A stretch of DNA of 64,000 bases, taken from positions 1,399 through 65,398 of the forward strand of contig JAYVIJ010000043.1 of the NCBI GenBank assembly GCA_043770315.1, in the 5' to 3' direction. A program made the translations under genes and the position numbers. This document shows, in pieces, positions 1-64,000 of this stretch. This DNA comes from Candidatus Altimarinota bacterium (lineage in GTDB: Bacteria > Patescibacteriota > Gracilibacteria > BD1-5 > UBA2023). Numbering within the stretch: position 1 is the stretch's first letter; the number at the start of each line of letters is the position of its first letter. The notes under the pieces were generated by a model, which had not been told where the DNA came from, ran no database searches, and saw nothing but the letters and a program-made list of their open reading frames with translations.

Positions 1-1
1 G

Positions 2-1378
2 ATTATCTCTAAATTTAGTCCACTTTTCTCTACGGCAATAGTGTGAGATCTCAGAGATGGATGATTCATAGAGTGAGCAGAGCAAATAAGTGCTATAAGT
101 ATAGCGAGACAAGCATCACCTGTTGTCACAGCACTAGATACTTTAGATATTGCATTCTCTTGAGCAAACGTATGATCTTTCCGATTCTATGCCAATACAT
201 CATCTCCACCAAGTACAGAAATAGTATGATCATGAAGCCTTTATAGTGCGATTTTTCCATGATCGACTTTCCTCTATTCACAGCTTGTCCAAAGACCAAA
301 TACTGTTTCAACACTCTCAAACCTTATGATGTCTACACATCTGAAATATCGCCTCAATGGAAAGTCTATCGTGACAAATTCTAATCTTATAGGTAAATCA
401 AGTTTTCATGATGCTGGACCAGCACCACTTGCTGGAAATCAAGTCGGAATCAAAATTCTTGGATCTATCTGAGGAAAAAATGTCGATGCGATCCTTACAG
501 ATCAATTCTCAACATGAGTCAGCGTCTTTAAGGGTACAGATCGAAGTTTAATCCGTCAAGAAATCAAGAAAAATATCGCGCTTGCAACGAGAAATGCTAT
601 ACTAAGCCCAGTATGAAGTAGCGTTTCGGATCTCAGTAGTCTCCCATGAGGTGCTACTGCGCAAGGAGTATTTATATGACAGCCATGAGATAAATCGATA
701 ATGTTGATAGAAAAAAATGGAGGAAATGTTATTCTTGATATTACGTCTCCACTAACGTCAAAAATATCTTGAATCCGTACTTTGGTGGTTCGAGGAGCAA
801 ATCTCTTCATAAAGAGCGATATGTACTATGATCCACTAAACCCAAGTATGCTCGGAATTGTTCTTGAAAAAGATATAAATGGAAATGGATGAAATCTCTA
901 TATTGATCCAAATATCACAAATGTCGTAGGAACATACATCATAGATGGAAGTGTCATGAGCTATGATTCTGTAAAGGGAATACTTGGATCAACAGGTACA
1001 ATCGCAGATCTCAAAAATCAACTTCATATATATGGAACGATCGTCAGTGAGAATACTATCGGATGATCTCGTCAAAGTCCACCAAAATGTCCAAACCTCT
1101 TGAACGTTGTATGTGCGAATGTCGCAGATTCTCAGAAATATGATTTGAACTACTTAAGACGATACTATATCACTGCTCTTGGTGAGCCATTTGGTGGAGC
1201 AAAAGTGATCGGATGAGGTACTTGCCCATTAGGCGCTTGTACCCCTGGAAACCCAAACCTTGTACATAAATTTAGTGATATGACAAATGAATTTTCAAAG
1301 TATCCAATAATTATAGAATTTAATCCAAAAATTCAATCAATGATACCTATTGGATTTGATAAAATTTACCAAGATTAA
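2..1378 (+). CDS. 5'-truncated large secreted protein with the C-terminal 'NGNGGN-[IL]-Y-[IV]' module (paralog family)
   Basis: Frame 2 is open from the window edge to TAA 1376-1378 when TGA is sense. The translation ...EKDINGNGGNLYIDPNITNV...QLHIYGTIVSENTIGG...YDLNYLRRY...PIIIEFNPKI aligns motif by motif with the C-termini of 12534..15158, 29154..31484 and 46105..51465. Confidence 0.7.
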
Positions 1379-1403
1379 AAAACCCGCCTAGGCGGGTTTT
1401 TTG
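1377..1403. terminator. Bidirectional rho-independent terminator between convergent genes
   Basis: Perfect 18-nt palindrome aacccgcctaggcgggtt, flanked by an A-run on the left and a T-run on the right. Confidence 0.75.
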
Positions 1404-1408
1404 GTTGA

Positions 1409-2770
1409 TTAGTCAACGGTGATTTTTTTTGCATCTTCACTCGTCATACCAGTTTCTGTAATGATAAAATCACGAGATGGATGATAGAATGAAAGCGATT
1501 CGGTTCCAATCTCTTTAATGATACTATCAAGTACGGTATCGAGTGGCATTTCGATCTGGGTTCATTTATCCATATCTTTGAGCTGACAGATTCATTTTTT
1601 TGCTTCCATGATACCGATGACGATCACAAATCGAGCACCGACACGATTCGCTTTCTTCAGTTGTACTTTGATACTTGGTGTTCCGAGAGAGAGGAGTGAA
1701 TTGATCCCTCGTTTTCGAGCGTCGATGTTCAGGGGGAGAGCGAGCTTCTTCGCATCATCACCGAGTTGCATGATATAGAGATGGATCTTATCTTTGTTTT
1801 TGAGTTTTACTCCCCGTTCCATCATCGCTTCGATGAGTCTCTCTGCACCAAAGGCAAATCCGACTGCGGGAACTTCTGTTTTATATCCGATCGATTTTGC
1901 CAGTCCATCATAGCGTCCACCACCACCGAATGCATCTTGTGTCCGACCAGATCCATCTACGAATTCCCATACAGTATGACAGTAGTAGTCGAGACCTCGG
2001 ACGAGCGTCGAGTCTTCGACATAGGAAACTCCGAGAATATCGAGATATTCTTTTACTTTTGTATAGAATTCGAGTGAATCTTTTTTGAGAAAGTCCGTCA
2101 TCTTTGGTGCAACTTTGAGGAGTTCTATGACATCGGGATTTTTGCTATCGAGAAGTCGGAGTGGATTTTTCTCGAGTCGAGCAATATCGATCTCATCAAG
2201 AAGATGTTTTTTCCCTTCGAAAAATGATTGAAGTTCAAGAAGATATTTTTCTCGTTCTTTCGGAACACCGAGGGAATTGATTTTGATCGTGTAGGTATCA
2301 GCAAGCCCGATACCATCGAGGATATTCTTCATGATATAGATCGCCTTTGCATCGAGAATCGGGTCTTCTTCTCCGATGATCTCTGCACCAACTTGGTGAA
2401 ATTGGCGGTATCGACCTTTCTGAGGACGATCGTAGCGAAAATGTGGTTCGATATAGTAAAGATAGACTGGTTGAGGCTCTTCGAGCATCTGCTCGAGATA
2501 CGCACGCATAACTCCAGGAGTACTTTCTGGTTTCATGACGACTTCTCGTCCTCACTTATCCGTAAAGTCAAACATTTCTTTCGTCACGATATCGGAACTA
2601 TCTCCCGTTGAGTGGACGATCAGGCTTTTCAGCTCTAAAATCGGAGTCGTAATACGAGTGAATCCATTGGTACGAAATTCATGTCGTGCGACTTTTTTCA
2701 AGAATGTGAAATATCTCTGGTATTCACCGAAGATATCTTGCATGCCACGGACACGAGAAGGGAGTTCCAT
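1409..2770 (-). CDS. hisS: Histidine--tRNA ligase
   Basis: Same-frame fragments (1592..2536, 2552..2770 plus a C-terminal extension to TAA 1409-1411) join through TGA. Motifs seen: MQDIFGEY, DFTDK-G-GREVVMKPE, HFRYDRPQKGRYRQFHQVG and GGGGRYDGL. 453 aa. Confidence 0.93.
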
Positions 2771-2977
2771 AAAGGTAATATGAGTAAGAATGATGAAATA
2801 CGAAAGGAAAGATCAGTATGTGACCAGAAAAGTGAAGAATACTTGAACGAAAATCTCGACGAAACCCTATTGTAGAAGTATATGAAAAAGCAGGGGAAAG
2901 GCAAATACATGTCCCAAGACTTGTTTTCATTCTATTTTTCACTATACTTTTATCCATCTTATTTTCAATACAAAAAC

Positions 2978-4423
2978 ATGGATTTTAAAAATCTTTCCCT
3001 CATAGAACTTTCTGATTTGATCGCATCATGAAAAGCGACTCCAAAAGATATCTATAGATATTTTTTGGATCGAATACAAAAATATAATGAAACCCTCAAT
3101 GCATTTAATACTCTTCCTTGAGAAGAGTATCCATTGGAGAAAGAAGATTATCTATCGGTGCATCTTCCTATAGCCGTAAAAGATGCATTTTGTGAGAAGG
3201 GGATACGTACTACTTCGAGTTCGAAAATGCTCGAAAACTTTGTCCCACCCTATGAATCTACCGTGACAGAGCGTATGAAGGAAGCGGGATTTCTCGCTTT
3301 CGGAAAGACGAATATGGACGAGTTTGCTCTGGGATGAAGTGGTGAGAATAGTGCTTTTGGGGCTACGAAAAATCCATGGGATCCGACGCGTATCCCATGA
3401 GGAACATCATCTGGATCTGCTGCAGCAGTAGCAGCTGGACTCGTCCCTGCAGCACTCGGTACTGATACTGGTGGGAGTATCAGGCAGCCAGCGAGTATGT
3501 GTGGAGTCGTAGGGTGGAAGCCAGGATATGGACGAAATAGTCGATATGGGGTGATCGCAGCTGCATCTTCGCTTGATTCACCTGGGTATCTCACGAAGAC
3601 CGTGCGTGATGCAGCACTTCTCTATGAGATCACGGCTTGATATGATGCACACGATGCCACATCACTTCAGGAAGAAGTCGTACTTGATCCAAAGATTTGG
3701 GAGAGAACAACTCTTGAATGAGTCAAAATCGGTATCCCAAAAGAATATTTTATCGACGGTATCGAGTCATGAGTAAGAAAAGAGATCGAGACAGCGATCG
3801 AGCAAGCACGCGAACTCGGAGCAGAGATCATCGATATATCTCTTCCTCATACGAGCTATGGGATATCTGCATACTACATCATCAATCCTGCTGAAGTCGC
3901 ATCAAATCTCGCAAGATATGATGGCATCCGCTACGGTCATAAGGCAGAATGAGGATTCGATATTTCTCAAAATCGAAGTGAGTGACTTGGACCAGAAGCA
4001 CAAAGACGCTCTCTTGTAGGATCCTATGTCCTTTCGTCATGATTTTACGATGCGTATTATAAGAAAGCATCATCGGTACGCGAGCTTATCCGTAATGATT
4101 TTCATGATGCTTTCCAAAAAGTCGATGTCATCCTGACTCCTACTGCTCCGACCGTCGCATGGAAAATCGGGCAAAAATGAGATGATCCACTCGCACTCTA
4201 TCTCGAAGATGTATTCACCGTGCCTGCTTCACTTGCAGGAATCCCCGGACTTACTATCCCTGTAGGATATGCATCGCCCAAAGATGATGCGACGATCGAT
4301 CTTCCTGTCGGACTTCAAATCCTTGGACCAGTACTCGGAGAAGAGAAGTGTCTTATGGTCGGACATGTTCTCGAAAATGCCATGAAAGAAAAAATACAAG
4401 CAAAACAGCCAAGAGTATTTTAA
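2978..4423 (+). CDS. gatA: Glu-tRNA(Gln) amidotransferase subunit A
   Basis: ATG 2978 to TAA 4421-4423, read through several TGA. Amidase signature [17 protein letters not shown] and [12 protein letters not shown]; C-terminal [12 protein letters not shown]. 481 aa. Confidence 0.93.
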
Positions 4424-4435
4424 TTCCTTCAAAGT

Positions 4436-4729
4436 ATGTCTTACAACCTCTTTTACATTGGCATTATCCTTATGGGTATACTAATTGTTTATCTGTGATG
4501 GAAAAATTTTATACTACCAATACAATGAAACCAAAGAAAAGCAGCATATTTTTATCTTGCCTGAATGATTTTTGTAGCCATTCTTAACCCTATTTTGAGA
4601 GATGAATGGTTATGGTATGAGAAAAATATAACACATCTTCATTTTTGAGTTATACTTATAGCTATATATGGGTGTGGTTTTTATTTCCAGTTTAAGAAGG
4701 AAAAAATTTCTTTTTGGAGACGTAAATAA
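4436..4729 (+). CDS. Small integral membrane protein (hypothetical)
   Basis: 97-aa ORF, visible only with TGA as sense (four TGA). Three hydrophobic segments (YIGIILMGILIVYL, AGMIFVAILNPIL, VILIAIYGCGFYF). No recognisable family. Confidence 0.5.
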
Positions 4730-4749
4730 TTTATTTATCATTTTTTTCT

Positions 4750-5040
4750 ATGACACCATCTCAAATATTCATCCTTGCGAGTAGTATCGTCGTCATAGCG
4801 CTCGGCATCTCTCTCTATTTTTGGATACGGATACGATCTCTGGTATCAGGAAAGACGCAAGTCGCAGCAACTTTCTACGCTCTTTGTTTTGGGCTCTATG
4901 TATTCGGACAATCTCTCGTGATCCTCCAATCCCTCAAATATATACGTGGAGGATACGATATCCCGAGTTATGCTTATGCTCTTGCGGCGATCCTTTTTGC
5001 TCTTGGGTCATATTATCAGTATAGAAGCATTAAAAAATAA
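4750..5040 (+). CDS. Small integral membrane protein (hypothetical)
   Basis: Uninterrupted 96-aa ORF with three predicted TM helices. Its TAA overlaps the next ATG (TAATG). Confidence 0.6.
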   Translation: MTPSQIFILASSIVVIALGISLYFWIRIRSLVSGKTQVAATFYALCFGLYVFGQSLVILQSLKYIRGGYDIPSYAYALAAILFALGSYYQYRSIKK

Positions 5041-5681
5041 TGTCAGCATGGAATCAAATACATCAACATTATGCAAATCAAGATTGGAGTAAAATTCCCT
5101 CTCTTTTTTCGTGAGAGGCGCTTGATTTTTTTCCAACATCTGGAAAAATTCTTGAAATTGGCGCATGACTTGGACAAGATAGTCGATTTTTTCATTCTCA
5201 TGGATACGATATATATTCTACTGATTTTTCGAGTCAGGTAGTCGAACTGAATGAACAACTCAGTATTTCTGAGATCTCATCTGGTCATTATAGAGCTCAA
5301 GTACTCGATGTTAGCCGAGATCTTTCTTTTCTAGATGATGAAATATATGACGTCATATATACTCATCTTTCACTGCATTATTTTTCTCAAAGTGAGACAC
5401 AAGACATCCTCTGAGAATTACACAGAATTTTAAAAAAATGATGAATTATTGCGGTATTATTGAATTCCATAAAAGATCCTGAATATCATTCTGGCTTAAT
5501 GCTTGAAAAAGACTATTTCCTTATACGAGGAATCAAGAAACGGTTTTTTATAGAGAAATCAGCACACTTACTATTTGATCCATTTTTTTCTTCTCTTCTT
5601 TGTGATAATCAAGGAGAAACATATAAAGATAGTGAAAAATGAATCCATAACCTTATCCGATATATATGACAGAAAGTATAA
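5040..5681 (+). CDS. Class I SAM-dependent methyltransferase
   Basis: 213 aa after reading through TGA. Motif I is ILEIGA-G-LGQDSRFF, with the central Gly encoded by TGA 5166-5168. Post-I acidic motif YSTDFS. Confidence 0.75.
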
Positions 5682-6235
5682 TACGATGTCCCTGGTGTGG
5701 AGATGATCCTCTCTACGTCAGATATCACGATGAAGAGTGGGGAATCCCAGTACACGAGGATGCGACTCTTTTCGAGTTCCTTACCCTCGAGTGAGCTCAG
5801 GCAGGACTCTCGTGGATCACAGTACTTCGTAAACGCGAAAATTATCGAAAACACTTTCATGACTGGAATATCGAAAAAATCGCAAATATGAGCGATGCAG
5901 AGCTCGAAAAAATCCTCCTTGATCCATGAGTCATACGAAATCGACTGAAGGTCTATTCTGTGAGGAAAAATGCACAAGTTGCTCGAGAAATTCAAAAAGA
6001 ATTCGGAAGTCTCGATGCGTATTTCTGGAATTCAGGACAAGAGTTCCCACAGATCCATCATCCAAAAACTATGAATGATCTCACTTCAGAATCAGATACT
6101 TCGAAAACTCTCTCCAAAGATCTCAAAAAACGAGGGATGACATTCGTCGGCTCTACGATCATCTATGCTTTCATGCAGGCAGTAGGTATGTTCGATGATC
6201 ATATCAAGAGTTGTTTTCGAAAGGAAAAAAGCTAA
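5666..6235 (+). CDS. tag: DNA-3-methyladenine glycosylase I
   Basis: N-terminus MTESIIRCPWCGDDPLYVRYHDEEWGIPVHED is the Tag zinc-snap/HhH signature. 189 aa. Overlaps the upstream methyltransferase by 16 nt. Confidence 0.85.
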
Positions 6236-6237
6236 TA

Positions 6238-6978
6238 TTATCGCTTCCAAAATGCGAGGATTCGCTCAAATCGGATATACTCAGTATAGGACATATCAAA
6301 TTTTTTGAGCTTCGTCGCGAGTGGTACTCAGAGATATCTCCAGTGCCATGGCTCGATCTCATAAGCATCGATATACTCTCCATTTTGATAACTCTGATGC
6401 CATCAGTATTCATAGGCATGAGCCTGGAACCAGGCGATATAGCGGCGGTACTTCGCATTTTTATAATATTCTTCCTCGGTCGTCGCATCGAATATATCGA
6501 TCGCGAGACCGAGTTGATGTTCACTATATCCAGGGGGAGCACAGAGAGTCGCATTACATTTTCCGAGATCCCACATTCGCTGTTGGTACTCAGCGCTCCT
6601 ATATCCACTAATCACGACGAGAGGTTCACCGAATTCTTTATAAAATGCCTTAGCAATAAGTCAGAGGGCATCATGGGCCTCCTTTCGAAGTTTACTTTTT
6701 CTTCCAGCTTCTTCTATGTAAGTGAGATCTTCGATCCCGAGAAGATCAGGAGGGATATAGCTCTTATCCGAGAGTCATATATATCGACTCGTGAACACAT
6801 CGATATCTGTATCTTCACCCTGAGAGAATAGTGATGGAAATATCTCGAGAGTATTTCTGATTTCGGTTCCACTGAGTGTCGCCCTACTTCCGATATCACC
6901 AGAACTTGCCTCTGCAAAAAAAGTATACAGAAGCGTGCTGAGTATGATGCTAAATATCCGAAAAAAAAGAGAAAACAT
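6238..6978 (-). CDS. Secreted D-alanyl-D-alanine carboxypeptidase (peptidase M15, VanY-like)
   Basis: Signal peptide MFSLFFRIFSIILSTLLYTFFAEA. Motifs ISGYRS, APPGYSEHQLGLAIDI and YEY-G-WHQSY...EPWHWRYL-G-VP. 246 aa, ends TAA 6238-6240. Same strand, 113 nt downstream of 7092..10892. Confidence 0.8.
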
Positions 6979-7091
6979 GAAGGAAAAATCAGAATCGTAG
7001 TGTAGGGGGAACGCCTTAAAAATCAAATAAAAGCAAAAAAATATTGCCTCCAACGGAGACAATATTTTTAAGCTTCCTGAGAGAACTTTAT

Positions 7092-10000
7092 TTAAGGCTG
7101 ACATCTCAATGTTGCAATTCACCTTCTACCTGGTGCACAGAGTCCACCGCACCAATCTTGAGCACCAGCCAACATAGAATCTCCCGCTGGAGAACAGCTC
7201 GTACCCACATAATCCTCATAACCAGTAGAATTATTTCAAAATGAGACTGTTCCATTTAGTCTACATGAACAGCTTTCTGTTGACCAATAATTTGCTACTG
7301 GTGCTACATCACAATTCGCTCCACTCCATCCACCACTACAAGTATATCCACACTGAAGTCATCCAGCAGTCCATGCTTGTCCGACACTTGTTGGAGCATT
7401 CGCTGTCACAGTACAATGTCATGCAGCGATACATGCAGGACTTGCAGCACAGCTATTTGGAGGTGCTATCCAACATGCATCAGCAGCAGCTTTTTCTATA
7501 GCAGTTCCTGAACAGAGAATCGTATAGTTGGCTCATGCCCAAGGAGTATGGGGCTCACAAATAGTCGTATCTATGAATGGATCACAATCGAGCACAAATT
7601 GGTTATAATCATCGATACTGGTATCCAGTTTCTGGTTATGTACGATCACTCCATTGGCAAGATAGTTATGATTTGGCTTGAAGAGATCATCAGTCTCACC
7701 AGTATCATGGATGCCTGATACATGGAGATTATATACAGGGACTACTTTTTTCTCTACGGTGATATGCTTTATTGGTACAATAGTATTGGTAGTTCCATCT
7801 TGGAATGAGAGAGATTCTCCGGCGATCCATCTCTTATAGATGTCTTTCGCAGCTACATATCGATCATCTTTCGGAAGATAGATTCGATGGATATGATTGG
7901 ATGTAAGAGTCTGATCTCCATACTCGAATGTATAGAGCGTCTGGATTCTCTCCTCATGATGGATAGCTTCAGTGACAGGACGATCGACATAGGTTTTGGA
8001 TATTTCATCATAGGTCTTCACGAGTTCTCCTACTTGGATATCTTCGATCGACTTCGTCTTCCCTGAATCAAGGGTGACTTGTGTTCCTGCGACGAAGCAT
8101 CCATAATCCCAAGTGATAGTTGGTGGTACTACAGCAGCACAGGTGAACTCTCCTCGAGTTGGTGATGGATCTATATCAGTACAAGTTGCTCAGCCACGAC
8201 CACCACAGCTTGCATTGAATTTTCCTGGTTGAGTCGTAGAAATTGCATAACTTGGAGATGTACTTCAAACAGAGAGAGTATCAGTTTCAGTCACCCAAAC
8301 TATAGTATGCACAACTTCACAGTGAGGGAGTACTGCTGCACTACAGCTCAGGGCTCCACAATTCCAATTATAGGTATTATCAAATCCATTTATATCCACA
8401 TCTGTCTGAGCTCCTCAAGTACAGGCAGCTGCCCCTACAGGATATTCTATAGACCCTGTCGTCTGAGCAGTACCACAAGCATCAACAGTAAGTGGTGTAC
8501 ATGAACCTGAACCCACGATAGTTTCATATGCTATATTTCCAAGTACAGGATCTCCATCATAACATCGCATTTGCACCGATCCTGTAAATCCAGGATTAGT
8601 ATTATTGATAGTGACCCAAGGACCTATACCATTATCTAAAATAGGTGATAGTACTGGCATTGTTGATCCACATCATGGTCACCAGTTCTCAGTAATACAT
8701 ATTCCACCTCCGCCTGGACTTCTGCTAATCACATTACTCCATCCACTATCTCCATTTGTATTTCTAGCCTTTACTCTGAAGTCATAGCTTGTACCATTTG
8801 TGAGTCCTGTGACATTTGCATTCGTGGTAATGCTCACTCCGTCAGCGAATACGAGCCAGATAGCAGAGAGAGTCGGCTTGTATTCTATGATATAGTCTGT
8901 CACTACCTCTGCAGGAGCCATCCATGAGAGAGAGACAGAAGCATTTCCTGCTACCCCACTGAGAACAGTAGGAGCAGACGGTCCAGTAGGAGCACAATCT
9001 GGCATTGCAGCCATTTCCGCAGGAGTTTTGTAATATACGAGTTTTCCATTACAACTATTATATATAGCTGATCCTTGTGATGGTTGGTTAGATTGCCACC
9101 ATACAAGACCTCCAGGAGCAGGGCCATTTGTATCGACGAGGCTAAGTTCAGCATTTCCATAAGGGAATCCGACACACTGATCATCTGTCCAGCCACTCGG
9201 AGCATCTTTACATGCCCCAACTGGATTTATAGGTGTAGCGCTAATAATATTACTCGGTCCACTGTCCCCATTTCCATTCCTTGCTTTTACTTGGAAGTCA
9301 TAGCTCGTACCATTCGTCAGTCCTATGACATTCGCTGTTGTACCTGTACCGACACCGTCATTGAAGGTAAGCCAAATAGCTCATGCAGTCGTCTTGTATT
9401 CTACGATATAGTCAGCTATTATACCAGACGGAGCAGTCCACGAGAGTGCGACAGAAGCATTTCATGCGACTCCAGTGAGACCAGTAGGAGGTGAGGGAGG
9501 GAGTGCAGGACATACTACCTGAGCATCGACACTACATCCGCCAAAGACTGCGAACTCTTCTGTATCGAGTGTGAAGCGTCAAGTAACAGGAAGAGAATTG
9601 AGTATACTATCTCTATAGAATCAGCCAAGTGTAGCTTTTGCACCTGCAAGTTGATCACAAGTTGCATCCCATGATACATTCCCATCAATCTCTATTTGTG
9701 TTTTTTGGGCGGGAGTGATATATCCACTTGCTGTCCAGGCAGTAAGCGCAGATTTAAAATTATTCCAACAAGCAACATTCCAACCTCAAGCCTGCTCATG
9801 TGCAAAACAACTAAATGTTCCACAATTTCAACCTACAGGAGCTATCTCACAGTTCACACCACTATATCCAGGATTACAGGTAAATCCACAATTTGGAGAG
9901 TTTCGTGACCAGTCTTGATTGGCGCTTGTCGGAGTTCATAAATTGGTCGTACAGCCGATTCCGTCACAGGCAGGAAGTGTAGATGAGCAATGTGGTATAG

Positions 10001-10892
10001 CAGTACATGAACCTCCATTAAATATCCATTCTACAGCAGTAGTCCCGACGCTCACATCACTATCGACACACTTCCAAGTTACAGATCCTGAGTATCCTCC
10101 TACAGTATTCATAAGGGTGATGGTAGGCCCTGTAGCCACTTGGTTATCACTGATAGAGAATCCAGCAGGGATGAGTGCGCTACAATTTCCGCCTTGCCCA
10201 GATCATGACCATGTTTCTGAGTAACTCATACAACTTGAAGCACCAAGTGGAGCACAGGTTGGACCGCTAAAGCCAGCATTACATGTGTATTTACAATTTG
10301 GGCCTACTTGAGTCCAAGCTTGCCCTATACTTGTCGGAGTTCCAGTTGTGAGGGTGCATCCTGTATATCATGTACATGCTGGTGAAGCAGCACAGGAGTT
10401 TCCAACAGGAGGAGTACTACAATCAATCCCAGTAAATCCGCCAGTACAAGTGTACTTACAATTTGGACCGATCTGAGTCCAAGGCATATTGGCTATAGCA
10501 GGAGTGCCATCCACAAAACTTGCATTCGCATATGCTGGACGAGCAGCACAAGTAAACGCTGGGGGGAGAGGTGGTACAATAGGTGATCCACAAATTACGG
10601 AGCCATCAGCATTTACTGATAATATATACCCAGCACCACAGTTTCATATAAGTCTTTGGTAATAATTCGCAGGCTGATTATTCAATCGTGTCGAGTTTAC
10701 TACTTGACCGCTTTCGAGTCCAGTGAGTGGGGATACTCCAAGCATCCTCTCAAGATACATTGTGAATTCTCAGAGAGTAGCCGTAGGAACTGCTGCTATA
10801 AGAGTAAGGTAGCTCACAGAGAAAAATGCTATGAGAAGTGAGCCTCACAAGATGAGAATTGAGAAGAATTTTCTCGTAAATGAAGGACGCAT
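7092..10892 (-). CDS. 1266-aa membrane-anchored cysteine-rich surface protein: EGF-like repeats, 2x FN3, internal Hint/BIL domain, Cys-rich C-terminal region
   Basis: One frame is open from ATG 10890-10892 to TAA 7092-7094 (all triplets checked for TAA/TAG). N-terminal TM anchor. Repeats of the type GQAWTQIGPNCKYTCTGGFTGIDC. Two FN3 units (...SLSWMAPAEVVTDYIIEYKP...YDFRVKARN). Hint domain from CFVAGTQVTL to NGVIVHN. Confidence 0.8.
7635..8099 (-). other. Hint (bacterial intein-like, BIL) domain inside the 7092..10892 CDS
   Basis: N-terminal block Cys-Phe-Val-Ala-Gly-Thr (Cys codon 8097-8099). C-terminal block VYNLHV...NHNYLANGVIVHN (Asn codon 7635-7637), followed by Gln. About 155 aa with no endonuclease insert. 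Confidence 0.75.
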
Positions 10893-10944
10893 GGAGTGAG
10901 AATTAGAGATATAAGAAGGATAGTATCTATAAATAGGCTATATT

Positions 10945-12204
10945 TTACGGACAAGGGATTGGTGTGGTCGGTCCAGAGTAGCAAAATGGTCAAGCAATAC
11001 AACTATCATCTGCATATCAAGACTTTGAACATTTCCAGTGATGATTTTCTCCATTTACACTATACCTATCTCAAGTAGAAAAGTTACTTCATGCCTTGAG
11101 GGCTCCTCCATTTATACATGTATTCGTTATTCCAGTACACATTGCAAGGGTCGGGAGAGATTTATTTGCACTACAAGTTGGAGAAGCCCCTCATCATGAT
11201 CATACACATTGCCATATCCAAGGACCATTTGGAAAGCCGCTTACCTCAAGGGGAGAGCCGGTAGTACATACACTTGCACTTACTGAAGCCCAAGTATATG
11301 GACCAGGGAAACTTCCACCATTATAGACAGGGTTACATGCTCCATTTACTACGACACAAGCTCCAAGATTGCATGCTTGAGTTGTAGGTTGAGGAGTATG
11401 ACAGTTGTCATAACTACATGATTGGGTACGGCTTTGGGTTCATGGCCCACATGAGGTATTACATCCTGTCCATGCTGTATAGGTATATGGACCAGTATTG
11501 ATACAACTTTGATAGGGATTTGTTCCACTCAGGACAGTATTCGTACAGGTTCGATTTTGCATGAGGGATACACATGTAGTCGGAGTATTCGCTGAAGAGG
11601 CAGAGTATGCTACGCGAAAATCTCCATTGGGAATTACACCCCAAGGATTGACATTACAGTCACAGCTAATTCCTGGGTTACAGGTTCGTACATCAGCGGG
11701 TTTTACCAGTGCTGGTACTGCTGCGATACATTTCGCATCGGGGAATATATTCCCGAGATTATCCGTACAGGTGACTGTGCCAGTCTGACTTCCAGATGCT
11801 GGTGTGGTTCCACAGAAGCCATTCGTCGGTACACATGTGCCCCATGTTGTTGGAGCATTCCAACGATAGATGGTGTTACATACAGTCGTTCCATCAGCAT
11901 TTATCTTCACGATAGGATTATCTACCCCGCAAGTACTATTTACCTTTCTCTGGTATTGCACAGGATCTACTCATCAGAGCTTATCTGTATTTTTGACCTT
12001 TCCATCTGTAGTAGCGATATTCGTATCTTCGAGAAGATTTTGGAAGTACTGTGTGAATAATGTTCATTTGGGTGAAGTCCCCCCAATCCCATTGGCAGGA
12101 TATGCTGCAGATGTCATCCATGATGAGGATATCTGAAGGATCATACCGATGCAGAGACCGATGATGCCTACACGTACAAATGAAAAGATAGAAGAGTGTT
12201 TCAT
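10945..12204 (-). CDS. 419-aa membrane-anchored cysteine-rich protein with thrombospondin type-1-like repeats
   Basis: ATG 12202-12204 to TAA 10945-10947, read through TGA. N-terminal TM, then NTDKL-G-G-VDPVQYQRKVNSTCGVDNPIVKINADGTTVC. YTAWTGCNTSCGPGTQSRTQSC matches the W..C..SCG.G.Q.R...C pattern of TSP1 repeats. Confidence 0.7.
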
Positions 12205-12234
12205 AAAGAAGAAGAAAAAGATCAAAACGAACTA

Positions 12235-12507
12235 CTAGTTTGCACAAGAGAGACCTCATGCGTTTACACCATTTGCCCATTGCCCGACACAAGTATTTGG
12301 TATGAGTCTCTGGTATTGGGCTGCATCAAAACCATCAAGTTTCCTCGAATCTCGGACAGTACCATTGCTCTGATATATTCGAGGGAAGAGATCATAGTAG
12401 ATGCCTCCGCCAATTGCTGAAGTAAAAGGTGCAACAATATGCATCCCGAGAGCAATGCTACATCCTAGTACTATACCGAGGAGAGAATGATAAATATAAG
12501 TTTTCAT
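12235..12507 (-). CDS. 90-aa membrane-anchored mini-protein (TM helix plus conserved Cys module only)
   Basis: MKTYIYHSLLGIVLGCSIALG...SRKLDGFDAAQYQRLIPNTCVGQWANGVNA-G-GLSCAN, ending at TAG 12235-12237. This is the same module that opens 10945..12204, 7092..10892, 32292..34016 and 34546..34845. Confidence 0.6.
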
Positions 12508-12533
12508 AAGTGAAAAAAGAAAGAGGTGAAAAT

Positions 12534-15158
12534 TTAGCGTATTGGAGCAAGACCAGGAGGTGGATCAGTGACGATACGACTATCATATTCAATGATAAAT
12601 GATGCTTTTTTATCATTTGATGAGAGATTTGCTGCGGCTCTTGCTAAAGTCGCTGGTGATATACCACGATAGTATCTAAAATGTTCAAAGTCATATCGAA
12701 GCGGTATTTTGCTATTGCTATTACAATTATCGATTGATTGAGGACAGACAGGAGCTCCTGGTATGGATGCTCATCCGATCGTATTGAGGGAGATAATACT
12801 TCCAAATACATACAGTTGCTTATCGAGGACTCAGGTTGCATTCGAGAGGTCAGTATAGTAAGGCGTTCCACTTCCTGGATCACCAGAGAGAAGAGATCCT
12901 TCAGTGATAAGAGAAGTATCGAGGCGAAAGACGGTATTTTTGACATAGATATTTCCACCATTTCCATTTGCATCTTTGAGTGCGATGAGGGCACGAGGGA
13001 GGACTTGCGCATTCGGAAGGATATAGTCTGCACCGATGGTGATATCACCATATACGACTATAGATGCTTTATTATCGAGGAGAGCAATTTGGGCAGCATT
13101 GATATTTTGACTTCCAGAATATACAATCAAGTTGGTTCATGTATATGTAGAGGCATTGTACGTAGCATTTCTTGTGAGAATACTGATATTTTTGCGTATT
13201 TCATTGAGTATATTTGCGCGAGTGACTGAAGCATTTTTCGGTTGATACATTTCAGTGATGCTTTGGTATATCTTATCACCGCTTGATTGCCCGAGTATTT
13301 TCACTCATCCAGCAAATACGCTATCACTTTGAACAAGAGTACCTTGAGAAAGACCCTGATACGTGATATCTTGTCAACCTACTCACCCGACTCTATAGGT
13401 GATAACAGAGTCATATGCGTAAGATTGCTCTATGTCTACCATATTGACTCGACGAGGCGTTACAGTGAATGAGTGGATATCATTTCCACTCGTCGGTATC
13501 GATATCATCGATGCTCGACCTCACCCAGCGCTGATCCCACGATCACAATATGGACTTCCGTATGATCATCCACTCGGAAGATATGCAAAACAGTCCTGAA
13601 TCGGATTTATACCCGTAGTGTCCTGGAACGTAGAGGCGACATTCGCGACTCATCCCACAGTAGTGACTATAGAAAGTCCATGGATGATATGGGCATTGCT
13701 TGATGCTCCGCTTGGGTCAGTCTTTTGTATAGCACCTGTGATCGTCGTCGGACGTCCTATCTGCCCAGAGAGTCCGATGATACCAATGACTCTATAGAGA
13801 GGAAGGAAGGTGATATTCGTCGTTTGGAACTTCCCAGTGATATCAGCTGAGTGAGCATTTGGTCATGATACATCGACACTCACCGTTCATATACTTATAT
13901 TATTACCAAGAACATTTGGATCTCATGCAGTAGTAGGAGCGTAGCTTGATAAAGAAAAGCTTCGACCAGGAGTATAGTTGTTAGTAAAGGGAAGGGGAGT
14001 AGCATTGGGATTAGTCTCTGTGATTGAGTCATAGAAGCGATATGCTTTATTTGTCTGACCAGCGACATCACCTCTTCCATACGCAAGAGGATTGCCAAAT
14101 AGAGTATTGGTGACCGTAGTACTATTGATTCATACACTATATGTGATATTTCTTCCTATCGCTCCTTCCGCTTTTAGAGTATTCCCATATATATCACGAA
14201 GATTGATTGTGGCATTGAATTTTTGTACGGCATCAGCGAACTTTGAACCGAGAGGGCTTGCAAAATCTCATCCTGCCCAAGTCGTTTTTGGTGTGCTTCC
14301 ATCTGGACAAAGAAGAGCATTTGGGAGATTTGCTGGGATACAAAAAGATGTGAGGAGCGTCCCAGCGGTGACGTTCGCCGCTTGAGATATATTTGCTGCA
14401 TAGACTTGTATCGTTCCTGTGGTAGTCGAACCAAATGGGTCAATGATAGTATAGGTATACTCTGTCGCGAGAGAGAGATCTACATTCGGAAATCCACTTG
14501 ATCATTGATTATAAATATAGGGTCGACATAATGTGATATATCATACAGGGCAGAGTAGCATTGTTATAGTGGCACTTCCGCGTGTAAGTATCCATGCTGG
14601 CACATTTGCCCTGAGTGTTACTGAGTTTGTAGCAAAAGTATAGTCGGAAAAAGGTGCAATATTTGTAAGGGGTGCACCATTGAGAGTTACAGGCATTGCC
14701 CAGAGTTCTGAGTTAAATGGGATTGATCCCACAGTAGTACTCGATGCATTTCAGCTGATGAGTCAAGTGGATTTTGTATAGGTGATACCTTGTCACTCTA
14801 GCTCGATCCAGCCTGCCATACTACTCCAAATATAGCCCCTGAGTGGACATGATATAGCAGCCCCAGTCATACAAGCAACATCGAATTTTGCTTCACTTCC
14901 AGCAACTCCATGGTCAAATTGGGACCATCCTATCGCGTCGGTCCATACATCACCATGAATGATATACCCAGCATCAATACGTACTGGTAAAGGAGAGGGT
15001 CATACCCAAGGGGTTCCCCCCGAAGAGAAGAGAAGATCAGAAGGATTTCCTCCGTAGAGGTAGGTTGTCGCACTTGGAGAATACGCAGCAAATATTTGTA
15101 GAGGAGCTATTATAAATAGACTGAACAAGAATATGATGCGAAAAAGAAAAGATGACAT
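12534..15158 (-). CDS. 874-aa secreted protein with the C-terminal 'NGNGGNIYV' module (paralog of 29154..31484)
   Basis: ATG 15156-15158 to TAA 12534-12536, single frame read codon by codon. Signal peptide MSSFLFRIIFLFSLFIIAPLQIFAAY. C-terminus ...LKDANGNGGNIYVKN...QLYVFGSIISLNTIGG...FIIEYDSRIVTDPPPGLAPIR. Confidence 0.8.
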
Positions 15159-15186
15159 ATCTCGATAATAATAAATTTATATACTT

Positions 15187-16239
15187 TTAGGATTGAAGCT
15201 TAATGCTCGCAACACAAGATTCACGCAAAGAATCATCGACAAGAACATCACATTGGCTTATGTCTTTTGATTCAATAATCTTTTTGATGCGAGTACGATC
15301 AAAACATGATGTCTTAAGTGGACTCTCAGTAAGTTTCTCACAAAGTCTAGGATCTCATTGATTCGTAGCATCGAGAAATATCAAACGTTCTTCTAAAGTT
15401 ATAATTTCTTTTTTACATTGTTCAGCGAGAGAGGTATTTGTGATTTTTTCACAAAGAGAAATATCGCTCTCCTTCTTTGCTCGTGAGTAAAGAGCGGTAT
15501 CTTCACATCGTATTTTTAGAATTTCATCACTCATTTTTTCGCATATTCCAGAATTGGGACTTTCTCCAATTTGAGAAAGTATCTTATAATCATTTTGTAT
15601 GACGATACGGCTTTGACATTCTCATTGGACATCTTTATCGGCGAATTCTTTACAATCTTTTTCTGAAAGTTCTCACTTTGCTGACTGTTTCATCTCGAGA
15701 ACGACAGATTCCGTTCTCTGTTTACATTTTTCTTTCAGACTTATATCTGTTATTTTTTCACAAGTTTCATCATCTTGCTTTGTGCTTCCTGAAAGAGATA
15801 TTTCACTCATAGCAGAAGAGAAATATACATTATTTCTACAGGTATCTCCACTTGTTCCACTGAGGGTCTCACAAATAAGAGGATCTTTTTTTTCCGAAGC
15901 GAGAGAACTCGTAACTTGATTCTCGCAGTTTTGTTTCATTTCATCAATCTCAATTTTCTTGCATACAGTGACATCTTTAGTTCTCGTCGCTTCATTAAAA
16001 AACTCTATTCCCGCAATCGTAGCTTCTTTATTCTTTTCTGCTTCTTCCTCACTTTTTTTCATCGCTTCGATAAATTTCTCATCCTCAGGTGTTATCGTGA
16101 GAACTCTTATATTAGCAGCTTTTGGTGGTACTGACGGTGGAAGTATTTTTTGCTCGTTTGACGGAGAAAAATATATCCATACAGCAATGGCGATACCAAT
16201 GATACCACAAACAAGACTCATCCAAATCGATTTGCTCAT
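15187..16239 (-). CDS. 350-aa membrane-anchored protein built of Cys-pair repeats (family with 18951..19592 and 28117..29091)
   Basis: N-terminal TM (SLVCGIIGIAIAVWIYF), then about nine units of the form D...C-x(7-12)-C, e.g. DISLCEKITNTSLAEQCKKE and DPRLCEKLTESPLKTSCFDR. Ends TAA 15187-15189, 28 nt upstream of 12534..15158. Confidence 0.75.
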
Positions 16240-16267
16240 AAGAATAGTTTTAGAAATAGGAAAAATT

Positions 16268-16362
16268 TTACATACAAAACCTTATATAAGAGTTTGTATG
16301 TAAAATAAGGAACATCTACATAATTATAACATAATTCAAAATCTTAAGCGCAGATTTTGAAT
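16268..16362 (-). terminator. Two hairpins downstream of corA, in the upstream region of the 16239 operon
   Basis: ttacatacaaa-N14-tttgtatgtaa (16268-16303) and attcaaaatc-N9-gattttgaat (16334-16362) lie in an AT-rich spacer. Whether they act as terminator or operator is not resolved. Confidence 0.4.
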
Positions 16363-16399
16363 ATACTTTATTAAAATATATTGTACTATATTAAATTTT

Positions 16400-17323
16400 C
16401 TATAATAAGTCTTTCTTTTTCATTATAATAGTAAGGAGAATCGCAACAAATACTATAGAACAAATCGAAGAAGTGATGAGGATATTGTCAAAATGTCATG
16501 TTTCTGTATTCATCCCGAAAAAACTCGTAATAAGCGTAAGAGGGAGCATAAAAGCGGAAAACACCGTAAGGTATTTTATGGTAGAGTTTGTTTTGAGTTC
16601 GAAGATACTTTTGAGAGTATCTTCCATAGAGTCGATATTTTCTTGGATGATGAGAATCTCGCTGTAAATTTTATCAAGTTTATCTTCAAGGTTTTCGAAA
16701 TAGGTCTCGACTTCATCTCAGAACATTGTCGCCATACGTATCCGTACCAGTTTTAATACCCCAATTTGTGGAGATATCATATGCTTGAGAGTGATTATAT
16801 TTCTCTTCTTGGTCATGATACTTTTAATAAGATCAGGACCATTGGTAAGAAAAAGGTTTTTTTCTATTCATTTGAGATCACGGTGAAAGCCCTCAAGCAT
16901 TTTCATAACATGTTCAAGGAGATTTTCGATCACTTCATAGAGAAGAAATCCCGTATTTGGAAATGGAGTAGCTGTATCCCAGTCCTCGTATTTATCTTGA
17001 AGTTTCTTTATGGTATTCGTCTGAAAGTATCGAAATGTCATCAGGTATTCGGGTGCAATAAATATATTAAATTCATTTGAGATATAGCGTTCGTTATTGG
17101 TATCATATTTTGGAAAATGGAGTACCATAAACATGTACTTATCATAGGTATCGATACGGGCATATTGATTTTCTTCTATGATTGCTTCACGATCGAGTGG
17201 ATGGAATTCATATTTCTCGACGATTTTTTCTATTTCATCGATAGGCGCATTGATATAATCAAACCAAGGATTGGTATAGAGAGGAGTCTTTTTTTCAGAT
17301 ATAACAGTTTTTTTGATTGCCAT
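16400..17323 (-). CDS. corA: Magnesium/cobalt transporter CorA
   Basis: 307 aa joined through TGA. C-terminus has two TM helices and the FFGMNTE (GMN) signature. Ends TAG 16400-16402. Confidence 0.88.
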
Positions 17324-17428
17324 AATGGATTGATTATAGTAATATTTTTATATTGTCGATCTCTTTTGCGGGGAGAATATATTGACTTTGACTTTATAGG
17401 GTTTTTTCATAGTATCTTGCTGACTTTT

Positions 17429-17490
17429 TCCAAGATAGTGGAATGGTAGATGTGTGAATACCTCGAGCGAGAGCGGCTTGGTCAAAGCTA
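17429..17490 (+). pseudogene. Decayed tRNA-Leu-like fragment
   Basis: CCAAGATAGTGGAATGGTAGATGTG... parallels the 5' acceptor/D arm of the intact tRNA-Leu 60 nt downstream (CCCAGATGGTGGAATGGTAGACACG). CGGCTTGGTCAAAGC parallels CGGCTTGCGGGTTCAAGTCC. I cannot fold a proper anticodon or T arm. Confidence 0.35.
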
Positions 17491-17549
17491 TAACTCCGAG
17501 TGAAATAATTGAGATACACGGAGAAAAATAAATAGATCCAGATATATCA

Positions 17550-17633
17550 GCCCAGATGGTGGAATGGTAGACACGGAGGTCTCAAAATCCTCTGCTTCAC
17601 GGCTTGCGGGTTCAAGTCCCGCTCTGGGCACCA
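17550..17633 (+). tRNA. tRNA-Leu(CAA), class II with a long variable arm, CCA encoded
   Basis: Acceptor GCCCAGA/TCTGGGC. Anticodon loop CTCAAAA places CAA at positions 34-36 with U33 and A37. Variable arm TGCTTCACGGCTTGC. T arm GGGTTCAAGTCCC. 3' ACCA. Confidence 0.9.
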
Positions 17634-17757
17634 CGATAAAATCACTATAACTTACCAAGACTTGAATCCAAGTGGTTTCATGAGAAATGCCCAAAGGCAT
17701 TTCGAACACGAGGAGAGTACCTAGATTCCGCGTCCATCGCACCAATAATATAATTCT

Positions 17758-18837
17758 ATGAAATTCCAGCTCGACAACCTCATCACCGAATACGTATCAC
17801 TCGAATCAGAACTTGCAGATCCTACGATCTATGCTGATCTGAAGCGACTCAAATCCGTCAATCAAAATAAGAAATCACTTGAAAAGACAGTCATGCTGTA
17901 TAAGGATTATAAGCGTATTTATGCAAATTATGAAGAAGCCAAAACTCTCGTGACGAATGAGAAAGATCCTGATATGCTTGAGATGATGAAAAGTGAAATA
18001 GCTGATGCAGAGAAAGCCATTCCTGAACTTGAAGAGGCACTAAAATTTGCACTTCTTCCTACAGATCCAAATGATGAAAAAAATATCATTCTCGAAATCC
18101 GTGCAGGTGCATGAGGGGATGAGGCGTGACTCTTTGCTCATGAACTTGCCGAAGCGTATAAAAATTTCGCAAAAAAAGAAGGATACTCGATAGAAGTGAT
18201 GAGTGAAACTTGGAATGATGCTGGCGGATACAAAGAAGTTATTTTTAAGGTTGATGGAGCCTGAGCGTATTCTCGGTTCAAATTTGAATCCTGAGTCCAT
18301 CGAGTTCAGCGTATCCCTGCTACAGAAAAAAATGGACGAGTTCATACGTCTACGACGACTGTAGCTGTCCTTCCGGAAGCTGAAGATGTCGATGTCACGA
18401 TCCGAGAAGAAGATCTCGAAATCAGTGCTTGCCGTGCAAGTGGCGCAGGGGGACAACATGTCAATAAAACGAATTCCGCTATCAGAGTAGTTCATATTCC
18501 TACAGGTCTTGTCGCAGAATGTCAAAATGAGCGTTCACAACTTCAGAATAAACTTACGGCCATCGCTGTTTTAAAATCGCGAATTTTCGCAATGGAAGAA
18601 GAAAAAAAGTTTGCCGCAGAATGAGCTGCTCGTCTTGCACAAGTCGGGTCTGGAGATCGAAGCGAGAAGATACGCACTTATAATTTCCCTCAAGACCGTA
18701 TTACTGATCATCGTATCAATGCAAATTTCTCGAATCTTCCAGTGATTATGACGGGAGATCTTGCCGAGATTATTGATGCACTTGCGATTGCTGATCAAAC
18801 AGCAAAGCTCGAAGCGGCAGCTGGAAATATAGAGTAA
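17758..18837 (+). CDS. prfA: Peptide chain release factor 1
   Basis: 359 aa joined through TGA. RF1-type tripeptide in [14 protein letters not shown] (P-A-T, not SPF). GGQ motif in [13 protein letters not shown]. Ends TAA. Confidence 0.93.
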
Positions 18838-18950
18838 TTTTCGCCAAACTTCAGAGATAATTTTCATAAATGGCAAGCTATTTTTCCCTTGCTTTCTTTG
18901 AAAACAATGGAAACTGATTATACTACAAATATTATTCCTCACATATCATT

Positions 18951-19592
18951 ATGCGCTTATTTCTTCTTGTACTTTCACTGAGCTTTATTCTTATAAGTTG
19001 TAGCACAAAGAGCTCTTCCTCTTCACAAGTAGAAAAATGAACTGTAGATGGTTCTTATGGTGAAGTACTCGAAAACACTTCAACAAAAATAAAAAATACA
19101 GCAGAATTCGAAGAATGTATGAGACCAAGCGTAAATATGTGTGTCAATCAAGTGGGAAACCAACTTGCTCGATCTCAAAAATCTACTGACTTTTGTGATG
19201 AGATGATGCAATGAAGTGCAAGAGATGGTTGTAAATTTGGAGTTATAATGTCCCAAGTTGCGGAATCAAAAGATATAAAACAGTGTGATGGACTCAGTGA
19301 CATGTATAAAAAAGAATGTCGAGTGAGCATCCTTCTTGCTCAAGCAGTAAGCGCAAATGATATAAAAAAATGTGACCTTATCGAGTCTGAGGTTTCTCAA
19401 TCAGGAAGTACTGATACATCAAACAGTAGAGCGGACCAGTGTCGGGCTGATCTTATCATGAGAAAGCAATGAGCAAAGGTTTCTGATTGTGATATACTTA
19501 AGAATGGTGTCTCAAAAGATATGTGTAAGGCAATCGTAGAAAATAGAAATGAATGAGCGAGAGCAGCTACAGAGACGACAATCCAAAATTAA
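18951..19592 (+). CDS. Lipoprotein of the Cys-pair repeat family
   Basis: Lipobox LSFILIS-C. Repeats DIKQCDGLSDMYKKECRVS, DIKKCDLIESEV and VSDCDILKNGVSKDMCKAI resemble 15187..16239 and 28117..29091. 213 aa. Confidence 0.7.
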
Positions 19593-19611
19593 CTCAAAAT
19601 AGTAGTTTGTT

Positions 19612-20496
19612 ATGACAATAATAAGAAAATGTATTATACCAGCAGCGGGTTTTGGTACCCGCTTTCTTCCTGCCACAAAAGCCCAACCGAAAGAGATGCT
19701 TCCCATCGTCGATAAGCCAGTGATCCAGTATCTCGTAGAAGAAGCTGTACAGGCAGGTATTACAGATATTATCATTATTACAGGTCGAGGGAAACGTTCT
19801 ATCGAAGATCATTTTGATACTTCTTTTGAGCTTGAAAAAACACTCGTAGAAAAATGAAAGATCAAGGAACTTGCAGAAGTGGAGAAAGTCTCTTCACTGG
19901 CTCGTATCGCCTATGTTCGTCAGCCTATACCACGTGGTGATGGAGATGCGCTTCTACGAGCTCGAGAATGGATCTGAGACGAGCCATGTTTGGTACTGTT
20001 TTGAGATGATCTTATCCGAGGAGAGAAGTGATGAGCCACACAACTCGTAGAAGCATTCAAAAAAAATCCTCAACCTATTATTGCTCTTGAGAGAGTTTCC
20101 GATAAACGAGTCTCTTCATATGGTATCATCGAATCTTCTCATCAAGATGGGAGCATATATCAAGTATCGAAGTTTCTCGAGAAACCAAAACCAGAAGAGA
20201 CAGAGTCTCGTCTCTGAGTTATCGGAAAATATATCATCACTCCTGAGGTATTTGACTATCTTTCCTCTAATAGCGAATGAGCGAGCAAGGATGGAGAGAT
20301 CCGTCTTGCAGATGCATTTGCTCGGATGGTGAACGATGGAAAATATATAGCGTGACTCGAAATGGAAGGGGATCGATATGATACAGGAGATAAATTCTGA
20401 TTTCTTAAGGCAACGATTGATTATGCTCTTGCGCGTGAAGATCTTGGGCCACAGCTTATGGAATTTTTGAAACGACGAGTAGCAATTCAGTCTTAA
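19612..20496 (+). CDS. galU: UTP--glucose-1-phosphate uridylyltransferase
   Basis: N-terminus [46 protein letters not shown]. 294 aa joined through many TGA. Confidence 0.9.
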
Positions 20497-20546
20497 GGAG
20501 ATACTTTTTCTTTTCGAGTTTTGTAAAATAAACTCAAATTTTCATC

Positions 20547-20930
20547 ATGACAGAAAAACCTCAAAAATCTTCCCGTCGTGCTATCTGAGATCAATGAGAG
20601 CTTACGGCTCTTCGATATCTCCAAGAGAAATGATATCGTATCATCGAGACAAATTATACTATTGTATGATGAGAGATCGATATTATAGCAAAAGAATCGG
20701 ATATATGGATTTTTGTAGAGGTTCGTTATAGGTATGATGAATCACATGGACATCCACTTGATACTTTTAGTCCTACGAAGCGCCGAGCCATGAAACGAGC
20801 TGTACTCTATTATATTATGAAAAACTCTATTTCTCCCGAAGAAGTGCGCATAGATTTTATCGGTCTTATGCCCAAAAAAGACGGTACCACAGGGCACCGT
20901 CTTTGGCATATAAAATGAGTCGAGGTTTAG
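20547..20930 (+). CDS. yraN: YraN-family (UPF0102) endonuclease
   Basis: G-DQ-G-ELTALRYLQEK-G-YRIIETNY...G-G-EIDIIAKE...IFVEVRYR. 127 aa. Confidence 0.8.
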
Positions 20931-20932
20931 GC

Positions 20933-23900
20933 TTATTTCCCATCTTCCATGAGATCATCTATATCATCTGTGACGTCTCTTGCGATCCTTCAAGCCTTCT
21001 CACTATAATATCTTCAATCTCATGCATCAGCTACGCCACCTTTATATCTTGAGTCTTCATCTTTCCATCGATGAAGATCGGTCTTCGTTGGTCTTACATT
21101 ATTTCTTCGGACGATCTTCTCAGATTTTTTTCGTACGATTTCACTGATTATAGGGGTATCTTTTTTCTTACGAGTTGATCCTGATGATAAGCTTGATTTC
21201 CAATTCTCATAATCAGGTCTTGTATTCATAGCTTCATGATCAGCACTATAGATCTCATAAGGATCAATTCCCATATTTCGAAGATCATCGAGGTACTCGT
21301 GAGGAAGAGATATGAATCTCTTGATATCATCATCCGATAGTGGAGGATGTACGGATCGTGCTGTAAGCTCAGTGGCAAAATATTCAATAATTTCTTTTCT
21401 ATAGAGTTGATATTGTTTTTCTTGAAGCTCAAGGTTCCCACCAAAATATTTCGGATCCCTGATGGCATTCATCTGTTCTTTTACACCTTCCCAGAGTTTT
21501 TCATACTCTACGGTTTGCATTTTTTTATCTCAAGTTTTCGTACCATAAAGTCGTATCTTATTGAGCATTCTTTTGAGTGAGAGTAATCCAGTTTTTTCAT
21601 CGAAAGTCATGATACGACTCATACGAATACCATGCTCATCGAACCAATCTTTTCCAGTAGGATTTCATGGGATATTTGAGTCATTGAGTTGCATCATATG
21701 CTTCCCGCTCAGTGTTTTTAGATAATTCCTTGCAGTAGAGTTTCATTCATGATTTTTTTTGACGAGCCATCCATTATGTCCTTGAAGCATGTCATGGAGT
21801 CATTGCCCTTCCCATTCTTGCCAAAATTTCGTAAGCTCCATTCCTGCTTTTTCAGTCTTTTCTGGATCATTATGATCATAAGTAAATGCTGCCTTGAGAT
21901 CATCGAATTTTTTCACAAGACTATCTCACATTCACTTTTCTTTACCGATATCTTCAAGGGCAAGTCGAACAGTAGACGAGTATAGATCATTATCTGCTTT
22001 ATTTCGCATGAAAGAGAAAGCATGAAATGTGAATCATCATTCGGCATAAGTCTTGATTTGTTGTAGCGCATGATGCGTCGCATAACCTGAAAATCCTCAC
22101 ACACACCAGATAAATGGTATAACTTGATATTTAGGACTTTTATCCTTTCCAGCAACAGCTTCCATAGCACCGACAGCTTTATAGATCTCATGCGTTTTAA
22201 GATAGCCTACTGCTTTATTGACTCGACCATCTACGTTTACCATTTGTGTTTGGTCTACGCCCTTCTTTTTTGCACTGTCAAATCATTCCGTTCTATAATT
22301 TTTCTCATATCAACTTGGACCACCGATAGCTTTCACTACGCTCGCAGCATATGGAAAAAGATTCCACTTTCCATCGATCTGTTTCATGAGAGCATGAATC
22401 AGTTGCTCTTCTGTCGGTTCACCTTCATGATTGTCTTTTGTTCCCATCTCTGTGATAGCTCTGTCGTAGGCTTTTTGTCTCCAAGATTCGAGATTTCACA
22501 GTTTTGCTGTAATGATAAATCCATCAAGAAATGCGAAATATCAAGGTTTTGCCGTCTTGATACTTTTTTGATTAACGATTGATTGATAGTGTTTTATATC
22601 TTCAGAATAGAGTTGGCCATAACTCTTCAGCATATAGTTCATCGCTGCAGCAACTTCTTCTGGACGGGAGTCACGATCATGCGCAATATGTATACATTTC
22701 CACCGACCAGCTGGACCAGGAAGGCCAAAGATTTTTTGTTCATATTTTTCGACGATCTCTTTACTTGCTGATGTGATATCAGCATATACTTGGGCTCATA
22801 CTGCAGTCTCCCCAGCTCACACCATACGTGCGGCAGACATTGCGAATCGGGCAGCATCGAGTTTGGCTCATTTTTCGAGGGTATGCTCGATACCATGATA
22901 GAGCATTTCAAAACCCTTCATGATGCTTGCAGGATTCTGCCACTTCATCATACGTTTGAAGATACTTCCTGACATATGCGCATCATAGTGATCATGATCT
23001 TCATGACCATGCGTATCGCTAGGAAGTATAGGATCTGTATCTGATTTTTCGAATTTCTCTTTCTCTAAATATTTGAGAAATGCTCCATAACTCAGATATT
23101 TTCTTTTCTTATAGAATCTTTGAATCTCTTTATCGTATCCGTGTTCCGCAGCATGTTTTTTTATTACTTCCAATTCCTCACCATCTTGATCAAATTCACC
23201 GAATTCAACAACACCATCTTGTATCGAGAATAAACGAATATGTCATCATTTTTCTGAAGTATAACAACTAATTTTTTTCTCTTTCCCATGCCCATGATCA
23301 TCCTTTTCTGGAACTATAATTTTTCCATCTTTGATTTTCGCATCATGATCCAGTCATTTTTCTTTTAGTGCATTGATCATATCTTCACCTTCTCTACTCA
23401 CTTTTCCTATTCGTTTAAAATTCGCGTTATCTTTGATGCCATTATATATCTCTTGTAGGGGTATTCATTCTACAACAAATCCTTCTTCCGCTAAAAGACT
23501 TACAGTTATATTTCCACCAGAATCCTTTTTTATAGCATAGACTGTCCAGATTTCATTATTATTTAATTTTCCCTTTTCATCAGTTGATGATCCGATAAAT
23601 ACCGTTCCTTCACCAAACTTAAATTCGCTTCATGTAGGATCAAGAAGATTTATCTTTTCTTCCAAATCTTTCTCATCTTTCACCTCTGTATCTTCAATAT
23701 CTCGTATATCGAGAAATTTACTTGTATCGGTACGATCTTTGGTAATAATATCTGTCTCAAATTCTCATCCACGGATAGCGACCGCATCCCCGAGATTCTG
23801 AAGTATTTCGAGAAAATGATCATATGAAGACGTGAAGTACTGGCTTTGACGCAGTTGTCCATCCACGATAGGCATTCCTTCAAGTTCGATACCAAGTTCA

Positions 23901-25168
23901 AGTCCTCGGCTTACTTCAAGGGGCTGATTATTAGAATCACGCACTCTTTTTATGCGTATATATTGTGTTCCAAAGGTGGGATCATTAAATTCTATAACAG
24001 TACCTTCTTCATAGAGGAGATGGCTATTTTTTACGAGCGGACCACCCTTCTTGCTCATCATCTTTGCTACTTCATCAATGAATGCCTCATAGAGATCATA
24101 ATTTGGTTCCTCTTCTCAAGCTTCTTCTGCTTCTTTAAGTTTCTTTTCCCGAATTTTCTGATTTATAGTTCTGTCTTCTATCCTTTTGAGATCTTCAGCA
24201 TCATCCGCTGTGACAATACTTTGAAATATTTCTTCGGCAAGTTGTTTTCGTGCATTCTTTTGGTCTAATATTTTTGCGAGATTTTCATGATTGAGATCTC
24301 CTACCGTAAGGATTTTTATTTCTGATCGTTTTAGCCCATCGAGTATTCTTTGTTGGGTTTCTTTTCCAAGTTCCTCAAACTGGTCGCCGTAGATATTTTT
24401 TGCTATCTCATCAAGCTTCCTATCGTCTATGAGAGTATAGCGTAGGGCAAATGCTATGCTTACTTGTGCTCAAAGTTCCTGAAGGAGTCTTATTTTTCTT
24501 TTAGTGGGAGCTTTTGAATATACGAATAAAAGAAATGCTATCTCATCAGTTCCAGGTTTTTGTCAGTAAGTTTTATAATCTTGGACAATCTTGAGGCATT
24601 TTAATTCTTGATCTGACCCCTGTGGTACCATTTTACTGATATCATCAAATATTTGCTCAAATACTTCTCTTTCATTTGGAGTAGAAACAGGAAACTGAGA
24701 ATAATTTTTTTGTATGAAGTTTTTTACGATATTTTTACGATCGATCAAATTTTGAAGTGATTTCTCATTCATCAGAGAGAGTTCTGTCTTAATAGAGAGT
24801 TTTTCTCAATCAAGCTCAGGACATATTTCTATCGTACGTCTTAATGCTCGCTCTCTAAGAAGTGCTAGATTTCTTCCATGGCTGAGTATTCGCTCGATGA
24901 TTTTATCCTCAGATATCTCGGATTCATCGATACTACCATAGTGTTCAGGATCTTCATATTTAATACCACGCGTTTCTACTATCACCGCCTGGACTAGAGC
25001 TTCTTTATTCTGCTGAAATTCATTGAATTTTTTTTGATCTATGGGTTTTCAGAATCTATTTTCTACAGCAAGTTTGATGAGTCAATCTACACTTCCATTT
25101 ACTCGTTTCTTTTTGAGTTTTTCATTGAGTTCTTCGGGTGAGGAGCTTTGATTATTGAGGTCTGACAT
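20933..25168 (-). CDS. 1411-aa hypothetical protein (charged, probably largely helical, no signal peptide)
   Basis: One frame is open from ATG 25166-25168 to TAA 20933-20935. I checked every in-frame triplet between the listed fragments (21020..21520, 22868..23173, 23765..24061, 24563..24772) for TAA/TAG. No domain recognised by eye. Confidence 0.75.
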
Positions 25169-25337
25169 AAAAAATAAATTAGTTATCTCTTGCATTTTAT
25201 CCGAATTTACGCAAAAACACAAATTAAAATTCTATTTTTTTAAGTATAAAAAATTAATTTAATTTAAAGTCAATAAATCAGTACGCTCTATAATTGATGT
25301 TTCTCGAGGCTGAATACTTCTTTGGGATTTTTCGCAT

Positions 25338-25365
25338 AAAAAAAATCTCCTGATTTTTCAGAAGA
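25338..25365 (-). terminator. Rho-independent terminator of the tRNA cluster
   Basis: On the minus strand, TCTTCTGA-AAAA-TCAGGAGA (one mismatch) is followed by a T8 run, immediately 3' of the initiator tRNA. Confidence 0.5.
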
Positions 25366-25380
25366 ATTAATTATTTTGTA

Positions 25381-25455
25381 TGGTTGCGGAGGTGTGAATC
25401 GAACACACGACCTCAAGGTTATGAGCCTTGCGAGCTACCACTGCTCTACTCCGCG
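25381..25455 (-). tRNA. tRNA-Met(CAT), initiator-like
   Basis: CGCGGAGTAGAGCAGTGGTAGCTCGCAAGGCTCATAACCTTGAGGTCGTGTGTTCGATTCACACCTCCGCAACCA. It has a C1/A72 mismatch, A73-CCA and strong resemblance to E. coli tRNA-fMet. The anticodon stem has only two G-C pairs next to the loop, not the usual three. Confidence 0.85.
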
Positions 25456-25484
25456 ATATGGTAATTTTGGATATATATTCTATT

Positions 25485-25539
25485 CTTGAGTGAAATTCAA
25501 GGTTATGAGCCTCATGATGCTCACTAGACTATACTCCGC
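25485..25539 (-). pseudogene. Truncated tRNA-Met-like copy (5' half only)
   Basis: Minus strand reads GCGGAGTATAGTCTAGTGAGCATCATGAGGCTCATAACCTTGAATTTC. It shares the acceptor start and the GGCTCATAACCTTGA anticodon arm with the adjacent initiator tRNA but lacks a T arm and 3' acceptor. Confidence 0.35.
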
Positions 25540-25550
25540 AAAACGTAAAT

Positions 25551-25594
25551 GGTATGATGAGCCCCTATTACGAGTGAGATTGCTCTACTCTGGG
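25551..25594 (-). pseudogene. Second degenerate tRNA-like fragment
   Basis: Minus strand reads CCCAGAGTAGAGCAATCTCACTCGTAATAGGGGCTCATCATACC. It has a tRNA-like 5' acceptor/D start and a CTCAT box but no foldable cloverleaf. It is preceded by the same TACCATAT leader as the real tRNAs. Confidence 0.3.
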
Positions 25595-25612
25595 ATATGG
25601 TATGTACGAATA

Positions 25613-25689
25613 TGGTGCCAATGAGTGGACTCGAACCACCGACCTCGGGGTTATGAATCCCGTGCTCTCACCAGCTGAGCTACATTGGC
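25613..25689 (-). tRNA. tRNA-Met(CAT), elongator type (a lysidine-modified tRNA-Ile2 cannot be excluded)
   Basis: GCCAATGTAGCTCAGCTGGTGAGAGCACGGGATTCATAACCCCGAGGTCGGTGGTTCGAGTCCACTCATTGGCACCA. Normal G1-C72 pair, CAT anticodon, and the GTAGCTCAG..GGT.AGAGCAC D arm seen in elongator Met. Confidence 0.85.
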
Positions 25690-25708
25690 AGACGATGGAC
25701 TGGGCTGA

Positions 25709-26686
25709 TTATAGCGAAAAACCGAAACTGTCAAGAGTATTTTTGAGAGTTTTCTGAAAATCAGGAATTTCTTCGAAAAGAAATGAATATTTTTTCTCGT
25801 GGAGAGAAAGAATATTTTGTATATTCCAGGGTTTTCATGTATTTATATTTGTGTGAAGTTCTCGATAAGACTGATCTCCCTTGATAAAATCCAAAAATAA
25901 GTCACTTTCATTCTTATTCCATCAGCCAATTTCTTTGTACATATCCCAGAGAAAAGTTTTTTTTGATCGGAGGCCTCGTGCTGATGTTATCTCTCCACGT
26001 AATACCGAGATATCTGCAAGATCGATGAGATCCCAAAAGTCATCTCGTTTCATCCAAGGAAAATATAAGATATTCTCCTGTAGATGACTTTCTCTAAGAG
26101 GATTTCCGATAAGAAAAATAAGCACATTTTCAGGGATATTTCTCATATCAAAGTGAGTGAGAGTTTCTTCATAACAAAAAATTGGTATCCAAATTTTCAG
26201 AGAGAGATCTCAGGGGAGATGAATATCTGAGAGCCAATTTTCTCGATGTCGAGTGATACCTTTATACTCCCAGATACCACCCATTCCGCAAAGGGGTGAG
26301 TAAGAAAGCTCACGTATTGGTCTTTCGGAAGATGAGAGGATATGCTCAGTATTATGAATTTTTTGATACCAAGGATCAAATGAAAGATAGTTGATACGGA
26401 TAACACTTCTTCATGCGGGGATATCCCTAAAGTTTATATTTGCATGTAGTCAGAGGATAACGAGATTTGAGCATTTTTTTAGATCATATTTTTCTTTCTC
26501 GATGATAATAAATGGTGGAAGTGAGCATCCGCTTTTTTCGAGAAATGATTCCATCTTCACAGGAGCATTCGTCACAATATTCCAAAAAATAGGGAGACGA
26601 TTCATCATGAGAAATTCGAGTATCCAGCCCATATCACCATAGTTATCGATGATATCTATAAAGATGTCCCCACTTTGGATTTTCAT
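25709..26686 (-). CDS. earP: EF-P arginine rhamnosyltransferase EarP-like
   Basis: N-terminus GDIFIDIIDNYGDMGW (compare DIFCxVVDNYGDIGV). INYLSFDPWY (compare NLEYLSAEEW). FPWMKRDDFWDLIDLADISVLRGEITSARGLRSKKTFLWDMYKE (compare LPFMxQDDYDRLLWxCDLNFVRGEDSFVRAQWAGxPxxWxIY). 325 aa joined through TGA. Confidence 0.75.
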
Positions 26687-26743
26687 GTTGTTATTCTAGG
26701 GAGTTTCGATAAAATGCAAGGGTTACATTAACGCTCACCACTC

Positions 26744-27322
26744 ATGTTCTCCTATATTCACTGAAAAATCCTTTCGATCGATGGTATCCAGGTGACATGT
26801 CTCGTCGATGGTACAGGATTAGGCTTAGAAATATTCGTCTCTCCGATACTTATAGCAAATATTCGCATATGAGAAAAATCAGAAATATGGTTGTATCATA
26901 ATATCAACGATGCAGGACAAACACTCTTTGGTTTTATCGATCAAGAGGAAAAGTCACTCTTTCGACAGCTTCTGAAAGTTAATGGAGTTTGAGGGAAGAC
27001 AGCCCTGAATCTCCTTGGTCTTGGCGGAGAGAATCTCCTCAAAGCAATACAGTTCGAGGATGATACACTCCTTTCATCGGTCCCTGGCATTGGAAAGAAA
27101 ACGGCCCAGAAAATCATCGTAGATCTGAAATGATCGATCGATTTTACGAAACAGGGAAAGAGTACTTCCACCCCAAGAAATACGAGTGATACTACTCTTA
27201 TAGCTTCCTTGGTCCAAATGGGATATGATAAGATGCGCGTAGAATCAATAATTGCGGATATTGATCCAAGTCTGAGTCTCCAGATTCGTACGATCGAGGC
27301 GATCAAACAACTCTCAAAATAA
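26744..27322 (+). CDS. ruvA: Holliday junction branch migration complex subunit RuvA
   Basis: MFSYIH-G-KILSI. HhH motifs LLKVNGV-G-GKTALNLL and VPGIGKKTAQKIIVDLK. 192 aa. Confidence 0.88.
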
Positions 27323-27332
27323 GAAAATCAAT

Positions 27333-28055
27333 ATGGACTTTCTCTCCCAAAAAACGTCTTTTGACACATATATCGGAGTCAAATCAGATCCAAATAATCA
27401 CGAAAAATACCTTTTTCTTCGGGCTCAAAAGTATATCCAAAAAATAACTTGGATTCCTGGTATTCGTATGATAGCTGTGGTGAATTCACTCTCTATGTAT
27501 GCGACACATCCAGACTCAGATATCGACCTTTTTATTATAACTGCGAAAAATCGCATGTGGATAGTGCGAGTCTGTATAACCTTCTTTTTTTGGTATTATG
27601 GCGTTTGGAGAAAAGGGGAGGATATTGCTGAGAATTTTTGCCTTTCTTTTTTTATCGAAGAGGAGGAGAGCAATCTTTCTTCTATAGCTTTCGATGATGA
27701 TATCTATCTTTATTTTTGGATCTACTATATGAAGCCGATATATACAGAGTGAAGTATCTATGAAGATTTTCTATGAGCCAATACTTGGGTCGACGTGCCT
27801 TTCGATATACGACTCGAAAATATGCGATACCTTTTACCTTTACCAATTATACCTTCATCTCATTTCTTTCTCACTCGATGGATCCTGACATGAGTCAATA
27901 AGGTTTTTCAGTGTATCTGAGGATGGAAAGCTCGTTCCCAATTCCAAAAAAAAGGTTCTCCAGAAGGAGTTATCATCACTTCCCGAATGTTAAAATTTCA
28001 TGATAGCGATAAGAGGGAGGAAATACGAGATTCTCTCGATCTTCGGGATGAGTAA
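27333..28055 (+). CDS. Hypothetical protein with a nucleotidyltransferase-like N-terminal motif
   Basis: 240 aa joined through TGA. VNSLSMYATHPDSDIDLFIIT resembles the GS...DxD minimal nucleotidyltransferase fold. The remainder is unrecognised. Confidence 0.55.
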
Positions 28056-28116
28056 AATGATGGTTGCTTTTCTCCTTATTTTTTTTAAGATACTTATATA
28101 TTTGCTTTCGTCTTCT

Positions 28117-29091
28117 ATGAAAAAAATTTTTTTTGGCATACTCATAATCTTTTTGCTTCTCGGATGAATCATATATTTTATTTCTTGACTTTCAGATACT
28201 CCAAAATGACAAGATAAGTGGACTTTTCGTACATCCCAAAAGGAAACCCTAAGCTATGAGGACAAAATAAAACAAGATGAAGAAACAGCAGTGCACGATA
28301 AGGGCATCTATAATAACGCACTAAAAACACAAGATACTATTCTTTGTAAAGATATCATAAATACAGATGAGAAAAAACGATGTTATGATATGATCGGTGC
28401 AAGTGTCGCCCTCAAAGAGAGAAAAAAAGAAATGTGTGATACTCTCAGTAATTCTGGAATCGTGGAACGATGTCGAGATAATGTCTCATTTTCGCTCGCA
28501 GAAAAATCATGAGAAAAAACGATGTGCGCTCTTATTATAGATGAAAATCTGAGAACTCAGTGTGAAGAGATGATCGATACCAAATCTTTCTCTCTTCGAG
28601 TTGCTTCGGGGACGATCGATACAGCTTTTTGTGGGACACTTGCTGGAAGTGTCTGAGATCAATGTCGAGCTCAAGTCACGAGGCGAGACGATAAAAATAG
28701 CTATAATAATGCTCTTTCTCAAAAAACTCTCGAAAGCTGTGATACTATAGAAAACGAGGTGCTTCGGTCTCAATGCCGAGATACAATCATATTTGATATG
28801 GCTATTAAACAAGGAGATACGGACTTGTGTGCGAGTATTTCCAATAAGTCACGATCTGAATATTGCGAAAAATCACTGAATGTACGCAATGATACTATTC
28901 TCTATGGATCGATCGTAAAAGAAGGCGATATTATCGCATGTGACACACTTATATCTCTTGAACTCAAGAACCGATGCCATGATGTAATACTCATAGCTCA
29001 AGTACGATCGAATCAAGATTCAGCCCTCTGTGAAAATCTCTATAATACTGGCATGATAAGTAGTTGCCGAGGATTGATACGATCGAAATAA
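28117..29091 (+). CDS. 324-aa membrane-anchored Cys-pair repeat protein (paralog of 15187..16239)
   Basis: N-terminal TM (FFGILIIFLLL-G-GIIYFIS). Repeats DTILCKDIINTDEKKRCYDM, KEMCDTLSNSGIVERCRDN, DTDLCASISNKSRSEYCEKS and DSALCENLYNTGMISSCRGL. Confidence 0.7.
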
Positions 29092-29153
29092 ATTTAGATG
29101 AAGAAAGTGTGCTAAAATTCGCTTTTTCTTCATATTTATGCTAGCATAGACGT

Positions 29154-31484
29154 ATGATGTGGTATTTTTCTACGATCATCTCGCTGTTTTCTATTGTATG
29201 GGGATTTTTTTGATGTATTTCATCCTGAGAAGCAGCGACGACATATTCACCAGGGAGTACTATCGCTATGACTGGATCCAATGGCGAAGTATTTTTTGAT
29301 GTTACAGATGATCTTTTCGGATATCCTATACCGAGGCCCAGTTTCGATATGATGCTTGGAACTTTTTCTTGAGCGTTCTATCTTTCTTGAGCAGGTTGGG
29401 TCGATTTCTTGACGGGAAGCTATAGTGTTGCTCTCGATTGCGGCGCTCAGTCTTATGATGCACTTACTCTCCCTTGTACCCTTTCATGAGTCGCATATGG
29501 TGAGATAGTAGGGGATGTCCTATTTGATCGACAAGTCCTATTTGATCCTACGACATGACGACTTTCAGGTACCGCTTCTACCTATATCTGAGTCTATGAT
29601 TTTTCTGGTATCACCCTCCCACTCCTTCCTGCGAGTTTCGTCCTCGGCAATAGAGTCACAGCCGATAACGAGAAAGATCTCTCACTCTCGGGTATGAGCC
29701 TCTATGGAGATACCGTATGGAATATATTTATGGAGACGTCGCCAGGAGGTATGAATATCTCTTATACAGTCGGTCTACCTACCGACCTTTCTCATGCAAC
29801 GACGTACTATGTTGAAATACACGATCCAGATGGAGGAGTGACGACGATCGATGATTTTGAAGTAGTTGCTGATCAGCCATCGAGCGTTCTCTACTCCGCG
29901 ACACCGACTATTCGAGCAGATTTTTGTACGAATAATTTTCCTTCACTCCTTTGTCCAGATGGAACAACTTTGAAAGCTATGACTCTTGATCGGACAGAGA
30001 CCATCACCCCGATGATTGCCAACGGTGTCGATATGTATAACTTTGTTCTGAAGCTTCGAGATCGATATGGAAATGAAGTACGAGAAGGAAGTATAAAAGT
30101 GGATTATACAGATATGATTCGTACGATTCAGGCAGATCCACTCAAATATAATAATTTGGTTATAGATGCTTGTTCATTTGGTACCTGTGCTATCATCTCT
30201 CAGGGTGATCTTCAGAATTTCTTCGATGGTGTACTTACGACAGGAGACGTCATCATAGGTATGAGTGATATCAATTTTGATATAGCGAGTATTGCTCCAT
30301 CGACCCTTACGGATACCATCACTCTCTCAGGAATACTCTATACTGATACTTTTTGAGTAAGTCATGATGTGACCGATCCGACATGGAGAGCGCCACTGGT
30401 GTTTGATCCATGGTATACGACGAGTATACTTCCGATTCCATCGATCGTCGTTTGAAGCGTCGTGGACTTTACGACGAACTATGCACGCACGACTTCAGCT
30501 ATACCACCCAATACTCCTACGGCGATATATGATATAGCAATCGGTTCCAATAATCCTGCAGCATTTACGGGTTTTGTATCAGCTATAGCCCCATCATGCA
30601 CTAAATATTATCTTTCATCGGGACTAGATGAGTGTGATTGGGGAGGTACTCCAGATCCTGTCATGATCTCGACGGAGTCACTCAGTTTCTCTGGTATCTA
30701 CTGATATGGTGGATATGAGCCACCACCAGAGAACATCAACTATAACTCGTATATACGATATAGTGTGCTTCATCCACTGCTTGGTACGAATGTCGTATCA
30801 TACTATCCGAGTGGAAATGGAAGTCTCGGAATATCCAATCCTGGAGCTATCCGTATGAAAATCCTCGGACAACACAATCTCCCTGGACTTTCCTGAATCC
30901 AAGAAAAAAATATTGCTGATATCTGGAACACTCTCCAAAAAAATATCGCACTGATGTCACGCAATCGTACGACATATGCTGATGTTCCTTATAGTGTCAC
31001 AGAGGGTAATATCTCGATATCTGATACTGACTTCACATCGACATCACCAGAGAAGCGGACGATCGTATCTCTCGGGTGAGACATCACGATCACGAGCGAT
31101 ATCATAGAAAAAACTTCACCTATAGCTATCATCGCCCTTTCTGATACAGATGGAAATGGTGGAAATATCATCATCGATCCAAGTGTCACAGATATCCACG
31201 CTACTCTCCTCGCAGAGAGGGTAGTGTCATCTACCGGATCCAATCAACTCTATATCCATGGAAGTGTCATATCTCATAATACCACGAGCGATAGCACCTG
31301 TCCATACTATATCTCTCCATGTGCCAATCCTGAACTGTATAATCTCGAAAATCTCCGCAAAGATTTCATCATCACGCCAGGCAGTCTTGCATCTTCTCTC
31401 TCTGGGAAATACCCCAATATCCCACTTATCATCGAGTATGATGGAAGAGTCATATCTTATCCACCACCGATTCTCGAACAGTAG
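29154..31484 (+). CDS. 776-aa secreted protein with the C-terminal 'DGNGGNIII' module (paralog of 12534..15158)
   Basis: Single frame from ATG 29154 to TAG 31482-31484, read codon by codon. Shares NFPSLLCPDGTTLK, LKLRDRYGNEV, KNIALMSRN, SDTDGNGGNIIIDPSVTDI, QLYIHGSVISHNT, YNLENLRKDF and LIIEYDGRVISYPPPILEQ with its paralogs. Confidence 0.8.
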
Positions 31485-31495
31485 AAAAATCTGCA

Positions 31496-31529
31496 GAGAA
31501 AACTCCCGAATATTTTCGGGAGTTTTCTC
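31496..31529. terminator. Bidirectional rho-independent terminator
   Basis: gagaaaactcccgaa-tatt-ttcgggagttttctc, a 15-bp stem, lies between the convergent genes 29154..31484 and 31547..32149. Confidence 0.7.
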
Positions 31530-31546
31530 TGGAATCTTATGAGAAA

Positions 31547-32149
31547 TTATGCAGCTGTTTCTTCTGGAGTCTCTGTCTTTTTTATTTCTGGACTAGCTCC
31601 CGTTGTAGCAGATCTACGACGACGAGCCGCCAGACCTACCACACCAAGCCCAAGTGCACCGAGTGCAAAAGTCGAAGGTTCAGGGACAGCACTGATGTGA
31701 GCATTGCCTCGCATCGATATATCGCCGAATCAAGAGTTATCCCAGCTACCTACAGTATAGTTACTCGATGATAAACTGTTAAGTCCATTACTCATATTTA
31801 GGCTTCCAGCTTCGAAACTATAAAGACTCGTAAATATTAAATTTGGAAATTCAACTAACATATCAAATTTTGTATCTGTTCACTCATACATCGCTTCAAA
31901 ACTCACCTGATATGGATTTCCTGCGGTAGGAGCTCAGAGAACACCAGTCCCAGTGAAGAGTGTATTTCCCTGATTATCAGTAAATATATATTCTCCTATT
32001 CCGCCAGTACTTGTTGGTCAACTAATATTTCCTTTGACAGAAATAGAGTCAACTCATACTGGAAGCGTGACTATACCTGCATCTGCCGTTTCTGCTCCTA
32101 CAAGAGCAACAGCAGCAAAAGCTGTAGCTGCTACTCTTCTGAGAGACAT
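31547..32149 (-). CDS. 200-aa secreted protein with a PEP-CTERM-like C-terminal sorting signal
   Basis: GGAGG Shine-Dalgarno 5 nt upstream of the ATG. Signal peptide MSLRRVAATAFAAVALVGAETADA. C-terminus SAVPEPSTFALGALGLGVVGLAARRRRS plus a 20-aa tail. Five in-frame TGA. Confidence 0.7.
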
Positions 32150-32291
32150 ACCTCCACCTTTTCTTAGGGAAATATTACCAGTAGCAGTATCAATACTTCA
32201 ACGATCAAGAGGTTTCATATATAAAAAAGAATTTAGAATATAAATGATCTACAACAAGTATATTTTATATTTTTAATTATATAAGTCAATA

Positions 32292-34016
32292 CTAATTCCA
32301 TATTTTGATAGATTTTATCTTCTTTCAGATTTTAAAAAGTCAGCCTACATTAGTACCAATGACGAACTTATTAACATTCGCAAGAGGTGATATTCTATAT
32401 GTATATATCTTCATAGTAGCATCTCGAGTAAATAATACTCCATCTGCTATTCCTACACCAGGTCAGTAGGGAAGTGTTCTAGGAACTCCACTATGTTTAT
32501 AATAATAGTTTGGTCCTCCTGAGTCATACTTTAAATAGTTTCCATTGTCAAGATCGATGAAATACTGAATTGAGCCAATATTTATAGGTTCAGTGAGTTC
32601 GATTTCTATAGTTTTTCCTGTAAGAGTACCTCAAGAAATAAATGTTTCAATATCACCATGATTATATTGGAATAATTGAAGATAAAGACTTAAATCAATT
32701 CATTCTAGTGACATTAAAAATACCCCATAGTTTTCATTTTGTAGAGATCTTATAGTTCCATTAGATCTACGAATATCAAGAGTTGGAAGTGATGAGGGGC
32801 TTGTGGTCATAGGAAGACTATAGTTTGCTATAGCGAGAAGTCAGTGATCCTGACATCCGTAGCGTTCATTCCAGTAGATTTTTCCTATCTCACAAAGACT
32901 ATTTGCTTCTTGTATACCCGTTGCTGTCAGTATTCCAGCCGAGTTATCGGGTATTGTTGTCGCGATTTCATTATTGAAGATCGTTTTTTTAGCCAGAGTC
33001 ATGGTCATACCTGAGAGTGATGTTTTTCGGTACATATACTCAATATCTTTTTCTGTATTTTTCTTTGCCCACGGGGAGCTTATAAATATAGTGTCTTTCG
33101 GCTTTATTAGAGGAGAAGGGATGGTATTCCCACATCACCCTGGAGGGATCACATAGCTCTTGGTCTTTGCGAGGTTCGAGAGAGGTCTGTATCACCCATC
33201 AGTTTTCCTACAGGCGATGACAGCCCCAGTGTTCGTCGTGGTATCGATGATAGCGACTTCTGTCGGATAGAGTCATGGTGTGCGTGGTATCGTCCAGCCG
33301 GTACCTGACCAGACTATAGATCATATGGTATTTCCTGTCGATACCAGTGAGATGCTCGTTCCACGGACTCAGGCGATGATCTCATGAGTTCCGACACTAT
33401 ATGATCCCGTCTCGGTGAGGATACGTCACCAGAGAGAGCCATTCTCGAGGAGGGCTGAGGCGATACTCGTCCCACCAGAGAGATACCCTATATCGAATGA
33501 CACGACGGTATCTCCATCGAGACGAAGTATCGATAGATCAGAGAACGCGATCGTCATAGTACATCCAGGAGGTGTTTTGAGGATGTCTCATGACTTCAGG
33601 GTATGTCCTGTAGAAGTAGGATTGGTCGAGCTTCCACTTGCATGATAGATCGTAGAAGTACTACAATCTTGACTCTCGATCTTTCAGAAGTCCCCGAGAA
33701 AAGTCGAGGTTGATCCGCATATAGGTTTATTATTCGCATCGATCCCCACCCATTTATCCGTTCAGACACAGTTATTTGCGGTGAGATATCCGCTAGCAGT
33801 GGTACCATCGAGCATGAGCGTATTTTCTATCACTCATGTCCCCGTATAGGTCTCGATATCACTTCCGATAAGTCTTGATATCGCTGATCCGATACTCCCG
33901 CTTCCACTCGGGATTCGTGGAAAGAGTGTTGTATCAGGAAAGAGTGCTGGTACGAGAGCATAAGCGACCCCTATGAAGAGGATGATCGATATGAAGATAG
34001 GGAGGATTTTGCGCAT
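32292..34016 (-). CDS. 574-aa membrane-anchored protein: conserved N-terminal Cys module plus a FecR-like domain
   Basis: Read codon by codon from ATG 34014-34016 to TAG 32292-32294. TM ILPIFISIILFIGVAYALV. Module YLTANNCV-G-TDKWVGIDANNKPICGS. FecR-like TMTIAFSDLSILRLDGDTVVSFD...SYSVGTHEIIA-G-VRGTSISL. Confidence 0.7.
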
Positions 34017-34022
34017 ATTTTA

Positions 34023-34070
34023 GAAGTATAGAGGTCTGGAAGTATAGAAGTCTGGAGGTATAGAGGTCTA
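34023..34070. repeat. Three tandem 16-bp repeats
   Basis: gaagtatagaggtctg / gaagtatagaagtctg / gaggtatagaggtcta sit directly upstream of the 34016 start codon and downstream of the four-helix-bundle gene. Confidence 0.8.
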
Positions 34071-34105
34071 GGGCAATGAGAGTAAGGGATATGAAAAACT
34101 TTTGG

Positions 34106-34459
34106 TTATCATTTATTCCTTAGGGAAGTGATGAGGCTGTTGAGCATTTTGTGTATTTCTATAAGACTCTCATTGAGATGAGTATAGCTATCTGAGTCTA
34201 TATAGTCAATATTTCTTGCTATCAGAAGTTGTGTCTTTGCTTCCGCAAGACTTCATCTTGCTATTATAAGGAAGCGTATAAATTCAGTAGTGCTTTCTCT
34301 CTCGCTTCATTCGGCAATATTACTAGCAATACTCACTACTGATCTTTGAAATTGATCTTTGAGTCAGAAATCTCGAGAAAAATTAGAATTTTTTGCTATA
34401 GATTGATACATCAATACTGCGATATCGATAGATTTTTTCCATACGTTGAGATTTTCATA
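34106..34459 (-). CDS. Four-helix-bundle protein (23S rRNA intervening-sequence protein family)
   Basis: 117-aa ORF ...SIDIAVLMYQSIAKN...FQRSVVSIASNIAE-G-SERESTTEFIRFLIIAR-G-SLAEAKTQLLIA. The conserved NIAEG and ARGS glycines are TGA. The family N-terminus (YENLNVW) is encoded just upstream in another frame. Confidence 0.75.
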
Positions 34460-34485
34460 GTATGCCATAACAGTAATGTTATATG

Positions 34486-34547
34486 TCTTCTAGCCCTCTA
34501 GTCTTTTATTCTACTAGTCCTCTTGACTTCTAGCCCCTAGTCTTCTT
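34486..34547. repeat. CTAG/TAG-rich direct repeats flanking the four-helix-bundle gene
   Basis: gtcttctagccctctagtctt ... gacttctagcccctagtcttctt. Contains gacttctag, the reverse complement of the ctagaagtc word seen at 40025-40051. Confidence 0.5.
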
Positions 34548-34845
34548 ATCTACACATGACATTTCCACTTGTATCGAATCAGTAGATACATTTTGTAGCA
34601 GGACAAGACTGACTTGGTGCGACTTTCTGAAAATTCGAAGCAGGGAGTCATCCGAGCTTATTCGCATTTGCGACCGTGCCATCTCCCGCATAGGTGAGAA
34701 CTTGGTCTGGCGTGATACCGAGAATCTGTCAGAGTATTTCTGCGAATTTGCCCCCGCTCGCAGCATTCACGATACCAGAAGATATAAGGAGTGTGAGGAT
34801 ACACCCGAGAGTGAACATGATACCTCGAAGAAAATAGGAGAACAT
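34546..34845 (-). CDS. 99-aa membrane-anchored mini-protein (TM helix plus conserved Cys module only)
   Basis: MFSYFLRGIMFTLGCILTLLISSGIV...NANKLG-G-LPASNFQKVAPSQSCPATKCIY-G-FDTSGNVMCR, ending at TAA 34546-34548. The start codon is chosen at the TM helix. The track ORF 34729..35064 extends further upstream. Confidence 0.6.
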
Positions 34846-34950
34846 AGTGGAATTTTTTAAAAAATTTTTACTTTTTTTGTATGAAAAATGAAGCATTTTT
34901 CGGGAGGGATTTTTGCTTTCAAAAGAGAAATCTGATACGATAGCAATAAT

Positions 34951-37008
34951 ATGCAAATAAAGAAAAATCTCAAACATATTTTGATAGTCTCTTGTATCAG
35001 TCTGGGATTTATTTTTGGAGCATTGAATTTTTTTGGAAAAAACTTTACGCTTCCACTGACTCATTTTTTTGTATATAGAGACAATATTACGCTATTGAAT
35101 TGGCTCTATATGTATACATTTAAAGCCTCAGTAAAGGATATTGTTATTATAAAAATCGATGATACAACGCTCAATAGTCTCCAGGCATCTTCAGACTTAA
35201 AGATGCTGCGCATACCAAAATCAATCTATCGAAATCTTATCGAAAATCTTGAATCGGTCTGAGTAAAAGGGATTGCATTTGATATCGTTTTTCAAAATGC
35301 AGATACAGAGAGGGTTCAAGGGGCAAGTACTACAGAAGAAGAGGAGTTTGCAAAAACACTCATAAAATACCCGAATATAGTCATATCTACTACAGAAAGT
35401 GGTGATGGAAAATGTTTTCAAGATAATACAGGAGCATATGTGACTTGTGATTGAGTACCTCGATCGGTATATAAAGATGCAAAACTTTGATATATTGGGA
35501 TTGCTGAATCTGGCGATAATAAATTTGCTACGAAAGATATTTCGAATATTTTTGAGAAATCTCTACTCGAGGTAGATACACTCAGTCTTGCTCTCTACAA
35601 GACCAGTATTGATATTCGGCCAGTTCCATTTATAAAAAATGAAAGATATTTGGTTCCATTTTTTGGATGACCAGGAGTATATCCCAGTATTTCTTTGAGT
35701 GAAGTGTTGAAGATGCCGAAAATCCAAAGAGTTTCGAATTTTGCTGGGAAGTATATATTTATCGGCGAATCAGGAACAATGATACATGATCAATTTGTAT
35801 CTCCAGTGACAGGGAGTGCCATGGATGGTGTCGAGTCTCATGCACATTTTCTCGATGGCATACTCCAAGAACGATATCTGAAGGGATATACTCTTATAGA
35901 TCCGATTTTCTTTGCATTTGTGATTTGGCTTATCGTGACGATGAGTATCATTTACATTCTCTCACCGAAACAAGTCGGGATATTCGTTGCATTTTTTCTG
36001 ACTATTTTGATCGTCTGGATGAGTCGATATCTCTATTTTCGATATGCTATCGTGGTCGAGATCCTTCCACTTCTCCTTGCAGGAAGTATATTCACCTTTC
36101 CACTCACTTTTATCTATCGATTCTTCATCGTCGATCGAGAGAGGCGTATGATCATCGGAGCATTTGCACACTATCTCGATCCTGAACTCGTGAAAGAGAT
36201 CGCTGATAATGCAGACTCGATCAAGCTTGGAGGAGAGTCTCGTGAACTCTCTGTACTTTTTTCAGATATTGCAGGATTCACTACGATCTCAGAAAAAACC
36301 TCAGTGAAAGAACTCTTCATGCTTATGTCGAACTATCTCTCTCGTATGACGGGGATACTGATCACGCAGTGAGGAACCCTCGATAAGTATATCGGAGATG
36401 CAGTGATGGGATTTTTCGGAGCACCACTCATCCAAGAAGATCATGCGAAGCGAGCATGTCAGACAGCCCTCGATATGAGAGAAGCACTTCCAGCATTCAA
36501 TGAATGGCTCGAGACTCAGTCACTTGAGCCTATAGACTTTCGAGTGGGAATCGGGTCAGGAGAAGTAATGGTCGGAAATATCGGATCAGAAGATCGATTT
36601 AACTATACGGTCCTCGGAGATACCGTCAATCTCGCATCTCGACTGGAAGCAATATCCAAAGAATATGGAACACACATCATCGTATCTGAGACGACGTATA
36701 CGATGACGAAAGAAATATTCCTCTTTCGGAAGCTTGATCTCATCACTGTCAAAGGGAAAGATAAAGCTGTAGGGATATACGAGCTTATCGCAGATATTCG
36801 CGATAAGACGATCGACACTATGAAATATGAGCGGTATGAGCAAGCATTAGAGTACTATATGCAATGAAATTATCTCGATGCTGGAAAACTCTGGGAATCA
36901 CAGCTTCAAGAAGATCCACCCTCTCGTATCATGGCACACAGATGTCTCGATATCCTCAAAGGTGTTCTCATCGTCGAAGGAGGTGTGTATCATATGACAA
37001 AGAAATAG
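34951..37008 (+). CDS. CHASE2 sensor domain-containing class III adenylate/guanylate cyclase
   Basis: 685 aa, three same-frame fragments joined through TGA. N-terminal TM plus a periplasmic-type CHASE2-like region, then three TM helices. Cyclase motifs LSVLFSDIAGFT, GDAVMGFFGAP and RVGIGSGEVMVGNIGSEDRFNYTVLGDTVNLASRLE. Confidence 0.88.
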
Positions 37009-37024
37009 TTTGAACGGCACCTCT

Positions 37025-40012
37025 CTATATTAATGATATGAGAAATGCTCGTGTGTCTTTCCAGTGTTTGGTCTCGATCTTGATCTTCCGGACTGAGGAT
37101 ATGATCATCTCATGTCAGGAGTCGAATCTTTCGAGAAAATTTCTGAGCATTTGGGGAGAAGTGCCTTCCGCAAAGTCAAAATGATAGCTATTTCAGAGTT
37201 TCGAGACCCGGATGACACTATACGACTTCAGGATGATAGATACTCGCATCATGAGAAAAAGATTCGACATTGATTCATTCTTCGTATTCATACGAAAAGT
37301 CGACTCAGCAATATCGAGATCTTCGAGGGTTTCTATGCTTTCGATATCACGAAAGAATGAGAGCTTATCCATTTCAGAATCAAATTCGGTATCTTCTATG
37401 ACATATGAGAGTTCGAGATCGATCTTACACTGGTTTTCTTCTTTTTTTCCATTTTTGATCATCTCGATTTTCTCTTCGAGGAGCTGGAAGTAGAGAGATA
37501 TACCGACTTCTTTCGTCTTCCCTGACTGACGAAATCAGAGGATGTCTCCTGTTCCACGCATCTGCATATCGCGCATCGCTATCTCATAGCCACTTCAGAG
37601 AGCACTATGTTCTGAGAGGATCATGAGCCTTTCACGTTCCTCACTTGAGAGTTCATATTTTCTATAGAGGAGATAGCAGACTCAAGGGATATCCTTACGT
37701 CCTACTCGTCCACGGATTTGGTGGAGCTGAGCAAGACCGAATTCTTCGGCATCGGATATGATGATCGTATTGGCATTAAGGAAGTTTACTCCATTTTCGA
37801 TGATCGTCGTCGTGAGGAGGATGTCGTATTTATGTTGTTTGAATCCGAGGATGCGATCCTCGATATCATCAGGAGGCATCTGTCCGTGTGTCATGATAAT
37901 CTTTACTTCATCGTTCAGGAGCTCTCGAATCTCTCGGTCGATCATCGGAAGAGATCGCACGCGATTGTGTAGGATGATGATCTGCCCACCGCGAGCAAGC
38001 TCGGCTTCGATCGATTGTTTGACAGTATGACCTTCCCAACGGGTGACGATCGTATCGATCGGTTTTTTCGAAGGTGGGGGAGTTGTCAGAAGTGATATTT
38101 TCTTGAGTCCAGAGAGTGCCAGATGGAGACTTCGGGGGATCGGTGTTGCTGAAAGCGAGAGGATATCGACATGTGATTTCATTTTTTTGATCACTTCTTT
38201 TTGTGCGACTCCAAATCGGTGTTCTTCGTCGATGACGAGAAGTCCGAGTCTTCGAAATCGGATATCTTCGGAGAGGAGTCTATGAGTTCCCACGACGACA
38301 TCGACCGTTCCAAGTTTCATCTCTTCGAGGATTTTTTTGACTTCCTTCGCATGCGTCATGCGTGTGAGTGATCGTACTCGTACTCAGAAAGCTCCGAGAC
38401 GCTCTTCGAATGTCTCTCGATGCTCCTCTGCAAGGATGAGAAGGGGAGATATCACAGCGACTTGTACCCCTGAGAGTACGGCTTTATATACTGCATTCAT
38501 GGCGACTTCTGTCTTCCCGAATCCGACATCTCAGGCGATGAGTCGATCCATGGGATGAGGTGACTCCAAATCATGTTTCATTTCTTCGATGATCGTGAGC
38601 TGATCAGGAGTATGTATATAGGGGAATGCTGCTCGGAATTTCTCCTCCTCTTCTCGAAACTTCCCAAATGGTATACGTGTCGTGAGGCTTCTCTTCGCTT
38701 CAGTCGAGAGGATATCTTCTGCGATCGCTTCGACCTCCTCATCGGTCTTCGACATCGTCCGTTCCCACTCTTTACCTTCAAGACTCGAAAGTTCACTATC
38801 AGATCATCCGACATATTTGGTGATACGAGCCAGCTCGGTCATAGGAACGAAAACCCTATCTCCTCATCTATATTCGACTTCCATATATTCTCGTTCGATG
38901 AGACCGATACGTTTCTTGAGTATTTGGATATATCGACCGATTCCATGTTCACGATGTACGACGAGATCGCCGATTTGGATCTTGAGAAGGAGGTCGAGAT
39001 GTTTGATGGTACTTTTTCGTACTCGGTTTTGTACGAATACCGCCCCGAGGATATCATCTGATATGAGGACCAATTTTCCATTTTGAAAATATTTTTTCCA
39101 CCGTTCGCCCAGATATTTTTCTCCACCCTGAAGTACAAAACTTTCTCGAATATGACGGTATTCGAGAGTTTGTCTTTCAGTATACCCGTTGATATCGAGA
39201 AGTTCGCGAAGCTTTTTTTCATACCGAGTGATACAGAGAAGTCCATGTTGCCCATCATGCTCTATATATTCGAGAAATGCCGGAAGGGAATCGAGGGATG
39301 GCTTGGAAATATCGATTTTTTCTGATCCTTCTCGAGTGAGAGAAGAATATTCAGTACAATTGCGAAAATTTGCTATTATATATTCTCGCTCTTTGAGGAA
39401 TTCACATCCGATCATGATCGTAGGACATTGTGTAAGAAGTCAGAGGATCTCTTTCGAAAGATCAGAAGCATCCTCTGGGATAGAGACATTTTCGGAACTT
39501 AGCAAAAGCTTCTCCCTATGAAGTCGCTTCGAGGATGAAGTCTCGATGATACTTTCTATAATATCGTCGAAATATTCTATAAGATATTCTCGATCTTCTT
39601 TCCAAATACGGATGATCGATCCTTCACGTTTATAGGTTCCCGATTCACCAGGATAGTCACTCTGATGATATCCGAAATCGAGAAGTTTCTCGATAAGGAC
39701 ACTTTGTGCTAACTGCACATTTCGGGTAAGCTCAAGAGTATAGGTACGTTTTATACTTTCAAGATTTCCTTTTACTCGTATTATTTCGCTATGAATTACA
39801 ATGACTCGTTCATCATATTGATCGAGAGCAAAGAGCTCTCCTGGAGATCGGACTATGCGAACGGGATAGCCCCATATCCATGATCATACTTCTTGGATAT
39901 ATTCCTTCGTTTTATGGTCATCAGTGATAACGTATACTCGATCATGTTTTTCTATGAAAGATCCTGCCAAAAAAATGGCAGAAGTGGGATGGAGAATACC
40001 AGAGTAGATCAT
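37025..40012 (-). CDS. mfd: Transcription-repair coupling factor
   Basis: 995 aa, five same-frame fragments. CarD-like [17 protein letters not shown]. Helicase motifs [36 protein letters not shown] and [10 protein letters not shown]. Ends TAG 37025-37027. Confidence 0.9.
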
Positions 40013-40024
40013 AAGGGATAGTAG

Positions 40025-40073
40025 CTAGAAGTCTAGTAACTAGAAGTCTAGTAGCTAGTTACTAGACTTCTAG
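40025..40073. repeat. CTAGAAGTCTAG repeat cluster forming alternative strong hairpins (probable frr terminator)
   Basis: ctagaagtctag occurs at 40025-40036 and 40040-40051, and its reverse complement ctagacttctag at 40062-40073. 40025-40040 pairs perfectly (16 bp) with 40058-40073. It lies between the frr stop and the mfd start. Confidence 0.8.
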
Positions 40074-40080
40074 ACACCCC

Positions 40081-40626
40081 CTATACCTTCATAATCTCTT
40101 CATGTTTTTTCTTTTCGAGGATATCGATATCTTTGATAGCACTATCGATGGCTTTCTGGAGTTCAACTTCGTAATCCTTCGCCTCATCTTCACTAATAGT
40201 TTTTCCAGTTTTTGCAGAGTCAATTTTTTTCTTAAAATCTTGTCGTACTGTTCGTACTCCTACCTTTGCTTCTTCGGTCATTCGGCTTGCGACTTTCGTG
40301 AGATCACGGCGACGCTCTTCCGTAAGGGTTGGGATTTTTATAAGGATCGTTTCACCATTATTGGTTGGGTTGAGTCCGAGATTTGCATCCGTGATTCACT
40401 TCTCGATATCACGGATGACTCACTTATCCCAAGGCTGAATAGAAATTGTCTGAGCGTCAAGTGTCGATACTGCAGCTACATTTCTGAGTGGTTGACTTGA
40501 CCCGTATGCCATCAAATACACTCCTTCGACTATCGCAGGGTTTGCGCGTCATGCCTGGAGCTTAGCAAGCTCATTGGAGAAGTGTTCTTTGGCTTTATGA
40601 AGCTCTTGTTGAAGATTAGTAAGCAT
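40081..40626 (-). CDS. frr: Ribosome recycling factor
   Basis: 181 aa joined through TGA. ...LQA-G-RANPAIVEGV...IQPWDK-G-VIRDIEK-G-I...LGLNP...IKIPTLTEERRRDL. Ends TAG 40081-40083. Confidence 0.92.
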
Positions 40627-40759
40627 AATGAAATATATATTTATAATATAAATGTACAAATAGTGTATCCAATTTACCCTTTTCTACAAGCTTTTTTTTG
40701 ACAAAGAATACTGATAACATATTATGTTCAGGTATATTTATTTTCTTTCCTTCTCGCCT

Positions 40760-41614
40760 ATGAGATCTCTCGCCCTCACTAGTATCGCAGTAATAGCGAT
40801 TTCTTCTTTTAGTGCTGCCTTCGCAGTGGATGAGCCGACGACACCTCCGACTCCCCAAGCGACTGAGACTACTCCACCAGTACTTCCTGCTGCCCCGAGT
40901 GTGACAGCATCTGCTGGTTCCTCCCTTGGTGAATACAAATCTGTTAGTTGTAATTCGAATTCAGCTTTCGCTATCAATAATTGTGATCAATGTTTTGACT
41001 GAGGAAATGCAAAGATTGGAGTACGACTCACTGGACTCTTCGATAATTGGATTAATCCAACTTCAACTCCTCTGACAGCCTATAGAGATGAGCAAAAAAC
41101 TCCAAATATGGTAAAGTTCGGAAATACAACTTGGACGACAAGTCCTGCATCTGAAGCGGGAGTATGGAAGTATTCGAGTGATATCGTATGGACGAGTGGA
41201 AGTGGTACAAAAGCTTCATTTATCCTCCCCCCTGGTCAAAAGATCAAATTTCTTGAATCTGATATTAGTGCTGGATATACTCTCGAAAAGACTGATAAGA
41301 AAAATGGTGAGATGGTCGGTATGCTCAGATTTCCAGTAGTTTCACGTGTCACGAACCCTCAGACAGCTACAGAAGGCGCTCCAGATACTCACTATGAATG
41401 TGTGGCATATAAACTTGAAGCTCCAGTTGCAGTAGTAGTCACCCCTCCGACTCCACCTACTCCTGGTACTCCGACTCCAACTACAACGCCAGTAAAACCA
41501 ACTCCAACGCCAGAAATGACGAAGACAGAGACAGGTCCAGAGACGCTCCTCCTTATTGCAGCAGCATTTTTCATCGCATTTGGACTTATGTTTACTCTTC
41601 GTAAACGTGCATAG
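40760..41614 (+). CDS. 284-aa secreted Pro/Thr-rich protein with a C-terminal sorting-signal-like tail
   Basis: Signal peptide MRSLALTSIAVIAISSFSAAFA (an alternative upstream ATG is at 40724). Pro/Thr linkers. C-terminus KTETGPETLLLIAAAFFIAFGLMFTLRKRA, i.e. short motif, TM helix and basic tail. Confidence 0.7.
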
Positions 41615-41634
41615 TTTTCTATGCATATGGTCAA

Positions 41635-41664
41635 AAATAACCTCATCTGAGGTTATTTTTTTTG
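41635..41664 (+). terminator. Rho-independent terminator
   Basis: aaataacctc-atct-gaggttattt followed by a T-run. Confidence 0.7.
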
Positions 41665-41819
41665 TGAAGAAGAAGTGAAGAAGGAAAATGATATTGACAA
41701 TCACTATAATAAATTTATTATTATTTCATCTATATTCGAGATATAAAAGAATAGCATTTTTTGCAAAATATGAAGATATGTGGTAGGGTAGTATGGTAAT
41801 ATATTCTAATTTTCATTTT

Positions 41820-44800
41820 ATGTTTACGATTCGTTATGGAAGACATACCTCTGCACAGCAGGTTCATTTAAACTATCTAGCCCCCTGAGCTGCTGCGAGT
41901 GGTCCAAATGAAGCGGTTCCTAAAGCGACATGACCTACGATCGATGATCTTATGAAACAAGCTCGTGAAAAACTCGATGCAGTAAAAACCAATACTGATG
42001 AAAGTTATGTGAGAAATGAGGTCTATGGTTCATGGCTCAGCAGTAGTGCTGTACGAGATATTCTCAAGCAAGTCATCAAAATGAATGAAGGAAAACGAGC
42101 AGATGTTCTCAAACTCATTACTGATATTTCTGCGCAAGCTGAATGGCAGGCTCCGGCGAATAAAAAAATCATAGAAGAGCTCAAAGCTTCATTTGTCATA
42201 GAAGAAAAGAAAATCGAGGAGAAGAGAGATATCGCAACAGCAAAAGTAAAGACAGAGACACGAACTTCTCTTACTGGGCTTGATCGTATGCGATGAAGTC
42301 TAGATTCGGCACGTACAAAGTATGATGGAAGACTGAATTTTAATGATATTATGGCGATCTTCAAGGATCCAGCAGCTTTTAAGAAGTTTGAAGCCATTTC
42401 TAAGAGTGATGCCTATCTTCAGGAAAATAGAGATTGAGTACAAGCTCCAGACAATGAGCTGATGAAACTCCTTGATGCATCAGGATATATCGCACGAGGA
42501 CGATATGGTCTATCGAATAAAAATAACTATCAAAATCCAGAACTTGGTGCAGTCCTCGAGCTTCGTGACGAACTCATGACGCAACCAAAACTTCGAGAAG
42601 ATCTTATGTCTGCAGAATACACTCGTTCTCAGGTCGTCTCTGAATATGATCCAAAATCTCCAAATATTTCTGTGGTACTCCAACATCTTGCAGATCTGAG
42701 TGGTGATGGGGTGTTGACAGCCAACAATGGAAAAGAATATAGCGGTAATGTCGTCTTTGCACTTTTTCAGAAAGTACTTGACTGAGGGAAAGATACGAAT
42801 CTTCACCTAGAAGGAGAACTTCCTCTCTTTAATGCAGTTCGATCAAAAGTAACAAATTTTGATGAATTATATAAACTTATCCAGACCCGTGTGAGTATCA
42901 GTAGTACGGATATAGCAGAAAGACTGAAATCAAAAGATTGACTGAAGTCTCTCGTAAAAGAATTTCATAGAGGACATCTGACTGATACAGCTCGTACGAC
43001 ACGAAATGTATCTCGTGAATTCGATCGGACTAAAGAAACTCGTTATCAGATCGAAAAGGCAGATGAGATGATCCAAGAAGTCGCAAAAATAAAATGAGCC
43101 CTCGTAAAAGAAGGTATGGGCGATAAGGTAGCTGCCAAGATCAAAGAACTCGGAGTCAATCCAGATGGAAAAACAGTCGATGATATCATCGGGAATACAG
43201 CCCTCCAGCTCTTTAAACTCAATCCTCGATTCTACTATTCACTCGGGGCGCATGCTTCAGTGACTGATACTGTGACAGAGACGACAAAAATCACTCAGAC
43301 CATTATCAAGAATATTACGATCGTACAAGATTCAACAGGTCATGAAGTCTCTCGTACATCGACGACTGCTGATGGCGGTACGACGACTGAGAGATCTTCT
43401 GATACAGCTCGAAGTGTAAAACTTAATCCAGTTCTTGTCGTAGGATTCAATCAAGATATATTTCGATATCGATCAGAGACTGCAGGTGCTATAGCTCAGG
43501 CAGGAGTCTGAGCTATAGCATGAGTCGATGGTGTACGATTTCCTATCACTCTCGGAGTCAATGGAGATGTCACACTCGATAACAAGAATGGGAAAATCCA
43601 GACCCAAGGACTCGAAGGGAATTTCGTCGTCGGAGGCCGTATCAGTCTTTCGAAAGATCTCAGATCTGGAGATGTGATCCCATCAGTTGGAGTTGATGTG
43701 AATCCCAATGATGTCAAAAATGCCATCGAGAAACAAGAAGTCCGTCTTGCGAATCTTCTCTCGAAGATCAAAATCGATGATAAAGGTGATGCGAACTTCT
43801 CCGATCTTCGCAAAGAAATAGTAGAACTCGATCGCGCAAATCCAAAAGATAAAAAAATCCAAGCTGAAATCCGTCTTATGCATAGATTCCTCAATGATCT
43901 AGAATCTATCATGATCAGTGATGCTATGAAATCCAAGTCTCCGGAAATGAAGCGAGTACTTCTTGGGAATAATCTTCTCGCATTCCAGTCAAGCTATATC
44001 GCCGCAGTTCGCGATGATCTGAAATGAATGCATGTTGCTGGTCTTAATGTCTCATTTATCCCGATGATCAGTGGGGTATTCGTCGGCCTCAATGTCCAAC
44101 ATATCCAACAAAAAGTCGTAAAGATCGGTGGACAAGATATCGTAGAAGATCGTATCATGACATCACCAAATGTATCTCTTGATACACTGAAAGGAAAGGT
44201 CACACTTGACGCTGATAAAAAATCGCTTATCCTCCAATCTTCTCAGGGTGTTGAGGTAGCTCCAGGTATCACATCAAGCCTCACTCCAGAAGGACTCGTA
44301 AAAATCACTCCAGCAGATGGAAAGAAATTTGAACTCAAAGATGTACGATACAATACACTCGAGTGAGTCAATCTTCGTACACTCTATATCGTCCAAGTTG
44401 ATGCTGTGGCTCCTGCAGCACGCCCAAAAGCAGCGATAGCACCGACTCCAGTTGCTCCGCCATCAGCTATATCAGAATCATGAAATAAGCCGAGAATGGT
44501 ATACAATCAAGCAGAAGTCGTCACACAACTCAGGCAAGCAAATAGTACGGAAGATAAGCTCTTTATCCTCTCACGCACGAATCCTACATTTGCAAAAGCG
44601 ATGGATCTCGTCGTCGATGATGAGTTTGAGTCAGCAATCAGTCTTCTTAAGCAAGATAAAGCCCTTGCCCCTTTTGTAACATATATAAATTCATTAACTG
44701 ATACAGCACAGAGAAACAAATTTCTCGATGATCTTCTTTTTGCGAGTTCAGGTTCACGTAAAACTCGTACACTGACTCAAGCTGAGTGAGCTTCATTTAA

Positions 44801-45806
44801 CGCTGAATATGCCAAAAATCGTTCTGCATTTGCGAATCGACTTGTCGAACATGCTGGACTCAAAAAGGGAACCCCTGAAGCACAAAGACTTATAGATGCA
44901 CATACGGTTCTAGCGAGTGAACTTACTTTTGAGACTCAGGGGGAAGTTGCAAAATTTATAACTGCATCTGAAAAACTTCCTCAAGCAAAAGATATCTCAG
45001 GTTTGGTTACATTCTCTCAGATTAGTCCACAAGGAAAATTGACCGTTGGAGGTCTCAAATGATTCCGCGGAGATATTAATATCGTAAATCTCACATCAGA
45101 TATCACAGATAGCACTATGAAAGATCTCTTGATCGCAGATGCGAGAAGAACTGGAGTTTTGCAGTCGAATATGGACAGTTCGAATGCACATATCAAAAAT
45201 ACTATCAAGACAGATTCTGCCCCACAATTCGATCTGATTACTTATAAGGAATTTCTCCGTACAGGGACTCTTCCAAAGTGATTTGAGTCAGTGTCAGTCG
45301 TCTCAGCTCCACAATACAAGATGGCACGATGCGCTCTTCCATGAGCTGTGTGTTTCAATGATGTAATGCTCCTCGGGTATCCAAAAATCGCAGCAAAACC
45401 TGCAAATCCAAATCTTCCTCCCGTTCCAGAGACTCCAGTAGCGATAGATCAATCTCCGACACTCAGTACTCTCCGTACAGGTGATCGTACAGCAAATGCT
45501 GGTAGTGATACAGAGGCAACACTCGGATTTAACTTCTCTCGAGTGATCAATACAGTAACCAATCAAGTCATCGATAATGTCACGAAAGAAATAGTAAACC
45601 AAACTGTAGTTATCCAACCTCATACAGAACCTGAAGCTCCTCCAGTAGCTCCTCCATTAGTACCTCCTCGGACAGAGCCTGCAGCTCCTCCAGCAGTACC
45701 TCCAGCAGTACCTCCAGTAGCTCCTCCTCCAAGTACGATTCCATCAACTCGACCTCGTCCTGGTACTCCTACTCCACCCCCTCCTTCTCCAACACCAGGA
45801 GGATAG
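41820..45806 (+). CDS. 1328-aa hypothetical protein with a proline-rich C-terminal tail
   Basis: Frame 0 is open from ATG 41820 (alternative ATG 41793) to TAG 45804-45806. All gaps between the seven listed fragments were read codon by codon. No signal peptide seen. The tail reads EPEAPPVAPPLVPPRTEPAAPPAVPPAVPPVAPPPSTIPSTRPRPGTPTPPPPSPTPGG. Confidence 0.75.
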
Positions 45807-45857
45807 AAATACTATAAATTTTACATTTGACAATAGCTATTTTATAAATACATTATT

Positions 45858-46076
45858 ATGAAAACATATATACTTATCTTGTCATCACTCTTTCTTCTCA
45901 CATCTTGTGGATGATCGAAGTGAGACACAGATACGCCGACCAATACTGACCCTGTAACTCCTACTGTTTCCCAGACAAAATCCTCAGACTGAGTTCCTGC
46001 CATCGATCCAAGCACTATAGAGAGTGCTGCTATCACGACGGATGGTTCGACGGGAGTGACTATTCGTCCTCGATAA
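45858..46076 (+). CDS. 72-aa lipoprotein (hypothetical)
   Basis: MKTYILILSSLFLLTS-C lipobox, with a Thr/Pro/Ser-rich mature part. Three in-frame TGA. Ends TAA. Confidence 0.55.
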
Positions 46077-46104
46077 TTTCTCTTATTCTTTATTCTTCGC
46101 TTCT

Positions 46105-49100
46105 ATGCGTACCGTACTTACTCGATCTTTGCTCGTACTCGGACTTCTCTTTGGTGGAGCTTTCAGCACCGCTGCTGCAGAACTTCCTTGCAACCAGAGT
46201 TTTTCTCCACTCTATCTCCGATATGGTGCCTTTCACTATCTTCAAGATAAAGTTTCTAACACGAATAACTTCCCACTCTATGCTCAGAGCATGTATGGTG
46301 AGTTCAGTACACTCGGGTACTTCGTAGGAGGAGGACAGCTCGATAAGCCGGTACTCTGGGATATTCCTGCTCTTGCGAGCAATCTTGTGATGATGCAATC
46401 AGAGTTTCCTGTACAGATTGCCAATCGTCCTGCAGTACGATCGACAGATATGGTACGAGGTGATATATATGCACAATATGTAATGACATGGGATATACTC
46501 AATACTGTGACTACAGCAGATGATACGAGACACGTAGAATGTCAGCCATATATCGTGACATGGTGTGGTGATGGAACTAAGGATACTCAGCTTGATTGGA
46601 CAAATACTCCCTATGAATCATGTGATGATGGTGCTCTTAATGGTCAACCTGGAAAGTGTAATGCTACATGTAGTGGTACTACTCCTCCGACTCCAGTTCC
46701 ATGAGTATGTGGATCATCGAATGGTCAGACTCTTGCATCTGTACCAGTGATGAATCTCTGTAATGCTGGTACACCGACAGCAGTATCTGGATCAGGCCCT
46801 TGGACATGGTCATGTACAGGTCTCAATGGTGGAGCAAATAGTCCAGTCTGTAGTGCGAATCCACTCCCTCCCCCAGTGAATGGAGTCTGTAGTAGTACTG
46901 TTTCATGAGAAGTATGATTACCACTTGCGAACGGTGCATGTAATCTAGGTACTGTCATTGGATTTGGATCTACAGGAACCAACCCAGTCAACTATACTTG
47001 GAGCTGTAGTGGTACAAATGGTGGTGCCAATAGTCCTACATGTAATGCAAGCTATACTCCACCACCTCCTGTAGTCAATGGGGTTTGTAGTTCAGCGGTC
47101 ACGGGGCCACAATCAGCACCACTTCTTGCATGAGTATGTAATGCTGGTACAGTAGCATGATTCTCATCTGTGGGTACGAATCCAGTAAACTATTCATGGA
47201 CATGTAATGGACTTAATGGTGGAACCAATAGTTCTTCATGTACAGCGAGTTATATTCCTCCTCCAGTACCAGTCAATGGAGTCTGTAGTTCCACAGTTAC
47301 AGGTCCTCAGAGCTCACCGCTTGTCACAGGTTCTTGTAATGCTGGTTCAGTTTTAGGTTTTCTCGCATCAGGAACAAATCCAGTCAATTATAGCTGGACT
47401 TGTGGATGAGTAAATGGCGGATCAAATAGTCCTACTTGTAATGCCAACTATACTCCTCCCGTCACAAATTTCGCCGTATCGATCAAAAAATATGTCGATA
47501 CATTCGATGCTCAAACCATAAGTGGAGCTGTCATACTCAATACTGGAGACACATTCGATTATATACTCAGAATCAAAAATGAGTGACCAGCTCCTACGAG
47601 CGGTATCACTACCGTGACCGATGCACTTCCTGTAGGTGTCATGCTTAATGGCCCAATATCAGCACCAGGATGGACTTGTACAGGGACAATAAATATTAGC
47701 TGTGCTTCATCTTCAGTTGTTGCCGCGAATGCATTTTACTCAGATATTACACTTCATATGAAGGTAACTGCAACAGGAGGTACTATCACCAATATTGCGA
47801 CAGTATCAAATCCAGGTGGCTCACCACCGACTGGTCCTTCGACTGATCCAGGAGTGATCGTTGTGCCTCCTCCTCCAGTATGTAGTGCTACCTATGTAGG
47901 TGCACTCCCAGCTCCGATCAATGCTACCACCCCAGGTCTTTGTAATGTCGGAACTTCTATGACATTTATGACTTTTGCGAGTGGTACAACACAAAACTTT
48001 ACTTGGTCTTGTAAATCATGAACAAAAACAGTGGGATGTAATGCCAACTATACTCCTCCAGTGAATCATTTCGCGGTATCGATCAAGAAATATGTAAATA
48101 CATTTGATGCTCAGACAGTCAGTGGAGCTGTAATACTCAATACGGGAGATACATTCGAATATATACTAAAGGTGAAAAATGAATGACCAGACTCGACAAC
48201 AGGTACAACAACTGTAGTAGATGTACTGCCTACATGAGTAGTACTCAATGGCTCAATATCAGCACCAGGCTGGACATGTGTAGGAACTACTACTATAATC
48301 TGTATCAACAATAATTCTATCGCTGGAAATACCTTCTTCCCAGATATCACTCTTCCTATGAAGGTGACAGCGACCAGCGGTACTATTACGAACATCGCAT
48401 CAGTCTCGAATCCAGGATGTGGTACCCCTGTATGACCTACGACTGATCCAGGAGTGATCGTTGTTGCACCACCACCAGTATGTGATTCAGGAAAAATCGG
48501 TGTCCAGTCTTCTCCGTTATCCATGGGATATTGTGCAAGTGGTACTGCGACAGGATTCACTGCTGTAGGAGTCAATCCAATCAATTATTCTTGGTCATGT
48601 ATAAATGTGAAAAATCAATCAGTTACTTGTAATGCAAGTTATAGTACAGGAAGCACCCCTTCATGTAATAGTATAACTGTAAATCCTGTTTCTGGAAATA
48701 TCCCCCTTGTATCAAATATTTCTTGTAATACGACAAATGCAACATCAGTTGTTATTACTTGTGGAAATGGTCAAACACTCTCATGATCTATAGGAGTTTG
48801 TACTTATACGACAGTAGGAACATTCACGCCAACTTGTACAGTCAATGGAACTATCACGAATGCAGCATGTAAAGGAACAGTAACAACTACCAATACTCCA
48901 CCTCCTCCTTCCGCTTCTTACGTCTCTATTAAGAAGTACGCTGGTACTCTCGATGGTCAAGATGCGACAGGAGCTCTCTCTGTTGTTCCAGGTGGATCAT
49001 TTAATTACCGATACGATGTATCTAATACAGGTACTGTCGCAGCTACAGGTGTAGTCGTTACAGATACACTGCCTCAGTATGTGAGTATTAATTCAATTAC

Positions 49101-51465
49101 GAAACCAGCAGGATGGAACTGTGTTCAAGGAACAAAAACAGTCTGAGTGGTCGTACATGCTACTCTTGTTTGTACTACTCCTTCTCTTGCAGCAGGTGCT
49201 ACTGTTTCTATAACAGTCAATGCTACTCTGGCTCTCACAACTCCTGCAAACGCACAACTTCGAAATATTGCTTACGTATGTAAGCAAGGTGATGCTCCTA
49301 CAGTCAACTGTGATCCTACTTGTATCGTCGATCCGACACACCCAAGATGTAATCCTCCACCTCCACCTCCTCAGTGTGATCCTATGCCAGGAAGTCCAAA
49401 CTATGATCCTGCATGTGTAGTGACTCCTCCTTCGACTCTTCGATCGTGTGATACACTCACATCACTTCCAAGTGGTTCAACCCTCTCTCCAAATGTAGAT
49501 GTCACATATACATGTGCTGCTACAGGATCTATCGCTATCCCAGCAAATCTCGAATACTCTATCAAGTGTGGTGCTGGTGATACATCGACTGGTTCGACGT
49601 ATACAGGATCCAATACTCGTGTGTGTCGTACGCCAAGTACAAACTCTACTTCACAGACTATCACTTGTGCTGTCCGAGATAAGTCGACTGGTGTAGTATT
49701 CTCTGGATCTGAAATCTGAGCATGTAATGTTACGAAGACGACTTCAGGTGGTGGTAGTAGCACGACGATTCTCTATGTTCCAAAATGTGTAAATGGTAGC
49801 CCGACATGTGCTACTACTGGAAATTATGCTGATACAGCACTTTGTAAACTGGGAGAATGAAGAGATTGTTATAGCAATCAAACAGATTGTGAGATTGCAA
49901 AATGAACTCTCTCTTGTGGATGAGGCGGATGTAGTGGACCAAGCTGTGGAAGTTGTGTCGGAGCAGGATGTTCGAATGGATGAGGATACTGTGGTGACTG
50001 AGTTCTTCAGTCTGGTGAAGAGTGTGATGTAGCTGGTGCTACTTGGTGTGGACAACGGGGAGAAAGAGACTATCTTGGTGATCTTATCGAATGTCAGATC
50101 AAGGGTCTTACGACTCCTGGAGCTAATCCTATCACGGACCTCTGGATGACGATCCCGACTCTTTCAAATACACGACTTGGATATACATGGCTTGATGGTA
50201 CAGTAGGAAAAATCCGATTTAATGATAATGGTATGGTCCTCGGTGTGAATACACGAGCCTTCACTATAGCTGACAAGGTAGGATTTGGAATCAAAAGAGA
50301 GTTTAATGTCCCACTTACTGTCGAAGCAAACAAGATCATATGTCTGACATCTTCAGGGACAAGCATGAATAGTAATACTGCATGTACAAACTTTGGTAAC
50401 CTCGTTCCAGCATCGATGAAGTTTACGGTTCCTGCTACGGGGAAGCAATATGTACTTATCGGAAATGGTGATTACCAAGTCCGACAACTTGATGGAACTT
50501 ATAGACAGTATACTGTGACAGGAAATCCGAATAATATCGATCTCTTCAAGGGTGCAAATACCTATGTCACTTCAAATGGAACTATGAAACTCTATGAAGC
50601 GTTCTACGGTACTCAGATCGGTCTTGATGGTCAACTTGCACTCTATCATAATAGTATCACTACAGGTCAACCAATCGATCTCGCAGCACTCAGAGTGAAT
50701 GTATCAGGAGCAAAAGTCGGAGGAACATCATCGACCGTGAATCGTAAACTCGAAACCTATATTAATAGTACAAGTCTTGTCAGTATATTCCTCTCTGGAT
50801 TCCAAGGATATACGACGACGACCTCTTCGACTGATGCAGTCGGTGGTGGCTCAGCTACAGCAGTAAATGGTGGAGTGACAGTAAATACTACCAATGCTCC
50901 TCTAGGAGGACTCAATGTCGCTGGTGCCGCTATACCAGCAGCGTATAGACTCAATGGAAATGATAACATATATTCTGTAAGAGGTGATGTGATCATGAAT
51001 TGTACAAGCGGTATCACTGCTACAGAACTCCAAGGGATCCGTACACTTATCGTAGAAAATGGTGACCTCATCATCAACTGTAATAATGGCTATGGATCAT
51101 CAGATATATCTTCGAGCTGGGCATTCATCGTAAAAAATGGAAATATCCGAGTCGCAAAAGAAGTGACCAATATGGCTGGTATCTATGTATCTATAGGTAC
51201 ACCTGGTGCTACTGCTTGTGATGGAACAGGGAATATCTGTTCTGTAGGAAATCAAGCAACCAATAATATTCTCCGTCTTAATGGAAGTATGTATGGAAAT
51301 GCGAAACCACTCTTCGATAGTCGTCTCTATGTCCGTGGTACGAATGCTTATGACATACTCACAACAGGAGTCATCATCTCCTACTCAAATCGAGCCCTCG
51401 TGAATCCTCCACCACTTCTCTCACAATATCTCAATAACTATAGTGTGACAAGAGTCGTGAAGTAA
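46105..51465 (+). CDS. 1786-aa secreted repeat adhesin-like protein
   Basis: Frame 1 is open from ATG 46105 to TAA 51463-51465 (all gaps read codon by codon). Signal peptide ...GAFSTAAAE. CGDG...CDDG Cys-rich repeats. Seven ~60-aa repeats (VNGVCSS...NPVNYSWTCNGLNGG.NS..C). Three DUF11-like units (VSIKKYV.TFDAQT...LP.GV...GWTC). The C-terminal module is shared with 12534..15158. Confidence 0.85.
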
Positions 51466-51474
51466 TAGATTTAT

Positions 51475-51503
51475 AAAAAAACTCCCCATTTGGGGAGTTT
51501 TTT
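51475..51503. terminator. Bidirectional rho-independent terminator
   Basis: aaaaaactcccc-attt-ggggagtttttt. The last codons of uvrB overlap its right arm. Confidence 0.75.
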
Positions 51504-53469
51504 AGAGTGAGACATTTTTATTTTTTTTTCTGGCGCTCAGGAGTTCATCGCGTATTTCTGCTGCTCGCTCGAAATCGAGGTTCGCGCTTGCTACATCCAT
51601 TTCGAGTTCCAGCCGTTTGATATAGACTCAGATATTCGCGATATGTCAGCCATCAAAAGTATCTTTTTTCTTCGATGGTATGCCGATCTCTTTGATCGAA
51701 GATATGATCGTACGAGGAGTGATACCATGTTTGGTATTATATGCCATTTGGACTTCTCGACGCCTCTCTGTCTCTTCGATCGCTTCGACCATCGCGATCG
51801 ACATTTTCTTTCCATGAGAATACATGATCACATGACCATTCACATTTCGAGCAGCACGACCGATGATCTGGAGGAGGGAAGTCTTCGATCTGAGAAATCC
51901 TATTTTCTCTGCATCGAGGATACCGATAAATGAGGTTTCAGGGAGATCGAGTCCTTCTCGCAAGAGATTGACTCAGACGACCACATCGATCGTTCCCATG
52001 CGGAAATCTCGAAGGATTTCGAGGCGTTCGAGGGTCTCGATCTCTGAGTGAAGGTATCGGACTTTCATCCCATTTTCTGAGAGATATTGTGCGAGATCCT
52101 CTGAAGACTTCTTCGTGATCGTCGTGATGATCGATCGTTCCCCTCGTGCGATCGCCTGGGTGATATTGCGCATGAGAGAGTCGACCATATATTCCATATC
52201 TTCGATCGCTATCGGAGGATCGATGAGTCCTGTAGGACGGATGATCTGCTCAGCGATGATAGCATCTTGTGCATATTCATACTTTCCTGGAGTTGCTGAG
52301 ACGAATATCGTCTGCCCACTTTTTTTCTCGAATTCATCGAACTTGAGGGGACGGTTCTCGAGGGCAGATGGAAGACGAAATCCATAGTTCACGAGGTTTT
52401 CTTTACGAGCACGGTCTCAAGCATACATCCCACCGATTTGAGGGATGGTCATATGAGATTCATCGACGAACATGAGATAGTCTTTCGGGAAAAAATCTAG
52501 GAGTGTCGAAGGAGCATCGCCAGGATTTCGATTCGAAAGATACATCGAATAATTCTCGATCCCATTCACAAATCCCACTTCCGTGAGCATCTCCATATCA
52601 TACTCGACTCGCATCTGTATACGCTCGGCTTCGACGAGTTTTCCTGCATTTTTAAAGTACTCCACCTGATCTTCCATTTCTGCCTTGATCCTTGGGATGA
52701 CTTCGTCGATGACTGATTTGCTCGTCACAAAATGCTTGGCAGGAAATATCACGATCTCATCTCGATATTCGAATACTTGGTGGGTGAGATACTCAGTACG
52801 AGAAATACGCTCGAGAGTATCACCGAAAAATTCGAGTCGGTAGATTTCTTCACTGGAGCTTGGCCATATTTCGAGCGTATCTCAGAGTACATGGAACATT
52901 CCAGACTTGAAATCTGCAGTTGATCTTTTGAATTGGAGGTTTACGAGGGCAGCCAGTATAGCTTCGAGAGGATAGTCCTCACCCACTTTAAATCGTAGAC
53001 ATTGTTTCTCATATTCATCTGCTTCACCGATACCATAGATGCAAGATACTGATGCTACGATGATGACATCTCGGCGTGTGAGAAGACTCTCTGTCGCCGC
53101 ATGACGAAGACGGTCGATCTCTTCGTTGATCGTTGCTTCTTTTTCGATATAGGCACCACTTTTTACGACGAATGCTTCTGGCTGATAATAGTCATAATAT
53201 GATACAAAATAGTGCACCGCATTATCTGGAAAAAATTCCTTGAACTCTTGGGCTAGCTGAGCTGCGAGTGTCTTATTGTGTGCGAGGATCAGTGCAGGTC
53301 GCTGAAGTCTCGAGATGATATTCGCCATAGTAAAAGTCTTTCCTGATCCTGTCACTCCAAGGAGTGTCTGAAACTGAGAACCTGCATCGAGTGACTCGAG
53401 GAGCTTTCCTATCGCTTCTGGCTGATCTCATGTAGGAGAGTATTTGGATGAAAGTCTAAATAGATTCAT
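51502..53469 (-). CDS. uvrB: Excinuclease ABC subunit B
   Basis: 655 aa, four same-frame fragments. [43 protein letters not shown], and the C-terminal UVR motif [15 protein letters not shown]. Confidence 0.93.
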
Positions 53470-53583
53470 ATTTCATGATTAATAGTAGAAGAGTATATCC
53501 AAATTTATACTTCTACCAAAAATATTCTTTGACCAGAATAATTTTCCTATTATACTAAATGTAATTTAATTATTATTAATAAT

Positions 53584-54105
53584 ATGCATTTTTCAAAAAA
53601 GGGCTTCACGCTCGTAGAAATGATGGTCGTAATTGCAATTATAGGTGTCCTCGCTGCAGCATTGTTTCCAAGCTTCTCATCCTATCAGCAGAAATCTCGT
53701 GATGTCACAAGGATTACAGCCATCGATATCGTACATAAAGCTCTCGCAACATATTTTCTTGATGAGGATCGATATCCGAATGCTGTAGCTGGATGTGTTC
53801 CTGATGCCGTCGTGATGAAGTATAATGCCGGAAGAGCATCTCGTGATAAAGTTTTAGCGCACGATAATGGATGTGGTGCAAATGGAAATTTTGGATATGG
53901 GACGGGATCCAATATTGCACATCCTAGTGCTGGAGCAGATGAATATGTCGTCATCGCACGATTTGAGTTTCCTGATACAGGAAATTTTTCTGGTGGGTAT
54001 ATCGCTCTCGGTGGCTATACGGGCACATTCTCAGCCTCAGGCTTTGCTAATGCTTATACAAAACGTATAAAGTGATCTGGGAATTGGTATATCACACTCA
54101 AATAG
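53584..54105 (+). CDS. Type IV pilin / pseudopilin-like protein
   Basis: Class III signal MHFSKKG-FTLVEMMVVIAIIGVLAAALFP. With TGA as sense the ORF runs ten codons past 54075, to TAG 54103-54105. Confidence 0.8.
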
Positions 54106-54107
54106 TA

Positions 54108-54518
54108 TTATATTACGATTTCTTTGAGGGCCTTTTCTGCATGTCCTTTCGCTTTCACATTCCTCCATTCTTGGAGGATTTTTCATGTTTTATCGAGGAG
54201 AAATGTCGATCTGATAACGCCGATATATACTTTCCCATAATTTTTTTTCTCGCCGATCACTCCAAATTGTTCATGGAGCGTCCCATCGACATCAGAAATA
54301 AGAGGTATTCCGAGTCCACAGCTTGTCGTGAATTTTTCATGACTTACTTCACTATCTTTCGAAACACCGATAATCTGGATTCCGAGTTTTGCGAAATCAT
54401 TTTTGAGTCGAGTGAAGTCTTGTGCTTCTAGGGTACACCCAGGAGTATTATCTTTCGGGTAGAAGTAGAGGAGAGTGCGTGGCGAATCAAAGAGGACTTT
54501 CGAAAGGAGATTTTGCAT
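54108..54518 (-). CDS. bcp: Thioredoxin-dependent peroxiredoxin (Bcp-like)
   Basis: LLYFYPKDNTPGCTLEAQDF active-site motif. GIQIIGVSKDS. 136 aa, so the N-terminus is shorter than usual for Bcp. Confidence 0.8.
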
Positions 54519-54553
54519 AGTATGATGAAAAGTAGAAAGTAAATAGTGAAGGT

Positions 54554-54925
54554 TTAATGAGCTTTATCTTGAGAAATAATACTTTCTCATTTGAGGATTC
54601 TATCGATCGCTTGTGAACGAAATTTCTCACGAAGCCTTCCAGGATTTTTGTAGAGGCCTATGATTTCTTGTTCTTCCCATGGTTCTATGATATATCCATA
54701 TCGAGGATCTAGAGTCTGAAACATTTCATGTATCTGTTTATAGGAAGTCCGTCCGATACTTTCTCGTTGTCTTTTTTCGAGGAGTTCTTTTGCTCGCCAT
54801 CTCGCAATCCTGATACAGATGATCGCTTCAAATAAATGAGTAAGCTCATCCTCATAATCAGTGCTTCACGATTTGATCGTTTCAGTAAGAGAATGAGTTT
54901 TTTGTCTTTCTGGCGGTATATTCAT
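54554..54925 (-). CDS. Hypothetical protein (123 aa)
   Basis: ORF open only with TGA as sense (two TGA), ATG 54923-54925 to TAA 54554-54556. Same strand and tight spacing with the neighbouring small genes. No motif recognised. Confidence 0.5.
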
Positions 54926-54961
54926 ATTTGTTATAGAGATATTAGTAGAGTATCGTAGGAG

Positions 54962-55528
54962 TTATTTTTGCTGAGAAATTACCCGTATGATGATATTGGT
55001 AAAATATATGACTTCTTGGACGTCTTTAGGTGGAAGGAGTCCAATGATCATCTGCCAGAGCTTGATCCGGAGGAGTTCTTTTTGCTCTGATGTGAGCTCT
55101 GTATGAGGTGAAGGAGAGTACGTCAACAATAATGGAGCATCATCATTTCAGCCAAAATACGTATTCATCAGGAGAGGACTGAAAGCGAGGACACCATCGA
55201 CTTTCCTTTTGGTATACTCAGAAAATATCGGATGTGCATCGGGATCTTCCAGAAGATGAGCATAGTGTTCTCAGAGAGATCCATCATATTGTGCATCTAA
55301 TGCAGTGTCATAAAATCACATCATCATATCGTGAAACACTCGCTCTCACGCAATATTTCACATAATCTGCTTGAGAGCAGCTTGTGTCGATATCCTTGCT
55401 CTGAGAGTTCTATCTGGCAGATCAGTTCCAGATATTTCTCATCGATTTTTGCCTCTACGCAATAATCGTCTTTCTATTAAATCGAAATTTTTTGGTCTCC
55501 CTGAATATGCATGAAAGGATCGACTCAT
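54962..55528 (-). CDS. Hypothetical protein (188 aa)
   Basis: ORF with six in-frame TGA, ATG 55526-55528 to TAA 54962-54964. The start codon is uncertain. No motif recognised. Confidence 0.45.
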
Positions 55529-55578
55529 TTTTGTATTATAAAAGACATGAAATATATTTCAAGTTTTTAGATCGACAA

Positions 55579-56034
55579 TTATTTTTTCTTAAATCAGATC
55601 TTTTTTATGATTCCATTTCCATCATCTCCCGTTACATACTCGAGAGTGATAATACTCAGATCATCCTCATCACGATCGAATATTTCACGAAGCTCATCTG
55701 CATAATCTTTTCCGAGACGGTGTTCGAAAAGAAAGAGGATATCATTCATGATTCCTCGAATATGGTTTTTACTTGATTGAAGTAGTTCTATCTTGAAAAC
55801 CCCTTCCTTCCTTTCGAGTGGGGTAAGTCCAGCAAATATCCGTTTTTCGCTCTCTCTTGCTTGTGTGAGTATGGATGATTCTCTTTTTCTCTGGAGATAC
55901 TTATTCTTGAGTTGCTTCAGATCTTCACGAGTCATGAATGCTATCGCTTCTAGAGTACTTCCATTTGGGTCTGCCTCTATCATCTCGGCTACGAGATACG
56001 GGTAGAGCGAGGGTGAAGAGTTATGATTTTTCAT
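55579..56034 (-). CDS. Hypothetical protein (151 aa)
   Basis: Track ORF 55594..56034 extended four codons through TGA to TAA 55579-55581. Acidic C-terminal half. Confidence 0.6.
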
Positions 56035-56039
56035 ATCAC

Positions 56040-56681
56040 TTATTTTGTTGGTGTGACAGCTCCACTTACCGTCTCTTCTATTACTCGAGCCCTATTACCA
56101 TTAATCACTCTGAGATTCCCCGATGCTTGATTTATACTCCCTACTTGAGTTGCCGGTCAGGAAGAGGGTCTAGCTGCTTGGGTGATGCCAATAGGAGGAG
56201 CTACTGGGGGTGCATCTGGAGTGGTCGATGGTGCAGTTGGAGTAGGTCTTGGAGTAGCTCCATTTGCTTCAAGGTAGAGAGATTTGATCCCGAGATCTGC
56301 AAAAAATCTTGCCTTGAGTTCATCTCATATCGCTTGATTTTGTTTGAGGATGATTTCGAGTGTTCGACTTGAGCTTGAGAGAGTAGGATTTAAGTCACGA
56401 AGTGCTTTTCTTGCAGCATTATTTGATTCTATCATTTTTGCGCTATCACCACGCATTTGTTCTTCGGAAGTATATATTCTATGACCTCAGAGCCTTTGAT
56501 TGAAGTCTGCTACTTTCGCCTGAAGTTGTGCAATAAATGATTGGAGTTTTGCTTGAAGGTCTGCATTTCCTACGACTTTACCATGTATTTTTTCGAACGC
56601 AGCATTCGCTACTGTCATATCTATGCTTGCTTTATAGGTATTGTTTTTATCAAGTTTGACTTCGAATATTTCAGGATTCAT
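56040..56681 (-). CDS. Hypothetical protein (213 aa) with a Pro-rich linker
   Basis: Track ORF 56487..56681 extended through TGA to TAA 56040-56042 (all triplets checked). Contains ATPRPTPTAPSTTPDAPPVAPP. Its stop lies 5 nt from the next gene's start. Confidence 0.6.
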
Positions 56682-56700
56682 TGAGTGAGTAAGTAAAAGA

Positions 56701-56982
56701 TTAAAAATTGATAGTAAGTGCTTCTTTTTCTTCCATTTCTTCTTGTGTATGCATTGCCTGAACGACTTGGCTTATTTCTTTGGTAAGAAATTGGCGAGTC
56801 TGCTCGAGATAGTTTTCGATCAGATCTTTTTTTCGAAGAAGACTTTCATCGTCCATTTCATGAAGTTCTTTATAGATTGCTTCCTTTTTTCCATTCTCTG
56901 TAATCACAAATATCTCCGATAATGTGATGACGAGACCTATAATGAATGTATCACGTACGTGAGGATCGCTAAATGTAGACAT
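56701..56982 (-). CDS. Hypothetical small protein (93 aa), paralog of 57397..57693
   Basis: Uninterrupted ORF ending in TAA. DTFIIGLVITLSEIFVITENGKKEAIYKELHEMDDESLLRKKDLIENYLEQ aligns with its paralog. Confidence 0.65.
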   Translation of the reverse strand: MSTFSDPHVRDTFIIGLVITLSEIFVITENGKKEAIYKELHEMDDESLLRKKDLIENYLEQTRQFLTKEISQVVQAMHTQEEMEEKEALTINF

Positions 56983-57049
56983 AAAAAAATGATTATATAC
57001 GTATATATAACCACAATGTTATTTTTTTGTCAAATTATCACTCAATATT

Positions 57050-57376
57050 TTATACACTTCGTGTGTCTTCAACGATAAGAGGATGAACTCCGAGTTTCTT
57101 CGCAAGATTCTCTCGATTTGCTTGAGATTCTTTTGCATAGGCGAGAAAGAGTACTTCTGCATCTTTGGTGAATTTTGCTCCTGTGACTCCAGGAAGTTTG
57201 CTCAGTCCAGCCAGGATCTCACCTTTCATTGCTTCTTTGCTCGGACCATTTGCGAGCTTTTCGAGTGCTATGATCGCTTCGCTGACATGATGGACATCTA
57301 TAAGCTCTGGTGTTCAAGACTTTAGTGGTTCCTGAAATTTGAGAGAATCGAGGGATGGATTTTCATTTGTGGTCAT
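57050..57376 (-). CDS. Hypothetical protein (108 aa)
   Basis: ORF with one TGA, ATG 57374-57376 to TAA 57050-57052. Lies between the two paralogous small genes. Confidence 0.5.
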
Positions 57377-57396
57377 AGGAAATGAGGTTTGGTTAT

Positions 57397-57693
57397 TTAT
57401 CCGATAATGATACTGAGAGACATATCAATATTTCTTCGTTCCTCGTTCTCGAGGAAGAGGTGCTCCATATGCAGCAGTCGATAGAAGTACGATTTATTGA
57501 TCTCGGCGGCTTGCCCGAAGTACTCGTCGATATCATCTTTCTTCTTCAGGAGACTATCATCGTCGAGTCCAGAGAGTCCTTCCATGATTTTTTCACGTTT
57601 GGTCTCATCCCCGATTTCGAATATCTGCAAAATAATCTCGGTAATACCGACGATAAAATTTTTGCGAGCATCTTCTGTGAAGAGAGGTTCCAT
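57397..57693 (-). CDS. Hypothetical small protein (98 aa), paralog of 56701..56982
   Basis: Uninterrupted ORF ending in TAA. KNFIVGITEIILQIFEIGDETKREKIMEGLSGLDDDSLLKKKDDIDEYFGQ. Confidence 0.65.
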   Translation of the reverse strand: MEPLFTEDARKNFIVGITEIILQIFEIGDETKREKIMEGLSGLDDDSLLKKKDDIDEYFGQAAEINKSYFYRLLHMEHLFLENEERRNIDMSLSIIIG

Positions 57694-57794
57694 GAATCAA
57701 TAAAAATAAGGTACAAGGAAAGCCTACCACATGCCGTAGCTGTTGTCAAAAATCTCCCCTTCCATATCGGTAAAATATAGGAATAAATAATATT

Positions 57795-57821
57795 CTAGCA
57801 CCTAACATAAAAAAGTGCTAA
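57795..57821 (+). promoter_or_regulatory. CIRCE-like inverted repeat (putative HrcA operator) upstream of dnaK
   Basis: CTAGCACCT-N9-AAGTGCTAA compared with the consensus TTAGCACTC-N9-GAGTGCTAA. The TAGCAC/GTGCTA cores and the 9-nt spacer are conserved. Confidence 0.6.
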
Positions 57822-57827
57822 AAACTT

Positions 57828-57855
57828 TTGACAGGAGAAAAATTTCTGATACAAT
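57828..57855 (+). promoter_or_regulatory. Sigma-70-type promoter of dnaK
   Basis: TTGACA (57828-57833), 16-nt spacer, TACAAT (57850-57855), 43 nt upstream of the dnaK ATG. Confidence 0.55.
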
Positions 57856-57898
57856 TGTCTCAATCCAATTCGGAGAATATTTCTTAATTATTATAACT

Positions 57899-59776
57899 AT
57901 GTCGAAAATTATCGGTATCGACCTCGGAACTACGAACTCATGTGTCGCCTTCATGGAAGGTGGACAAGCAAAGGTGATCCCGAATACAGAAGGAGGGAAC
58001 ACGACTCCATCAGTCGTCGCTCTGAAGAAAGACGGTGAGACGATCGTCGGTATGCCTGCACGTCGTCAGTCTGTCACGAATCCTGGAAAGACGATCTTCT
58101 CTGCAAAACGCTTCATCGGACGCAAGTTCTCTGAAGTCACAGAAGAACTCAAGGCAGTACCATTTAAGGTCACGAAAGGTGATGATGGTGGATGTATGAT
58201 CGAATGGGACGGCAAGCCTGTCCGCCCAGAAGAGATCTCTGCGAAAGTCCTCGAAAAGCTCAAACATGATGCCGAGAAATATCTCGGTCAGAAAGTCACA
58301 GAAGCCGTCATCACGGTGCCTGCATACTTTAATGACTCTGAGCGTCAAGCGACGATCAATGCGGGAAAGATCGCTGGACTCGACGTCAAGCGTATCGTGA
58401 ACGAGCCTACTGCCGCAGCCCTCGCGTACGGAGCAGATAAGAACAAAGATCAGAAAGTAGCTGTATATGACTTCGGTGGTGGTACCTTCGATATCTCTAT
58501 CCTCGAGATCGGAGCAGAAGGGACATTCGAAGTACTCGCGACCAATGGTGATACGCACCTCGGAGGTGATGACTTCGATCAGAAGATCTTCGAATACGTC
58601 ATGAATGAGTTCCAGAAAGAGACCGGGATCGACCTTCGCAAGGATGCTATGGCAGTCCAGCGTGTCCGTTCTGCTTCAGAAAAAGCAAAGATCGAACTCT
58701 CATCTGCGACTTCTACTGAGATCAATGAACCATTCATCGCGATGAATGATGGAGTACCAAGCAACCTGAATATGACGATCACTCGTGCGAAGTTCGAAGA
58801 GCTCATCGCTGATCTCGTCGAGCGCTCTATGGAGCCTTGCCGAAAAGTGATGAAAGATGCAGGACTTCAAGCAGATCAGATCCATGAAGTCATCCTCGTC
58901 GGAGGATCGACTCGTGTCCCGATGATCAAGGCGAAAGTCGAACAATTTTTCAAGAAAAAACCAAACGAATCCGTCCATCCAGATGAAGCGGTCGCTCTCG
59001 GTGCTGCGATCCAAGCGGGGATCATCCAAGGAGATGTGAAGGATGTCCTCCTTCTCGATGTCACTCCACTTTCTCTCGGTATCGAGACACTCGGTGGTGT
59101 CATGACTCGTATGGTCGAACGCAACACGACGATCCCAAGTAGTAAATCTCAGGTCTACTCGACGGCTGCAGATAACCAAGATAGCGTAGAGATCCACATC
59201 CTCCAAGGTGAGCGTGAAATGGCGAATGACAATAAGTCACTCGGACGATTCATCCTCTCGGGCATCGCGAATGCTCCACGTGGTATACCACAGATCGAAG
59301 TCACCCTCGATATCGATGCCTCTGGAGTCCTCCATGTCACAGCCAAAGATAAGGGAACTGGAAAAGAGCAAAAAATCACAGTGCAGGGAAGTACTGGTAT
59401 GAGCGATGATGAAGTGGATAAACTCGTGAAAGAAGCAGAAGCCAACCGCGAAGCTGATAAGAAGAAGAAAGAATCTATCGAAGTCCGCAATCACGCTGAC
59501 TCTATGGTCTACCAGTCTGAGAAGACCCTCGAAGAGAACAAAGGAAAGTACGATGAGAAAGACGGAGAGACTGCGAAGTCGGCTCTCGAGCGTCTCAAGC
59601 AAGTCCTCGCAGACAGCAACTCTTCGAAAGAAGATATAGAAGAAGCGAATAAGACACTCTCTGATGTCATGATGAAGATCGGACAAGCCATCTACTCGCA
59701 TGCAGGAGATCCTGAGAAAGCCGAAGAGAAGAAAAATGATGATGGAAGTGTCGAGGCAGAGGTAGAGGAGAAGTAG
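57899..59776 (+). CDS. dnaK: Molecular chaperone DnaK (Hsp70)
   Basis: [22 protein letters not shown]..., DLGGGTFD-type [26 protein letters not shown]. 625 aa. Contains no TGA codon at all. Confidence 0.96.
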
Positions 59777-59782
59777 TAACGT

Positions 59783-59812
59783 AATCCCCACTTATTTGAG
59801 TGGGGATTTTTC
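59783..59812 (+). terminator. Rho-independent terminator of dnaK
   Basis: aatccccact-tatttg-agtggggatt followed by a T-run. Confidence 0.7.
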
Positions 59813-59826
59813 TAAATACGGTTTAC

Positions 59827-60989
59827 ATGCCATTTAAAAATCAACTAAAAGCGTCACAGGTAATACAATTTCTTAAACAGAAGGATTATGAGTATAAAAA
59901 AGAGATGTGACAATGATGATTATGAAGAACAATTTTATTGAGGGATCCTATTGTGGATTTAGATTTTGTGTGTAAGAAATATTCACCAGAGAGTTGAATC
60001 GGTGATTTATATTTTCCACATTTTATCCAAGAGATCCGAGTTCTACATTTAATGCATCATAAAAATATTGTAAGGGTATTTAATTACTACTTATATCCAG
60101 AGCAAAGAACAGGATATATTCTTATGGAATATATTGAATGAAGTCATATTGATAAGTATCTATTTGAAAATCAAGTAAAATTAATGATATTTTTTCTCAA
60201 CTTATTGATGGATTTGTGTATTTAGATGAAAATAGCATCTTACATAGAGATATTCGTCCTGCAAATATAATGGTTTCTGATGAAGGACTTGCTAAAATTA
60301 TCGATTTTTGATTTGGAAAAAAAATTGAAACATCAATTGACAACAATAAAAGTATTAGCTTGAACTGGCGATATGCTCCACCAGATGAGTTCACTGAATG
60401 ACAATATACAATATCTACAGATATATATTTTTTAGGAAAACTTTTTGAAGAAATCATTAAAAAAGATCCTGACTTGTATAATTTTCAATATACAGAGTTA
60501 CTTAAAAAAATGGTAAAACCATCTCCTAGCGATAGATATAATAGATTTATCGAGGTTCAGAATGATATTCTATCTTTAGAAGGAGACGATAATGGCTTTG
60601 AAGTATCATTTTCAGATGAAGATAAGTCAGACTATAGGGGCTTTGCGTGAGAATTATTACACTCCTTGTCTAAAATATCTAATGATATTACGTACGTTAC
60701 TGATATTGAAGAAATACAAAAAAAATTATCAGATATATATAAAAATAGTATGCTAGAAGATGTTGTTTACGATATGGTCTGATTAATTAATGTCTTTATT
60801 AAATGAGAATGGACATATTATTCAAAAAGACAGATGTTCACATCAACTCTAGGGTCGTTCTTAAAATTATTGAAATCACACTCAAAGGATGAGCAGAAAA
60901 TTATTTTAGATCACTTGCGTATTCGTATAAGTGGTATTGATCGAATAAAGAATCCAGATGAAATTAGCATCGAGGATATTCCATTTTAG
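59827..60989 (+). pseudogene. Ser/Thr protein kinase with an apparent 1-nt frameshift between subdomains V and VI
   Basis: Frame 1 (from 59827): G-loop EM-G-Q-G-G-L-G-RT (four TGA), FVCKKY, IQEIRVLHLMHHKNIV, GYILMEYIE-G-, then TAG at 60223. Frame 0 (open from 60156): INDIFSQLIDGFVYLDENSILHRDIRPANI, IIDF-G-FGK, to TAG 60987-60989. The shift maps to the gtaaaatt run at about 60175-60182. Confidence 0.7.
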
Positions 60990-61074
60990 ATAGTTCTTCC
61001 ACTTCGGAGGGATTTTTTTATTGCCAACATGAAACAATTATGTTATAATTAATTATAATTATTATTTGGCAAGT

Positions 61075-61803
61075 ATGGAACAACTTCAATTTCAAGAGAT
61101 GCTCGATGAGATCGATTCGCTCAAAATAAAGCGAAGAGAGTGACTCCAAAAAACTTCATACTTTCGAAATCATCCAGATTACTTAGAGTTTCTTCTTCGA
61201 ATTACCTATGAGCTTACAGATAAGGATTTTGAATATTTTGTTGCATATATTTTGAAGCATGATGGATTTACTAGTATTATAGTACAAGGTTGATATAAAG
61301 ATGGTGGTACTGATATAGTTGCTGAAAAGAACTGAAAAACTTTTCTTATTCAGTGCAAACAATGGGCTAGTCCATATGTAACAATGAAGAAAGCAGGAGA
61401 ATTTTATGGAACGATTTATCCGCTTAAGAAAAAAAATCCAGATGCAGTTATTGCGTATGTAACGACCAGTTATATAAACGATGAAGTTTGAGACTTTTTT
61501 CATATCCACTGAATTGACTGAACAATTTCGAATGGAGAACTTCTAGATTCTTGTCGTGAATTGTGACTTTTTACCGAGGAATGATGGGGTAGGTTGATTC
61601 GATATATAAAGCAAGAACGAATTTTAAAATTAAGAGAAGAATTTCAGTCTTCACTTCCTGTTGAAAGTATTTTAAATAAGTTACAAAGACAACGAGTATA
61701 TGAATTAAGAAATCATCTCCAACCTAGTAGACATAAAGCATATATCAATTCAAGTTCGATTGATTACTCTGTGAATTTTTTTCAATACTGGAACCTCGTA
61801 TAA
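61075..61803 (+). CDS. Mrr-like restriction endonuclease domain protein
   Basis: 242 aa. DFEYFVAYILKHDGFTSIIVQG-G-YKDGGTDIVAEKN-G-KTFLIQCKQW is the Mrr-type catalytic core (D...D...QxK). ISNGELLD follows. The C-terminal ~70 aa are unassigned. Confidence 0.75.
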
Positions 61804-61813
61804 GACTTTTCCT

Positions 61814-62656
61814 ATGAATAAATGTCCATATACACTCTTCCGCGCGATCACCCAGAAGCTACGATGAGTCTCACCAGAGATATCGAAGGATGATCCCAAA
61901 TTTCAGACTTATAAAATGATAGGTGTCTATCTGCAGGAGATATTCCCGCAGAGTTTTTTCGATCAGATTCTTCTCGAGGTAGAACATATAGATGAAAGTG
62001 GTAGGATCGTCTGAATTGATCTCGATGATGAGATGAGATGATTATGAGATGACATGGCTCAGCTTGTAGAATGTGGATCATTGCAGTCGAGTCTTGCAAA
62101 GAAAGTGTATTATTTGAATGAGCGATGCAAGCAGGCGGTGATAGATTTTTTTATGATGCGAGACTCAGAGAATCCAAATGCATATACACTTATCTGAATC
62201 TCATGAGATTCAGATTTTAATGCTGCCGTACGCTGAGGTATAGGGACATTCTTTCATGAGTTTCTTTTTTGTATATCGGGATTTACTTATGAATGAGCGA
62301 AAAATGGTCCAATAATCGTAAGTAATATCACAGCGATACATGGAGAGAAGGCTTCTATAGAAAAGACGCTTCGAATGTCTGGATTTTTATCGAGATCGAA
62401 CATTCAGTTTTTACCGAGCAACTATACATTCGATGTATCGACTTGACTCCTTACTCGAGTGAATGGCATGAGGGAGCCATATAAGAATAACGCTGTCGGA
62501 TGTCCTGCTATTCGCAAATTCTCATGATGAGATGAGCCAGTATTTCATCGTATGTTTGAGACTCTGTGGAAAGTAGTGACATCGGAATTACCGGTAATAA
62601 GTCATACTCATATTATCGAAGCGACATCAGGGCAAGTATGTAGACGAATAGAATAG
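61814..62656 (+). CDS. Hypothetical protein (280 aa)
   Basis: ATG 61814 to TAG 62654-62656, read codon by codon with eleven in-frame TGA. Begins 10 nt after the Mrr-like gene. No motif recognised. Confidence 0.6.
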
Positions 62657-62701
62657 ATAAGATTATTTAGAACTATTGACATTCATATATAAATTATACT
62701 T

Positions 62702-63559
62702 ATGTCAATAGAACAACATACATCCATAGATGGTGCGCTGACACTTGCACCGCAATTATTTTTTCTCAGTATTGGGACGACGGAGGACCTTACCAGATGA
62801 GTCGAAAATATGGAGCAGATACAAGCTCGCATGTACCACTATCTGTCTCAAGCCCGAGCCCTTCTCGATAAGCCGAGAGCGGGATGGATGCATGACTATA
62901 AGAAAATTCCAGAAAAGTATTGGGAGACGGTCGGAGCACATATGGTGAAAGTCGGTATCGCAGGATATAAAATCCCAGATGGACTTCTCAAGTGGCATTT
63001 ACGGAGAAATGAGGTACCATCAGCAGAGCTTTTACAGATTTATGCAGATACGAATACGCGTATTCGTATCACGAGAAAGGGATTTTTTCATGATTTCCAA
63101 GAGTGGGGCAAAAACCCTGACCTCACCCCAGGAGAAGCGACCAAAGAAGAGCAAGATCGTATAGAGTATGAGGCAATGCTCGAATATGCTCGTGCATATG
63201 GTGATGACTTTCCATTGCGAATGTATGAAAGTATGCGTGAGAAAACACTCGAAAATGAGATGGTAATGAATCCTGATAAAATGGACGCAGCCGTGAGGCT
63301 CTCAATTATGAACGAGAGGTTCCAGGTTGCGATGTATCAGAATTCTTCCCCTATACGTTTCGAAAACTTACTTTTCCTATGATGAAGGAAATTCTCGCTA
63401 CCCTCATCGACCATAGGAATGACTATCCAAATGATTTTTTTATTCAATATGATTCGCTCTTATTTCATGGAGGGAATATCGATGCATGGAAGAGGGAAAT
63501 GGATCTTCGAGCTCGTTTGGTCTAGTATGGGAACTCTCTGCGAAACTCGGGAGATTTAA
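62702..63559 (+). CDS. HD-domain phosphohydrolase (YfbR / HD_3-like); 3' end uncertain
   Basis: LLDKPRAGWMHD...ETVGAHMVKV and GFFHDFQEW (HD dyad). Under strict table 25 the ORF runs to TAA 63557-63559. Protein-like sequence, however, ends at the tandem TGA-TGA at 63380-63385. An alternative start is ATG 62810. Confidence 0.65.
63379..63525 (+). CDS. Possible 48-aa ORF starting in the ATGATGA junction
   Basis: MMKEILATLIDHRNDYPNDFFIQYDSLLFHGGNIDAWKREMDLRARLV looks more protein-like than the overlapping read-through tail of the HD ORF. No family recognised. Confidence 0.3.
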   Translation: MMKEILATLIDHRNDYPNDFFIQYDSLLFHGGNIDAWKREMDLRARLV

Positions 63560-63584
63560 GGAGCGGTGGTGAGATGATTAGAAT

Positions 63585-63617
63585 AATCCCTCCATTTTGG
63601 AGGGATTTTCTATTTTT
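63585..63617. terminator. Bidirectional rho-independent terminator
   Basis: aatccctcc-atttt-ggagggatt followed by ttctattttt, between convergent genes. Confidence 0.6.
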
Positions 63618-63951
63618 GTGGAAGTGTACGTATTCTCATTCGATGAGATGTTCTATTCGGTCATCCAAATTCTTCGAGTCTTTCATACGTTCCGATCATC
63701 GTATTGCCATCGAGTGCAGTCACTACGCCATTTTGCGTCCATCATATTATCTGACCTCCTACCATAGTTCCACGAGGAGTCTTATCTCATTCCCATACAA
63801 GTTCAAATATACTTCATTGTTTCTGACGAGTATCACCAATGACTGTAGTAAGAGGCTCACTCATCAGTGGGAATCAGGGTATCTGATCGGGAGTATCGAC
63901 AGTCGATATCTCCATAACTGATACATGTGGATGTGGAACTTGCCATGACAT
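63610..63951 (-). CDS. Hypothetical protein (113 aa)
   Basis: ORF with five in-frame TGA, ATG 63949-63951 to TAG 63610-63612. No motif recognised. The opposite-strand track ORF 63574..63921 looks less protein-like. Confidence 0.4.
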
Positions 63952-64000
63952 GTAATGTATATTAATTATTAAATATAATATGTCAATCTATCTAGAGAGC

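Follow-up and report, generated by a model that had tools for sequence, protein, structure and literature searches.

What does a run of six exported proteins, encoded head to tail in a member of the Gracilibacteria, do for the cell, and do all six belong together? Within the window, i.e. the whole stretch of 64,000 nucleotides that was analysed, the six minus-strand genes (g1 to g6) come into view only if TGA is translated as glycine (code 25), and all gene coordinates given here rest on that code. Under table 11 the region is fragmented, while reading TGA as a sense codon triples the ORF content (57 kb to 180 kb).

Gene layout, export signals and cysteine content

With TGA as a sense codon, all the genes named in the preliminary description are present: g1 (15187-16239, 350 aa), g2 (12534-15158, 874 aa), g3 (12235-12507, 90 aa), g4 (10945-12204, 419 aa), g5 (7092-10892, 1266 aa) and g6, a VanY/M15B-type peptidase gene (6238-7104, or 6238-6978 with a start at Met43). 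From g1 to g5 the genes are separated by 28, 26, 30 and 52 nt, respectively. Between g5 and g6 there is a 13-nt overlap with the upstream start of g6 and a 113-nt gap with Met43; the range of gaps described earlier (26-113 nt) corresponds to the latter. Met43 is the likely start, giving a classical signal peptide.

All six products carry an N-terminal hydrophobic stretch (Kyte-Doolittle 15-residue maximum of 2.05-2.66, compared with only 0.2-0.85 in the flanking cytoplasmic proteins), in agreement with the earlier statement that each has a signal peptide or an N-terminal anchor. The cysteine content is high in g1, g3, g4 and g5 (4.9, 3.3, 6.9 and 4.8%, respectively, against a background of 1.4%), but g2 (1.1%) and g6 (1.0%) lie below that background, and the locus was thus wrongly described as entirely cysteine-rich. 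Mature cysteine counts are even from g1 to g6 (16, 10, 2, 28, 60 plus a catalytic cysteine, and 2). Promoter-like sites were no commoner than in shuffled sequence (28 vs 35.4). Housekeeping genes (CorA, RF1 and Tag) surround the cluster, and this flanking synteny is stable.

The g1-g2 pair

The g1 protein has an N-terminal transmembrane segment (residues 8-27) and eight C-x11-C repeats holding its 16 extracytoplasmic cysteines, and searches of Pfam, NCBIfam, PHROG and PDB gave no match. In the compared loci L001, L023, L031, L032, L035 and L036/37, a long g2 homologue is immediately preceded by a g1 homologue; counting a second copy in the window, the adjacency occurs in eight independent loci, and g1 invariably accompanies long g2-family genes. 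Between L001 and the window, g1 is only 62% identical while CorA and RF1 are 91% and 95% identical. Cys-pair repeats like those of g1 also occur in a lipoprotein ORF at 18870-19592.

The g2 protein begins with a signal peptide and a beta domain bearing GW-type motifs, continues through about three Ig-like beta-sandwiches and closes with a conserved C-terminal domain. We found 225 representative homologues at E<=1e-3, and none of 46 family members examined had a Pfam match. Its AF2 model (pLDDT 78.8) retrieved only generic Ig/MG-domain arrays in Foldseek, with TM values of 0.1-0.16. The C-terminal domain (residues 636-874, nt 12537-13253, minus strand) defines the family; it carries one conserved cysteine pair (CP.....C), ends in ...IIEYD.R....PPPG and is modelled by AF2 as a helix leading into a beta-solenoid-like fold of short strands (pTM 0.81). 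Foldseek gave no structural relative (best E-values of 1.2 in PDB and 0.058 in BFVD), and there was no sequence match in PDB or Pfam and none in IMG/VR. As modelled, the domain is new at the level of the fold and specific to the lineage. It also ends three other exported ORFs of the window, at 326-1378, 29154-31484 and, weakly, 46042-51465.

The N-module proteins and the mosaic gene g5

What g3, g4 and g5 have in common is an N-terminal, disulfide-looped module of about 65 residues (the N-module), in which an amphipathic start (GG.F..Y...IL) is followed by ...L.G.....YQ.R... and then by a disulfide loop (C.......V.I..DG...C). Its homology is detected between g3 and g4 (E 5e-6) and between g4 and g5 (E 3e-6). 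The g3 protein is a signal peptide plus the N-module and nothing else; it is 91% identical in L001, and related mini-proteins of 83-99 aa exist in other Gracilibacteria. In g4 the N-module (residues 45-111, nt 11872-12072) precedes Cys-rich domains that include a W.W.C.G.GG....C.A repeat and a TSP1-like repeat (residues 240-283). The TSP1 assignment made earlier holds for a homologue, L010_3926, which passes TSP_1 at 7.6e-14, while g4 itself stays just under the gathering score of TSP1_ADAMTS (22.5 vs 23.8 bits). Residues 252-393 of g4 resemble the repeats of ORF 46042-51465 (4e-7).

An HMM of the N-module recovers two further ORFs of the window, and these belong to a paralogous set. On the plus strand, g1' (28000-29091, 363 aa, 16 Cys) and g2' (29154-31484, 776 aa) match g1 and g2 over their full length (blastp 2e-25 and 2e-31), g2' also matching the HMM of the C-terminal domain at 6e-41. 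On the minus strand lie a 99-aa mini-protein gene (34546-34845) and a gene for a 574-aa protein with a FecR domain (32292-34016, FecR 2.5e-5), whose N-module matches are 1.6e-7 and 2.4e-4, respectively; between the two is a gene for a 120-aa four-helix bundle (all within 32292-34845). Both N-module genes are conserved in L033 and L034, and the g2' homologue in L034 has the same convergent arrangement. In L031 the order is g1, g2 and three N-module proteins, with g1 and g2 abutting or overlapping by 13 nt and gaps of 5-12 nt after g2; in L032 it is g1, g2 and two N-module proteins, and the N-module is clear in all partner proteins of both loci. Since the genes still follow one another in this order at protein identities of about 40% and a paralogous copy exists in the window, synteny across Gracilibacteria, proposed earlier as a check, is borne out for g1 to g5, and the cassette is conserved on chromosomes across genera. 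Because the g1-g2 pair has no N-module gene beside it in L023, L035 and L036, and because in the second locus of the window such genes make up a unit of their own, convergent and next to a CHASE2 cyclase, the link between N-module genes and the pair is frequent but not obligatory.

A related N-module gene is also adjacent to, or within about 3 kb of, short g2-family genes in 12 of 15 loci, so that genes with the module come after g2-family genes in at least 12 further loci of Gracilibacteria. This type and that of the window are weakly related (HMM E-values of 9e-5 to 2e-4 within the window); hhalign gave a probability of 88.5% and E 2.7e-6, over only 22 columns. Elsewhere, N-module proteins near g2-family genes carry Peptidase_S74, TSP1 or RCC1-like domains, the S74 tail-fibre chaperone being found in three loci (L010, L013 and L022), and GNVGIGT-type fibre repeats are also seen among such partners.

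The largest protein, g5, is composed of the N-module (residues 36-105), four Cys repeats of EGF-like pattern, two FN3 domains, a Hint domain and a C-terminal Cys-rich domain; it has 60 cysteines besides the catalytic Cys931, and its gene contains the internal DNA repeats D3 and D4. Both the FN3 (Pfam, 2e-27) and the Hint assignments of the preliminary description stand, whereas "EGF-like" describes a cysteine pattern that no Pfam EGF model matches. The Hint domain (residues 931-1087, nt 7632-8102, minus strand) scores 29.6 bits against PF07591, above the cutoff of 27.7, and matches 6tmm/6y75 in PDB at 4e-9, these being entries for Hint domains that bear the name of an ADP-ribosyltransferase. 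Its motifs as read from the sequence (Cys1 in CFVAGTQV, T-x-x-H as TSNH, a C-terminal His-Asn and Gln at +1) place it with the PT-HINT/A-type BIL kind, with a full set of catalytic residues, and an autoprocessing member of the set, as suggested earlier, is therefore plausible.

Comparison of two strains revealed no nucleotide difference in g1, g2 and g6 and a single one in g4; mosaic variation between these strains, otherwise identical at the nucleotide level, is confined to g5, in the form of imported divergent segments and one swapped domain. At residues 722-811 (nt 8460-8729, minus strand), strain L003 has an unrelated segment of about 130 aa. Residues 251-460 (nt 9513-10142, minus strand) form a second divergent block, with a pS of 0.375, and codons 812-861 reach a pS of 0.31. 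Because pN/pS is 0.2 in the divergent blocks, they appear to be imported alleles under purifying selection, positive selection not being demonstrated.

A putative surface display and adhesion cassette

These observations support the view that g1 to g5 belong together non-randomly, as a conserved group of genes for exported proteins of adhesin-like character. We suggest, with a probability of slightly over one half (about 0.55), that they are a Gracilibacteria-specific cassette for surface display and adhesion, made of a conserved core and exchangeable binding proteins. Its core would be the pair of anchored g1, with eight disulfide-clamped external repeats, and secreted g2, a stalk of Ig-like domains tipped by the lineage-specific beta-solenoid-like domain. 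The variable part would be g3, g4 and g5, presumably co-transcribed with the core and exported via Sec, with the N-module as a handle mounting them on the core or the envelope; alternatively, the module may attach to the wall, or may just be a mature N-terminus that has been conserved. The disulfide-rich regions towards the C-termini of these proteins (TSP1-like, EGF-like, FN3 and other Cys-rich) would face outwards and bind ligands on other cells, and g3, the handle alone, could be an adaptor or a cap. Given the intact Hint residues and Gln at +1, g5 is predicted either to cleave itself at one junction or at both, or to undergo nucleophile-independent ligation; its last 180 or so residues would thereby be released or rearranged.

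Whether the cassette extends to g6 bears on the earlier proposal of one six-gene operon ending in an M15 peptidase that cuts host or prey peptidoglycan as the lytic part of a contact apparatus. The identity and export of g6 agree with it: PF02557 matches at 8e-27, the Zn-binding motifs SEHQLGLAID and EPWH are intact, an export signal is present, and g6 is adjacent on the same strand in all same-species contigs (L002-L004); in Vampirococcus, secreted wall hydrolases have been proposed to act on the prey wall (PMC8080830). However, an intrinsic-terminator-like hairpin (7037-7069, minus strand; 15-bp stem, 3-nt loop and U-run) stands 23 nt after the g5 stop, with a dG of -25.1 kcal/mol and a z of -5.9, and 0 of 200 shuffles fold as well. 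No VanY gene lies beside the cluster in L031, where RuvC comes next, or in any of 23 g2-family loci. Moreover, carboxypeptidases of the VanY/LdcB type commonly serve to trim the peptidoglycan of the cell that makes them. Since the hairpin precedes g6 and VanY accompanies the cluster only within this species, a putative internal terminator would split off g6 only and leave g1 to g5 together; g6 is probably a neighbour of the cassette, and we regard the six-gene apparatus as quite unlikely. The preliminary description is confirmed in part: genes, export, domains and an adhesin-like set remain, while uniform cysteine richness does not, the EGF-like label reflects a cysteine pattern, and a unit with g6 as its peptidoglycan-cutting member is doubtful.

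The same proteins could also build the cell's own wall or an S-layer-like fibrous coat, with the C-terminal domain of g2 as a general wall anchor and no specific recognition role. That at least four different exported proteins of the window terminate in this domain, that g1-like repeats recur in the lipoprotein, that housekeeping genes and a wall peptidase adjoin and that the related Vampirococcus has a fibrous surface (PMC8080830) all favour such a coat, but variation in one gene with a domain swap between otherwise identical strains is unexpected for purely structural proteins, and the partner domains of relatives (tail-fibre with S74 chaperone, TSP1, RCC1-like) are typical ligand-binding modules; we consider a coat unlikely. 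Still less probable is that g5 is a polymorphic toxin or contact-dependent inhibition protein whose PT-HINT domain frees a C-terminal toxin into targets, the other genes being accessory. The PF07591 score, the ADP-ribosyltransferase label of the PDB relatives and the occurrence of BIL domains in hypervariable secreted proteins (PMC7765530) would suit a toxin, yet the 180 or so residues after Hint match no Pfam, NCBIfam or PHROG family and consist of an EGF-like repeat, of the type that precedes Hint and is found four times in g5, and the Cys-rich end domain, with which proteins lacking Hint also end in L017 and L032. The variation between strains is located upstream of Hint and not in the C-terminal tip, and no small immunity-like gene follows g5, VanY coming next. 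A remnant prophage or tailocin receptor-binding module, with tail fibres and assembly proteins, is hardly credible: the S74 domains and fibre repeats of N-module partners elsewhere and PHROG tail-protein matches in g5 point that way, but the latter cover only the FN3 and Hint domains, no capsid, portal, terminase, baseplate or integrase gene is nearby, and the stable flanking synteny, chromosomal conservation across genera and absence of the g2 C-terminal domain from IMG/VR argue against it.

The earlier remark that the gene combination matches no described system holds for g1 to g5, a cassette conserved in Gracilibacteria and without a described counterpart. As summarised in PMC12428579, the Mosaic Adhesive Trimer (MAT) proteins of Bdellovibrio bacteriovorus, which lives on other bacteria, are large and exported, presumably serve prey attachment, and join a conserved mounting part to variable, exchangeable C-terminal binding domains, some of them phage tail-spike-like. 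The likeness is one of description, not of compared sequences, and the cassette differs in its 65-residue disulfide-looped N-module, in clustering with two conserved partners (g1 and g2) and in that the window encodes Cys-rich mosaics, not predicted trimeric fibres, the fibre types being seen in relatives only. Phage receptor-binding proteins likewise combine a conserved N-terminal attachment part with a variable C-terminal receptor-binding part and a Peptidase_S74 intramolecular chaperone, recalling the N-terminal handle, the exchangeable distal domains, S74 in the three loci and the recombinational mosaicism of g5; the cassette, however, lies on the chromosome in a non-viral setting, its proteins carry Sec signal peptides, virion genes are lacking, and g3 to g5 of the window have no S74 domain. 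Some hypervariable secreted proteins contain A-type BIL/PT-HINT domains (Amitai 2003 and Dassa 2004, both cited by PMC7765530), and the g5 Hint, which has no +1 nucleophile and likewise belongs to a variable secreted protein, resembles them, but it sits inside an adhesin-type repeat array and not ahead of a toxin domain, and its activity is predicted. Cellulosome-type display, with scaffoldin, cohesins, dockerin subunits and a C-terminal anchor module, is no more than an analogy: a protein built of several beta-sandwiches and a separate C-terminal domain is encoded beside secreted proteins sharing a short module, but that module is N-terminal and disulfide-bonded, its interaction with the core is putative, and no cohesin or dockerin Pfam match was found. 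As for VanY and LdcB (MEROPS M15B), g6 shares PF02557 and the SxHxxGxAxD and ExxH motifs, yet falls far below the cutoffs of the NCBIfam vanXY and LdcB models, and below every NCBIfam equivalog cutoff.

A role of the cassette in host or prey contact would fit the strain-level mosaicism of g5. Selection for changing specificity may act on this gene, which recombination between strains would rebuild. Because g5 swaps putative binding domains between otherwise identical strains, it is a good candidate for how uncultured Gracilibacteria recognise other cells.

Genetic code, gene calls and export

Under the standard code only short ORFs are found in the g1-g6 region, and reading TGA as a sense codon triples the ORF content of the window. 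The six head-to-tail minus-strand genes of the preliminary description are then all present where it had placed them: g1 (15187-16239), encoding an anchored protein with Cys-pair repeats, g2 (12534-15158), whose 874-aa product is an Ig-array protein, g3 (12235-12507), a 90-aa mini-protein, g4 (10945-12204; 419 aa), g5 (7092-10892; 1266 aa) and g6 (6238-7104), the VanY-like peptidase gene. Across the six genes we counted 61 in-frame TGA codons. TGA is a sense codon at conserved glycine positions, as code 25 (TGA = Gly) predicts; at g2 residue 796 it corresponds to the second Gly of the family motif NTIGG, which is conserved in homologues. Since, in addition, the nearest loci and genomes are titled Candidatus Gracilibacteria MAGs, both the organism and the code 25 assignment hold.

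Public entries for the g2 family (P0001 and many of P0003-P0152) show Trp at conserved Gly positions because TGA was translated with code 4 rather than code 25. P0001 is g2 itself carrying 20 such substitutions, which accounts for its reported identity of 98%. This mistranslation weakens word-based homology searches across the whole lineage and hides the g2 family from them. Word-indexed protein searches returned two matches for g2 (the same-species copy and one 83% relative, nothing else), three for a profile of 46 family members, and five for a profile of the N-module, the disulfide-looped N-terminal module of about 65 residues common to g3, g4 and g5. The g2 family was recovered by exhaustive HMMER searching only, which gave 225 representatives, few of them full-length.

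All six products begin with an N-terminal hydrophobic segment, which none of the flanking cytoplasmic proteins has. The claim that every product is rich in cysteine held for g1, g3, g4 and g5 (4.9, 3.3, 6.9 and 4.8% Cys, respectively) but failed for g2 and g6 (1.1 and 1.0%, against a background of 1.4%). When the signal-peptide cysteines and the catalytic Cys of the g5 Hint domain are left out, the mature Cys counts are even in every case (g1 16, g2 10, g3 2, g4 28, g5 60 and g6 2), as would be expected of disulfide-bonded exported proteins. No C-terminal LPXTG occurs in the g1-g6 products, the sole match being an internal LPVTG at g5 residue 434, and sortase-anchored surface proteins or pili were discarded on this ground. 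The type IV pilin signal G(F/M)(T/S)L(I/V)E is found in none of the six, and g3-g5 were rejected as type IV pilins or minor pilins for want of a class III signal peptide. The window does contain a true type IV pilin gene, with KKGFTLVEMMVV (MHFSKKGFTLVEMMVV...), at 53584-54105 (+), which shows that conventional pilins are encoded too, separately from the N-module proteins.

The g1-g2 pair and its N-module partners

The g1 product combines an N-terminal membrane anchor with eight C-x11-C repeats. A sequence search of the PDB gave nothing significant for it, and g1, g2 and g3 had no match in Pfam. Between the window (15187-16239) and the congener locus L001 (8998-10050), g1 is only 62% identical while CorA, RF1, g2, g3 and g4 are 85-95% identical in the same genome pair, which indicates that this membrane-anchored core protein is evolving much faster than its neighbours. 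Cys-pair repeats like those of g1 (blastp 5e-4) also occur in a predicted 240-aa lipoprotein that adjoins RF1 at 18870-19592 (+) and is present in L001 (5737-6381); the repeats thus define a small family of genes whose products are anchored in the membrane in different ways.

Many g2 homologues are about 440 aa long and have the last 240 or so residues in common, corresponding to the C-terminal domain of g2 (residues 636-874). The family motifs are IRKN..LTRN, IIALKD..G.GGNIYI, QLYI.GS.IS.NTIGG, CP.....C, YD.NYFR and IIEYD.R....PPPG. None of 46 members matched Pfam, and PDB sequence searches with the family and with the C-terminal domain gave nothing significant; NCBIfam matches to McrB (g2) and YnaM (g3), which scored 13-16 bits where the cutoffs are 637 and 35, were dismissed as noise. 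In an AlphaFold2 model of g2 (pLDDT 78.8), a beta domain at the N-terminus is followed by roughly three Ig-like sandwiches and then by the C-terminal domain, and Foldseek matched the full length to generic Ig/MG-domain arrays only (TM 0.1-0.16). Modelled alone, the C-terminal domain (pTM 0.81) is a helix followed by a series of short strands, for which Foldseek found no structural neighbour (best E 1.2 in the PDB and 0.058 among the viral models of BFVD). A two-partner-secretion barrel was excluded for g2, which is modelled as Ig-like domains and a small solenoid; Omp85/POTRA and Haemagg_act, the Pfam marks of TpsB/TpsA, matched neither the window proteins nor the g2 family.

The same type of C-terminal domain ends three further exported proteins of the window, at 326-1378, at 29154-31484 and, weakly, at 46042-51465. 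The 350-aa ORF at 326-1378 (+) consists almost wholly of this domain (HMM 5e-45), and its N-terminus is possibly miscalled. The gene at 46042-51465 (+) encodes a giant exported protein of 1807 aa with 75 Cys, tandem repeats of 66 and 200 aa, W.W.C.G.NGG....C.A repeats like those of g4 (4e-7) and a C-terminus weakly akin to the g2 domain (HMM 3e-6), ending in ...NPPPLL.

After the signal peptide, g3, g4 and g5 all carry the N-module, GG.F..Y...IL ... G.V.N...L.G.....YQ.R.....C.......V.INADG...C, and g3 is nothing but this module. Database matches to its profile were mini-proteins of 83-99 aa from other Gracilibacteria. In addition, g4 has a putative TSP1 repeat: Pfam TSP1_ADAMTS scored 22.5 bits, just below its cutoff of 23.8, with the pattern WTGCNTSCGPGTQSRTQSC present, and the homologue L010_3926 passed TSP_1 at 52.1 bits.

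Gene order supports the set as a unit. In same-species contigs (L002-L007) the order CorA-g1-g2-(g3)-g4-g5-VanY-Tag is kept, and the congener L001 (RF1 95% and CorA 91% identical) has RF1-CorA-g1-g2-g3-g4-g5, its g5 being short of one segment. Conservation in related genomes, on which the preliminary description had made its proposal depend, extends to two loci with about 40% g2 identity: L031 has g1-g2 followed by three N-module proteins (304, 395 and 1218 aa, the largest with RCC1-like repeats) and then RuvC, and L032 has g1-g2 and two N-module proteins. In L031, g1 and g2 abut or overlap by 13 nt and the gaps after g2 are 5-12 nt; the gaps from g1 to g5 in the window are 28, 26, 30 and 52 nt. 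CorA does not precede the cluster in L031 or L032. Long g2 genes of distant loci (L023, L035 and L036/37) have g1 directly upstream and housekeeping genes downstream. Thus g1, a long g2 and N-module proteins occur together in the first window locus, L001, L031 and L032, in split form in the second window locus and L034, and as the g1-g2 pair alone in L023, L035 and L036.

The second window locus (28000-35064) is a paralogous version of the system, whose core pair (28000-31484) comprises paralogues of g1 (g1', 28000-29091, +; blastp 2e-25) and g2 (g2', 29154-31484, +; 2e-31). Convergent with them is a minus-strand unit holding the two further window ORFs found with the N-module HMM, a 99-aa mini-protein (34546-34845) and a 574-aa protein with a FecR domain (32292-34016), and between these a 120-aa four-helix-bundle (Avd / 23S-IVS-like) gene (34106-34468) that the syntenic loci L033 and L034 lack. 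In both of these the g1'-g2' arrangement recurs beside a CHASE2 cyclase, Mfd and RRF. The CHASE2-domain nucleotide cyclase gene of the window (34888-37008, +) is divergent from the mini-protein and FecR genes, and its conserved neighbourhood suggests a signalling link to this sub-family of N-module proteins. The 223-aa protein encoded at 31547-32218 (-) has a PEP-CTERM-like sorting signal at its end (VPEPSTFALGALGLGVVGLAARRRR), which one would not expect in a CPR bacterium presumed to have a single membrane; its L034 counterpart has a weak PEP_exosort_dom match.

Short g2-family genes likewise have partners: at 12 of 15 loci a gene for an exported protein (169-2016 aa) is found next to the g2-family gene or no more than some 3 kb away. 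It follows immediately downstream in nine of these loci, lies upstream in two, and in one is placed about 3 kb further downstream. The N-terminus of these partners, GG.F..YF.N...C.....I.GF......Y..P.C, is related to the window N-module (hhalign probability 88.5%, E 2.7e-6, over the Cys loop), and an HMM built from them ranked g4 (9e-5) and g3 (2e-4) at the top of the window. The partners carry TSP1 repeats, Cys repeats of the g5 type or, at L010, L013 and L022 only, the tail-fibre chaperone domain Peptidase_S74.

Mosaic structure and strain variation of g5

In the g5 product, a mosaic, four repeats with an EGF-like pattern are combined with two FN3 domains and other Cys-rich segments; one of the four repeats follows the Hint domain. 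The FN3 assignment is firm (Pfam fn3 95.5 bits against a cutoff of 25; titin FN3 in the PDB at 2e-32), and the two copies are 74% identical in DNA. The EGF-like label given previously does not stand as a homology, as no Pfam EGF model matched at E<=0.1 and the resemblance is limited to the pattern C...C..G(F/Y/W).G..C. The Hint domain matched PT-HINT (PF07591) at 29.6 bits against a gathering score of 27.7 and aligned with PDB 6tmm at 4e-9; it has Cys1 in CFVAGTQV, a TSNH (T-x-x-H) motif and a VHN end (His-Asn) followed by Gln at +1, as also in L001. By its motifs this is the arrangement of A-type bacterial intein-like (BIL) domains, which PMC7765530 describes for hypervariable secreted proteins. 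A canonical class 1 intein was rejected given the Gln at +1, the hypervariable secreted host protein and the lack of a homing endonuclease. These motifs predict that g5 can process itself through the Hint domain. The 180 aa after this domain consist of adhesin-type repeats with no Pfam, NCBIfam or PHROG family match, and NCBIfam and PHROGs gave nothing for g1-g6 beyond FN3, Hint and VanY.

When we compared the window with the same-species contig L003, there was no nucleotide difference in g1, g2 or g6 and a single one in g4, and CorA, Tag and a methyltransferase were identical at the protein level. In g5, codons 251-460 had a pS of 0.375 and a pN of 0.077, codons 812-861 had a pS of 0.31, and codons 722-811 were replaced in L003 by an unrelated segment of about 130 residues. 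So much synonymous divergence, where the surrounding genes are otherwise identical, indicates that segments of g5 were imported by recombination; g5 is thus a recombination hot spot, which is typical of receptor-binding or antigenic surface proteins. A diversity-generating retroelement, considered in view of the Avd-like gene at 34106-34468, was rejected, since there is no template/variable repeat pair and the divergent blocks are high in synonymous divergence.

Extent and nature of the cassette

The preliminary description had seen a six-gene operon ending in a peptidase and suggested that it would fit a contact apparatus that includes peptidoglycan cutting. That g6 is a peptidase of this type is clear: PF02557 scored 94 bits against 25, and the Zn-binding motifs SxHxxGxAxD and ExxH are present as SEHQLGLAID (residue 194) and EPWH (251), with all NCBIfam scores for the specific subfamilies VanY, VanXY and LdcB below their cutoffs. 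At 7037-7069, 23 nt after the g5 stop, lies a terminator-like hairpin with a U-run, its 15-bp stem free of mismatches (dG -25 kcal/mol; 0 of 200 shuffles fold as well). It falls in the stretch by which the long g6 ORF is extended at its N-terminus. That ORF overlaps g5 by 13 nt; with Met43 as the start, g6 has a signal peptide of the classical type and the gap is the 113 nt first described. A promoter scan carries no weight, as it returned fewer sites than in shuffled sequence. Among the g2-family loci examined, L031 included, none outside this species has VanY beside the cluster. The six-gene version is weakened by both observations, and g6 is probably not part of the cassette; g1-g5 stand as the conserved set. 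What had been observed was thus largely borne out, and its interpretation in part only.

For g1-g5 themselves, a purely structural role in the envelope is possible but accords poorly with the mosaicism of g5. A polymorphic toxin would join the PT-HINT domain to a toxin in g5; the Hint domain is there, but no toxin domain follows it, there is no immunity gene, the downstream gene is VanY and the differences between strains are found ahead of the Hint domain. Nor does a phage remnant, or a phage tail fibre with an intramolecular chaperone, fit: S74 is seen in partners at other loci but in no window protein, no phage genes lie nearby, chromosomal synteny is stable and a search of IMG/VR gave no match to the g2 C-terminal domain. 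PHROG 'tail protein' matches in g5 were set aside as evidence of phage origin, covering the FN3 domains alone.

The best-supported reading is that g1-g5 form a lineage-specific cassette for surface display and adhesion. Its core would be the invariant g1-g2 pair, joined by exported proteins with a common N-terminal handle and exchangeable disulfide-rich binding domains, of which g5 would process itself through its BIL-type Hint domain; we infer the docking of the handle to the core, the surface location and the binding to other cells. A fuller model is tentative, and we would give it about one chance in four: an undescribed Gracilibacteria display system in which the 65-residue disulfide-looped handle docks interchangeable binding proteins (trimers like phage tail fibres in some lineages) onto the Ig-array scaffold. 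A new beta-solenoid C-terminal domain and the membrane-anchored Cys-repeat partner would fix this scaffold to the envelope, and recombinational domain swapping would set the host or prey range.

The cassette exists and is conserved, and as a family it has not been described before; in its general kind, it belongs with the clustered modular surface adhesins already known. Gracilibacteria and their relatives have hardly been cultured, if at all, and live attached to, or preying on, other cells. A full-text literature search found no description of the cassette. Among described systems, the MAT fibre family of Bdellovibrio (PMC12428579) comes nearest to it in concept. Papers on Vampirococcus (PMC8080830) and groundwater Gracilibacteria (PMC11452946) mention pili and giant surface proteins, and keyword searches of both gave no mention of the cassette. 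Existing accounts of partner recognition stop at type IV pili and 'giant surface proteins'. The cassette provides concrete candidates for such recognition: three families (the g1 repeats, the g2 C-terminal domain and the N-module) without a Pfam, NCBIfam or PDB counterpart, in a conserved genetic architecture, with g5 as the one gene in which two otherwise identical strains differ. Its interest for CPR biology is moderate to high, with the adhesion role putative. Should the N-module prove to be a docking handle, every binding protein that a Gracilibacteria genome puts on display would be marked by it, and host-range determinants could then be found from sequence alone.

What the first reader, a model, noticed from the sequence alone, without database searches (positions are those of the whole stretch)
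7092..8099. Hint (intein-like) domain followed by a ~180-aa Cys-rich C-terminal region: polymorphic-toxin-like or autoprocessing architecture
The 1266-aa surface protein contains a complete Hint fold (CFVAGTQV ... NGVIVHN). The residue after the terminal Asn is Gln, not Cys/Ser/Thr, and there is no homing-endonuclease insert. This fits a bacterial intein-like (BIL) cleavage domain rather than a splicing intein.

In polymorphic toxin systems a Hint domain releases the C-terminal payload. Here the downstream region (7092-7634) is extremely Cys-rich and ends with an EGF-like unit similar to those upstream of the Hint domain.
Basis: partly seen in the sequence, partly recalled or inferred. Interest (0 to 1): 0.7.

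Follow-up and report, generated by a model that had tools for sequence, protein, structure and literature searches.

The report
Intein-like self-cleaving domain in surface protein
A large cysteine-rich surface protein of an uncultured bacterium that reads TGA as glycine carries a bacterial intein-like (Hint) self-processing domain near its C-terminus; this is a known kind of domain, and the stretch after it looks like more of the same surface protein, not a toxin.

Summary
Gene 7092-10892 (minus strand) then encodes 1266 aa through 22 in-frame TGA codons.

Residues 932-1086 (nt 7635-8099) form a complete 155-aa Hint domain:
- It scores above the Pfam PT-HINT gathering cut-off.
- Its closest solved relatives are the two bacterial-intein-like (BIL) structures, Tetrahymena BIL2 and C. 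thermocellum BIL.
- Cys1, the block-B His and the terminal His-Asn are present and nearly invariant in 115 related domains.
- The +1 residue is Gln, and there is no endonuclease insert.

So this is a type-A BIL / PT-HINT autoprocessing domain, not a splicing intein.

The polymorphic-toxin reading is not supported:
- The 180-aa tail matches no toxin family.
- Its first part is a post-Hint Cys module that recurs in relatives.
- It contains a repeat orthologous to one that sits before the Hint in a syntenic ortholog.
- The downstream gene is a conserved VanY carboxypeptidase, not an immunity gene.
- Near-clonal strains differ upstream of the Hint (codons 200-700), not in the tail.
- A third ortholog lacks the Hint cassette altogether.

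Verdict: a new member of a known kind, of modest interest.

The parts
7092..10892 (-). Gene for the 1266-aa Cys-rich surface protein, read with code 25 (22 in-frame TGA = Gly; TAA stop at 7092-7094)
   Evidence: the same protein (translated with code 4) is in public assemblies as P0152
10788..10868 (-). N-terminal hydrophobic segment (aa 9-35, after R2/R7/K8): signal anchor or signal peptide, so the rest of the protein is extracytoplasmic (inferred)
   Evidence: The highest Kyte-Doolittle windows of the protein start at aa 8-17; conserved in the orthologs
9831..10556 (-). Three Cys-rich ~55-aa repeats with an EGF-type signature: units 1-3 at aa 113-164, 165-219 and 295-354
8718..9497 (-). Two fibronectin type III domains (about aa 466-555 and 641-725) with a Cys-containing linker
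   Evidence: Pfam fn3 E 2.3e-27, two stretches
8793..10295 (-). Hypervariable patch (codons about 200-700): 113 of the 121 mismatches to a near-clonal strain over 9.8 kb fall here
8100..8120 (-). Conserved N-flank TITWDYG (aa 925-931), ending in the scissile Gly931|Cys932 bond
   Evidence: Ortholog P0003 has TITWEYG|C; relatives have W-x-[YF]|C
7635..8099 (-). Hint (BIL / PT-HINT) domain, aa 932-1086. Key residues: Cys932 (8097-8099); block-B His1002 (7887-7889) in N-x-x-H; block-F Y-N-L-H-V with Asn1055 (7728-7730); His1085-Asn1086 (7635-7640)
7629..7634 (-). +1 Gln1087 and +2 Lys1088 (the family motif is HN-x-K)
   Evidence: +1 is C/S/T in only 9 of 131 domains; Lys is at +1 or +2 in 88 of 131, against a 4.6% background
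7458..7634 (-). Post-Hint Cys module (aa 1087-1145) containing CSGTAIEKAAADAC
   Evidence: The motif C-x-G-[TS]-x6-8-[AFYLMV]-x2-C lies 26-41 aa after HN in 12 of 71 tails, against 1 of 476 control windows
7293..7457 (-). Cys-rich repeat unit 4 (aa 1146-1200). Its orthologous copy sits directly before the Hint in P0003 and before a different C-terminus in P0159
   Evidence: 77% aa and 83% nt identity to the P0003 unit
7095..7292 (-). C-terminal Cys module (aa 1201-1266), homologous to the end of P0003
6238..7104 (-). Downstream VanY-type D-Ala-D-Ala carboxypeptidase gene, overlapping the stop of the target gene by 13 nt (context only, not an immunity gene)
   Evidence: Pfam VanY E 8.7e-27; same position in L026, L027, L030 and L031

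Best explanation
Residues 932-1086 are a catalytically competent bacterial-intein-like Hint domain. It has the type-A features (Cys1 at the start, His-Asn at the end) and is filed by Pfam under PT-HINT. It sits in the variable C-terminal half of a membrane-anchored, disulfide-rich, adhesin-like surface protein of a code-25 bacterium (Gracilibacteria or Absconditabacteria).

Inferred mechanism:
1. After export, the Hint folds. Cys932 attacks the Gly931 carbonyl (N-S acyl shift, helped by His1002), giving a thioester.
2. Asn1086, helped by His1085, cyclises and cuts the Asn1086|Gln1087 bond.
3. Because +1 is Gln, the canonical branched intermediate cannot form.

As shown experimentally for type-A BILs, the expected products are mainly cleavage products. 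These are the anchored N-terminal ectodomain (to Gly931), the free 155-aa Hint, and the 180-aa Cys-rich tail. A fraction may be ligated, when the freed amino group of the tail attacks the thioester.

The tail is not a toxin payload. It consists of a post-Hint companion module, one more copy of the protein's own Cys-rich repeat, and a conserved end module. Hint plus tail behaves as an optional, recombining cassette of a mosaic surface protein.

Shown: the domain's identity, its residues, its family, the cassette behaviour and purifying selection. Inferred: that cleavage happens, where the protein is located, and what the products are.
For: Identity of the domain:
- PT-HINT above the gathering score.
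- Nearest solved relatives by sequence, by profile and by fold are Tetrahymena BIL2 (E 1e-8, 3e-16 and 1e-11 respectively), the UmbC PT-HINT (profile E 2e-11) and the C. thermocellum BIL (profile E 1e-7, fold E 3e-9). All rank ahead of inteins and Hedgehog.

Catalytic residues kept across 115 full-length relatives:
- Cys1 in 114 of 115.
- Block-B His in 113 of 115.
- Penultimate His in 114 of 115.
- Terminal Asn in 115 of 115.

Other points:
- The +1 residue is non-nucleophilic in 122 of 131 domains.
- Purifying selection acts on the Hint between positional orthologs: pN 0.20 against pS 0.72, dN/dS about 0.10.
- The Hint holds only its catalytic Cys, inside a protein with 60 other Cys (44 before, 16 after, both even numbers). 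This fits a free thiol in an otherwise disulfide-bonded ectodomain.
- Cassette behaviour: a syntenic ortholog (P0003) has the Hint after repeat unit 4 instead of before it. Another ortholog (P0159) has unit 4 followed by a different C-terminus and no Hint.

Published biochemistry:
[quoted passage not shown] They mostly cleave and can ligate through the freed amino group (PMC4031507, PMC7664689, PMC5874633).
Against: - No biochemical data exist for this domain or its close relatives.
- Block B has Asn where inteins have Thr (N-x-x-H). Block F has Asn where inteins have Asp (Y-N-L-H-V). Both are family-wide (80 of 115 and 103 of 115), so they are probably tolerated, but their effect on catalysis is unknown.
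- The Pfam score is only 1.9 bits above the cut-off.
- Many relatives, including ones in standard-code genomes, have only 2-12 residues after His-Asn. There C-terminal release cannot be the point, and the relevant chemistry may be at the N-terminal junction only.
- The extracytoplasmic location rests on a hydrophobic N-terminus and on domain types alone.
Confidence: 0.68

Rival explanations
1. Polymorphic-toxin system: the Hint releases the 180-aa Cys-rich C-terminus as a toxin that acts on other cells.
For: - The Pfam model that matches is PT-HINT.
- More distant members of that Pfam family do carry toxin domains: PF15540 and PF15652 in P0275 and P0278, and UmbC 8W20.
- Between orthologs the tail evolves faster than the rest (dN/dS 0.54).
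- One ortholog has a different C-terminus.
Against: - The tail has no hit to any Pfam or NCBIfam family.
- None of the bacterial tails among 21 close relatives has a toxin domain.
- There is no immunity-like gene. The next gene is VanY, in the same position in four related loci.
- One third of the tail is a copy of the protein's own structural repeat.
- Strain-level variation lies upstream of the Hint.
- There is no T5SS, T6SS, T7SS, Rhs or CdiA trafficking part.
Confidence: 0.07
2. Hedgehog-like use of the domain: only the N-terminal thioester matters, and the ectodomain's new C-terminus (Gly931) is passed to an outside nucleophile. That could be water (simple shedding), or an amine or hydroxyl on the cell's own wall or on a host or prey surface. 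The Hint and tail are then by-products.
For: - In relatives from standard-code genomes the Hint is often at the extreme C-terminus, with 2, 3, 7 or 12 residues before the stop.
- 40 of 118 tails are 15 aa or shorter.
- The junction is G|CF, as in Hedgehog (the Hedgehog site is from my own knowledge).
- Genomic relatives are mostly in predatory Bdellovibrionota.
Against: - The terminal His-Asn is invariant (115 of 115). Hedgehog-type domains do not need it.
- No adduct-recognition region is identifiable.
- Hedgehog structures rank below the BILs and inteins and are absent from the profile hits at E<=0.01.
Confidence: 0.12
3. Inactive relic: the Hint no longer processes anything and serves only as a structural spacer.
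For: Block-B Thr and block-F Asp are replaced by Asn, and the Pfam score is marginal.
Against: - All four key catalytic positions are kept in at least 113 of 115 relatives.
- dN/dS is about 0.1.
- The two substitutions are family-wide, not private decay.
Confidence: 0.08
4. A true (mini-)intein that splices the two halves of the surface protein together by the canonical route.
For: Hint fold with Cys1 and His-Asn.
Against: - +1 is Gln, and only 9 of 131 family members have C/S/T there.
- The insertion site is a non-conserved, rearranging region. One ortholog lacks the element and has a different sequence there, not a spliced-type junction.
- There is no endonuclease.
Confidence: 0.02

Closest known systems
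Type-A bacterial intein-like (BIL) domains (Amitai et al. 2003; Dassa et al. 2004; C. thermocellum BIL, PDB 2LWY)
   Same: - Hint fold with an N-terminal Cys, block-B His and C-terminal His-Asn.
- No +1 nucleophile and no endonuclease.
- Sits in a variable region of a secreted, non-conserved protein.
- 2LWY is the fifth-ranked fold match (the second distinct protein), with E 2.8e-9 and TM 0.87, and profile E 1.3e-7.
   Different: - Block B is N-x-x-H, not T-x-x-H.
- Block F is Y-N-L-H-V.
- A Lys is conserved at +1 or +2.
- A recurrent Cys-rich post-Hint module follows the domain.
- The host is a code-25 candidate-phyla bacterium.
- Activity is untested.
Tetrahymena thermophila BUBL BIL2 (PDB 6TMM, 6Y75)
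   Same: It is the closest solved relative by sequence (E 1.3e-8), by profile (3e-16) and by fold (1e-11). Ciliate BUBL-type proteins appear among the top 150 relatives.
   Different: BIL2 is flanked by ubiquitin-like domains in a eukaryote and makes a Lys isopeptide bond (PMC8616854). Here the flanks are extracellular Cys-rich modules.
PT-HINT (PF07591) of polymorphic toxin proteins, e.g. Streptomyces UmbC (PDB 8W20)
   Same: The Pfam model matches above its cut-off, with profile E 1.8e-11 to UmbC. The domain lies near the C-terminus of a large secreted protein.
   Different: There is no toxin domain after it and no immunity gene. Strain variability lies before the Hint, not after it.
BIL domains of predatory bacteria (Dori-Bachash et al. 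2009, Funct Integr Genomics 9:153; seen only as a reference in PMC2797640, PMC2814812 and PMC3403396)
   Same: Seven of the nine closest genomic relatives found are from Bdellovibrionota: Bdellovibrio, Bacteriovoracales, Bacteriovorax stolpii and others.
   Different: Neither the paper nor its sequences were available, so I could not test whether this is the same subtype.
Hedgehog C-terminal autoprocessing (Hog) domain
   Same: G|CF scissile site and N-S acyl shift chemistry. In many relatives the domain is C-terminal.
   Different: - Hog lacks the terminal His-Asn and has a sterol-recognition region.
- Fold matches are weaker (E 1.7e-5 to 3e-5).

Membership tests
Type-A BIL domain | Hint (Hedgehog/intein) fold | tested here: met
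   AF2 model with the Hint core mostly at pLDDT above 90. The top Foldseek hits are BIL2, the C. thermocellum BIL and mini-inteins. Pfam gives Hint-clan hits.
Type-A BIL domain | N-terminal Cys/Ser nucleophile and block-B His | tested here: met
   Cys932 and His1002 are present. The family keeps them in 114 of 115 and 113 of 115. The residue three before the His is Asn, not Thr (N in 80, T in 34).
Type-A BIL domain | C-terminal His-Asn (similarity to intein block G) | tested here: met
   VIVHN ends at Asn1086. The family has His in 114 of 115 and Asn in 115 of 115. The definition is taken from PMC4031507.
Type-A BIL domain | No Cys/Ser/Thr at +1 | tested here: met
   +1 is Gln1087. The family has C/S/T in only 9 of 131.
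Type-A BIL domain | Located in a non-conserved, variable region of a secreted or surface protein | tested here: met
   The position differs between orthologs, and the domain is absent from P0159. Secretion itself is inferred from the hydrophobic N-terminus, the FN3 domains and the Cys-rich repeats.
Type-A BIL domain | Autocatalytic N- and/or C-terminal cleavage, with some ligation | not testable with these tools
   This needs protein expression and mass spectrometry.
Polymorphic toxin system with PT-HINT | Match to PF07591 above the gathering score | tested here: met
   29.6 bits against a cut-off of 27.7.
Polymorphic toxin system with PT-HINT | Recognisable toxin domain C-terminal to the Hint | tested here: not met
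   No Pfam family at E<=10 for aa 1087-1266, and none in NCBIfam. Tails of close bacterial relatives also have none.
Polymorphic toxin system with PT-HINT | Cognate immunity gene immediately downstream | tested here: not met
   The downstream gene is VanY (E 8.7e-27), followed by Tag glycosylase and a methyltransferase. The order is the same in L026, L027, L030 and L031.
Polymorphic toxin system with PT-HINT | Conserved N-terminal part with C-terminal tips that vary between strains | tested here: inconclusive
   Near-clonal strains vary in codons 200-700 and have identical tails. Diverged orthologs do differ more in the tail (dN/dS 0.54), and one has another C-terminus.
Canonical intein | Cys/Ser/Thr at +1, allowing the branched intermediate | tested here: not met
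   +1 is Gln1087.
Canonical intein | Insertion at a conserved site of a conserved host protein | tested here: not met
   The host region is a mosaic, and the insertion point differs between orthologs.
Hedgehog-type Hog domain | No C-terminal His-Asn, plus an adduct (sterol) recognition region after the Hint | tested here: not met
   His-Asn is present and invariant. No such region is detectable.

The most novel reading that the evidence does not exclude
The Hint may act as a one-shot 'chemical harpoon'. The ectodomain is anchored by its N-terminus in the bacterium's own membrane. The thioester formed at Gly931 would then be attacked by an amine on the surface of a host or prey cell. This would tie the two cells together covalently, while the Hint and tail are shed.

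The idea would account for three things:
- This Hint type is concentrated in predatory Bdellovibrionota and in code-25 bacteria.
- Many relatives have almost nothing after His-Asn.
- It sits at the end of adhesin-like proteins.

A milder variant is that Lys1088 (the HN-x-K motif) is the acceptor, giving an isopeptide-branched product as in Tetrahymena BIL2. That variant is weakened by the presence of the Lys even in tails of 3-12 residues.
Probability: 0.07. Interest if true: 0.8.

Novelty: new member of a known kind. Interest (0 to 1): 0.33.

Why it matters
For annotation, the window must be read with code 25. With the standard code this gene shatters into fragments, and the Hint appears as an orphan 162-aa ORF. 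Such fragments are already in public protein collections.

For biology, it places an apparently active self-processing module inside a strain-variable, disulfide-rich surface protein of a candidate-phyla bacterium. It also shows that the module travels as a cassette (Hint plus a small Cys module). That cassette is shared with predatory Bdellovibrionota and is related to the ciliate ubiquitin-dispensing BIL. If processing is confirmed, it would be a route to shedding or remodelling surface proteins in organisms whose cell-surface biology is almost unknown.

It is not a new principle. BIL domains in variable secreted proteins have been known since 2003.

Tried and rejected
- **Table-11 ORFs.** ORF listing and translation with table 11 gave fragments only. 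I replaced them with my own code-25 ORF calling.
- **Word-index homologue search.** A search with Hint plus tail found one protein, and only for the Cys repeat. The full HMMER scan was needed.
- So I used only the TGA-free stretch aa 902-1119 (window:7536-8189:-). The tail could not be modelled.
- **Genome-collection scan.** It used the pattern [NG]HNY[FY]A[NGE]G[VI]. The taxon is inferred from the genetic code alone.
- **tRNA check.** No tRNA-Gly(UCA) lies in the window.
- **Tail and non-FN3 segments.** Pfam at E<=10 gave nothing useful.
- **'EGF-like' profile against PDB.** Not significant, E 1.7.
- **Third homologue search (with a profile).** It returned only short fragments under 280 aa and added little taxonomy.
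- **Identical Hint and tail among alleles.** I first read this as constraint. I rejected that because the strains are near-clonal everywhere except codons 200-700. It shows where the variable part is, not that the tail is constrained.
- **Lys1088 as the ligation nucleophile.** Considered because BIL2 forms a Lys isopeptide (PMC8616854). I down-weighted it because the Lys is kept in relatives with tails of 3-12 residues.
- **Dori-Bachash et al. 2009.** The paper on BILs of predatory bacteria is not held.
Full report
**1. Reading frame and genetic code**

With the standard bacterial code the region is a string of short ORFs. The minus-strand frame that carries the reported motifs is interrupted only by TGA between 10940 and 7094: 22 TGA codons, then TAA at 7092-7094.

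TGA stands for glycine, on three lines of evidence:
- The two FN3 repeats of the protein read GVA[TGA]NAS and GVAGNAS.
- Where our TGA codons align with ordinary codons in alleles and orthologs, the residue is Gly at positions 438, 319, 504 and 1258. Conversely, 'W' in code-4 database translations aligns with our Gly codons.
- In housekeeping genes of the window, TGA falls on glycines of motifs I know to be invariant: UvrB P-x-GDQP, RF1 GGDEA, GatA PGGxSSG and Mfd GDVGFGKT.

This is code 25, known only from Gracilibacteria and Absconditabacteria (my knowledge of the NCBI code table).

**2. The observation**

CFVAGTQV starts at Cys932 (nt 8097-8099). NGVIVHN ends at Asn1086 (nt 7635). Gln1087 follows, and 180 residues remain. 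The evidence that this is a Hint domain:
- Pfam gives PT-HINT at 29.6 bits (cut-off 27.7), plus sub-threshold hits to other Hint-clan models and two strong FN3 domains.
- phmmer against PDB sequences gives Tetrahymena BIL2 (6TMM, 6Y75) at E 1.3e-8 and the Streptomyces UmbC Hint (8W20) at E 5e-4.
- A profile of 30 relatives ranks BIL2 (3e-16), UmbC (2e-11) and the C. thermocellum BIL 2LWY (1e-7) ahead of inteins (7e-5 or weaker). No Hedgehog chain appears at E<=0.01.
- An AF2 model of aa 902-1119 has most of the Hint core at pLDDT above 90, with disordered flanks.
- Foldseek ranks BIL2 (1e-11), 2LWY (3e-9), mini-inteins (4e-8 and weaker), then Hedgehog (2e-5).
- At 155 aa there is no endonuclease insert.

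The tail has 16 Cys in 180 aa. The part before the Hint has 44 in 931. The Hint has only Cys932.

The repeat in the tail is real (aa 1146-1200; three more copies lie at 113-164, 165-219 and 295-354). However, it is not at the very end, and its likeness to EGF is limited to the CxxxCxxG[FYW]xGxxC signature.

**3. The family**

A full HMMER scan of 1.84 billion representative proteins found 1544 relatives (185 at E<1e-10, 25 at E<1e-30).

Conservation in 115 full-length domains:

| Position | Count |
|---|---|
| Cys1 | 114 |
| Block-B His | 113 |
| Residue three before that His | Asn in 80, Thr in 34 (ours Asn) |
| Asn of the Y-N-L-H-V strand (intein block F has Asp here) | 103 |
| Penultimate His | 114 |
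| Terminal Asn | 115 |

Other family features:
- The +1 residue is Lys, Ala, Val, Leu and so on. It is Cys, Ser or Thr in only 9 of 131 domains.
- A Lys sits at +1 or +2 in 88 of 131, against a 4.6% Lys background. Ours reads HN-Q-K.
- Tails range from 0 to over 700 residues, and 40 of 118 are 15 aa or shorter.
- In standard-code genomes the short tails are real: 2, 3, 7 and 12 residues before the stop in L004, L008, L005 and L003.
- Some members carry 3-7 Hints in tandem.
- Of the nine closest named genomic relatives, seven are Bdellovibrionota.
- Ciliate BUBL-type proteins, with ubiquitin or ADP-ribosyltransferase after the Hint, are also among the top 150.
- None of the bacterial tails among the 21 longest has a Pfam toxin domain.
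- Two recurrent Cys-rich post-Hint modules exist. One begins HNVKxCGG (12 proteins). The other has C-x-G-[TS]-x6-8-[AFYLMV]-x2-C at 26-41 residues after His-Asn. It occurs in 12 of 71 tails, against 1 of 476 control windows. Ours is CSGTAIEKAAADAC.

**4. Alleles and orthologs**

The protein, translated with code 4, is in public assemblies (P0152) together with alleles P0157 and P0154.

The strains are almost clonal:
- Over 9.8 kb, 120 of 121 mismatches to L031 lie in this gene.
- 113 of them fall in codons 200-700.
- Two synonymous changes lie in the Hint, and none in the tail or the neighbouring genes.
- P0154 also swaps a cassette at aa 726-812.

So the strain-variable part is the mid ectodomain, not the tail.

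P0003 is a positional ortholog. Its locus keeps the gene order CorA, 351-aa gene, 874-aa gene, TSP1-like gene, target, VanY, Tag, methyltransferase, GatA, HisRS. Compared with ours:
- The N-terminal 555 aa are 79-91% identical.
- The middle is replaced by a Fib_succ_major-like domain (sub-threshold, E 1.6e-6).
- The Hint is 70% identical.
- The tail is 24-44% identical across its three parts, but alignable from start to end.
- Repeat unit 4 lies directly before the Hint in P0003 and after it in ours, at 77% aa and 83% nt identity.

P0159 has the same upstream gene and is complete on its contig. It carries unit 4 followed by a different 240-aa Cys-rich end, with weak VOMI and jacalin hits, and no Hint.

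Between ours and P0003, dN/dS is 0.15 for the N-terminus, 0.10 for the Hint and 0.54 for the tail. Synonymous divergence is higher in the Hint and tail (pS 0.72 and 0.65) than in the N-terminus (0.50). The GC3 of the Hint (0.39) exceeds that of its flanks (0.23-0.27). Hint plus tail is therefore an optional cassette with its own history, and the Hint itself is under purifying selection.

**5. Mechanism**

What is shown: the domain has the full catalytic set for thioester formation and Asn cyclisation, lacks the +1 nucleophile, is conserved, and sits in a variable extracytoplasmic protein.

From published work:
- BIL2 makes a Lys isopeptide (PMC8616854).

I therefore infer autoprocessing at Gly931|Cys932 and Asn1086|Gln1087 after export. 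This would separate the anchored ectodomain, the Hint and the Cys-rich tail, with possible partial ligation. Which product matters biologically is open. The many relatives with near-zero tails suggest that the N-terminal reaction is the conserved one.

**6. Why not a polymorphic toxin**
- There is no toxin domain.
- There is no immunity gene. VanY overlaps the stop codon and is syntenic.
- The tail is built from a companion module, the protein's own repeat and a conserved end.
- Strain variability lies elsewhere in the gene.

The faster evolution of the tail and the alternative C-terminus of P0159 keep a small probability alive.

**7. Verdict**

The 'BIL-type autoprocessing' interpretation is supported, and the 'toxin-like payload' interpretation is not. 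This is a new member of a known kind. Its sub-family traits are N-x-x-H, Y-N-L-H-V, HN-x-K and the post-Hint Cys module, and its distribution is skewed towards predatory bacteria. These traits may merit a specialist's look.

Noticed in passing
window 1-64000: The whole window uses genetic code 25 (TGA = Gly). Housekeeping genes carry 3-31 in-frame TGA codons at glycine positions. Only release factor 1 (17758-18837, + strand) is seen. Table-11 ORF lists here are artefacts.
   Followed up: yes
window 8793-10295 (codons ~200-700 of the target gene): A hypervariable patch. Against a near-clonal strain (L031), 113 of the 121 mismatches in 9.8 kb fall here, while the neighbouring genes are identical. 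Allele P0154 also swaps a cassette at aa 726-812. The cause (recombination or diversifying selection) was not worked out.
   Followed up: partly
window 7635-8099 compared with its flanks: The Hint has GC3 0.39, against 0.23-0.27 in the rest of the gene. Its synonymous divergence from the ortholog is also higher than that of the N-terminus (pS 0.72 against 0.50). This hints that the cassette was acquired or exchanged separately.
   Followed up: partly
window 10945-12204 (minus strand): The upstream neighbour is a 419-aa Cys-rich protein with a sub-threshold thrombospondin type-1 repeat (WTGCNTSCGPGTQSRTQSC; TSP1_ADAMTS E 1.5e-4). It is syntenic in L027 and L029.
   Followed up: partly
window 6238-7104 (minus strand): A VanY-type D-Ala-D-Ala carboxypeptidase with a hydrophobic N-terminus overlaps the stop codon of the target gene by 13 nt. 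This suggests co-transcription and translational coupling.
   Followed up: partly
window 12534-15158 (-), 29154-31484 (+), 46024-51465 (+): Three large predicted surface proteins share a similar C-terminal end (...D-x-NGNGGNI...IIEYD-x-R...PPP). The 1813-aa one has three DUF11 stretches and repeats of the type PVNGVCSS...GTNPVNYxWxC. The other two have no Pfam match.
   Followed up: partly
window 15187-16239 (minus strand): A 350-aa membrane-anchored protein made of short Cys-x-K/E-rich repeats (e.g. CEKITDISLKEKC), with no Pfam match.
   Followed up: no
related proteins P0024, P0045, P0052, P0069, P0096: Relatives carry 3-7 Hint domains in direct tandem, joined by HNKGGCF, HNKCF or HNCF. In the last case the next Hint's Cys1 is the +1 residue of the previous one.
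   Followed up: no
related proteins P0115, P0135: Ciliate-type BUBL proteins, with ubiquitin or an ADP-ribosyltransferase after the Hint, fall within the top 150 relatives of this bacterial Hint. Together with the best PDB match, this links the bacterial sub-family and the eukaryotic BILs.
   Followed up: partly
loci L001-L009, L017, L019: The named genomes carrying the closest standard-code relatives are mostly Bdellovibrionota (Bdellovibrio, Bacteriovoracales, Bacteriovorax stolpii, Oligoflexia). More distant hits are in Thermoplasmatota and other archaea.
   Followed up: partly

Follow-up and report, generated by a model that had tools for sequence, protein, structure and literature searches.

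A reused N-terminal module of exported proteins and its stand-alone mini-genes in a Gracilibacteria genome

The stretch of DNA analysed here, referred to as the window, is 64,000 nucleotides long. When it is read with table 11, the region of interest appears as a mosaic of short, fragmented ORFs. Because the frames break up in this way, table 11 was discarded for code 25 (TGA = Gly), under which the five ORFs named by a first-pass annotation are open at the coordinates it gave, all on the minus strand. Code 25 is also supported by the presence in the genome of a tRNA with anticodon UCA beside a tRNA-Trp(CCA), by the TGA codons of one of the five genes (mini2), which sit on Gly columns at least 90% conserved (G66 and G89, alignment A3), and by the labels carried by the relatives, Candidatus Gracilibacteria or Altimarinota.

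Two of the five genes encode a leader followed by a module and nothing else, and stop just past the last Cys of this module, as had been proposed. The first, mini1 (P0001; 12235..12507, minus strand), encodes a 90-aa precursor that ends in ...LSCAN and whose module spans residues 31-90 (12238-12417). The second, mini2 (34546..34845, minus strand), encodes a 99-aa precursor that ends in ...VMCR; a signal peptide (...VNA↓ASGG) precedes a 71-aa mature module with three Cys (34549-34761). The mini2 frame stays open up to 35064 (P0002), and the start at 34845 (M74) fits the conserved signal peptide of the orthologues. The public gene calls cut the mini-ORFs at a TGA (P0006, 83 aa), and a word-indexed protein search with mini1 returned its own table-11-truncated copy as sole match.

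Under code 25, the same module was confirmed to open three long ORFs. P0003 (10945..12204, minus strand) is a 419-aa protein, or 426 aa with the alternative 5' bound 12225, in which the leader and the module (11872-12075) are followed by a Cys-rich region with weak TSP1-like matches. P0005 (7092..10892, minus strand; 1266 aa) combines a leader, the module (10584-10787), Cys-rich repeats, two FN3 domains and a Hint domain. P0004 (32292..34016, minus strand; 574 aa) possesses a signal peptide (...AYA↓LVP), a Pro-rich linker, the module (33711-33911), a FecR domain (aa 146-238; PF04773, 25.1 bits vs a cut-off of 24) and a C-terminal region of no known family. No LysM match was found in P0004, where the module occupies the LysM position.

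An HMM was built from the five 45-aa cores and run over every ORF that six-frame translation of the 1.37-Mb genome under code 25 yields. The five copies were recovered with E values of 3e-22 to 3e-18, the next best match having an E value of about 1. There is thus a real family, and its members in the genome number exactly five, all of them within the window. The homology of the five copies thus holds, and the literal residue pattern by which they had been described does not, being fully matched by two of the five and missed at one to three positions by the others. A match to this pattern in contig C42 was set down to chance, since the HMM did not recover it.

All five proteins share one layout, that is, a hydrophobic leader of 20-30 aa, about 25 residues with a short helix, and then DGTVxN..KL[GD]G..A..[YF]Q...C-x(8-14)-G-x3-C. 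The L, the G, both Cys and an N/D-A-x-G turn are retained in every copy, and the mature module is about 65-70 aa long. The leader, first annotated as a TM helix, displays the n-h-c organization and the small -3/-1 residues of proteins secreted through Sec and SPase I, and SPase I (Peptidase_S26) is encoded in the genome. In the mini2 and FecR-long (P0004-type) families, the h-region is variable, and the small -3/-1 residues are conserved together with the A[SN]GG or LVP that follows them. The resulting cleavage-type sites are A-x-A↓A[SN]GG in mini2 and A-Y-A↓LVP in FecR-long, with an Ala at -1 that is at least 90% conserved. Given the conserved A-x-A site, the 'TM helix' is in our view most probably a Sec signal peptide that is cleaved off, and a cleavable leader would imply an export function and not a permanent membrane anchor. 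The proposed 'membrane-docking or export module' hence survives as a reused N-terminal module of exported proteins and loses its TM helix. Lipid anchoring could be considered for mini1 alone, where we leave it open, since a lipobox-like [IV]LGC is found in mini1 and in its orthologue from genome G008, and LspA is encoded. No conserved lipobox was seen in the orthologue alignments of the mini2 type and of the long proteins. The mini2 type lacks one because its leader Cys is not conserved (P0158 is devoid of it).

Downstream of the putative cleavage site, the mature N-terminus displays the motif GG[LK]FG[DE]IL[AN]KILG, a hydrophobic and moderately amphipathic helix. Its muH is 0.42 vs 0.25 for shuffled sequences, a median of 9% of which attain the moment observed. 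Support for a strongly amphipathic, AMP-like helix is thus only moderate, and this idea was not retained. AF2 modelling of the mature mini2, run as a monomer only and with a shallow alignment of 27 sequences, yielded two short helices, a coil and a beta-hairpin with a pLDDT of about 90, for an overall pLDDT of 79.5 and a pTM of 0.42. On this model, mature mini2 would not be a compact globule and looks non-globular, as expected of a unit that requires a partner. When PDB and BFVD were searched by Foldseek with two AF2 models, no match reached E<=0.001, the best matches being weak, non-significant ones to small disulfide hairpins (defensin, granulin, TNFR-CRD). Similarly, the module has no match by sequence in Pfam, NCBIfam, PHROGs or PDB. 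As VKOR and DsbA-like proteins are encoded in the genome, extracytoplasmic disulfides are plausible. The mini2 type has a third Cys, conserved in 25 of 26 proteins, and FecR-long has 8 conserved Cys.

The two mini-genes lie in distinct loci. At the mini2 locus, the gene is divergent from a CHASE2 + adenylate/guanylate cyclase gene (34888..37008, plus strand), identified by Pfam and synteny, with the two start codons 42 bp apart. The mini2 and P0004 genes are set apart by an inserted gene of the 23S-rRNA-IVP type, which encodes a four-helix bundle (34106..34468, minus strand) and is flanked by imperfect inverted repeats of 44 nt (34021-34064 and 34489-34532). The inserted gene is absent from the corresponding loci L023, L026, L027 and L031; it is an optional passenger, outside the system. 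Directly downstream of the FecR-type long gene, a 223-aa PEP-CTERM-motif protein is encoded in a conserved position (31547..32218, minus strand). Convergent with the mini2, FecR-long and PEP-CTERM genes is a pair encoding proteins of 363 and 776 aa (28000..31484, plus strand), and this synteny is kept in several relatives. The conserved order of the locus is RRF, Mfd, the CHASE2-cyclase on the opposite strand, the mini, an optional small insert, the module-FecR protein and a PEP-CTERM-like protein, and the locus usually ends with a convergent pair of surface proteins of no known family. The mini2 type thus belongs to a conserved triad made of the CHASE2-cyclase, the mini and the module-FecR protein. 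P0004 is the only one of the long proteins that qualifies as FecR partner of a CHASE2 sensor, a pairing that is kept in more than 10 loci.

At the other locus, mini1 is separated by 27 nt from P0003, which opens with its own leader and module, and P0005 comes next, so that three module chains are encoded in a row here and two at the mini2 locus. Upstream of mini1 lies a pair of genes (12534..16239, minus strand) encoding a 350-aa membrane protein with Cys-pair repeats (15187-16239) and an 874-aa secreted protein (12534-15158), in a region with 26-nt gaps and no terminator. This pair and the convergent pair of the mini2 locus are paralogues (E 8e-33 and E 4e-27). No terminator-like site was found between the mini and the long genes.

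With a profile of the five copies, 17 of 41 related genomes proved to have the module, among them 10 of the 11 of the same genus, and the motif is therefore not peculiar to this genome. In the relatives, the matches nearly always come as pairs 300-900 bp apart, of which the upstream one is always an ORF of about 100 aa with a stop 0-2 residues beyond the last Cys. The adjacency of mini-genes and long family members, which had been put forward as a point to check, is seen in nearly all loci checked, and both mini-genes of the window are directly upstream of a long gene on the same strand. Within the class, the full module (helix and hairpin) is confined to one Gracilibacteria family, and other families have the hairpin half only. 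A metagenome scan with alignment A4 gave no match. Besides this genome, G008 is the sole one with the mini1 type; in both, mini1 is followed by the P0003-type and then the P0005-type gene, and the locus has no cyclase. A tree of the modules places mini1, with weak support (83/85), beside the P0005 type and not within the core mini2 clade, for which reason the stand-alone form may have arisen twice.

The mini-genes behave as genuine genes. Nei-Gojobori dN/dS values among mini2 orthologues are 0.08-0.22, those of the long gene next to them being 0.23-0.39; mini1 compared with its G008 orthologue gives 0.096, and the neighbouring P0003 gives 0.236. The stop 0-2 residues past the last Cys is kept in about 20 clusters at 50% identity from several genera. 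In addition, the distance from the mini stop to the start of the long gene is 6-34 nt in L023, L026, L027 and L031, which have no insert and leave no room for a remnant.

We then asked what the module is related to. Searching 1.84e9 protein representatives with the profile of the five copies gave 477 matches, with repeat proteins at E values down to 1e-29. Among the best 150 of these 477, more than 100 are long proteins in which model positions ~26-68 alone are matched, 2-22 times along the interior of the sequence, 22 are of the mini type and 16 are longer proteins with a full module at their N-terminus. The last ~40 residues of the module correspond to one copy of a widespread, uncurated repeat with the consensus nAD.LDG.dss.fQrRVsGtCaaGssIR.INADGTVtCe and a median spacing of 65 aa. 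Its unit, [ND]A..L[DG]G..[AS]..[FY]Q.R(V).G.C-x2-G-x2-I-x2-(I/V)N.DG.V.C, has two Cys about 17 residues apart, and comparison with the consensus shows that the copies of the window follow this pattern. The repeat unit has no entry in Pfam, NCBIfam, PHROG or PDB. Repeat-bearing proteins often display domains typical of trimeric proteins of the tail-fibre kind: Peptidase_S74 is present in 11 of 65, and Gp53-like_C, phage Collar, Collagen and Fibrinogen_C also occur. The two-Cys part was thus not invented within the lineage; it is a single copy of a widespread fibre-shaft repeat. As the matches in other families cover the hairpin half only, the module itself is a lineage-specific fusion, in which a helix of its own has been joined to a single unit of an ancient repeat.

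The resemblance to the LDG/Cys-hairpin shaft repeat, the nearest known relative in sequence, as in proteins of the type of MEE2756004.1 from Myxococcota, many of which have Peptidase_S74 (PF13884), thus concerns the ~40 C-terminal residues of the module. Elsewhere, the repeat is internal and present in 2-22 copies, whereas here a single copy follows a signal peptide and a lineage-specific helix, and the form found as a free-standing 70-aa protein also differs from these internal repeats. Tandem arrays were not detected in the proteins of the window, which have one N-terminal copy each, the second-domain matches being non-significant. In contrast to repeat proteins elsewhere, in which S74, collagen and fibrinogen domains occur, Pfam and NCBIfam scans of the five proteins revealed no Peptidase_S74, collagen, fibrinogen or MAT_N domain. 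A tblastn search of cultured phage genomes with one repeat protein returned no match, and so gives no direct support to a phage origin.

The function of the minis could be approached by comparing about 30 genomes of one family. Eight family members are devoid of the module; five of them have no P0004 homologue, and these five lack the mini-gene as well. In G022 and G024, the cyclase gene directly adjoins, in divergent orientation, that of a FecR protein; a mini-gene is missing, and this FecR protein has a plain leader, an S/T-rich linker and no module. Conversely, the mini is present in G248, whose long protein carries a diverged yet recognisable module, and the whole triad is duplicated in G006. 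Two exceptions to the usual layout were noted. In G023, a 5-kb insert separates the mini from the long gene and, in G019, the mini lies beside the cyclase and no FecR-long partner was detected in a 95%-complete assembly. Finally, locus L024 has a mini and long pair without an adjacent cyclase. Altogether, the presence of the mini tracks the presence of the module on the FecR partner, G019 excepted, and this covariation, the best hint as to function, argues that the minis act through the shared module.

We thus propose, as a tentative reading to which we give slightly less than an even chance, that the module is an export and assembly or docking unit, and that the minis are passenger-less subunits that would co-assemble with the long proteins. 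The N-terminal Sec signal peptide would direct export and SPase I would probably remove it at A-x-A. The mature N-terminus is a unit of ~65-70 aa made of the helix GG.FG.IL.KILG, the stretch DGTVxN..KLGG..A..YQ and the two-Cys beta-hairpin. This unit could serve for homotypic association or as a stalk element, as in its presumably trimeric tail-fibre-like relatives, so that one shared mechanism would mount differing passengers (FecR-type, FN3/Hint, TSP1-like) on the cell surface. Judging from the covariation and the operon structure, the mini and the long protein would share one transcript, on which the mini comes immediately first; the mini would co-assemble with the long protein via the shared module, fill the remaining stalk or docking positions and thereby set the number of passenger heads per assembly. 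An alternative within this proposal is that the minis occupy the same docking site as the long proteins. For the mini2 type, the assembly would be the extracytoplasmic FecR-type partner of the CHASE2 sensor cyclase.

A weak point of a fibre model is that the module is one repeat unit, compared with many in real fibres; the lack of Peptidase_S74, collagen and MAT_N domains in the proteins of the window also counts against it. Co-assembly also leaves unexplained the conserved third Cys of the mini2 type, because FecR-long has an even number of conserved Cys; for the same reason, a covalent disulfide between an unpaired Cys of mini2 and FecR-long is unsupported. The mini kept beside the cyclase in G019, with no detectable FecR-long partner, runs counter to co-assembly. 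We also considered a 'split fibre', in which the module would be a hetero-oligomerisation unit and, in place of the trimer of a single polypeptide, a mini-chain would form a mixed stalk with one or two passenger chains of the same operon. The number of heads per assembly would then be defined and sub-stoichiometric, and the third Cys of mini2 would be an intermolecular link. We consider this version rather improbable.

Another hypothesis concerns the neighbouring cyclase. The mini2 type could be a secreted peptide that is set free once its signal peptide is cut off, signals to the adjacent CHASE2 cyclase or modulates it, and is sensed by the CHASE2 domain, either alone or together with the FecR protein. 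Its likeness to the FecR N-terminus would then reflect mimicry or competition for one receptor site and not co-assembly. In almost every locus, the mini2 gene divergently adjoins the CHASE2-cyclase gene, with starts 26-60 bp apart, and in G019 it remains beside the cyclase though FecR-long is gone. The predicted product is small, secreted, Cys-stabilised and strongly constrained, and no CHASE2 ligands are known (PMC5192318). On the other hand, the mini1 locus has no cyclase and its mini adjoins two non-FecR long proteins, and the mini and long pair of L024 has none nearby either. Moreover, the cyclase-FecR pair of G022 and G024 is without a mini exactly where FecR lacks the module, which ties the mini to the module and not to the cyclase. 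We therefore hold this ligand role to be on the unlikely side.

If the leader were uncleaved, or if mini1 were lipid-anchored at ILGC, the module would be a juxtamembrane stalk of type-II or lipid-anchored membrane proteins and the minis would be membrane-tethered stubs that organise or occupy membrane sites, which corresponds to the membrane docking of the first-pass annotation. The hydrophobic segment at the start of all five proteins, the [IV]LGC of mini1 and its orthologue with LspA, and the hydrophobic character of the first mature helix, with its moment above that of shuffles, would all suit such stubs. However, a variable h-region followed by conserved -3/-1 residues and A[SN]GG or LVP is the signature of an SPase I site, the leader Cys of mini2 is not conserved, and SPase I is present. 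In view of this, tethered stubs appear decidedly unlikely to us.

One could also imagine that the minis are membrane-active effectors, either Sec-dependent and bacteriocin-like or host-attacking. The mature N-terminus GGLFGDILAKILG, which we take to resemble Gly-rich amphipathic membrane-active peptides, would insert into the membrane of the target, with the disulfide hairpin keeping the peptide stable; such an effector would suit an epibiotic or predatory lifestyle. A small, presumably secreted, Cys-stabilised product whose weak Foldseek matches are small disulfide hairpins is in line with this idea. Nevertheless, the amphipathicity is only moderate, the peptide is roughly neutral and not cationic, and the helix is also N-terminal in proteins of 400-1266 aa. 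The neighbours are a cyclase, a FecR protein and a PEP-CTERM protein, with no adjacent immunity, transporter or ABC gene, minis and modules on long partners vary together, and no bacteriocin family of Pfam or NCBIfam was matched. Such an effector role is thus very doubtful. Lastly, that the mini-ORFs are 5' remnants or chance ORFs, as their duplicating just the 5' part of their neighbours and their truncation at TGA in public calls might suggest, is ruled out, with hardly any residual doubt, by the dN/dS values, the conserved C-terminus, the gaps of 6-34 nt and the diagnostic third Cys of the mini2 type.

Coming back to the co-assembly of minis and long proteins, parallels can be drawn with several known systems. 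The mosaic adhesive trimer (MAT) fibres of Bdellovibrio (Caulton et al. 2024, PMC10769870; NF053851), the closest system in logic, are alike in that one N-domain is shared by proteins with diverse C-terminal domains; this invariant domain is thought to lie at the cell surface, in a bacterium living on other bacteria (PMC10769870). Unlike MAT fibres, the proteins of the window lack a long fibre as well as S74 or TNF-like tips, and the stand-alone N-domain mini has no counterpart in MAT. Bdello_MAT_N (cut-off 60 bits) gave no match in P0001-P0005 or P0013, and a repeat-bearing relative, P0008, matched it weakly, with 34 bits vs this cut-off of 60. Because MAT_N is absent here, the likeness is an analogy only. 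In proteobacteria, secreted LysM+FecR proteins, in which wall-binding LysM stands where the module stands here, are conserved partners of CHASE2 kinases (COG4254, 'BiofilmReg' operon, PMC5192318). Here too, a secreted FecR protein with an accessory domain before FecR is encoded beside a CHASE2 transmembrane sensor. The output differs, being a nucleotide cyclase and not a histidine kinase, as does the accessory domain, a Gracilibacteria module and not LysM, and an extra module-only mini-gene lies between the cyclase and FecR genes, which is not the case in the LysM+FecR/CHASE2 pair.

Type IV pilins provide another comparison, as small proteins with an N-helix and a disulfide loop that have larger paralogues, the small ones polymerising and the large ones decorating. 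The leader of the module is nevertheless type-I-like and its disulfide loop is homologous to the fibre repeat and not to the pilin D-region. Type IV pilins were excluded because the prepilin motif G↓[FM]xxxE is missing from the five leaders and their orthologues; no pilin family of Pfam or NCBIfam was matched either. The SLH, CWB2 and LysM anchors of monoderm surface proteins are alike in reusing one module for envelope attachment. They differ in having no relation to it in sequence or fold, and anchor-only genes co-transcribed with each client are atypical there. To sum up, the combination of a single fibre unit, a private helix directly after the signal peptide, an obligatory module-only mini-gene and a linkage to CHASE2-FecR is new to the libraries searched.

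CPR bacteria, Gracilibacteria among them, live attached to hosts, and next to nothing in their surface proteomes has been annotated. In public records, many of their gene calls are truncated or mistranslated at TGA. The present analysis gives a set of these exported proteins a coherent N-terminal module by which they can be recognised, and connects this module with a widespread, uncurated repeat of the tail-fibre type. It also adds an unusual three-gene version to the CHASE2-FecR sensory pairing. The rule that relates the mini to the module leads to a specific hypothesis of interaction, which two small recombinant proteins would suffice to test. If the mixed stalk of mini and passenger chains considered above were true, the assembly of the triad would be an extracellular sensing arm through which contact with a host or at the cell surface would feed into the cyclic-nucleotide signalling of an epibiotic CPR bacterium.

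The gene for mini2, a module-only secreted mini-protein (34546-34845, minus strand), and that of the CHASE2-cyclase (34888-37008, plus strand) are divergent, and their start codons are separated by only 42 bp (34845-34888), a distance that ranges from 26 to 60 bp at the orthologous loci. The start codons are thus so close that the promoter of each gene must fall within the other one, which suggests that their transcription is coupled or mutually interfering. The whole triad is also found as a second, paralogous copy in the same-genus genome G006 (L036, G006:C18:3326-7409), where the CHASE2-cyclase (51% identity) is followed by the mini-protein and then by the FecR-type long protein (33% identity).

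The mini2 type is further characterized by its cysteines. The mature part contains exactly three of them, arranged as C-x4-5-C-x11-12-C, in 25 of the 26 proteins considered (34549-34761 in the window and its orthologues), whereas two are present in the long paralogues and in the widespread, uncurated LDG/Cys-hairpin repeat of tail-fibre-like proteins.

Between mini2 and the FecR-type protein P0004 (32292-34016) lies a gene encoding a four-helix bundle of the 23S-rRNA-IVP type (34106-34468). It is bracketed by inverted repeats of 44 nt, 75% complementary and made up of 8-nt tandem units (TAGAAGTC/TGGAGGTA), the whole spanning 34021-34532. The content of this spacer differs between orthologous loci: an IVP homologue (36-59% identity) is found in L021, L025 and L009, other small ORFs occupy it in L022 and L024, and it is empty in L023, L026, L027 and L031. 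The IVP-type insert looks like a mobile cassette with a preferred intergenic site.

The gene directly 3' of the FecR-type one, an arrangement kept in several relatives, encodes a product of 223 aa that carries a PEP-CTERM motif (31547-32218; PF07589, E 3e-8), a sorting signal that is unusual for a CPR lineage. The 1266-aa module-bearing protein P0005 carries near its C-terminus a Hint/PT-HINT domain (aa 930-1086, window 7092-8100), after which comes a Cys-rich sequence.

Elsewhere in the window, an 1813-aa protein with three DUF11 repeats (46024-51465) has beside it one of 1337 aa (41793-45806) that matches nothing in Pfam; both are further large orphans, probably surface-exposed. The ORF 25709-26686 partially matches the EF-P rhamnosyltransferase EarP (PF10093, E 3e-9; C-terminal third only), and is adjoined by two tRNA-Met genes (25381-25455 and 25613-25689).

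Finally, public gene calls of this lineage (P0006, P0157, P0159, P0012, P0015) either end at TGA or render it as Trp, as illustrated for the latter case by 'GWLFWEILAKIL'. The record of the other module-only gene, mini1 (12235-12507), was ended at TGA and comprises 83 aa. These miscalls conceal the module family from word-based searches.

What the first reader, a model, noticed from the sequence alone, without database searches (positions are those of the whole stretch)
28117..31484. Duplicated two-gene cassette: Cys-pair repeat anchor protein followed by a large 'NGNGGNI' secreted protein
28117..29091 plus 29154..31484 (plus strand) mirror 16239..15187 plus 15158..12534 (minus strand). The order is the same, the spacers are short, and both members are paralogous.

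The first gene family (a third copy is a lipoprotein at 18951..19592) consists of ~35-aa units, each with two Cys (D...C-x7-12-C). The second family shares a ~250-aa C-terminal module ([IV]..RN, DxNGNGGN[IL], QL.[IV].G.[IV].S.NT, Y[ND]L..[LF]R, IIE[YF][DN]...PPP). That module also ends the truncated gene at 2..1378 and the 1786-aa protein at 46105..51465. Four copies of the module and three of the partner in 64 kb is a large paralog expansion for a small genome.
Basis: seen in the sequence. Interest (0 to 1): 0.65.

Follow-up and report, generated by a model that had tools for sequence, protein, structure and literature searches.

The report
Conserved surface-protein gene pair in Gracilibacteria
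The duplicated gene pair is real and is kept together in every related genome checked: a membrane-tethered cysteine-repeat protein followed by a large secreted protein, both of unknown family, probably forming part of the cell surface of a tiny host-dependent bacterium.

Summary
The window reads TGA as glycine (code 25, Gracilibacteria), which is why standard ORF calls break these genes.

- **The pair.** A1/B1 (28117-29091, 29154-31484, +) and A2/B2 (16239-15187, 15158-12534, -) are full-length paralogs at about 25% identity, with 62- and 28-nt spacers.
- **Family A.** It has an N-terminal membrane anchor and eight C-x10-11-C units. All 16 Cys are invariant and identically spaced in the 8 aligned homologs.
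- **Family B.** It has a signal peptide, a beta-rich middle region and a roughly 225-aa C-terminal module.
- **Adjacency.** An A gene sits directly upstream of B in 14 of 14 independent loci that carry a full-length B1/B2-type gene.
- **C-module.** B0, B1, B2 and B3 carry it. It belongs to a large superfamily (3,402 50%-identity clusters), always sits at the C-terminus, and usually occurs without A. So A goes with B's N-terminal and middle region, not with the 'NGNGGNI' module.
- **Known relatives.** None reached significance in Pfam, NCBIfam, PDB sequences or Foldseek.
- **A2-B2 operon.** It is part of a five-gene arrangement that is conserved in locus L013.

My best reading is a membrane dock (A) paired with a surface adhesin (B), with the C-module acting as a lineage-wide envelope retention or assembly domain. 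That function is inferred, not shown.

The parts
28117..29091 (+). A1: 324-aa membrane-tethered protein with eight C-x10-11-C units. It has an N-terminal TM helix and 16 invariant Cys.
   Evidence: Translation with TGA=Gly. Orthologs start at this ATG, not at the upstream ATG of the database gene call. Cys spacing is 11,17,11,17,11,22,10,24,11,17,11,24,11,17,11.
29154..31484 (+). B1: 776-aa secreted protein with a signal peptide, a beta-rich middle region and the C-terminal module.
   Evidence: 15 full-length orthologs at 33-98% identity with no Pfam domain. The AF2 model is all-beta but poor (pLDDT 48). Foldseek gave only generic Ig-like hits.
30807..31484 (+). C-terminal module of B1 (aa 552-776), NGNGGN subtype. 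It ends with IIEYDGRVISYPPPILEQ.
   Evidence: Profile match E 3e-104. AF2 model has pLDDT 72 and pTM 0.75: one helix followed by short strands.
31494..31531 (.). 17-bp-stem hairpin between the convergent genes B1 and 31547-32218. It is a likely bidirectional terminator that closes the A1-B1 unit.
   Evidence: No terminator-like site lies between A1 and B1.
15187..16239 (-). A2: 350-aa paralog of A1 with the same 16 Cys in register.
   Evidence: It has an ortholog in L013 at 33% identity.
12534..15158 (-). B2: 874-aa paralog of B1. The C-terminal module covers about aa 606-871 (nt 12534-13343).
   Evidence: It has an ortholog in L013 at 38% identity over the full length.
7092..12507 (-). Three genes downstream of B2 on the same strand: 12235-12507, 10945-12204 and 7092-10892. 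They share an N-terminal module and probably belong to one operon with A2-B2.
   Evidence: Spacers are 26-52 nt and no terminator follows B2. The same gene order with 3-13-nt spacers occurs in L013. The shared N-terminal motif is shown. Domains found: FN3 x2 and PT-HINT, and a TSP1-like match.
18951..19592 (+). A3: 213-aa lipoprotein paralog of the A family with five Cys pairs and no B partner.
   Evidence: Profile E 3e-9. Lipobox LISC and Cys spacing. An ortholog lies upstream of NTP_transferase in L003.
2..1378 (+). B0: 3' part of a gene cut by the window edge. It carries the NGNGGN-type C-module at about aa 166-451. Its N-terminal part does not resemble B1 or B2.
46105..51465 (+). B3: 1786-aa protein with Cys-rich repeats and three DUF11 repeats. 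The divergent (B3-type) C-module lies at about nt 50902-51465.
   Evidence: About 76 close homologs of its C-terminus were found in the database.

Best explanation
A and B form a conserved, co-transcribed two-gene unit that builds part of the cell surface of Gracilibacteria.

**A.** It is tethered to the outer face of the cytoplasmic membrane, by an N-terminal TM helix in A1 and A2 and by a lipid anchor in A3. It displays a low-Pro/Gly repeat domain, probably helical, of eight units (consensus A-x4-D-x2-L-C-x2-I-[ST]-D-E-x-L-[RK]-x2-C-x-D-x-I). Each unit is probably stapled by one disulfide.

**B.** It is exported by Sec. It consists of beta-sandwich, invasin-like domains with conserved Cys pairs, and ends in a roughly 225-aa helix-plus-beta-solenoid module.

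**Proposed mechanism.** I propose that A is the membrane dock or assembly partner that holds B's N-terminal and middle region at the cell surface. I propose that the C-terminal module is a lineage-wide envelope retention or assembly domain. It would play the role that SLH, CWB2 or T9SS C-terminal domains play elsewhere, and it is used by many otherwise unrelated surface proteins.

**Shown.** Paralogy, strict gene adjacency, co-divergence, predicted export and tethering signals, and the family size and position of the module.

**Inferred.** Disulfides, helical structure of A, A-B binding, surface retention, and a role in host attachment.
For: **Adjacency.** A lies directly upstream of B on the same strand in 14 of 14 independent loci with a full-length B1/B2-type gene. 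These are the window (two loci), L001/L008, L002/L010, L003, L005, L007, L009, L011, L012, L013, L015, L016 and L017/L018.

**Different contexts.** The flanking genes differ between loci: RuvA...FecR, CorA, RF1...HSP20, Mfd...MscL and NusB.

**Co-divergence.** A-A and B-B similarities co-vary over 21 pairs (r = 0.94). Each window cassette has its own ortholog elsewhere. The unit was therefore duplicated and inherited whole.

**Co-transcription.** Spacers are short. No terminator lies inside the pair, and a strong hairpin follows B1.

**Family A.** All 16 Cys are invariant and identically spaced at 22-65% overall identity. The ectodomain has 0.5% Pro and 3.3% Gly.

**Family B.** It has a signal peptide and invariant Cys pairs. 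Foldseek hits are to Ig-like surface proteins such as invasin, intimin, BcpA pilin and SbsC. Sub-threshold Pfam hits to Invasin_D3 and Big_1 occur in orthologs.

**C-module.**
- The exhaustive search found 3,402 cluster representatives at E<=1e-3.
- The module ends within 12 residues of the C-terminus in 227 of 227 proteins with a complete module.
- The host proteins range from 137 to 1,611 aa and have varied N-terminal regions.

**Literature.** Related code-25 bacteria are described as having elaborate fibrous surfaces made of large proteins with DUF11 and fibronectin domains (PMC8080830).
Against: - There is no direct evidence of A-B contact.
- No structure prediction was made for A.
- The full B1 model is poor (pLDDT 48), so its Ig-like matches are only generic (TM about 0.1).
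- The C-module has no recognisable wall-binding, sortase, PEP-CTERM or T9SS signature.
- No candidate sorting enzyme was identified.
- Adjacency in compact genomes can persist partly through inheritance alone.
Confidence: 0.4

Rival explanations
1. B-type and other module-bearing proteins are structural subunits of an S-layer or fibrous coat. The beta-solenoid C-module would be a self-association (stacking) unit. A would be a transient extracytoplasmic folding or assembly chaperone rather than a permanent dock.
For: There are many paralogs with one shared C-terminal module. The model is solenoid-like. SbsC S-layer hits occur among the Foldseek matches for B1. A fibrous surface is reported for a related lineage.
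Against: No repeat lattice or S-layer domain was detected. A is conserved 1:1 with only one subfamily. Nothing here tests polymerisation.
Confidence: 0.2
2. The C-module is a secretion or sorting domain. A dedicated machine would recognise it and remove or covalently attach it, as with T9SS C-terminal domains or exosortase and sortase substrates.
For: It is strictly C-terminal with a conserved tail ([IV]IEY[DN]xRxxxDPPPxL, or SYSNRALxNPPPLLS...) in 227 of 227 proteins. The cargo regions are very diverse.
Against: At 190-280 aa it is much larger than known sorting signals. It has no TM segment and no LPXTG or PEP motif. No Pfam or NCBIfam sorting-domain model matched. No partner enzyme was identified.
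Confidence: 0.15
3. The module is a ComZ-like beta-solenoid, and these proteins associate with type IV pili, for example as tip adhesins or DNA receptors.
For: The best Foldseek hit of the C-module model is the Thermus competence pilin ComZ (6qvi). A type IV pilin gene lies at 53584-54105. Type IV pili are prominent in these lineages.
Against: The ComZ hit is not significant (E 0.17, probability 0.33, TM 0.23). B proteins have Sec-type, not prepilin-type, signal peptides. No pilus genes are adjacent in any of the loci examined.
Confidence: 0.05
4. A and B are a toxin-immunity or similar conflict pair. B would be a secreted effector and A its protective partner.
For: It is a two-gene unit. A neighbouring operon gene (7092-10892) has a pretoxin-HINT domain.
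Against: B's C-terminus is the conserved part, not a polymorphic toxin tip. The putative immunity gene lies upstream and is extracytoplasmic. No toxin domain was detected. The pair is vertically conserved in housekeeping contexts.
Confidence: 0.03

Closest known systems
Paralogous cell-surface protein families with a shared anchoring module (SLH-domain proteins; CWB2 cell-wall proteins of Clostridioides difficile). This comparison is from general knowledge.
   Same: Many proteins in one genome combine variable 'functional' regions with one conserved terminal module. They are secreted by Sec.
   Different: There is no sequence or fold similarity to SLH or CWB2. The module here is a helix plus beta-solenoid of about 190-280 aa and always sits at the extreme C-terminus. 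Wall or polymer binding is untested.
Invasin/intimin-type adhesins (arrays of Big_1/Ig-like domains)
   Same: B's middle region gives Foldseek hits to invasin 1cwv and intimin D00-D0. Orthologs give sub-threshold Invasin_D3 and Big_1 hits around the IANGxDxYxFxLKLRDRYGN motif.
   Different: All these hits are below family thresholds. B has no beta-barrel anchor and no C-type lectin tip. The model confidence is low.
Helicobacter cysteine-rich proteins (Sel1-like repeats with one disulfide per helical hairpin). This comparison is from memory and is only a lead.
   Same: Both have tandem units of about 30-37 aa, each with two Cys, and both are extracytoplasmic.
   Different: Pfam searches returned no match to any known repeat family, Sel1 included. 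The profile search against PDB sequences found nothing. The spacing here is C-x10-11-C. A is membrane-tethered.
Beta-solenoid domains flanked by a helix (ice-binding-like fold; ComZ solenoid; Cthe_2159 beta-helix)
   Same: The predicted C-module is one long helix followed by about 12 short strands. Weak hits to ComZ, to an ice-binding protein and to the Pfam families Cthe_2159 and Beta_helix are consistent with a solenoid.
   Different: None of the hits is significant: Foldseek E >= 0.17, and Pfam scores below the gathering thresholds.

Membership tests
PEP-CTERM / LPXTG / MYXO-CTERM type C-terminal sorting signals (for the B C-module) | A short motif followed by a hydrophobic TM segment and a basic tail at the extreme C-terminus | tested here: not met
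   The B tails end in ...IIEYDxRxxxDPPPxL or ...NPPPLLSQYLNNYSVTRVVK with no hydrophobic segment. No Pfam or NCBIfam sorting model matched. The neighbouring gene 31547-32218 does match PEP-CTERM and serves as a positive control.
Known anchoring or sorting domains represented in Pfam | A match to a domain profile at or above its threshold | tested here: not met
   Pfam-A scans of B0, B1 and B2 and of 32 C-modules returned no anchoring or sorting domain, even at E up to 5.
Sel1-like / TPR-like Cys-bridged helical repeats (for A) | A match to a known repeat profile; helical hairpin units | tested here: not met
   No match to any known repeat family among 8 members at E<=1. No PDB sequence relative at E<=10. 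Helical structure is inferred from composition only; no structure was predicted.
Bacterial Ig-like adhesins (Big_1 / invasin) | Pfam Big_1 or Invasin_D3 at the gathering score; an Ig-like beta-sandwich fold | tested here: inconclusive
   Sub-threshold hits only: Invasin_D3 at 17.8 bits against a cutoff of 33, and Big_1 at 13.3 against 34.9. Foldseek hits came from a low-confidence model.
Right-handed beta-helix / ice-binding-like / ComZ solenoid (for the C-module) | Significant structural or profile similarity | tested here: not met
   Best Foldseek PDB hit E 0.17 (ComZ); ice-binding protein at E 3.6. Nothing significant in BFVD. Cthe_2159 and Beta_helix each matched in 1 of 32 members, below threshold.
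Polymorphic toxin / immunity pair | A variable C-terminal toxin domain with a downstream cognate immunity gene | tested here: not met
   The C-terminus is the most conserved part of B. The partner gene lies upstream and is predicted to be extracytoplasmic. No toxin domain was found.
Genetic code 25 lineage (Gracilibacteria/Absconditabacteria) | TGA decoded as Gly | tested here: met
   In-frame TGA falls at invariant Gly positions of UvrB and Mfd. Related loci come from Candidatus Gracilibacteria MAGs. No tRNA-Gly(UCA) gene lies in the window, so the tRNA itself was not seen.

The most novel reading that the evidence does not exclude
The roughly 225-aa helix-plus-solenoid C-terminal module would define a previously undescribed cell-surface display system, largely confined to TGA-recoded lineages. 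It would be a functional counterpart of SLH, CWB2 or T9SS C-terminal domains. It has thousands of cargo proteins and no detectable structural relative. The A-B pair would be a dedicated receptor-adhesin complex used for attachment to host or prey cells.
Probability: 0.3. Interest if true: 0.65.

Novelty: new variant of a known kind. Interest (0 to 1): 0.5.

Why it matters
Gracilibacteria and their relatives are mostly uncultured. The cultured relatives are predatory, and groundwater Gracilibacteria are inferred to be host-dependent. Their surface proteins are the presumed tools of host recognition, yet almost all of them are unannotated.

This work defines two concrete orphan families:
- a strictly conserved membrane-protein and secreted-protein pair;
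- a very large C-terminal module superfamily.

Both have clear sequence signatures that can be turned into profile models. Those models could be used to annotate thousands of 'hypothetical' proteins and to choose targets for structural, proteomic and localisation studies.

It is also a reminder that public gene calls for these genomes often read TGA as Trp or as stop, which hides such families.

Tried and rejected
- **Structure prediction with correct translations.** I used database versions with W at TGA positions instead.
- **Full-length B1 model.** It was too poor (pLDDT 48) for domain-level conclusions.
- **Family searches.** Pfam and NCBIfam scans of A and B found nothing. Profile searches against PDB sequences gave only a chance-level hit to Scabin for B (E 0.36) and nothing for A.
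- **Fold searches of the C-module model.** Foldseek against PDB and BFVD found nothing significant.
- **Word-indexed homolog search for A1.** It found only 3 proteins. A orthologs had to be recovered from loci fetched through B.
- **Literature.** The papers read do not describe these families. The hypervariable PTD-repeat protein of Sieber et al. is unrelated.
- **Ideas rejected.** Toxin-immunity, a sortase or PEP-CTERM signal, and a pilin were each set aside (see the membership tests).
- **Translation and promoter signals.** No Shine-Dalgarno sequence is evident upstream of the starts. Promoter-like sites were no more frequent than in shuffled sequence.
- **One contig look-up failed.** P0230 is not on record.
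Full report
**Genetic code**

Every internal stop in the seven genes is TGA. In the window's UvrB (51502-53478, -) and Mfd (37025-40024, -), in-frame TGA falls on invariant glycines: PxGDQP, GDRxRK, [11 protein letters not shown], GDVGFGKT and GDILGxRQSG. The window therefore uses code 25, as in Gracilibacteria and Absconditabacteria. Related loci come from 'Candidatus Gracilibacteria' MAGs. All proteins below are translated with TGA=Gly. The public protein database renders these codons as Trp.

**The observation**

- A1 (28117-29091, +; 324 aa) and A2 (16239-15187, -; 350 aa) align over their full lengths at 25% identity (E 5e-26).
- B1 (29154-31484, +; 776 aa) and B2 (15158-12534, -; 874 aa) align end to end at 26% identity (E 1e-31).
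- The spacers are 62 nt and 28 nt.
- B0 (2-1378, cut by the window edge) shares only the C-terminal roughly 250 aa with B1 and B2 (E 1e-11 to 1e-14; profile E 8e-26).
- B3 (46105-51465) lacks the NGNGGN motif. A profile built without B3-type sequences gave E 3e-4, in two collinear pieces at its extreme C-terminus.
- Comparing profiles of the two subtypes gave 96.7% probability and E 4e-10 over 128 columns. B3 therefore carries a distant subtype of the same module.
- A3 (18951-19592) matches the A profile at E 3e-9. It has a lipobox (LISC) and five Cys pairs.
- The window holds no further copy of either family.

The Cys spacing within a pair is C-x10-11-C in A1 and A2.

**Family A**

- *Anchor.* A1 and A2 begin with a short basic N-terminus followed by about 20 hydrophobic residues. 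This is a signal anchor that places the rest of the protein outside the cytoplasm. A charged linker follows, then eight Cys-pair units.
- *Cysteines.* In the 8 aligned homologs at 22-65% identity, all 16 Cys are invariant. The gaps are 11,17,11,17,11,22,10,24,11,17,11,24,11,17,11, with only a few gaps differing by up to 3 residues.
- *Unit consensus.* A-x4-D-x2-L-C-x2-I-[ST]-D-E-x-L-[RK]-x2-C-x-D-x-I-x4-A.
- *Composition.* The ectodomain has 0.5% Pro and 3.3% Gly. I infer disulfide-stapled helical hairpins; this was not modelled.
- *Known relatives.* There is no Pfam hit, no meaningful NCBIfam hit and no PDB-sequence relative.

**Family B**

- *Export.* It has a Sec-type signal peptide.
- *Conserved features.* The conserved motifs include GAFYLSGAGWVDF, LCPDG, IANGxDxYxFxLKLRDRYGN and PWYTT. 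Several Cys are invariant (C96, C108, C258, C267, C482, C494, C716).
- *Orthologs.* 15 full-length orthologs were found, none with a Pfam domain.
- *Full-length model.* The AF2 model is all-beta but poor (pLDDT 48). Its Foldseek hits are generic tandem Ig-like surface proteins such as alpha-2-macroglobulin, BcpA pilin, invasin, intimin and SbsC, with TM about 0.1.
- *Weak Pfam hints.* Sub-threshold Invasin_D3 and Big_1 hits in orthologs point the same way.

**The C-terminal module**

- *Model.* An alignment of 32 modules of both subtypes gave a usable model with pLDDT 72 and pTM 0.75. The core scores 82-95. It is one 19-residue helix followed by about a dozen short strands, which looks like a solenoid.
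- *Fold search.* Foldseek found nothing significant in the PDB (best: ComZ 6qvi, E 0.17; an ice-binding protein at E 3.6) or in BFVD.
- *Pfam.* The only hints are isolated sub-threshold beta-helix matches (Cthe_2159, Beta_helix).
- *Family size.* An exhaustive profile search of 1.84 billion representatives found 3,402 proteins at E<=1e-3, 1,297 at <=1e-10 and 220 at <=1e-30.
- *Position.* In 227 of 227 retrieved proteins with a complete module, it ends within 12 residues of the C-terminus (median 1).
- *Host proteins.* They range from 137 to 1,611 aa and have diverse, mostly unannotated N-terminal regions.
- *Lineage.* Their inflated Trp content (median 3.3%, up to 9%) indicates TGA-recoded genomes.

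**Co-occurrence**

| Locus type | Loci examined | A gene directly upstream |
|---|---|---|
| Full-length B1/B2-type gene | 14 | 14 |
| Only the C-module shared | 3, plus B3 in the window | 0 |

- The 14 loci are the window (two), L001/L008, L002/L010, L003, L005, L007, L009, L011, L012, L013, L015, L016 and L017/L018. In each, A is on the same strand as B and carries the same Cys signature.
- The flanking genes differ between loci: RuvA...FecR-like, CorA, RF1...HSP20, Mfd...MscL and NusB.
- The loci sharing only the module are L004 (475 aa), L006 (433 aa) and L014 (1,036 aa).
- A-A and B-B similarity co-vary over 21 locus pairs (r = 0.94).
- L013 is orthologous to the A2-B2 locus (A 33% and B 38% identity). 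L001, L002, L003 and L007 are orthologous to A1-B1.

The cassette was duplicated as a unit long ago and both copies have been kept. A tracks B's own N-terminal and middle region, not the shared module.

**Operon structure**

- A 17-bp-stem hairpin (31494-31531) follows B1. No terminator-like site lies between A1 and B1.
- Nothing terminator-like follows B2.
- The three downstream genes (12235-12507, 10945-12204, 7092-10892) recur in the same order, with 3-13-nt spacers, after the B2 ortholog in L013.
- These three genes, and the FecR-like gene 32292-34016 near B1, share an N-terminal module: a signal anchor followed by G.V.N..L.G.....YQR....C......[VI]NA.G...C.

**Interpretation**

- *Dock model.* The simplest reading is that A is a membrane-tethered extracytoplasmic partner, a dock or assembly factor, for the secreted adhesin-like B. 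The evidence for this is indirect: strict adjacency across contexts, co-divergence, predicted co-transcription, and membrane tethering achieved in two different ways within the A family.
- *C-module.* Its invariant C-terminal position on thousands of different cargos suggests a lineage-wide retention, assembly or sorting domain.
- *Context.* This fits published descriptions of elaborate, fibrous surfaces built of large proteins in related predatory bacteria (PMC8080830), and of host-dependent lifestyles in Gracilibacteria (PMC11452946).
- *Limits.* No binding, localisation or processing was or could be tested here.

The rivals are listed separately with their weights: coat polymerisation with A as a chaperone, a cleaved sorting domain, pilus association, and toxin-immunity.

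**Novelty and score**

Paralogous surface proteins that share a terminal module, and conserved secreted-protein and membrane-partner pairs, are familiar themes. The two families themselves appear undescribed: none of the profile, PDB-sequence or fold searches, nor the papers read, gave a significant match. I rate the finding a new variant of a known kind, with interest 0.5.

Noticed in passing
whole window; for example 51502-53478 (-) and 37025-40024 (-): TGA is a sense codon for glycine (code 25). Table-11 ORF lists are therefore fragmented. The public protein database shows Trp at these positions, and its gene call for A1 starts 117 nt too far upstream (P0016).
   Followed up: yes
31547-32218 (-); L003 12245-12925; L007 10418-11113: A 223-aa protein has a PEP-CTERM-like motif (VPEPSTFALGALGLGVVGLAARRRRS; Pfam 33.8 bits against a cutoff of 20.7) followed by an extra polar tail of about 25 aa. 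It is conserved convergent to B1 orthologs in two other Gracilibacteria loci (L003, L007). A PEP-CTERM-like motif seemed unexpected to me in a CPR bacterium. No exosortase was looked for.
   Followed up: partly
12235-12507 (-), 10945-12204 (-), 7092-10892 (-), 32292-34016 (-): Four genes flanking the two cassettes share an N-terminal module: a signal anchor followed by G.V.N..L.G.....YQR....C......[VI]NA.G...C. The first three follow B2 and recur in the same order in L013, which suggests a conserved five-gene operon.
   Followed up: partly
7092-10892 (-): A 1,266-aa Cys-rich protein has two FN3 domains and a pretoxin-HINT domain at about aa 930-1086, followed by about 180 more residues. This architecture recalls polymorphic toxins. 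The C-terminal part was not analysed.
   Followed up: no
53584-54105 (+): A type IV pilin-like gene with an N-terminal methylation motif (KKGFTLVEMMVVIAIIGVLAA; Pfam N_methyl E 2e-9).
   Followed up: no
46105-51465 (+): Upstream of its C-module, B3 has repeated Cys-rich units of about 55 aa (NGVCSS...CNxG...NYxWxCxGxNGGxNSxxC) and three DUF11 repeats. It is preceded by a 72-aa lipoprotein gene (45858-46076).
   Followed up: partly
L011 7974-10312: In MAG MFD02832.bin.2.127 a second A-B locus has the B gene split over three reading frames. This is either a pseudogene or assembly errors. Its A gene is nearly identical to that of L001/L008 from the same MAG.
   Followed up: no
20933-25195 (-) and 41793-45806 (+): Two very large ORFs (1,420 aa and 1,337 aa) with charge-rich sequences, the second ending in a proline-rich stretch. 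Neither was scanned against any family library.
   Followed up: no
25381-25455 (-), 25613-25689 (-), 17550-17633 (+): Two tRNA-Met(CAT) genes lie about 160 nt apart, and there is one tRNA-Leu(CAA) gene. No tRNA-Gly(UCA) gene lies in the window.
   Followed up: no

What the first reader, a model, noticed from the sequence alone, without database searches (positions are those of the whole stretch)
59827..63559. AT-rich, co-directional cluster after dnaK: kinase, Mrr-like nuclease, unknown protein, HD hydrolase (candidate defence island)
Immediately after the dnaK terminator come four tightly spaced plus-strand genes:
- A Ser/Thr kinase with a ~140-aa unknown C-terminal domain.
- An Mrr-type restriction-endonuclease-fold protein with an extra C-terminal domain.
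- A 280-aa protein with no recognisable motif, starting 10 nt after the nuclease.
- An HD phosphohydrolase.

The cluster ends at a terminator. Kinase, nuclease and HD components recur in anti-phage systems. The region is visibly more AT-rich than the flanking housekeeping genes. I cannot match this specific combination to a named system.
Basis: partly seen in the sequence, partly recalled or inferred. Interest (0 to 1): 0.65.

Follow-up and report, generated by a model that had tools for sequence, protein, structure and literature searches.

The report
Variable accessory-gene slot after dnaK
The four genes after dnaK are real only if TGA is read as glycine (a Gracilibacteria genome), and they are independent tenants of a strain-variable slot, not one defence system: a swappable Mrr-type nuclease, a broken imported kinase, an orphan protein and a broken conserved nucleotidase.

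Summary
The window comes from a Candidatus Gracilibacteria genome that reads TGA as glycine (code 25). Under the standard code the four genes do not exist as ORFs. With code 25 they do.

- **Kinase (59827-60989):** a Ser/Thr kinase, broken by a 1-nt deletion in an A-run.
- **Nuclease (61075-61803):** an Mrr_cat nuclease.
- **Orphan (61814-62656):** a 280-aa protein of unknown function.
- **HD protein (62702-63581):** an HDDC2/YfbR-like hydrolase, broken by two 1-nt deletions.

Only the kinase and the nuclease are AT-rich.

Comparison with about 20 related loci shows the genes are not inherited together.
- The nuclease sits right after dnaK across the clade. Its alleles are incongruent with the flanks: synonymous divergence is saturated where the neighbouring gene shows 0.04. 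In one near-identical strain another gene replaces it.
- The kinase occurs only in this genome. It belongs to a widespread solitary kinase family, several of whose members lie beside restriction, Hma or Lamassu genes.
- The HD gene is vertically inherited with or without the other three.
- The orphan occurs in three lineages, always after the nuclease, but does not co-diverge with it.

Verdict: this is a defence-hotspot-like variable slot beside a conserved anchor gene, not a four-gene system. Interest is moderate.

The parts
59783..59811 (+). dnaK terminator hairpin (AATCCCCACT-TATTTG-AGTGGGGATT plus a T-run); left boundary of the variable slot
   Evidence: Read directly from the sequence. 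The dnaK stop is at 59774-59776. Homology to relatives ends at the dnaK 3' end.
59827..60989 (+). Ser/Thr protein kinase with a conserved ~140-aa C-terminal domain ending in ..PF. Interrupted by a 1-nt loss in the A-run at 60177-60180. 13 in-frame TGA (Gly) codons; 28.5% GC.
   Evidence: Pkinase 4.6e-31, residues 21-230. Frames 59827-60225 and 60156-60989. At least 104 relatives, most matched over nearly the full length at 36-50% identity, with the C-terminal domain conserved. No homolog in any related Gracilibacteria locus.
60992..61014 (+). Terminator of the kinase cassette
   Evidence: Terminator scan. In L014 the dnaK terminator and the nuclease promoter lie about 100 nt apart with no kinase between them.
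61021..61049 (+). Sigma-70-type promoter of the nuclease (TTGCCA-17-TATAAT, with extended TG)
   Evidence: 11 of 12 matches. Largely conserved in L001 although the coding sequence downstream is only 48% identical at the protein level.
61075..61803 (+). Mrr_cat (PD-QxK) nuclease, 242 aa, with a helical N-terminus, a C-terminal helical hairpin and a conserved FFQYWNLV tail. 9 in-frame TGA codons; 32.4% GC.
   Evidence: Mrr_cat 8.5e-12. Invariant E53, D80 and Q93-C-K95 across 36 homologs. AF2 model pLDDT 89.6. Fold matches to AF1548, MspJI, AspBHI and Hjc. 45 family members. Lies next to dnaK in most loci.
61814..62656 (+). Orphan 280-aa protein, 10 nt downstream of the nuclease stop. 11 in-frame TGA codons; function unknown.
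   Evidence: Homologs only in L001-L004 and fragment P0003. dN/dS 0.21 against L004. No Pfam, PADLOC, NCBIfam, PHROG or PDB match. AF2 pLDDT 37.
62702..63581 (+). HDDC2/YfbR-like HD phosphohydrolase gene. Single-base deletions at 63296/63297 and 63514/63515 put the conserved C-terminal ~95 residues out of frame.
   Evidence: Family profile against HDDC2 (4dmb), E = 4.4e-6. Invariant H78, H128-D129, D138, D190 and D193. Alignment to the intact L001 gene. Conserved in L001 and L005-L013.
63585..63607 (+). Terminator AATCCCTCC-ATTTT-GGAGGGATT; right boundary of the slot. The same element follows the nuclease in L014 and bounds the cassette in L005/L010.
62192..62215 (.). Perfect 24-nt palindrome inside the orphan gene (unexplained)
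   Evidence: Expected number per window 0.005.
63047..63070 (.). Perfect 24-nt palindrome inside the HD gene (unexplained)
   Evidence: 23 of 24 in L001.

Best explanation
The interval from the dnaK stop to the conserved AATCCCTCC...GGAGGGATT terminator is a strain-variable accessory-gene slot in a code-25 Gracilibacteria genome. Its four genes are independent tenants.

1. **Nuclease.** A solitary Mrr_cat (PD-QxK) nuclease with intact catalytic residues is expressed from its own promoter. It is the usual occupant. I infer that it acts as a methyltransferase-less, Type IV-like restriction nuclease against foreign DNA. Its deeply diverged alleles are exchanged between lineages by homologous recombination through the conserved flanks (dnaK on one side), and some strains lose it.
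2. **Kinase.** The kinase is a separately acquired, terminator-bounded cassette. It comes from a widespread family of solitary kinases found in mobile, defence-rich neighbourhoods. I infer a phosphorylation-based abortive-infection-type role. In this genome a frameshift between the N-lobe and the C-lobe has inactivated it.
3. **Orphan.** The 280-aa protein is a real gene under purifying selection and is probably co-transcribed with the nuclease. It is not an allele-specific partner of the nuclease, and its function is unknown.
4. **HD gene.** This is a vertically inherited HDDC2/YfbR-like (deoxy)nucleotide phosphohydrolase of the clade, plausibly a nucleotide-pool enzyme. It merely lies inside the slot in this lineage, and two frameshifts have disrupted it here.

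**Shown:** the genetic code, gene models, lesions, domains, synteny, allele incongruence and cassette replacement. **Inferred:** the biochemical roles in defence.
For: **Code 25 and lineage.**

**Cassette replacement.** L005 and L010 are 98.5% identical up to the dnaK stop and again from the terminator onward. Between these points one carries the nuclease and the other an unrelated 150-aa gene.

**Nuclease position.** It lies directly after dnaK in L009, L010, L011, L014, L016, L101-L104 and L106/L107. L018 has a Ymh/HEPN gene (Hypoth_Ymh 1.5e-26; Aga_HEPN 3.5e-16) between dnaK and the nuclease, in the position the kinase occupies here.

**Allele incongruence.**
- L010: UvrB 94%, nuclease 36%.
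- L016: UvrB 78%, nuclease 74%.
- L001: orphan 96%, HD 88%, nuclease 48%.
- Window versus L001: synonymous divergence is saturated in the nuclease (pS 0.75) and 0.04 in the adjacent orphan.
- Within one allele class the nuclease is under purifying selection (dN/dS 0.10 against L014).

**Nuclease catalysis and fold.** Catalytic E53/D80/Q93xK95 are invariant. The fold matches MspJI, AspBHI, AF1548 and Hjc nuclease cores.

**Kinase.**
- Insertion boundaries are defined.
- At least 104 relatives, most matched over nearly the full length, occur in contigs of 26-64% GC, with no conserved neighbour.
- Neighbours include Type I RM, Hma, Type IIG RM and Lamassu, plus Shedu, PbeA, PDC-S02/S05, HipA, AbiEii-like AAA_21, transposase and ImpB.

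**HD gene.** It is found in 11 related loci whatever the other three genes do, and its identity tracks UvrB. The metal ligands are invariant and the family profile hits HDDC2.
Against: - No defence phenotype or biochemical activity is known for any of these proteins.
- PADLOC and NCBIfam hits to the kinase cover only the generic kinase domain. Such hits also flag housekeeping kinases (PMC11514479).
- The nuclease lacks a recognisable DNA-modification reader domain, so 'Type IV-like' is an inference.
- Its stable position next to dnaK across a whole clade is unusual for a defence gene and would also fit a lineage-specific housekeeping nuclease.
- Kinase-family neighbourhoods also contain ordinary metabolic genes, and I ran no background control for defence-gene enrichment.
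- The three frameshifts could be assembly errors. I could not inspect reads.
Confidence: 0.6

Rival explanations
1. The nuclease and the 280-aa orphan form a two-gene module (an operon). The orphan would be a sensor, regulator or immunity partner of the nuclease.
For: The orphan is found only immediately downstream of the nuclease, with 9-10 nt spacing and no terminator between, in all three lineages that have it: the window, L001-L003 and L004. It is under purifying selection (dN/dS 0.21). It uses TGA heavily, like the nuclease.
Against: Most nuclease loci lack it: L009, L010, L011, L014, L016-L018, L101 and L106. Between the window and L001 the nuclease allele is replaced (48% identity, synonymous sites saturated) while the orphan stays 96% identical. 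An allele-specific partner should co-vary. No structural or sequence clue to its function was obtained.
Confidence: 0.2
2. The Mrr_cat protein is a lineage-specific housekeeping nuclease (repair, resolution, or nucleotide scavenging together with the HD nucleotidase in these biosynthetically poor bacteria), not a defence gene.
For: Its position directly after dnaK is conserved across relatives with nuclease identity of 30-88%. The fold also resembles Hjc Holliday-junction resolvases. An HD nucleotidase lies nearby, and no methyltransferase or mobile-element gene is adjacent.
Against: It is absent or replaced in L005, L007 and L013, including in a strain 98.5% identical in the flanks to one that has it. 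Its divergence is strongly incongruent with UvrB, HD and the orphan, and synonymous sites are saturated between close relatives. Those patterns are typical of exchanged conflict genes. HD and the nuclease are not consistently adjacent.
Confidence: 0.15
3. One reading: the kinase, nuclease, orphan and HD hydrolase together form one novel four-gene anti-phage system.
For: The genes are co-directional and tightly spaced, all lie within one slot bounded by terminators, and the domain types recur in defence systems.
Against: No other locus carries the four together. The kinase is unique to this window and has its own terminator. The HD gene is inherited vertically without the others. The nuclease stands alone in most relatives. 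Two components are frameshifted here. PADLOC recognises no multi-gene system.
Confidence: 0.04

Closest known systems
Type IV (modification-dependent) restriction nucleases with an Mrr_cat PD-QxK domain: EcoKMrr, MspJI, AspBHI
   Same: Mrr_cat domain (PF04471, 8.5e-12). The D...QxK catalytic motif is invariant. The fold matches the MspJI and AspBHI catalytic domains. It is a solitary gene with no cognate methyltransferase. The motif and architecture of Mrr and MspJI are as described in PMC12707154.
   Different: It has no N-terminal winged-helix domain (Mrr) or SRA-like domain (MspJI). Instead it has a short helical N-terminus and a C-terminal helical hairpin with an FFQYWNLV tail. At 242 aa it is smaller. 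The family was seen only in Gracilibacteria-type (TGA-recoded) contigs. No activity data exist.
Kinase-based defence proteins: PD-T4-6, Stk2, the MADS kinase MAD6, BREX PglW
   Same: An active-looking Hanks-type kinase domain: G-loop, VxK, HRD..N and DFG are conserved. It is a solitary gene, and family members lie next to restriction, Hma and Lamassu genes. The best PADLOC hits are mad6 (1.9e-32) and PD-T4-6 (1.8e-30).
   Different: Matches cover only the kinase domain. The conserved ~140-aa C-terminal domain ending in PF is in no model. The NCBIfam MAD6 score is 88 bits against a cut-off of 460. No other mad or BREX genes are present. The copy in this window is frameshifted.
HDDC2 / YfbR / YGL101W HD-domain 5'-(deoxy)nucleotidases
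   Same: The PRTGW, H...HD...D and DKxD motifs are invariant. The family profile hits HDDC2 (4dmb) at E = 4.4e-6 and yeast YGL101W at 0.034.
   Different: About 290 aa, with extra N- and C-terminal segments. It falls below Pfam thresholds. It is restricted to a Gracilibacteria subclade: 12 proteins in 5.8 billion. It is frameshifted in this window.
Defence hotspots between conserved anchor genes, such as the enterobacterial immigration control region (hsd-mrr-mcrBC between yjiA and yjiN)
   Same: Gene content varies between fixed boundaries. An Mrr-type nuclease is a frequent tenant. Alleles and cassettes are exchanged through flanking homology (the ICR is described in PMC12707154).
   Different: The slot is much smaller (0.8-3.8 kb). 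It is anchored on dnaK and a conserved terminator, in a reduced code-25 genome. Only some tenants are recognisable defence genes, and no integrase or mobile-element genes were seen.

Membership tests
Genetic code 25 (TGA = Gly; Gracilibacteria/Absconditabacteria) | In-frame TGA at conserved glycine positions, and long ORFs restored when TGA is read through | tested here: met
   TGA falls at the kinase G-loop, MEYIE-G and DFG. ORFs of 1281, 1432 and 1814 codons (stop to stop) appear only with code 25. TGA positions are conserved in homologs. Relatives are titled Candidatus Gracilibacteria.
Genetic code 25 | tRNA-Gly with anticodon UCA | tested here: inconclusive
   Only tRNA-Leu(CAA) and two tRNA-Met genes lie in this window. 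The rest of the genome was not available.
Mrr-family Type IV restriction endonuclease | Mrr_cat PD-(D/E/Q)xK catalytic domain with intact catalytic residues | tested here: met
   PF04471 at 8.5e-12, above the gathering score. E53, D80, Q93 and K95 are invariant in 36 sequences. Fold match to MspJI and AspBHI.
Mrr-family Type IV restriction endonuclease | N-terminal modification-reading DNA-binding domain (winged helix in Mrr, SRA-like in MspJI) | tested here: not met
   No Pfam domain was found outside residues 46-140. The AF2 model shows only helices before the nuclease core and a helical hairpin after it.
Mrr-family Type IV restriction endonuclease | No cognate methyltransferase at the locus | tested here: met
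   No methyltransferase was found among the neighbours in the window or in related loci.
Mrr-family Type IV restriction endonuclease | Cleavage dependent on DNA modification; restriction of modified phage or plasmid DNA | not testable with these tools
   Needs recoded expression and in vivo or in vitro assays.
MADS kinase MAD6 | Score above the NCBIfam equivalog cut-off, and presence of the other mad genes | tested here: not met
   NF047741 scores 88.3 bits against a cut-off of 460, matching the kinase domain only. No mad2-like methyltransferase or other mad genes are in the window.
PD-T4-6 single-gene kinase defence | Full-length similarity to PD-T4-6 models, beyond the generic kinase domain | tested here: not met
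   The best PD-T4-6 hits cover protein residues 18-234 only; the C-terminal domain is unmatched. PADLOC PD-T4-6 hits are known to pick up conserved housekeeping kinases (PMC11514479).
PD-T4-6 single-gene kinase defence | Protection against phage when expressed | not testable with these tools
   Experimental.
HD_3 / YfbR / HDDC2 5'-nucleotidase | H...HD...D metal ligands and significant profile similarity | tested here: met
   Invariant H78, H128-D129, D138 and D190/D193. HDDC2 at E = 4.4e-6 with the family profile. The single sequence gives only E = 0.33, and there is no Pfam hit.
HD_3 / YfbR / HDDC2 5'-nucleotidase | Intact reading frame in this genome | tested here: not met
   Two single-base deletions relative to L001 put the conserved C-terminal third out of frame.
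Defence island / hotspot (operational) | Variable gene content between conserved flanks in close relatives | tested here: met
   Cassette swap between L005 and L010. Different tenants occupy the slot in the window, L001, L014 and L018.
Defence island / hotspot (operational) | Enrichment of recognised defence genes among the tenants | tested here: inconclusive
   Recognised: Mrr_cat nuclease, a HEPN/Ymh gene in L018, and a kinase of a family that lies beside defence genes in several loci. Several tenants have no match (the orphan, gene X of L001, and the 150-aa gene has only a weak PDC-S05 hit). HD is not a defence gene.
   No other locus has all four. Pairwise co-occurrence holds only for nuclease plus orphan, in 3 lineages.

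The most novel reading that the evidence does not exclude
Two readings remain open.

(a) The kinase plus its conserved C-terminal domain (ending in acidic residues followed by [LIV]PF) defines an undescribed single-gene anti-phage kinase. It has at least 104 relatives across phyla and on a phage contig. It is always solitary, and in several loci it is wedged among restriction, Hma, Lamassu and Shedu genes.

(b) The dnaK-anchored Mrr_cat nuclease, with or without the orphan 280-aa protein, is a Gracilibacteria-specific restriction module. Its alleles would be maintained by balancing selection and exchanged through dnaK homology.
Probability: 0.3. Interest if true: 0.6.

Novelty: new member of a known kind. 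Interest (0 to 1): 0.4.

Why it matters
- **Annotation.** It shows how a recoded (TGA = Gly) genome hides genes from standard annotation. Read correctly, an apparent multi-gene "defence system" resolves into independent tenants of a recombination-driven slot.
- **Biology of Candidate Phyla Radiation bacteria.** Their immune repertoire is poorly known. This locus gives a concrete, easily located hotspot (the dnaK 3' flank) for cataloguing accessory and defence genes. It also gives a lineage-specific Mrr-type nuclease family with clear signs of allele exchange.
- **Defence biology more broadly.** The kinase family is a testable candidate for a new single-gene system, because standard-code homologs exist that can be expressed directly.

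Tried and rejected
- **Standard-code ORF calling** found no genes in the region.
- **Orphan protein, all negative:**
  - PDB sequence search gave only noise.
  - A word-indexed search found 2 relatives.
  - A full HMMER profile search of 1.84 billion representatives added only a 125-aa fragment.
  - A metagenome scan found nothing.
  - Pfam, PADLOC, NCBIfam and PHROGs gave no hits.
  - The AF2 model had pLDDT 37 and was unusable, so no fold search was run. The tool accepted only database versions with Trp at TGA positions, which may have hurt the model.
- **PADLOC on the four proteins** gave only generic kinase and Mrr-domain hits.
- **MAD6 and PD-T4-6 membership** was rejected on coverage and cut-off.
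- **A J-domain idea** for the nuclease, prompted by 'HPD' in the window's copy, was dropped because the motif is not conserved in homologs.
- **Programmed frameshifting** in the kinase has no support. The junction is a plain A4 run and homologs are single ORFs.
- **A conserved partner gene for the kinase family:** none was found.
- **Counting defence genes among 143 kinase-family neighbours** gave a list of families but no per-protein count and no background control.
- **A literature search for an already-named version of this kinase family** was inconclusive. One query failed on syntax.


Full report
**1. The observation and the genetic code.**
With the standard bacterial code the reported region has no genes. 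No plus-strand ORF longer than 69 aa lies between 59,800 and 62,745. Reading TGA as a sense codon restores long ORFs across the whole window, including stop-to-stop frames of 1281, 1432 and 1814 codons.

In the kinase, in-frame TGAs fall exactly on glycines that define the fold: the G-Q-G-G-L-G loop, MEYIE-G and D-F-G. TGA is therefore Gly (code 25), not Trp. TGA positions are conserved in homologs, which the public databases translate as Trp. The closest genomes are titled Candidatus Gracilibacteria.

**2. Gene models and lesions.**
- *Kinase, 59827-60989.* It is split over two frames. A single base is missing in the A-run at 60177-60180, between ...YLFENQVK and INDIFSQLIDGF.... Homologs are single ORFs through this point.
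- *Nuclease, 61075-61803* (242 aa), and *orphan, 61814-62656* (280 aa, 10 nt downstream). Both are intact.
- *HD-like gene, starting at 62702.* Relative to the 88-92% identical relative L001, one base is missing at 63296/63297 and one at 63514/63515. The conserved C-terminal ~95 residues are therefore out of frame. The ancestral stop is at 63579-63581, not 63559.

The many long intact ORFs elsewhere in the window argue against a generally error-prone assembly. I could not inspect reads.

Terminators lie after dnaK (59783-59811), after the kinase (60992-61014) and after HD (63585-63607). A near-consensus promoter (61021-61049) precedes the nuclease. Only the kinase (28.5% GC) and the nuclease (32.4%) are AT-rich. 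The orphan (39.6%) and HD (43.5%) match the window mean of 40.6%.

**3. What the proteins are.**
- *Kinase.* Pkinase 4.6e-31, residues 21-230, followed by about 140 residues with no Pfam match.
- *Nuclease.* Mrr_cat 8.5e-12, residues 46-140. E53, D80 and Q93-x-K95 are invariant in 36 homologs. The AlphaFold model is confident (pLDDT 89.6, pTM 0.89). Its core matches AF1548, the catalytic domains of the modification-dependent enzymes MspJI and AspBHI, and Hjc resolvases. The "extra C-terminal domain" is a helical hairpin plus a conserved FFQYWNLV tail. There is no winged-helix or SRA reader domain.
- *HD protein.* A family profile hits human HDDC2 (E = 4.4e-6) and yeast YGL101W. The H...HD...D ligands are invariant.
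- *Orphan.* No detectable relatives outside a very narrow clade, even with an exhaustive HMMER search. No usable structure model was obtained.

**4. Comparative context.**
I recovered about 20 related Gracilibacteria loci. I compared them using code-25 ORFs.

The backbone uvrB ... dnaK is conserved. Downstream of dnaK the content varies.

| Locus | Content after dnaK |
|---|---|
| Window | kinase, nuclease, orphan, HD |
| L001 | unrelated gene X (the contig starts here, so dnaK is not seen), nuclease, orphan, HD |
| L004 | nuclease, orphan, then a lipoprotein-like gene |
| L014 | nuclease only, then the same AATAATCCCTCC...GGAGGGATT terminator that follows HD in the window |
| L009, L010, L011, L016, L101, L106 | nuclease, followed by assorted other genes |
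| L018 | a Ymh/HEPN gene and a small ORF between dnaK and the nuclease |
| L005, L007, L013 | no nuclease |

L005 and L010 are 98.5% identical up to the dnaK stop and again from the terminator onward. Between those points one carries the nuclease and the other an unrelated 150-aa gene. This is a cassette slot with fixed boundaries.

**5. The nuclease is positionally fixed but allelically swapped.**
Its identity to the window's copy is incongruent with the neighbours.
- L010: UvrB 94%, nuclease 36%.
- L016: UvrB 78%, nuclease 74%.
- L001: orphan 96%, HD 88%, nuclease 48%.

Between the window and L001 the promoter upstream is well conserved and the orphan gene downstream is close to identical. 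The nuclease coding sequence between them is saturated at synonymous sites (pS 0.75), against dS 0.04 in the adjacent orphan. Within one allele class the gene is under purifying selection (dN/dS 0.10 against L014).

This is replacement of anciently diverged alleles by recombination through conserved flanks. It is not simply fast evolution. Together with presence/absence polymorphism, it is the pattern seen at restriction loci such as the enterobacterial immigration control region (PMC12707154).

**6. The kinase is an imported cassette from a widespread family.**
L014 has only about 100 nt (terminator plus promoter) between dnaK and an 88%-identical nuclease. The window has a 1.2-kb kinase cassette with its own terminator at that point.

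No related Gracilibacteria locus has the kinase. A metagenome scan, however, found at least 104 relatives. Most match over nearly the full length at 36-50% identity, in contigs of 26-64% GC. One viral contig also carries one. The C-terminal domain and a terminal ..PF motif are conserved, and the catalytic motifs are intact.

The family has no conserved neighbour. Members do sit in these contexts:
- next to Type I restriction genes (L041);
- inside an Hma helicase-methylase-ATPase system (L067);
- next to Type IIG restriction genes (L084);
- next to Lamassu genes on the viral contig (L020).

Other neighbours include Shedu, PbeA, PDC-S02/S05, HipA, AbiEii-like ATPases, transposases and ImpB, but also ordinary metabolic genes.

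The window's copy uses TGA for 13 of its 22 glycine codons. It has therefore resided in, or came from, code-25 organisms. It was not transferred recently from a standard-code donor.

PADLOC (mad6, PD-T4-6) and NCBIfam (MAD6, 88 bits against a cut-off of 460) match only the kinase domain. Such hits are known to flag housekeeping kinases too (PMC11514479).

**7. The orphan and the HD gene.**
The orphan is a real gene (dN/dS 0.21 against a 72%-identical homolog; TGA positions conserved). It is always immediately downstream of the nuclease. Most nuclease loci lack it, and it stays 96% identical when the nuclease allele is swapped. It is therefore not an allele-specific partner.

The HD gene occurs in L001 and L005-L013 whatever the other three genes do. 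Its identity tracks UvrB: 94 with 80-81, 80 with 59, 76 with 62. It is therefore inherited vertically. In L004 it is not adjacent to the orphan.

**8. Synthesis.**
The interval from the dnaK stop to the conserved terminator is a small, recombination-driven accessory slot. Its default tenant is a solitary Mrr_cat nuclease. I infer this nuclease to be a Type IV-like restriction enzyme.

In this genome the slot also holds a broken kinase from a family that lies beside defence genes in several loci, an orphan gene, and a broken clade-conserved nucleotidase. "Candidate defence island" is thus partly right as a description of the locus. "One system of four genes" is not supported.

**9. Caveats.**
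- All functional roles are inferred.
- The nuclease lacks a reader domain, and its long-term residence next to dnaK would also fit a housekeeping role.
- Defence enrichment around the kinase family was not tested against a background.
- The frameshifts were not verified in reads.
- The database proteins used for modelling carry Trp at TGA positions.

**10. Unexplained.**
Two perfect 24-nt palindromes lie inside the orphan (62192-62215) and HD (63047-63070) coding sequences. The expected number per window is 0.005. In 191 kb of related loci, all other palindromes with arms of at least 10 nt are intergenic and terminator-like.

Noticed in passing
window 62192-62215 and 63047-63070: Two perfect 24-nt palindromes (12+12, no spacer) lie inside coding sequence: ATCTGAATCTCA|TGAGATTCAGAT in the orphan gene and GATACGAATACG|CGTATTCGTATC in the HD gene. 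Markov shuffles expect 0.005 per 64 kb. The only other one in the window (1377-1402) looks like a bidirectional terminator. The first is identical in L001 but not palindromic in L004. The second is 23 of 24 in L001. In 191 kb of related loci, all other palindromes with arms of at least 10 nt are intergenic and terminator-like.
   Followed up: partly
window 62664-62720: An imperfect 26-nt inverted repeat brackets the HD start codon (core CTATTGACAT ... ATGTCAATAG). It includes a perfect TTGACA hexamer. It could be an operator or a hairpin that sequesters the start codon.
   Followed up: no
window 57899-59776 (dnaK): dnaK contains no TGA codon among its 52 glycines and has 49% GC, against 40.6% for the window. 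Neighbouring genes use TGA for 15-50% of their glycines. The AT-rich kinase, the nuclease and the orphan use TGA for about half.
   Followed up: partly
window 63583-63607; L014 5654-5685; L005 7066-7095; L001 about 3270-3300: The same terminator element (AATAATCCCTCC-loop-GGAGGGATT) marks the right edge of the variable slot in several genomes. It follows the nuclease in L014 and HD in the window and L001. It may serve as the right-hand recombination anchor.
   Followed up: partly
L018 766-1470: A Hypoth_Ymh / HEPN-like gene (Pfam 1.5e-26; PADLOC Aga_HEPN 3.5e-16, PD-Lambda-3_B 1.2e-14) plus a 97-aa ORF with a hydrophobic stretch (possibly membrane-spanning) occupy the position between dnaK and the nuclease that the kinase occupies in the window.
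   Followed up: partly
L067 3248-16464: A member of the kinase family is embedded in an Hma-type system. The gene order is RadC-like, HmaC/DUF499 ATPase, a 202-aa protein, the kinase, HmaB/DUF1156 methylase, PLD-helicase (HmaA/PbeA-like).
   Followed up: partly
L020 2627-9128 (IMG/VR viral contig, 26% GC): A kinase-family member lies about 2.6 kb downstream of a complete Lamassu pair (LmuA 1.4e-117, LmuB 1.6e-201). Upstream of the pair are ORFs that look by eye like a holin and an amidase endolysin (not searched). This suggests a prophage-borne accessory region.
   Followed up: partly
window 56701-56982 and 57397-57693 (minus strand): Two paralogous small proteins (93 and 98 aa, sharing ...F(I)IG(L/I)..I..IF.I....K.......L...DD.SLL.KKD.I..Y..Q) lie just upstream of dnaK. 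A similar pair is present in L013. No known domain was noted.
   Followed up: no
L007 7101-8303 and L013 5002-6243: In two relatives that lack the nuclease, the gene right after dnaK is an unrelated 400-aa or 413-aa protein with no Pfam or PADLOC match. The L013 protein has hydrophobic stretches near its C-terminus.
   Followed up: partly
window 7092-10892, 20933-25222, 41793-45806, 46024-51465: Very large ORFs (1266, 1429, 1337 and 1813 aa) become visible only with code 25. Several start with signal-peptide-like sequences and are probably surface proteins.
   Followed up: no
L105 6001-6723: One distant member of the nuclease family (39% identity) lies after rpsB-tsf instead of dnaK. It is the only exception to the dnaK linkage among the loci examined.
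   Followed up: no
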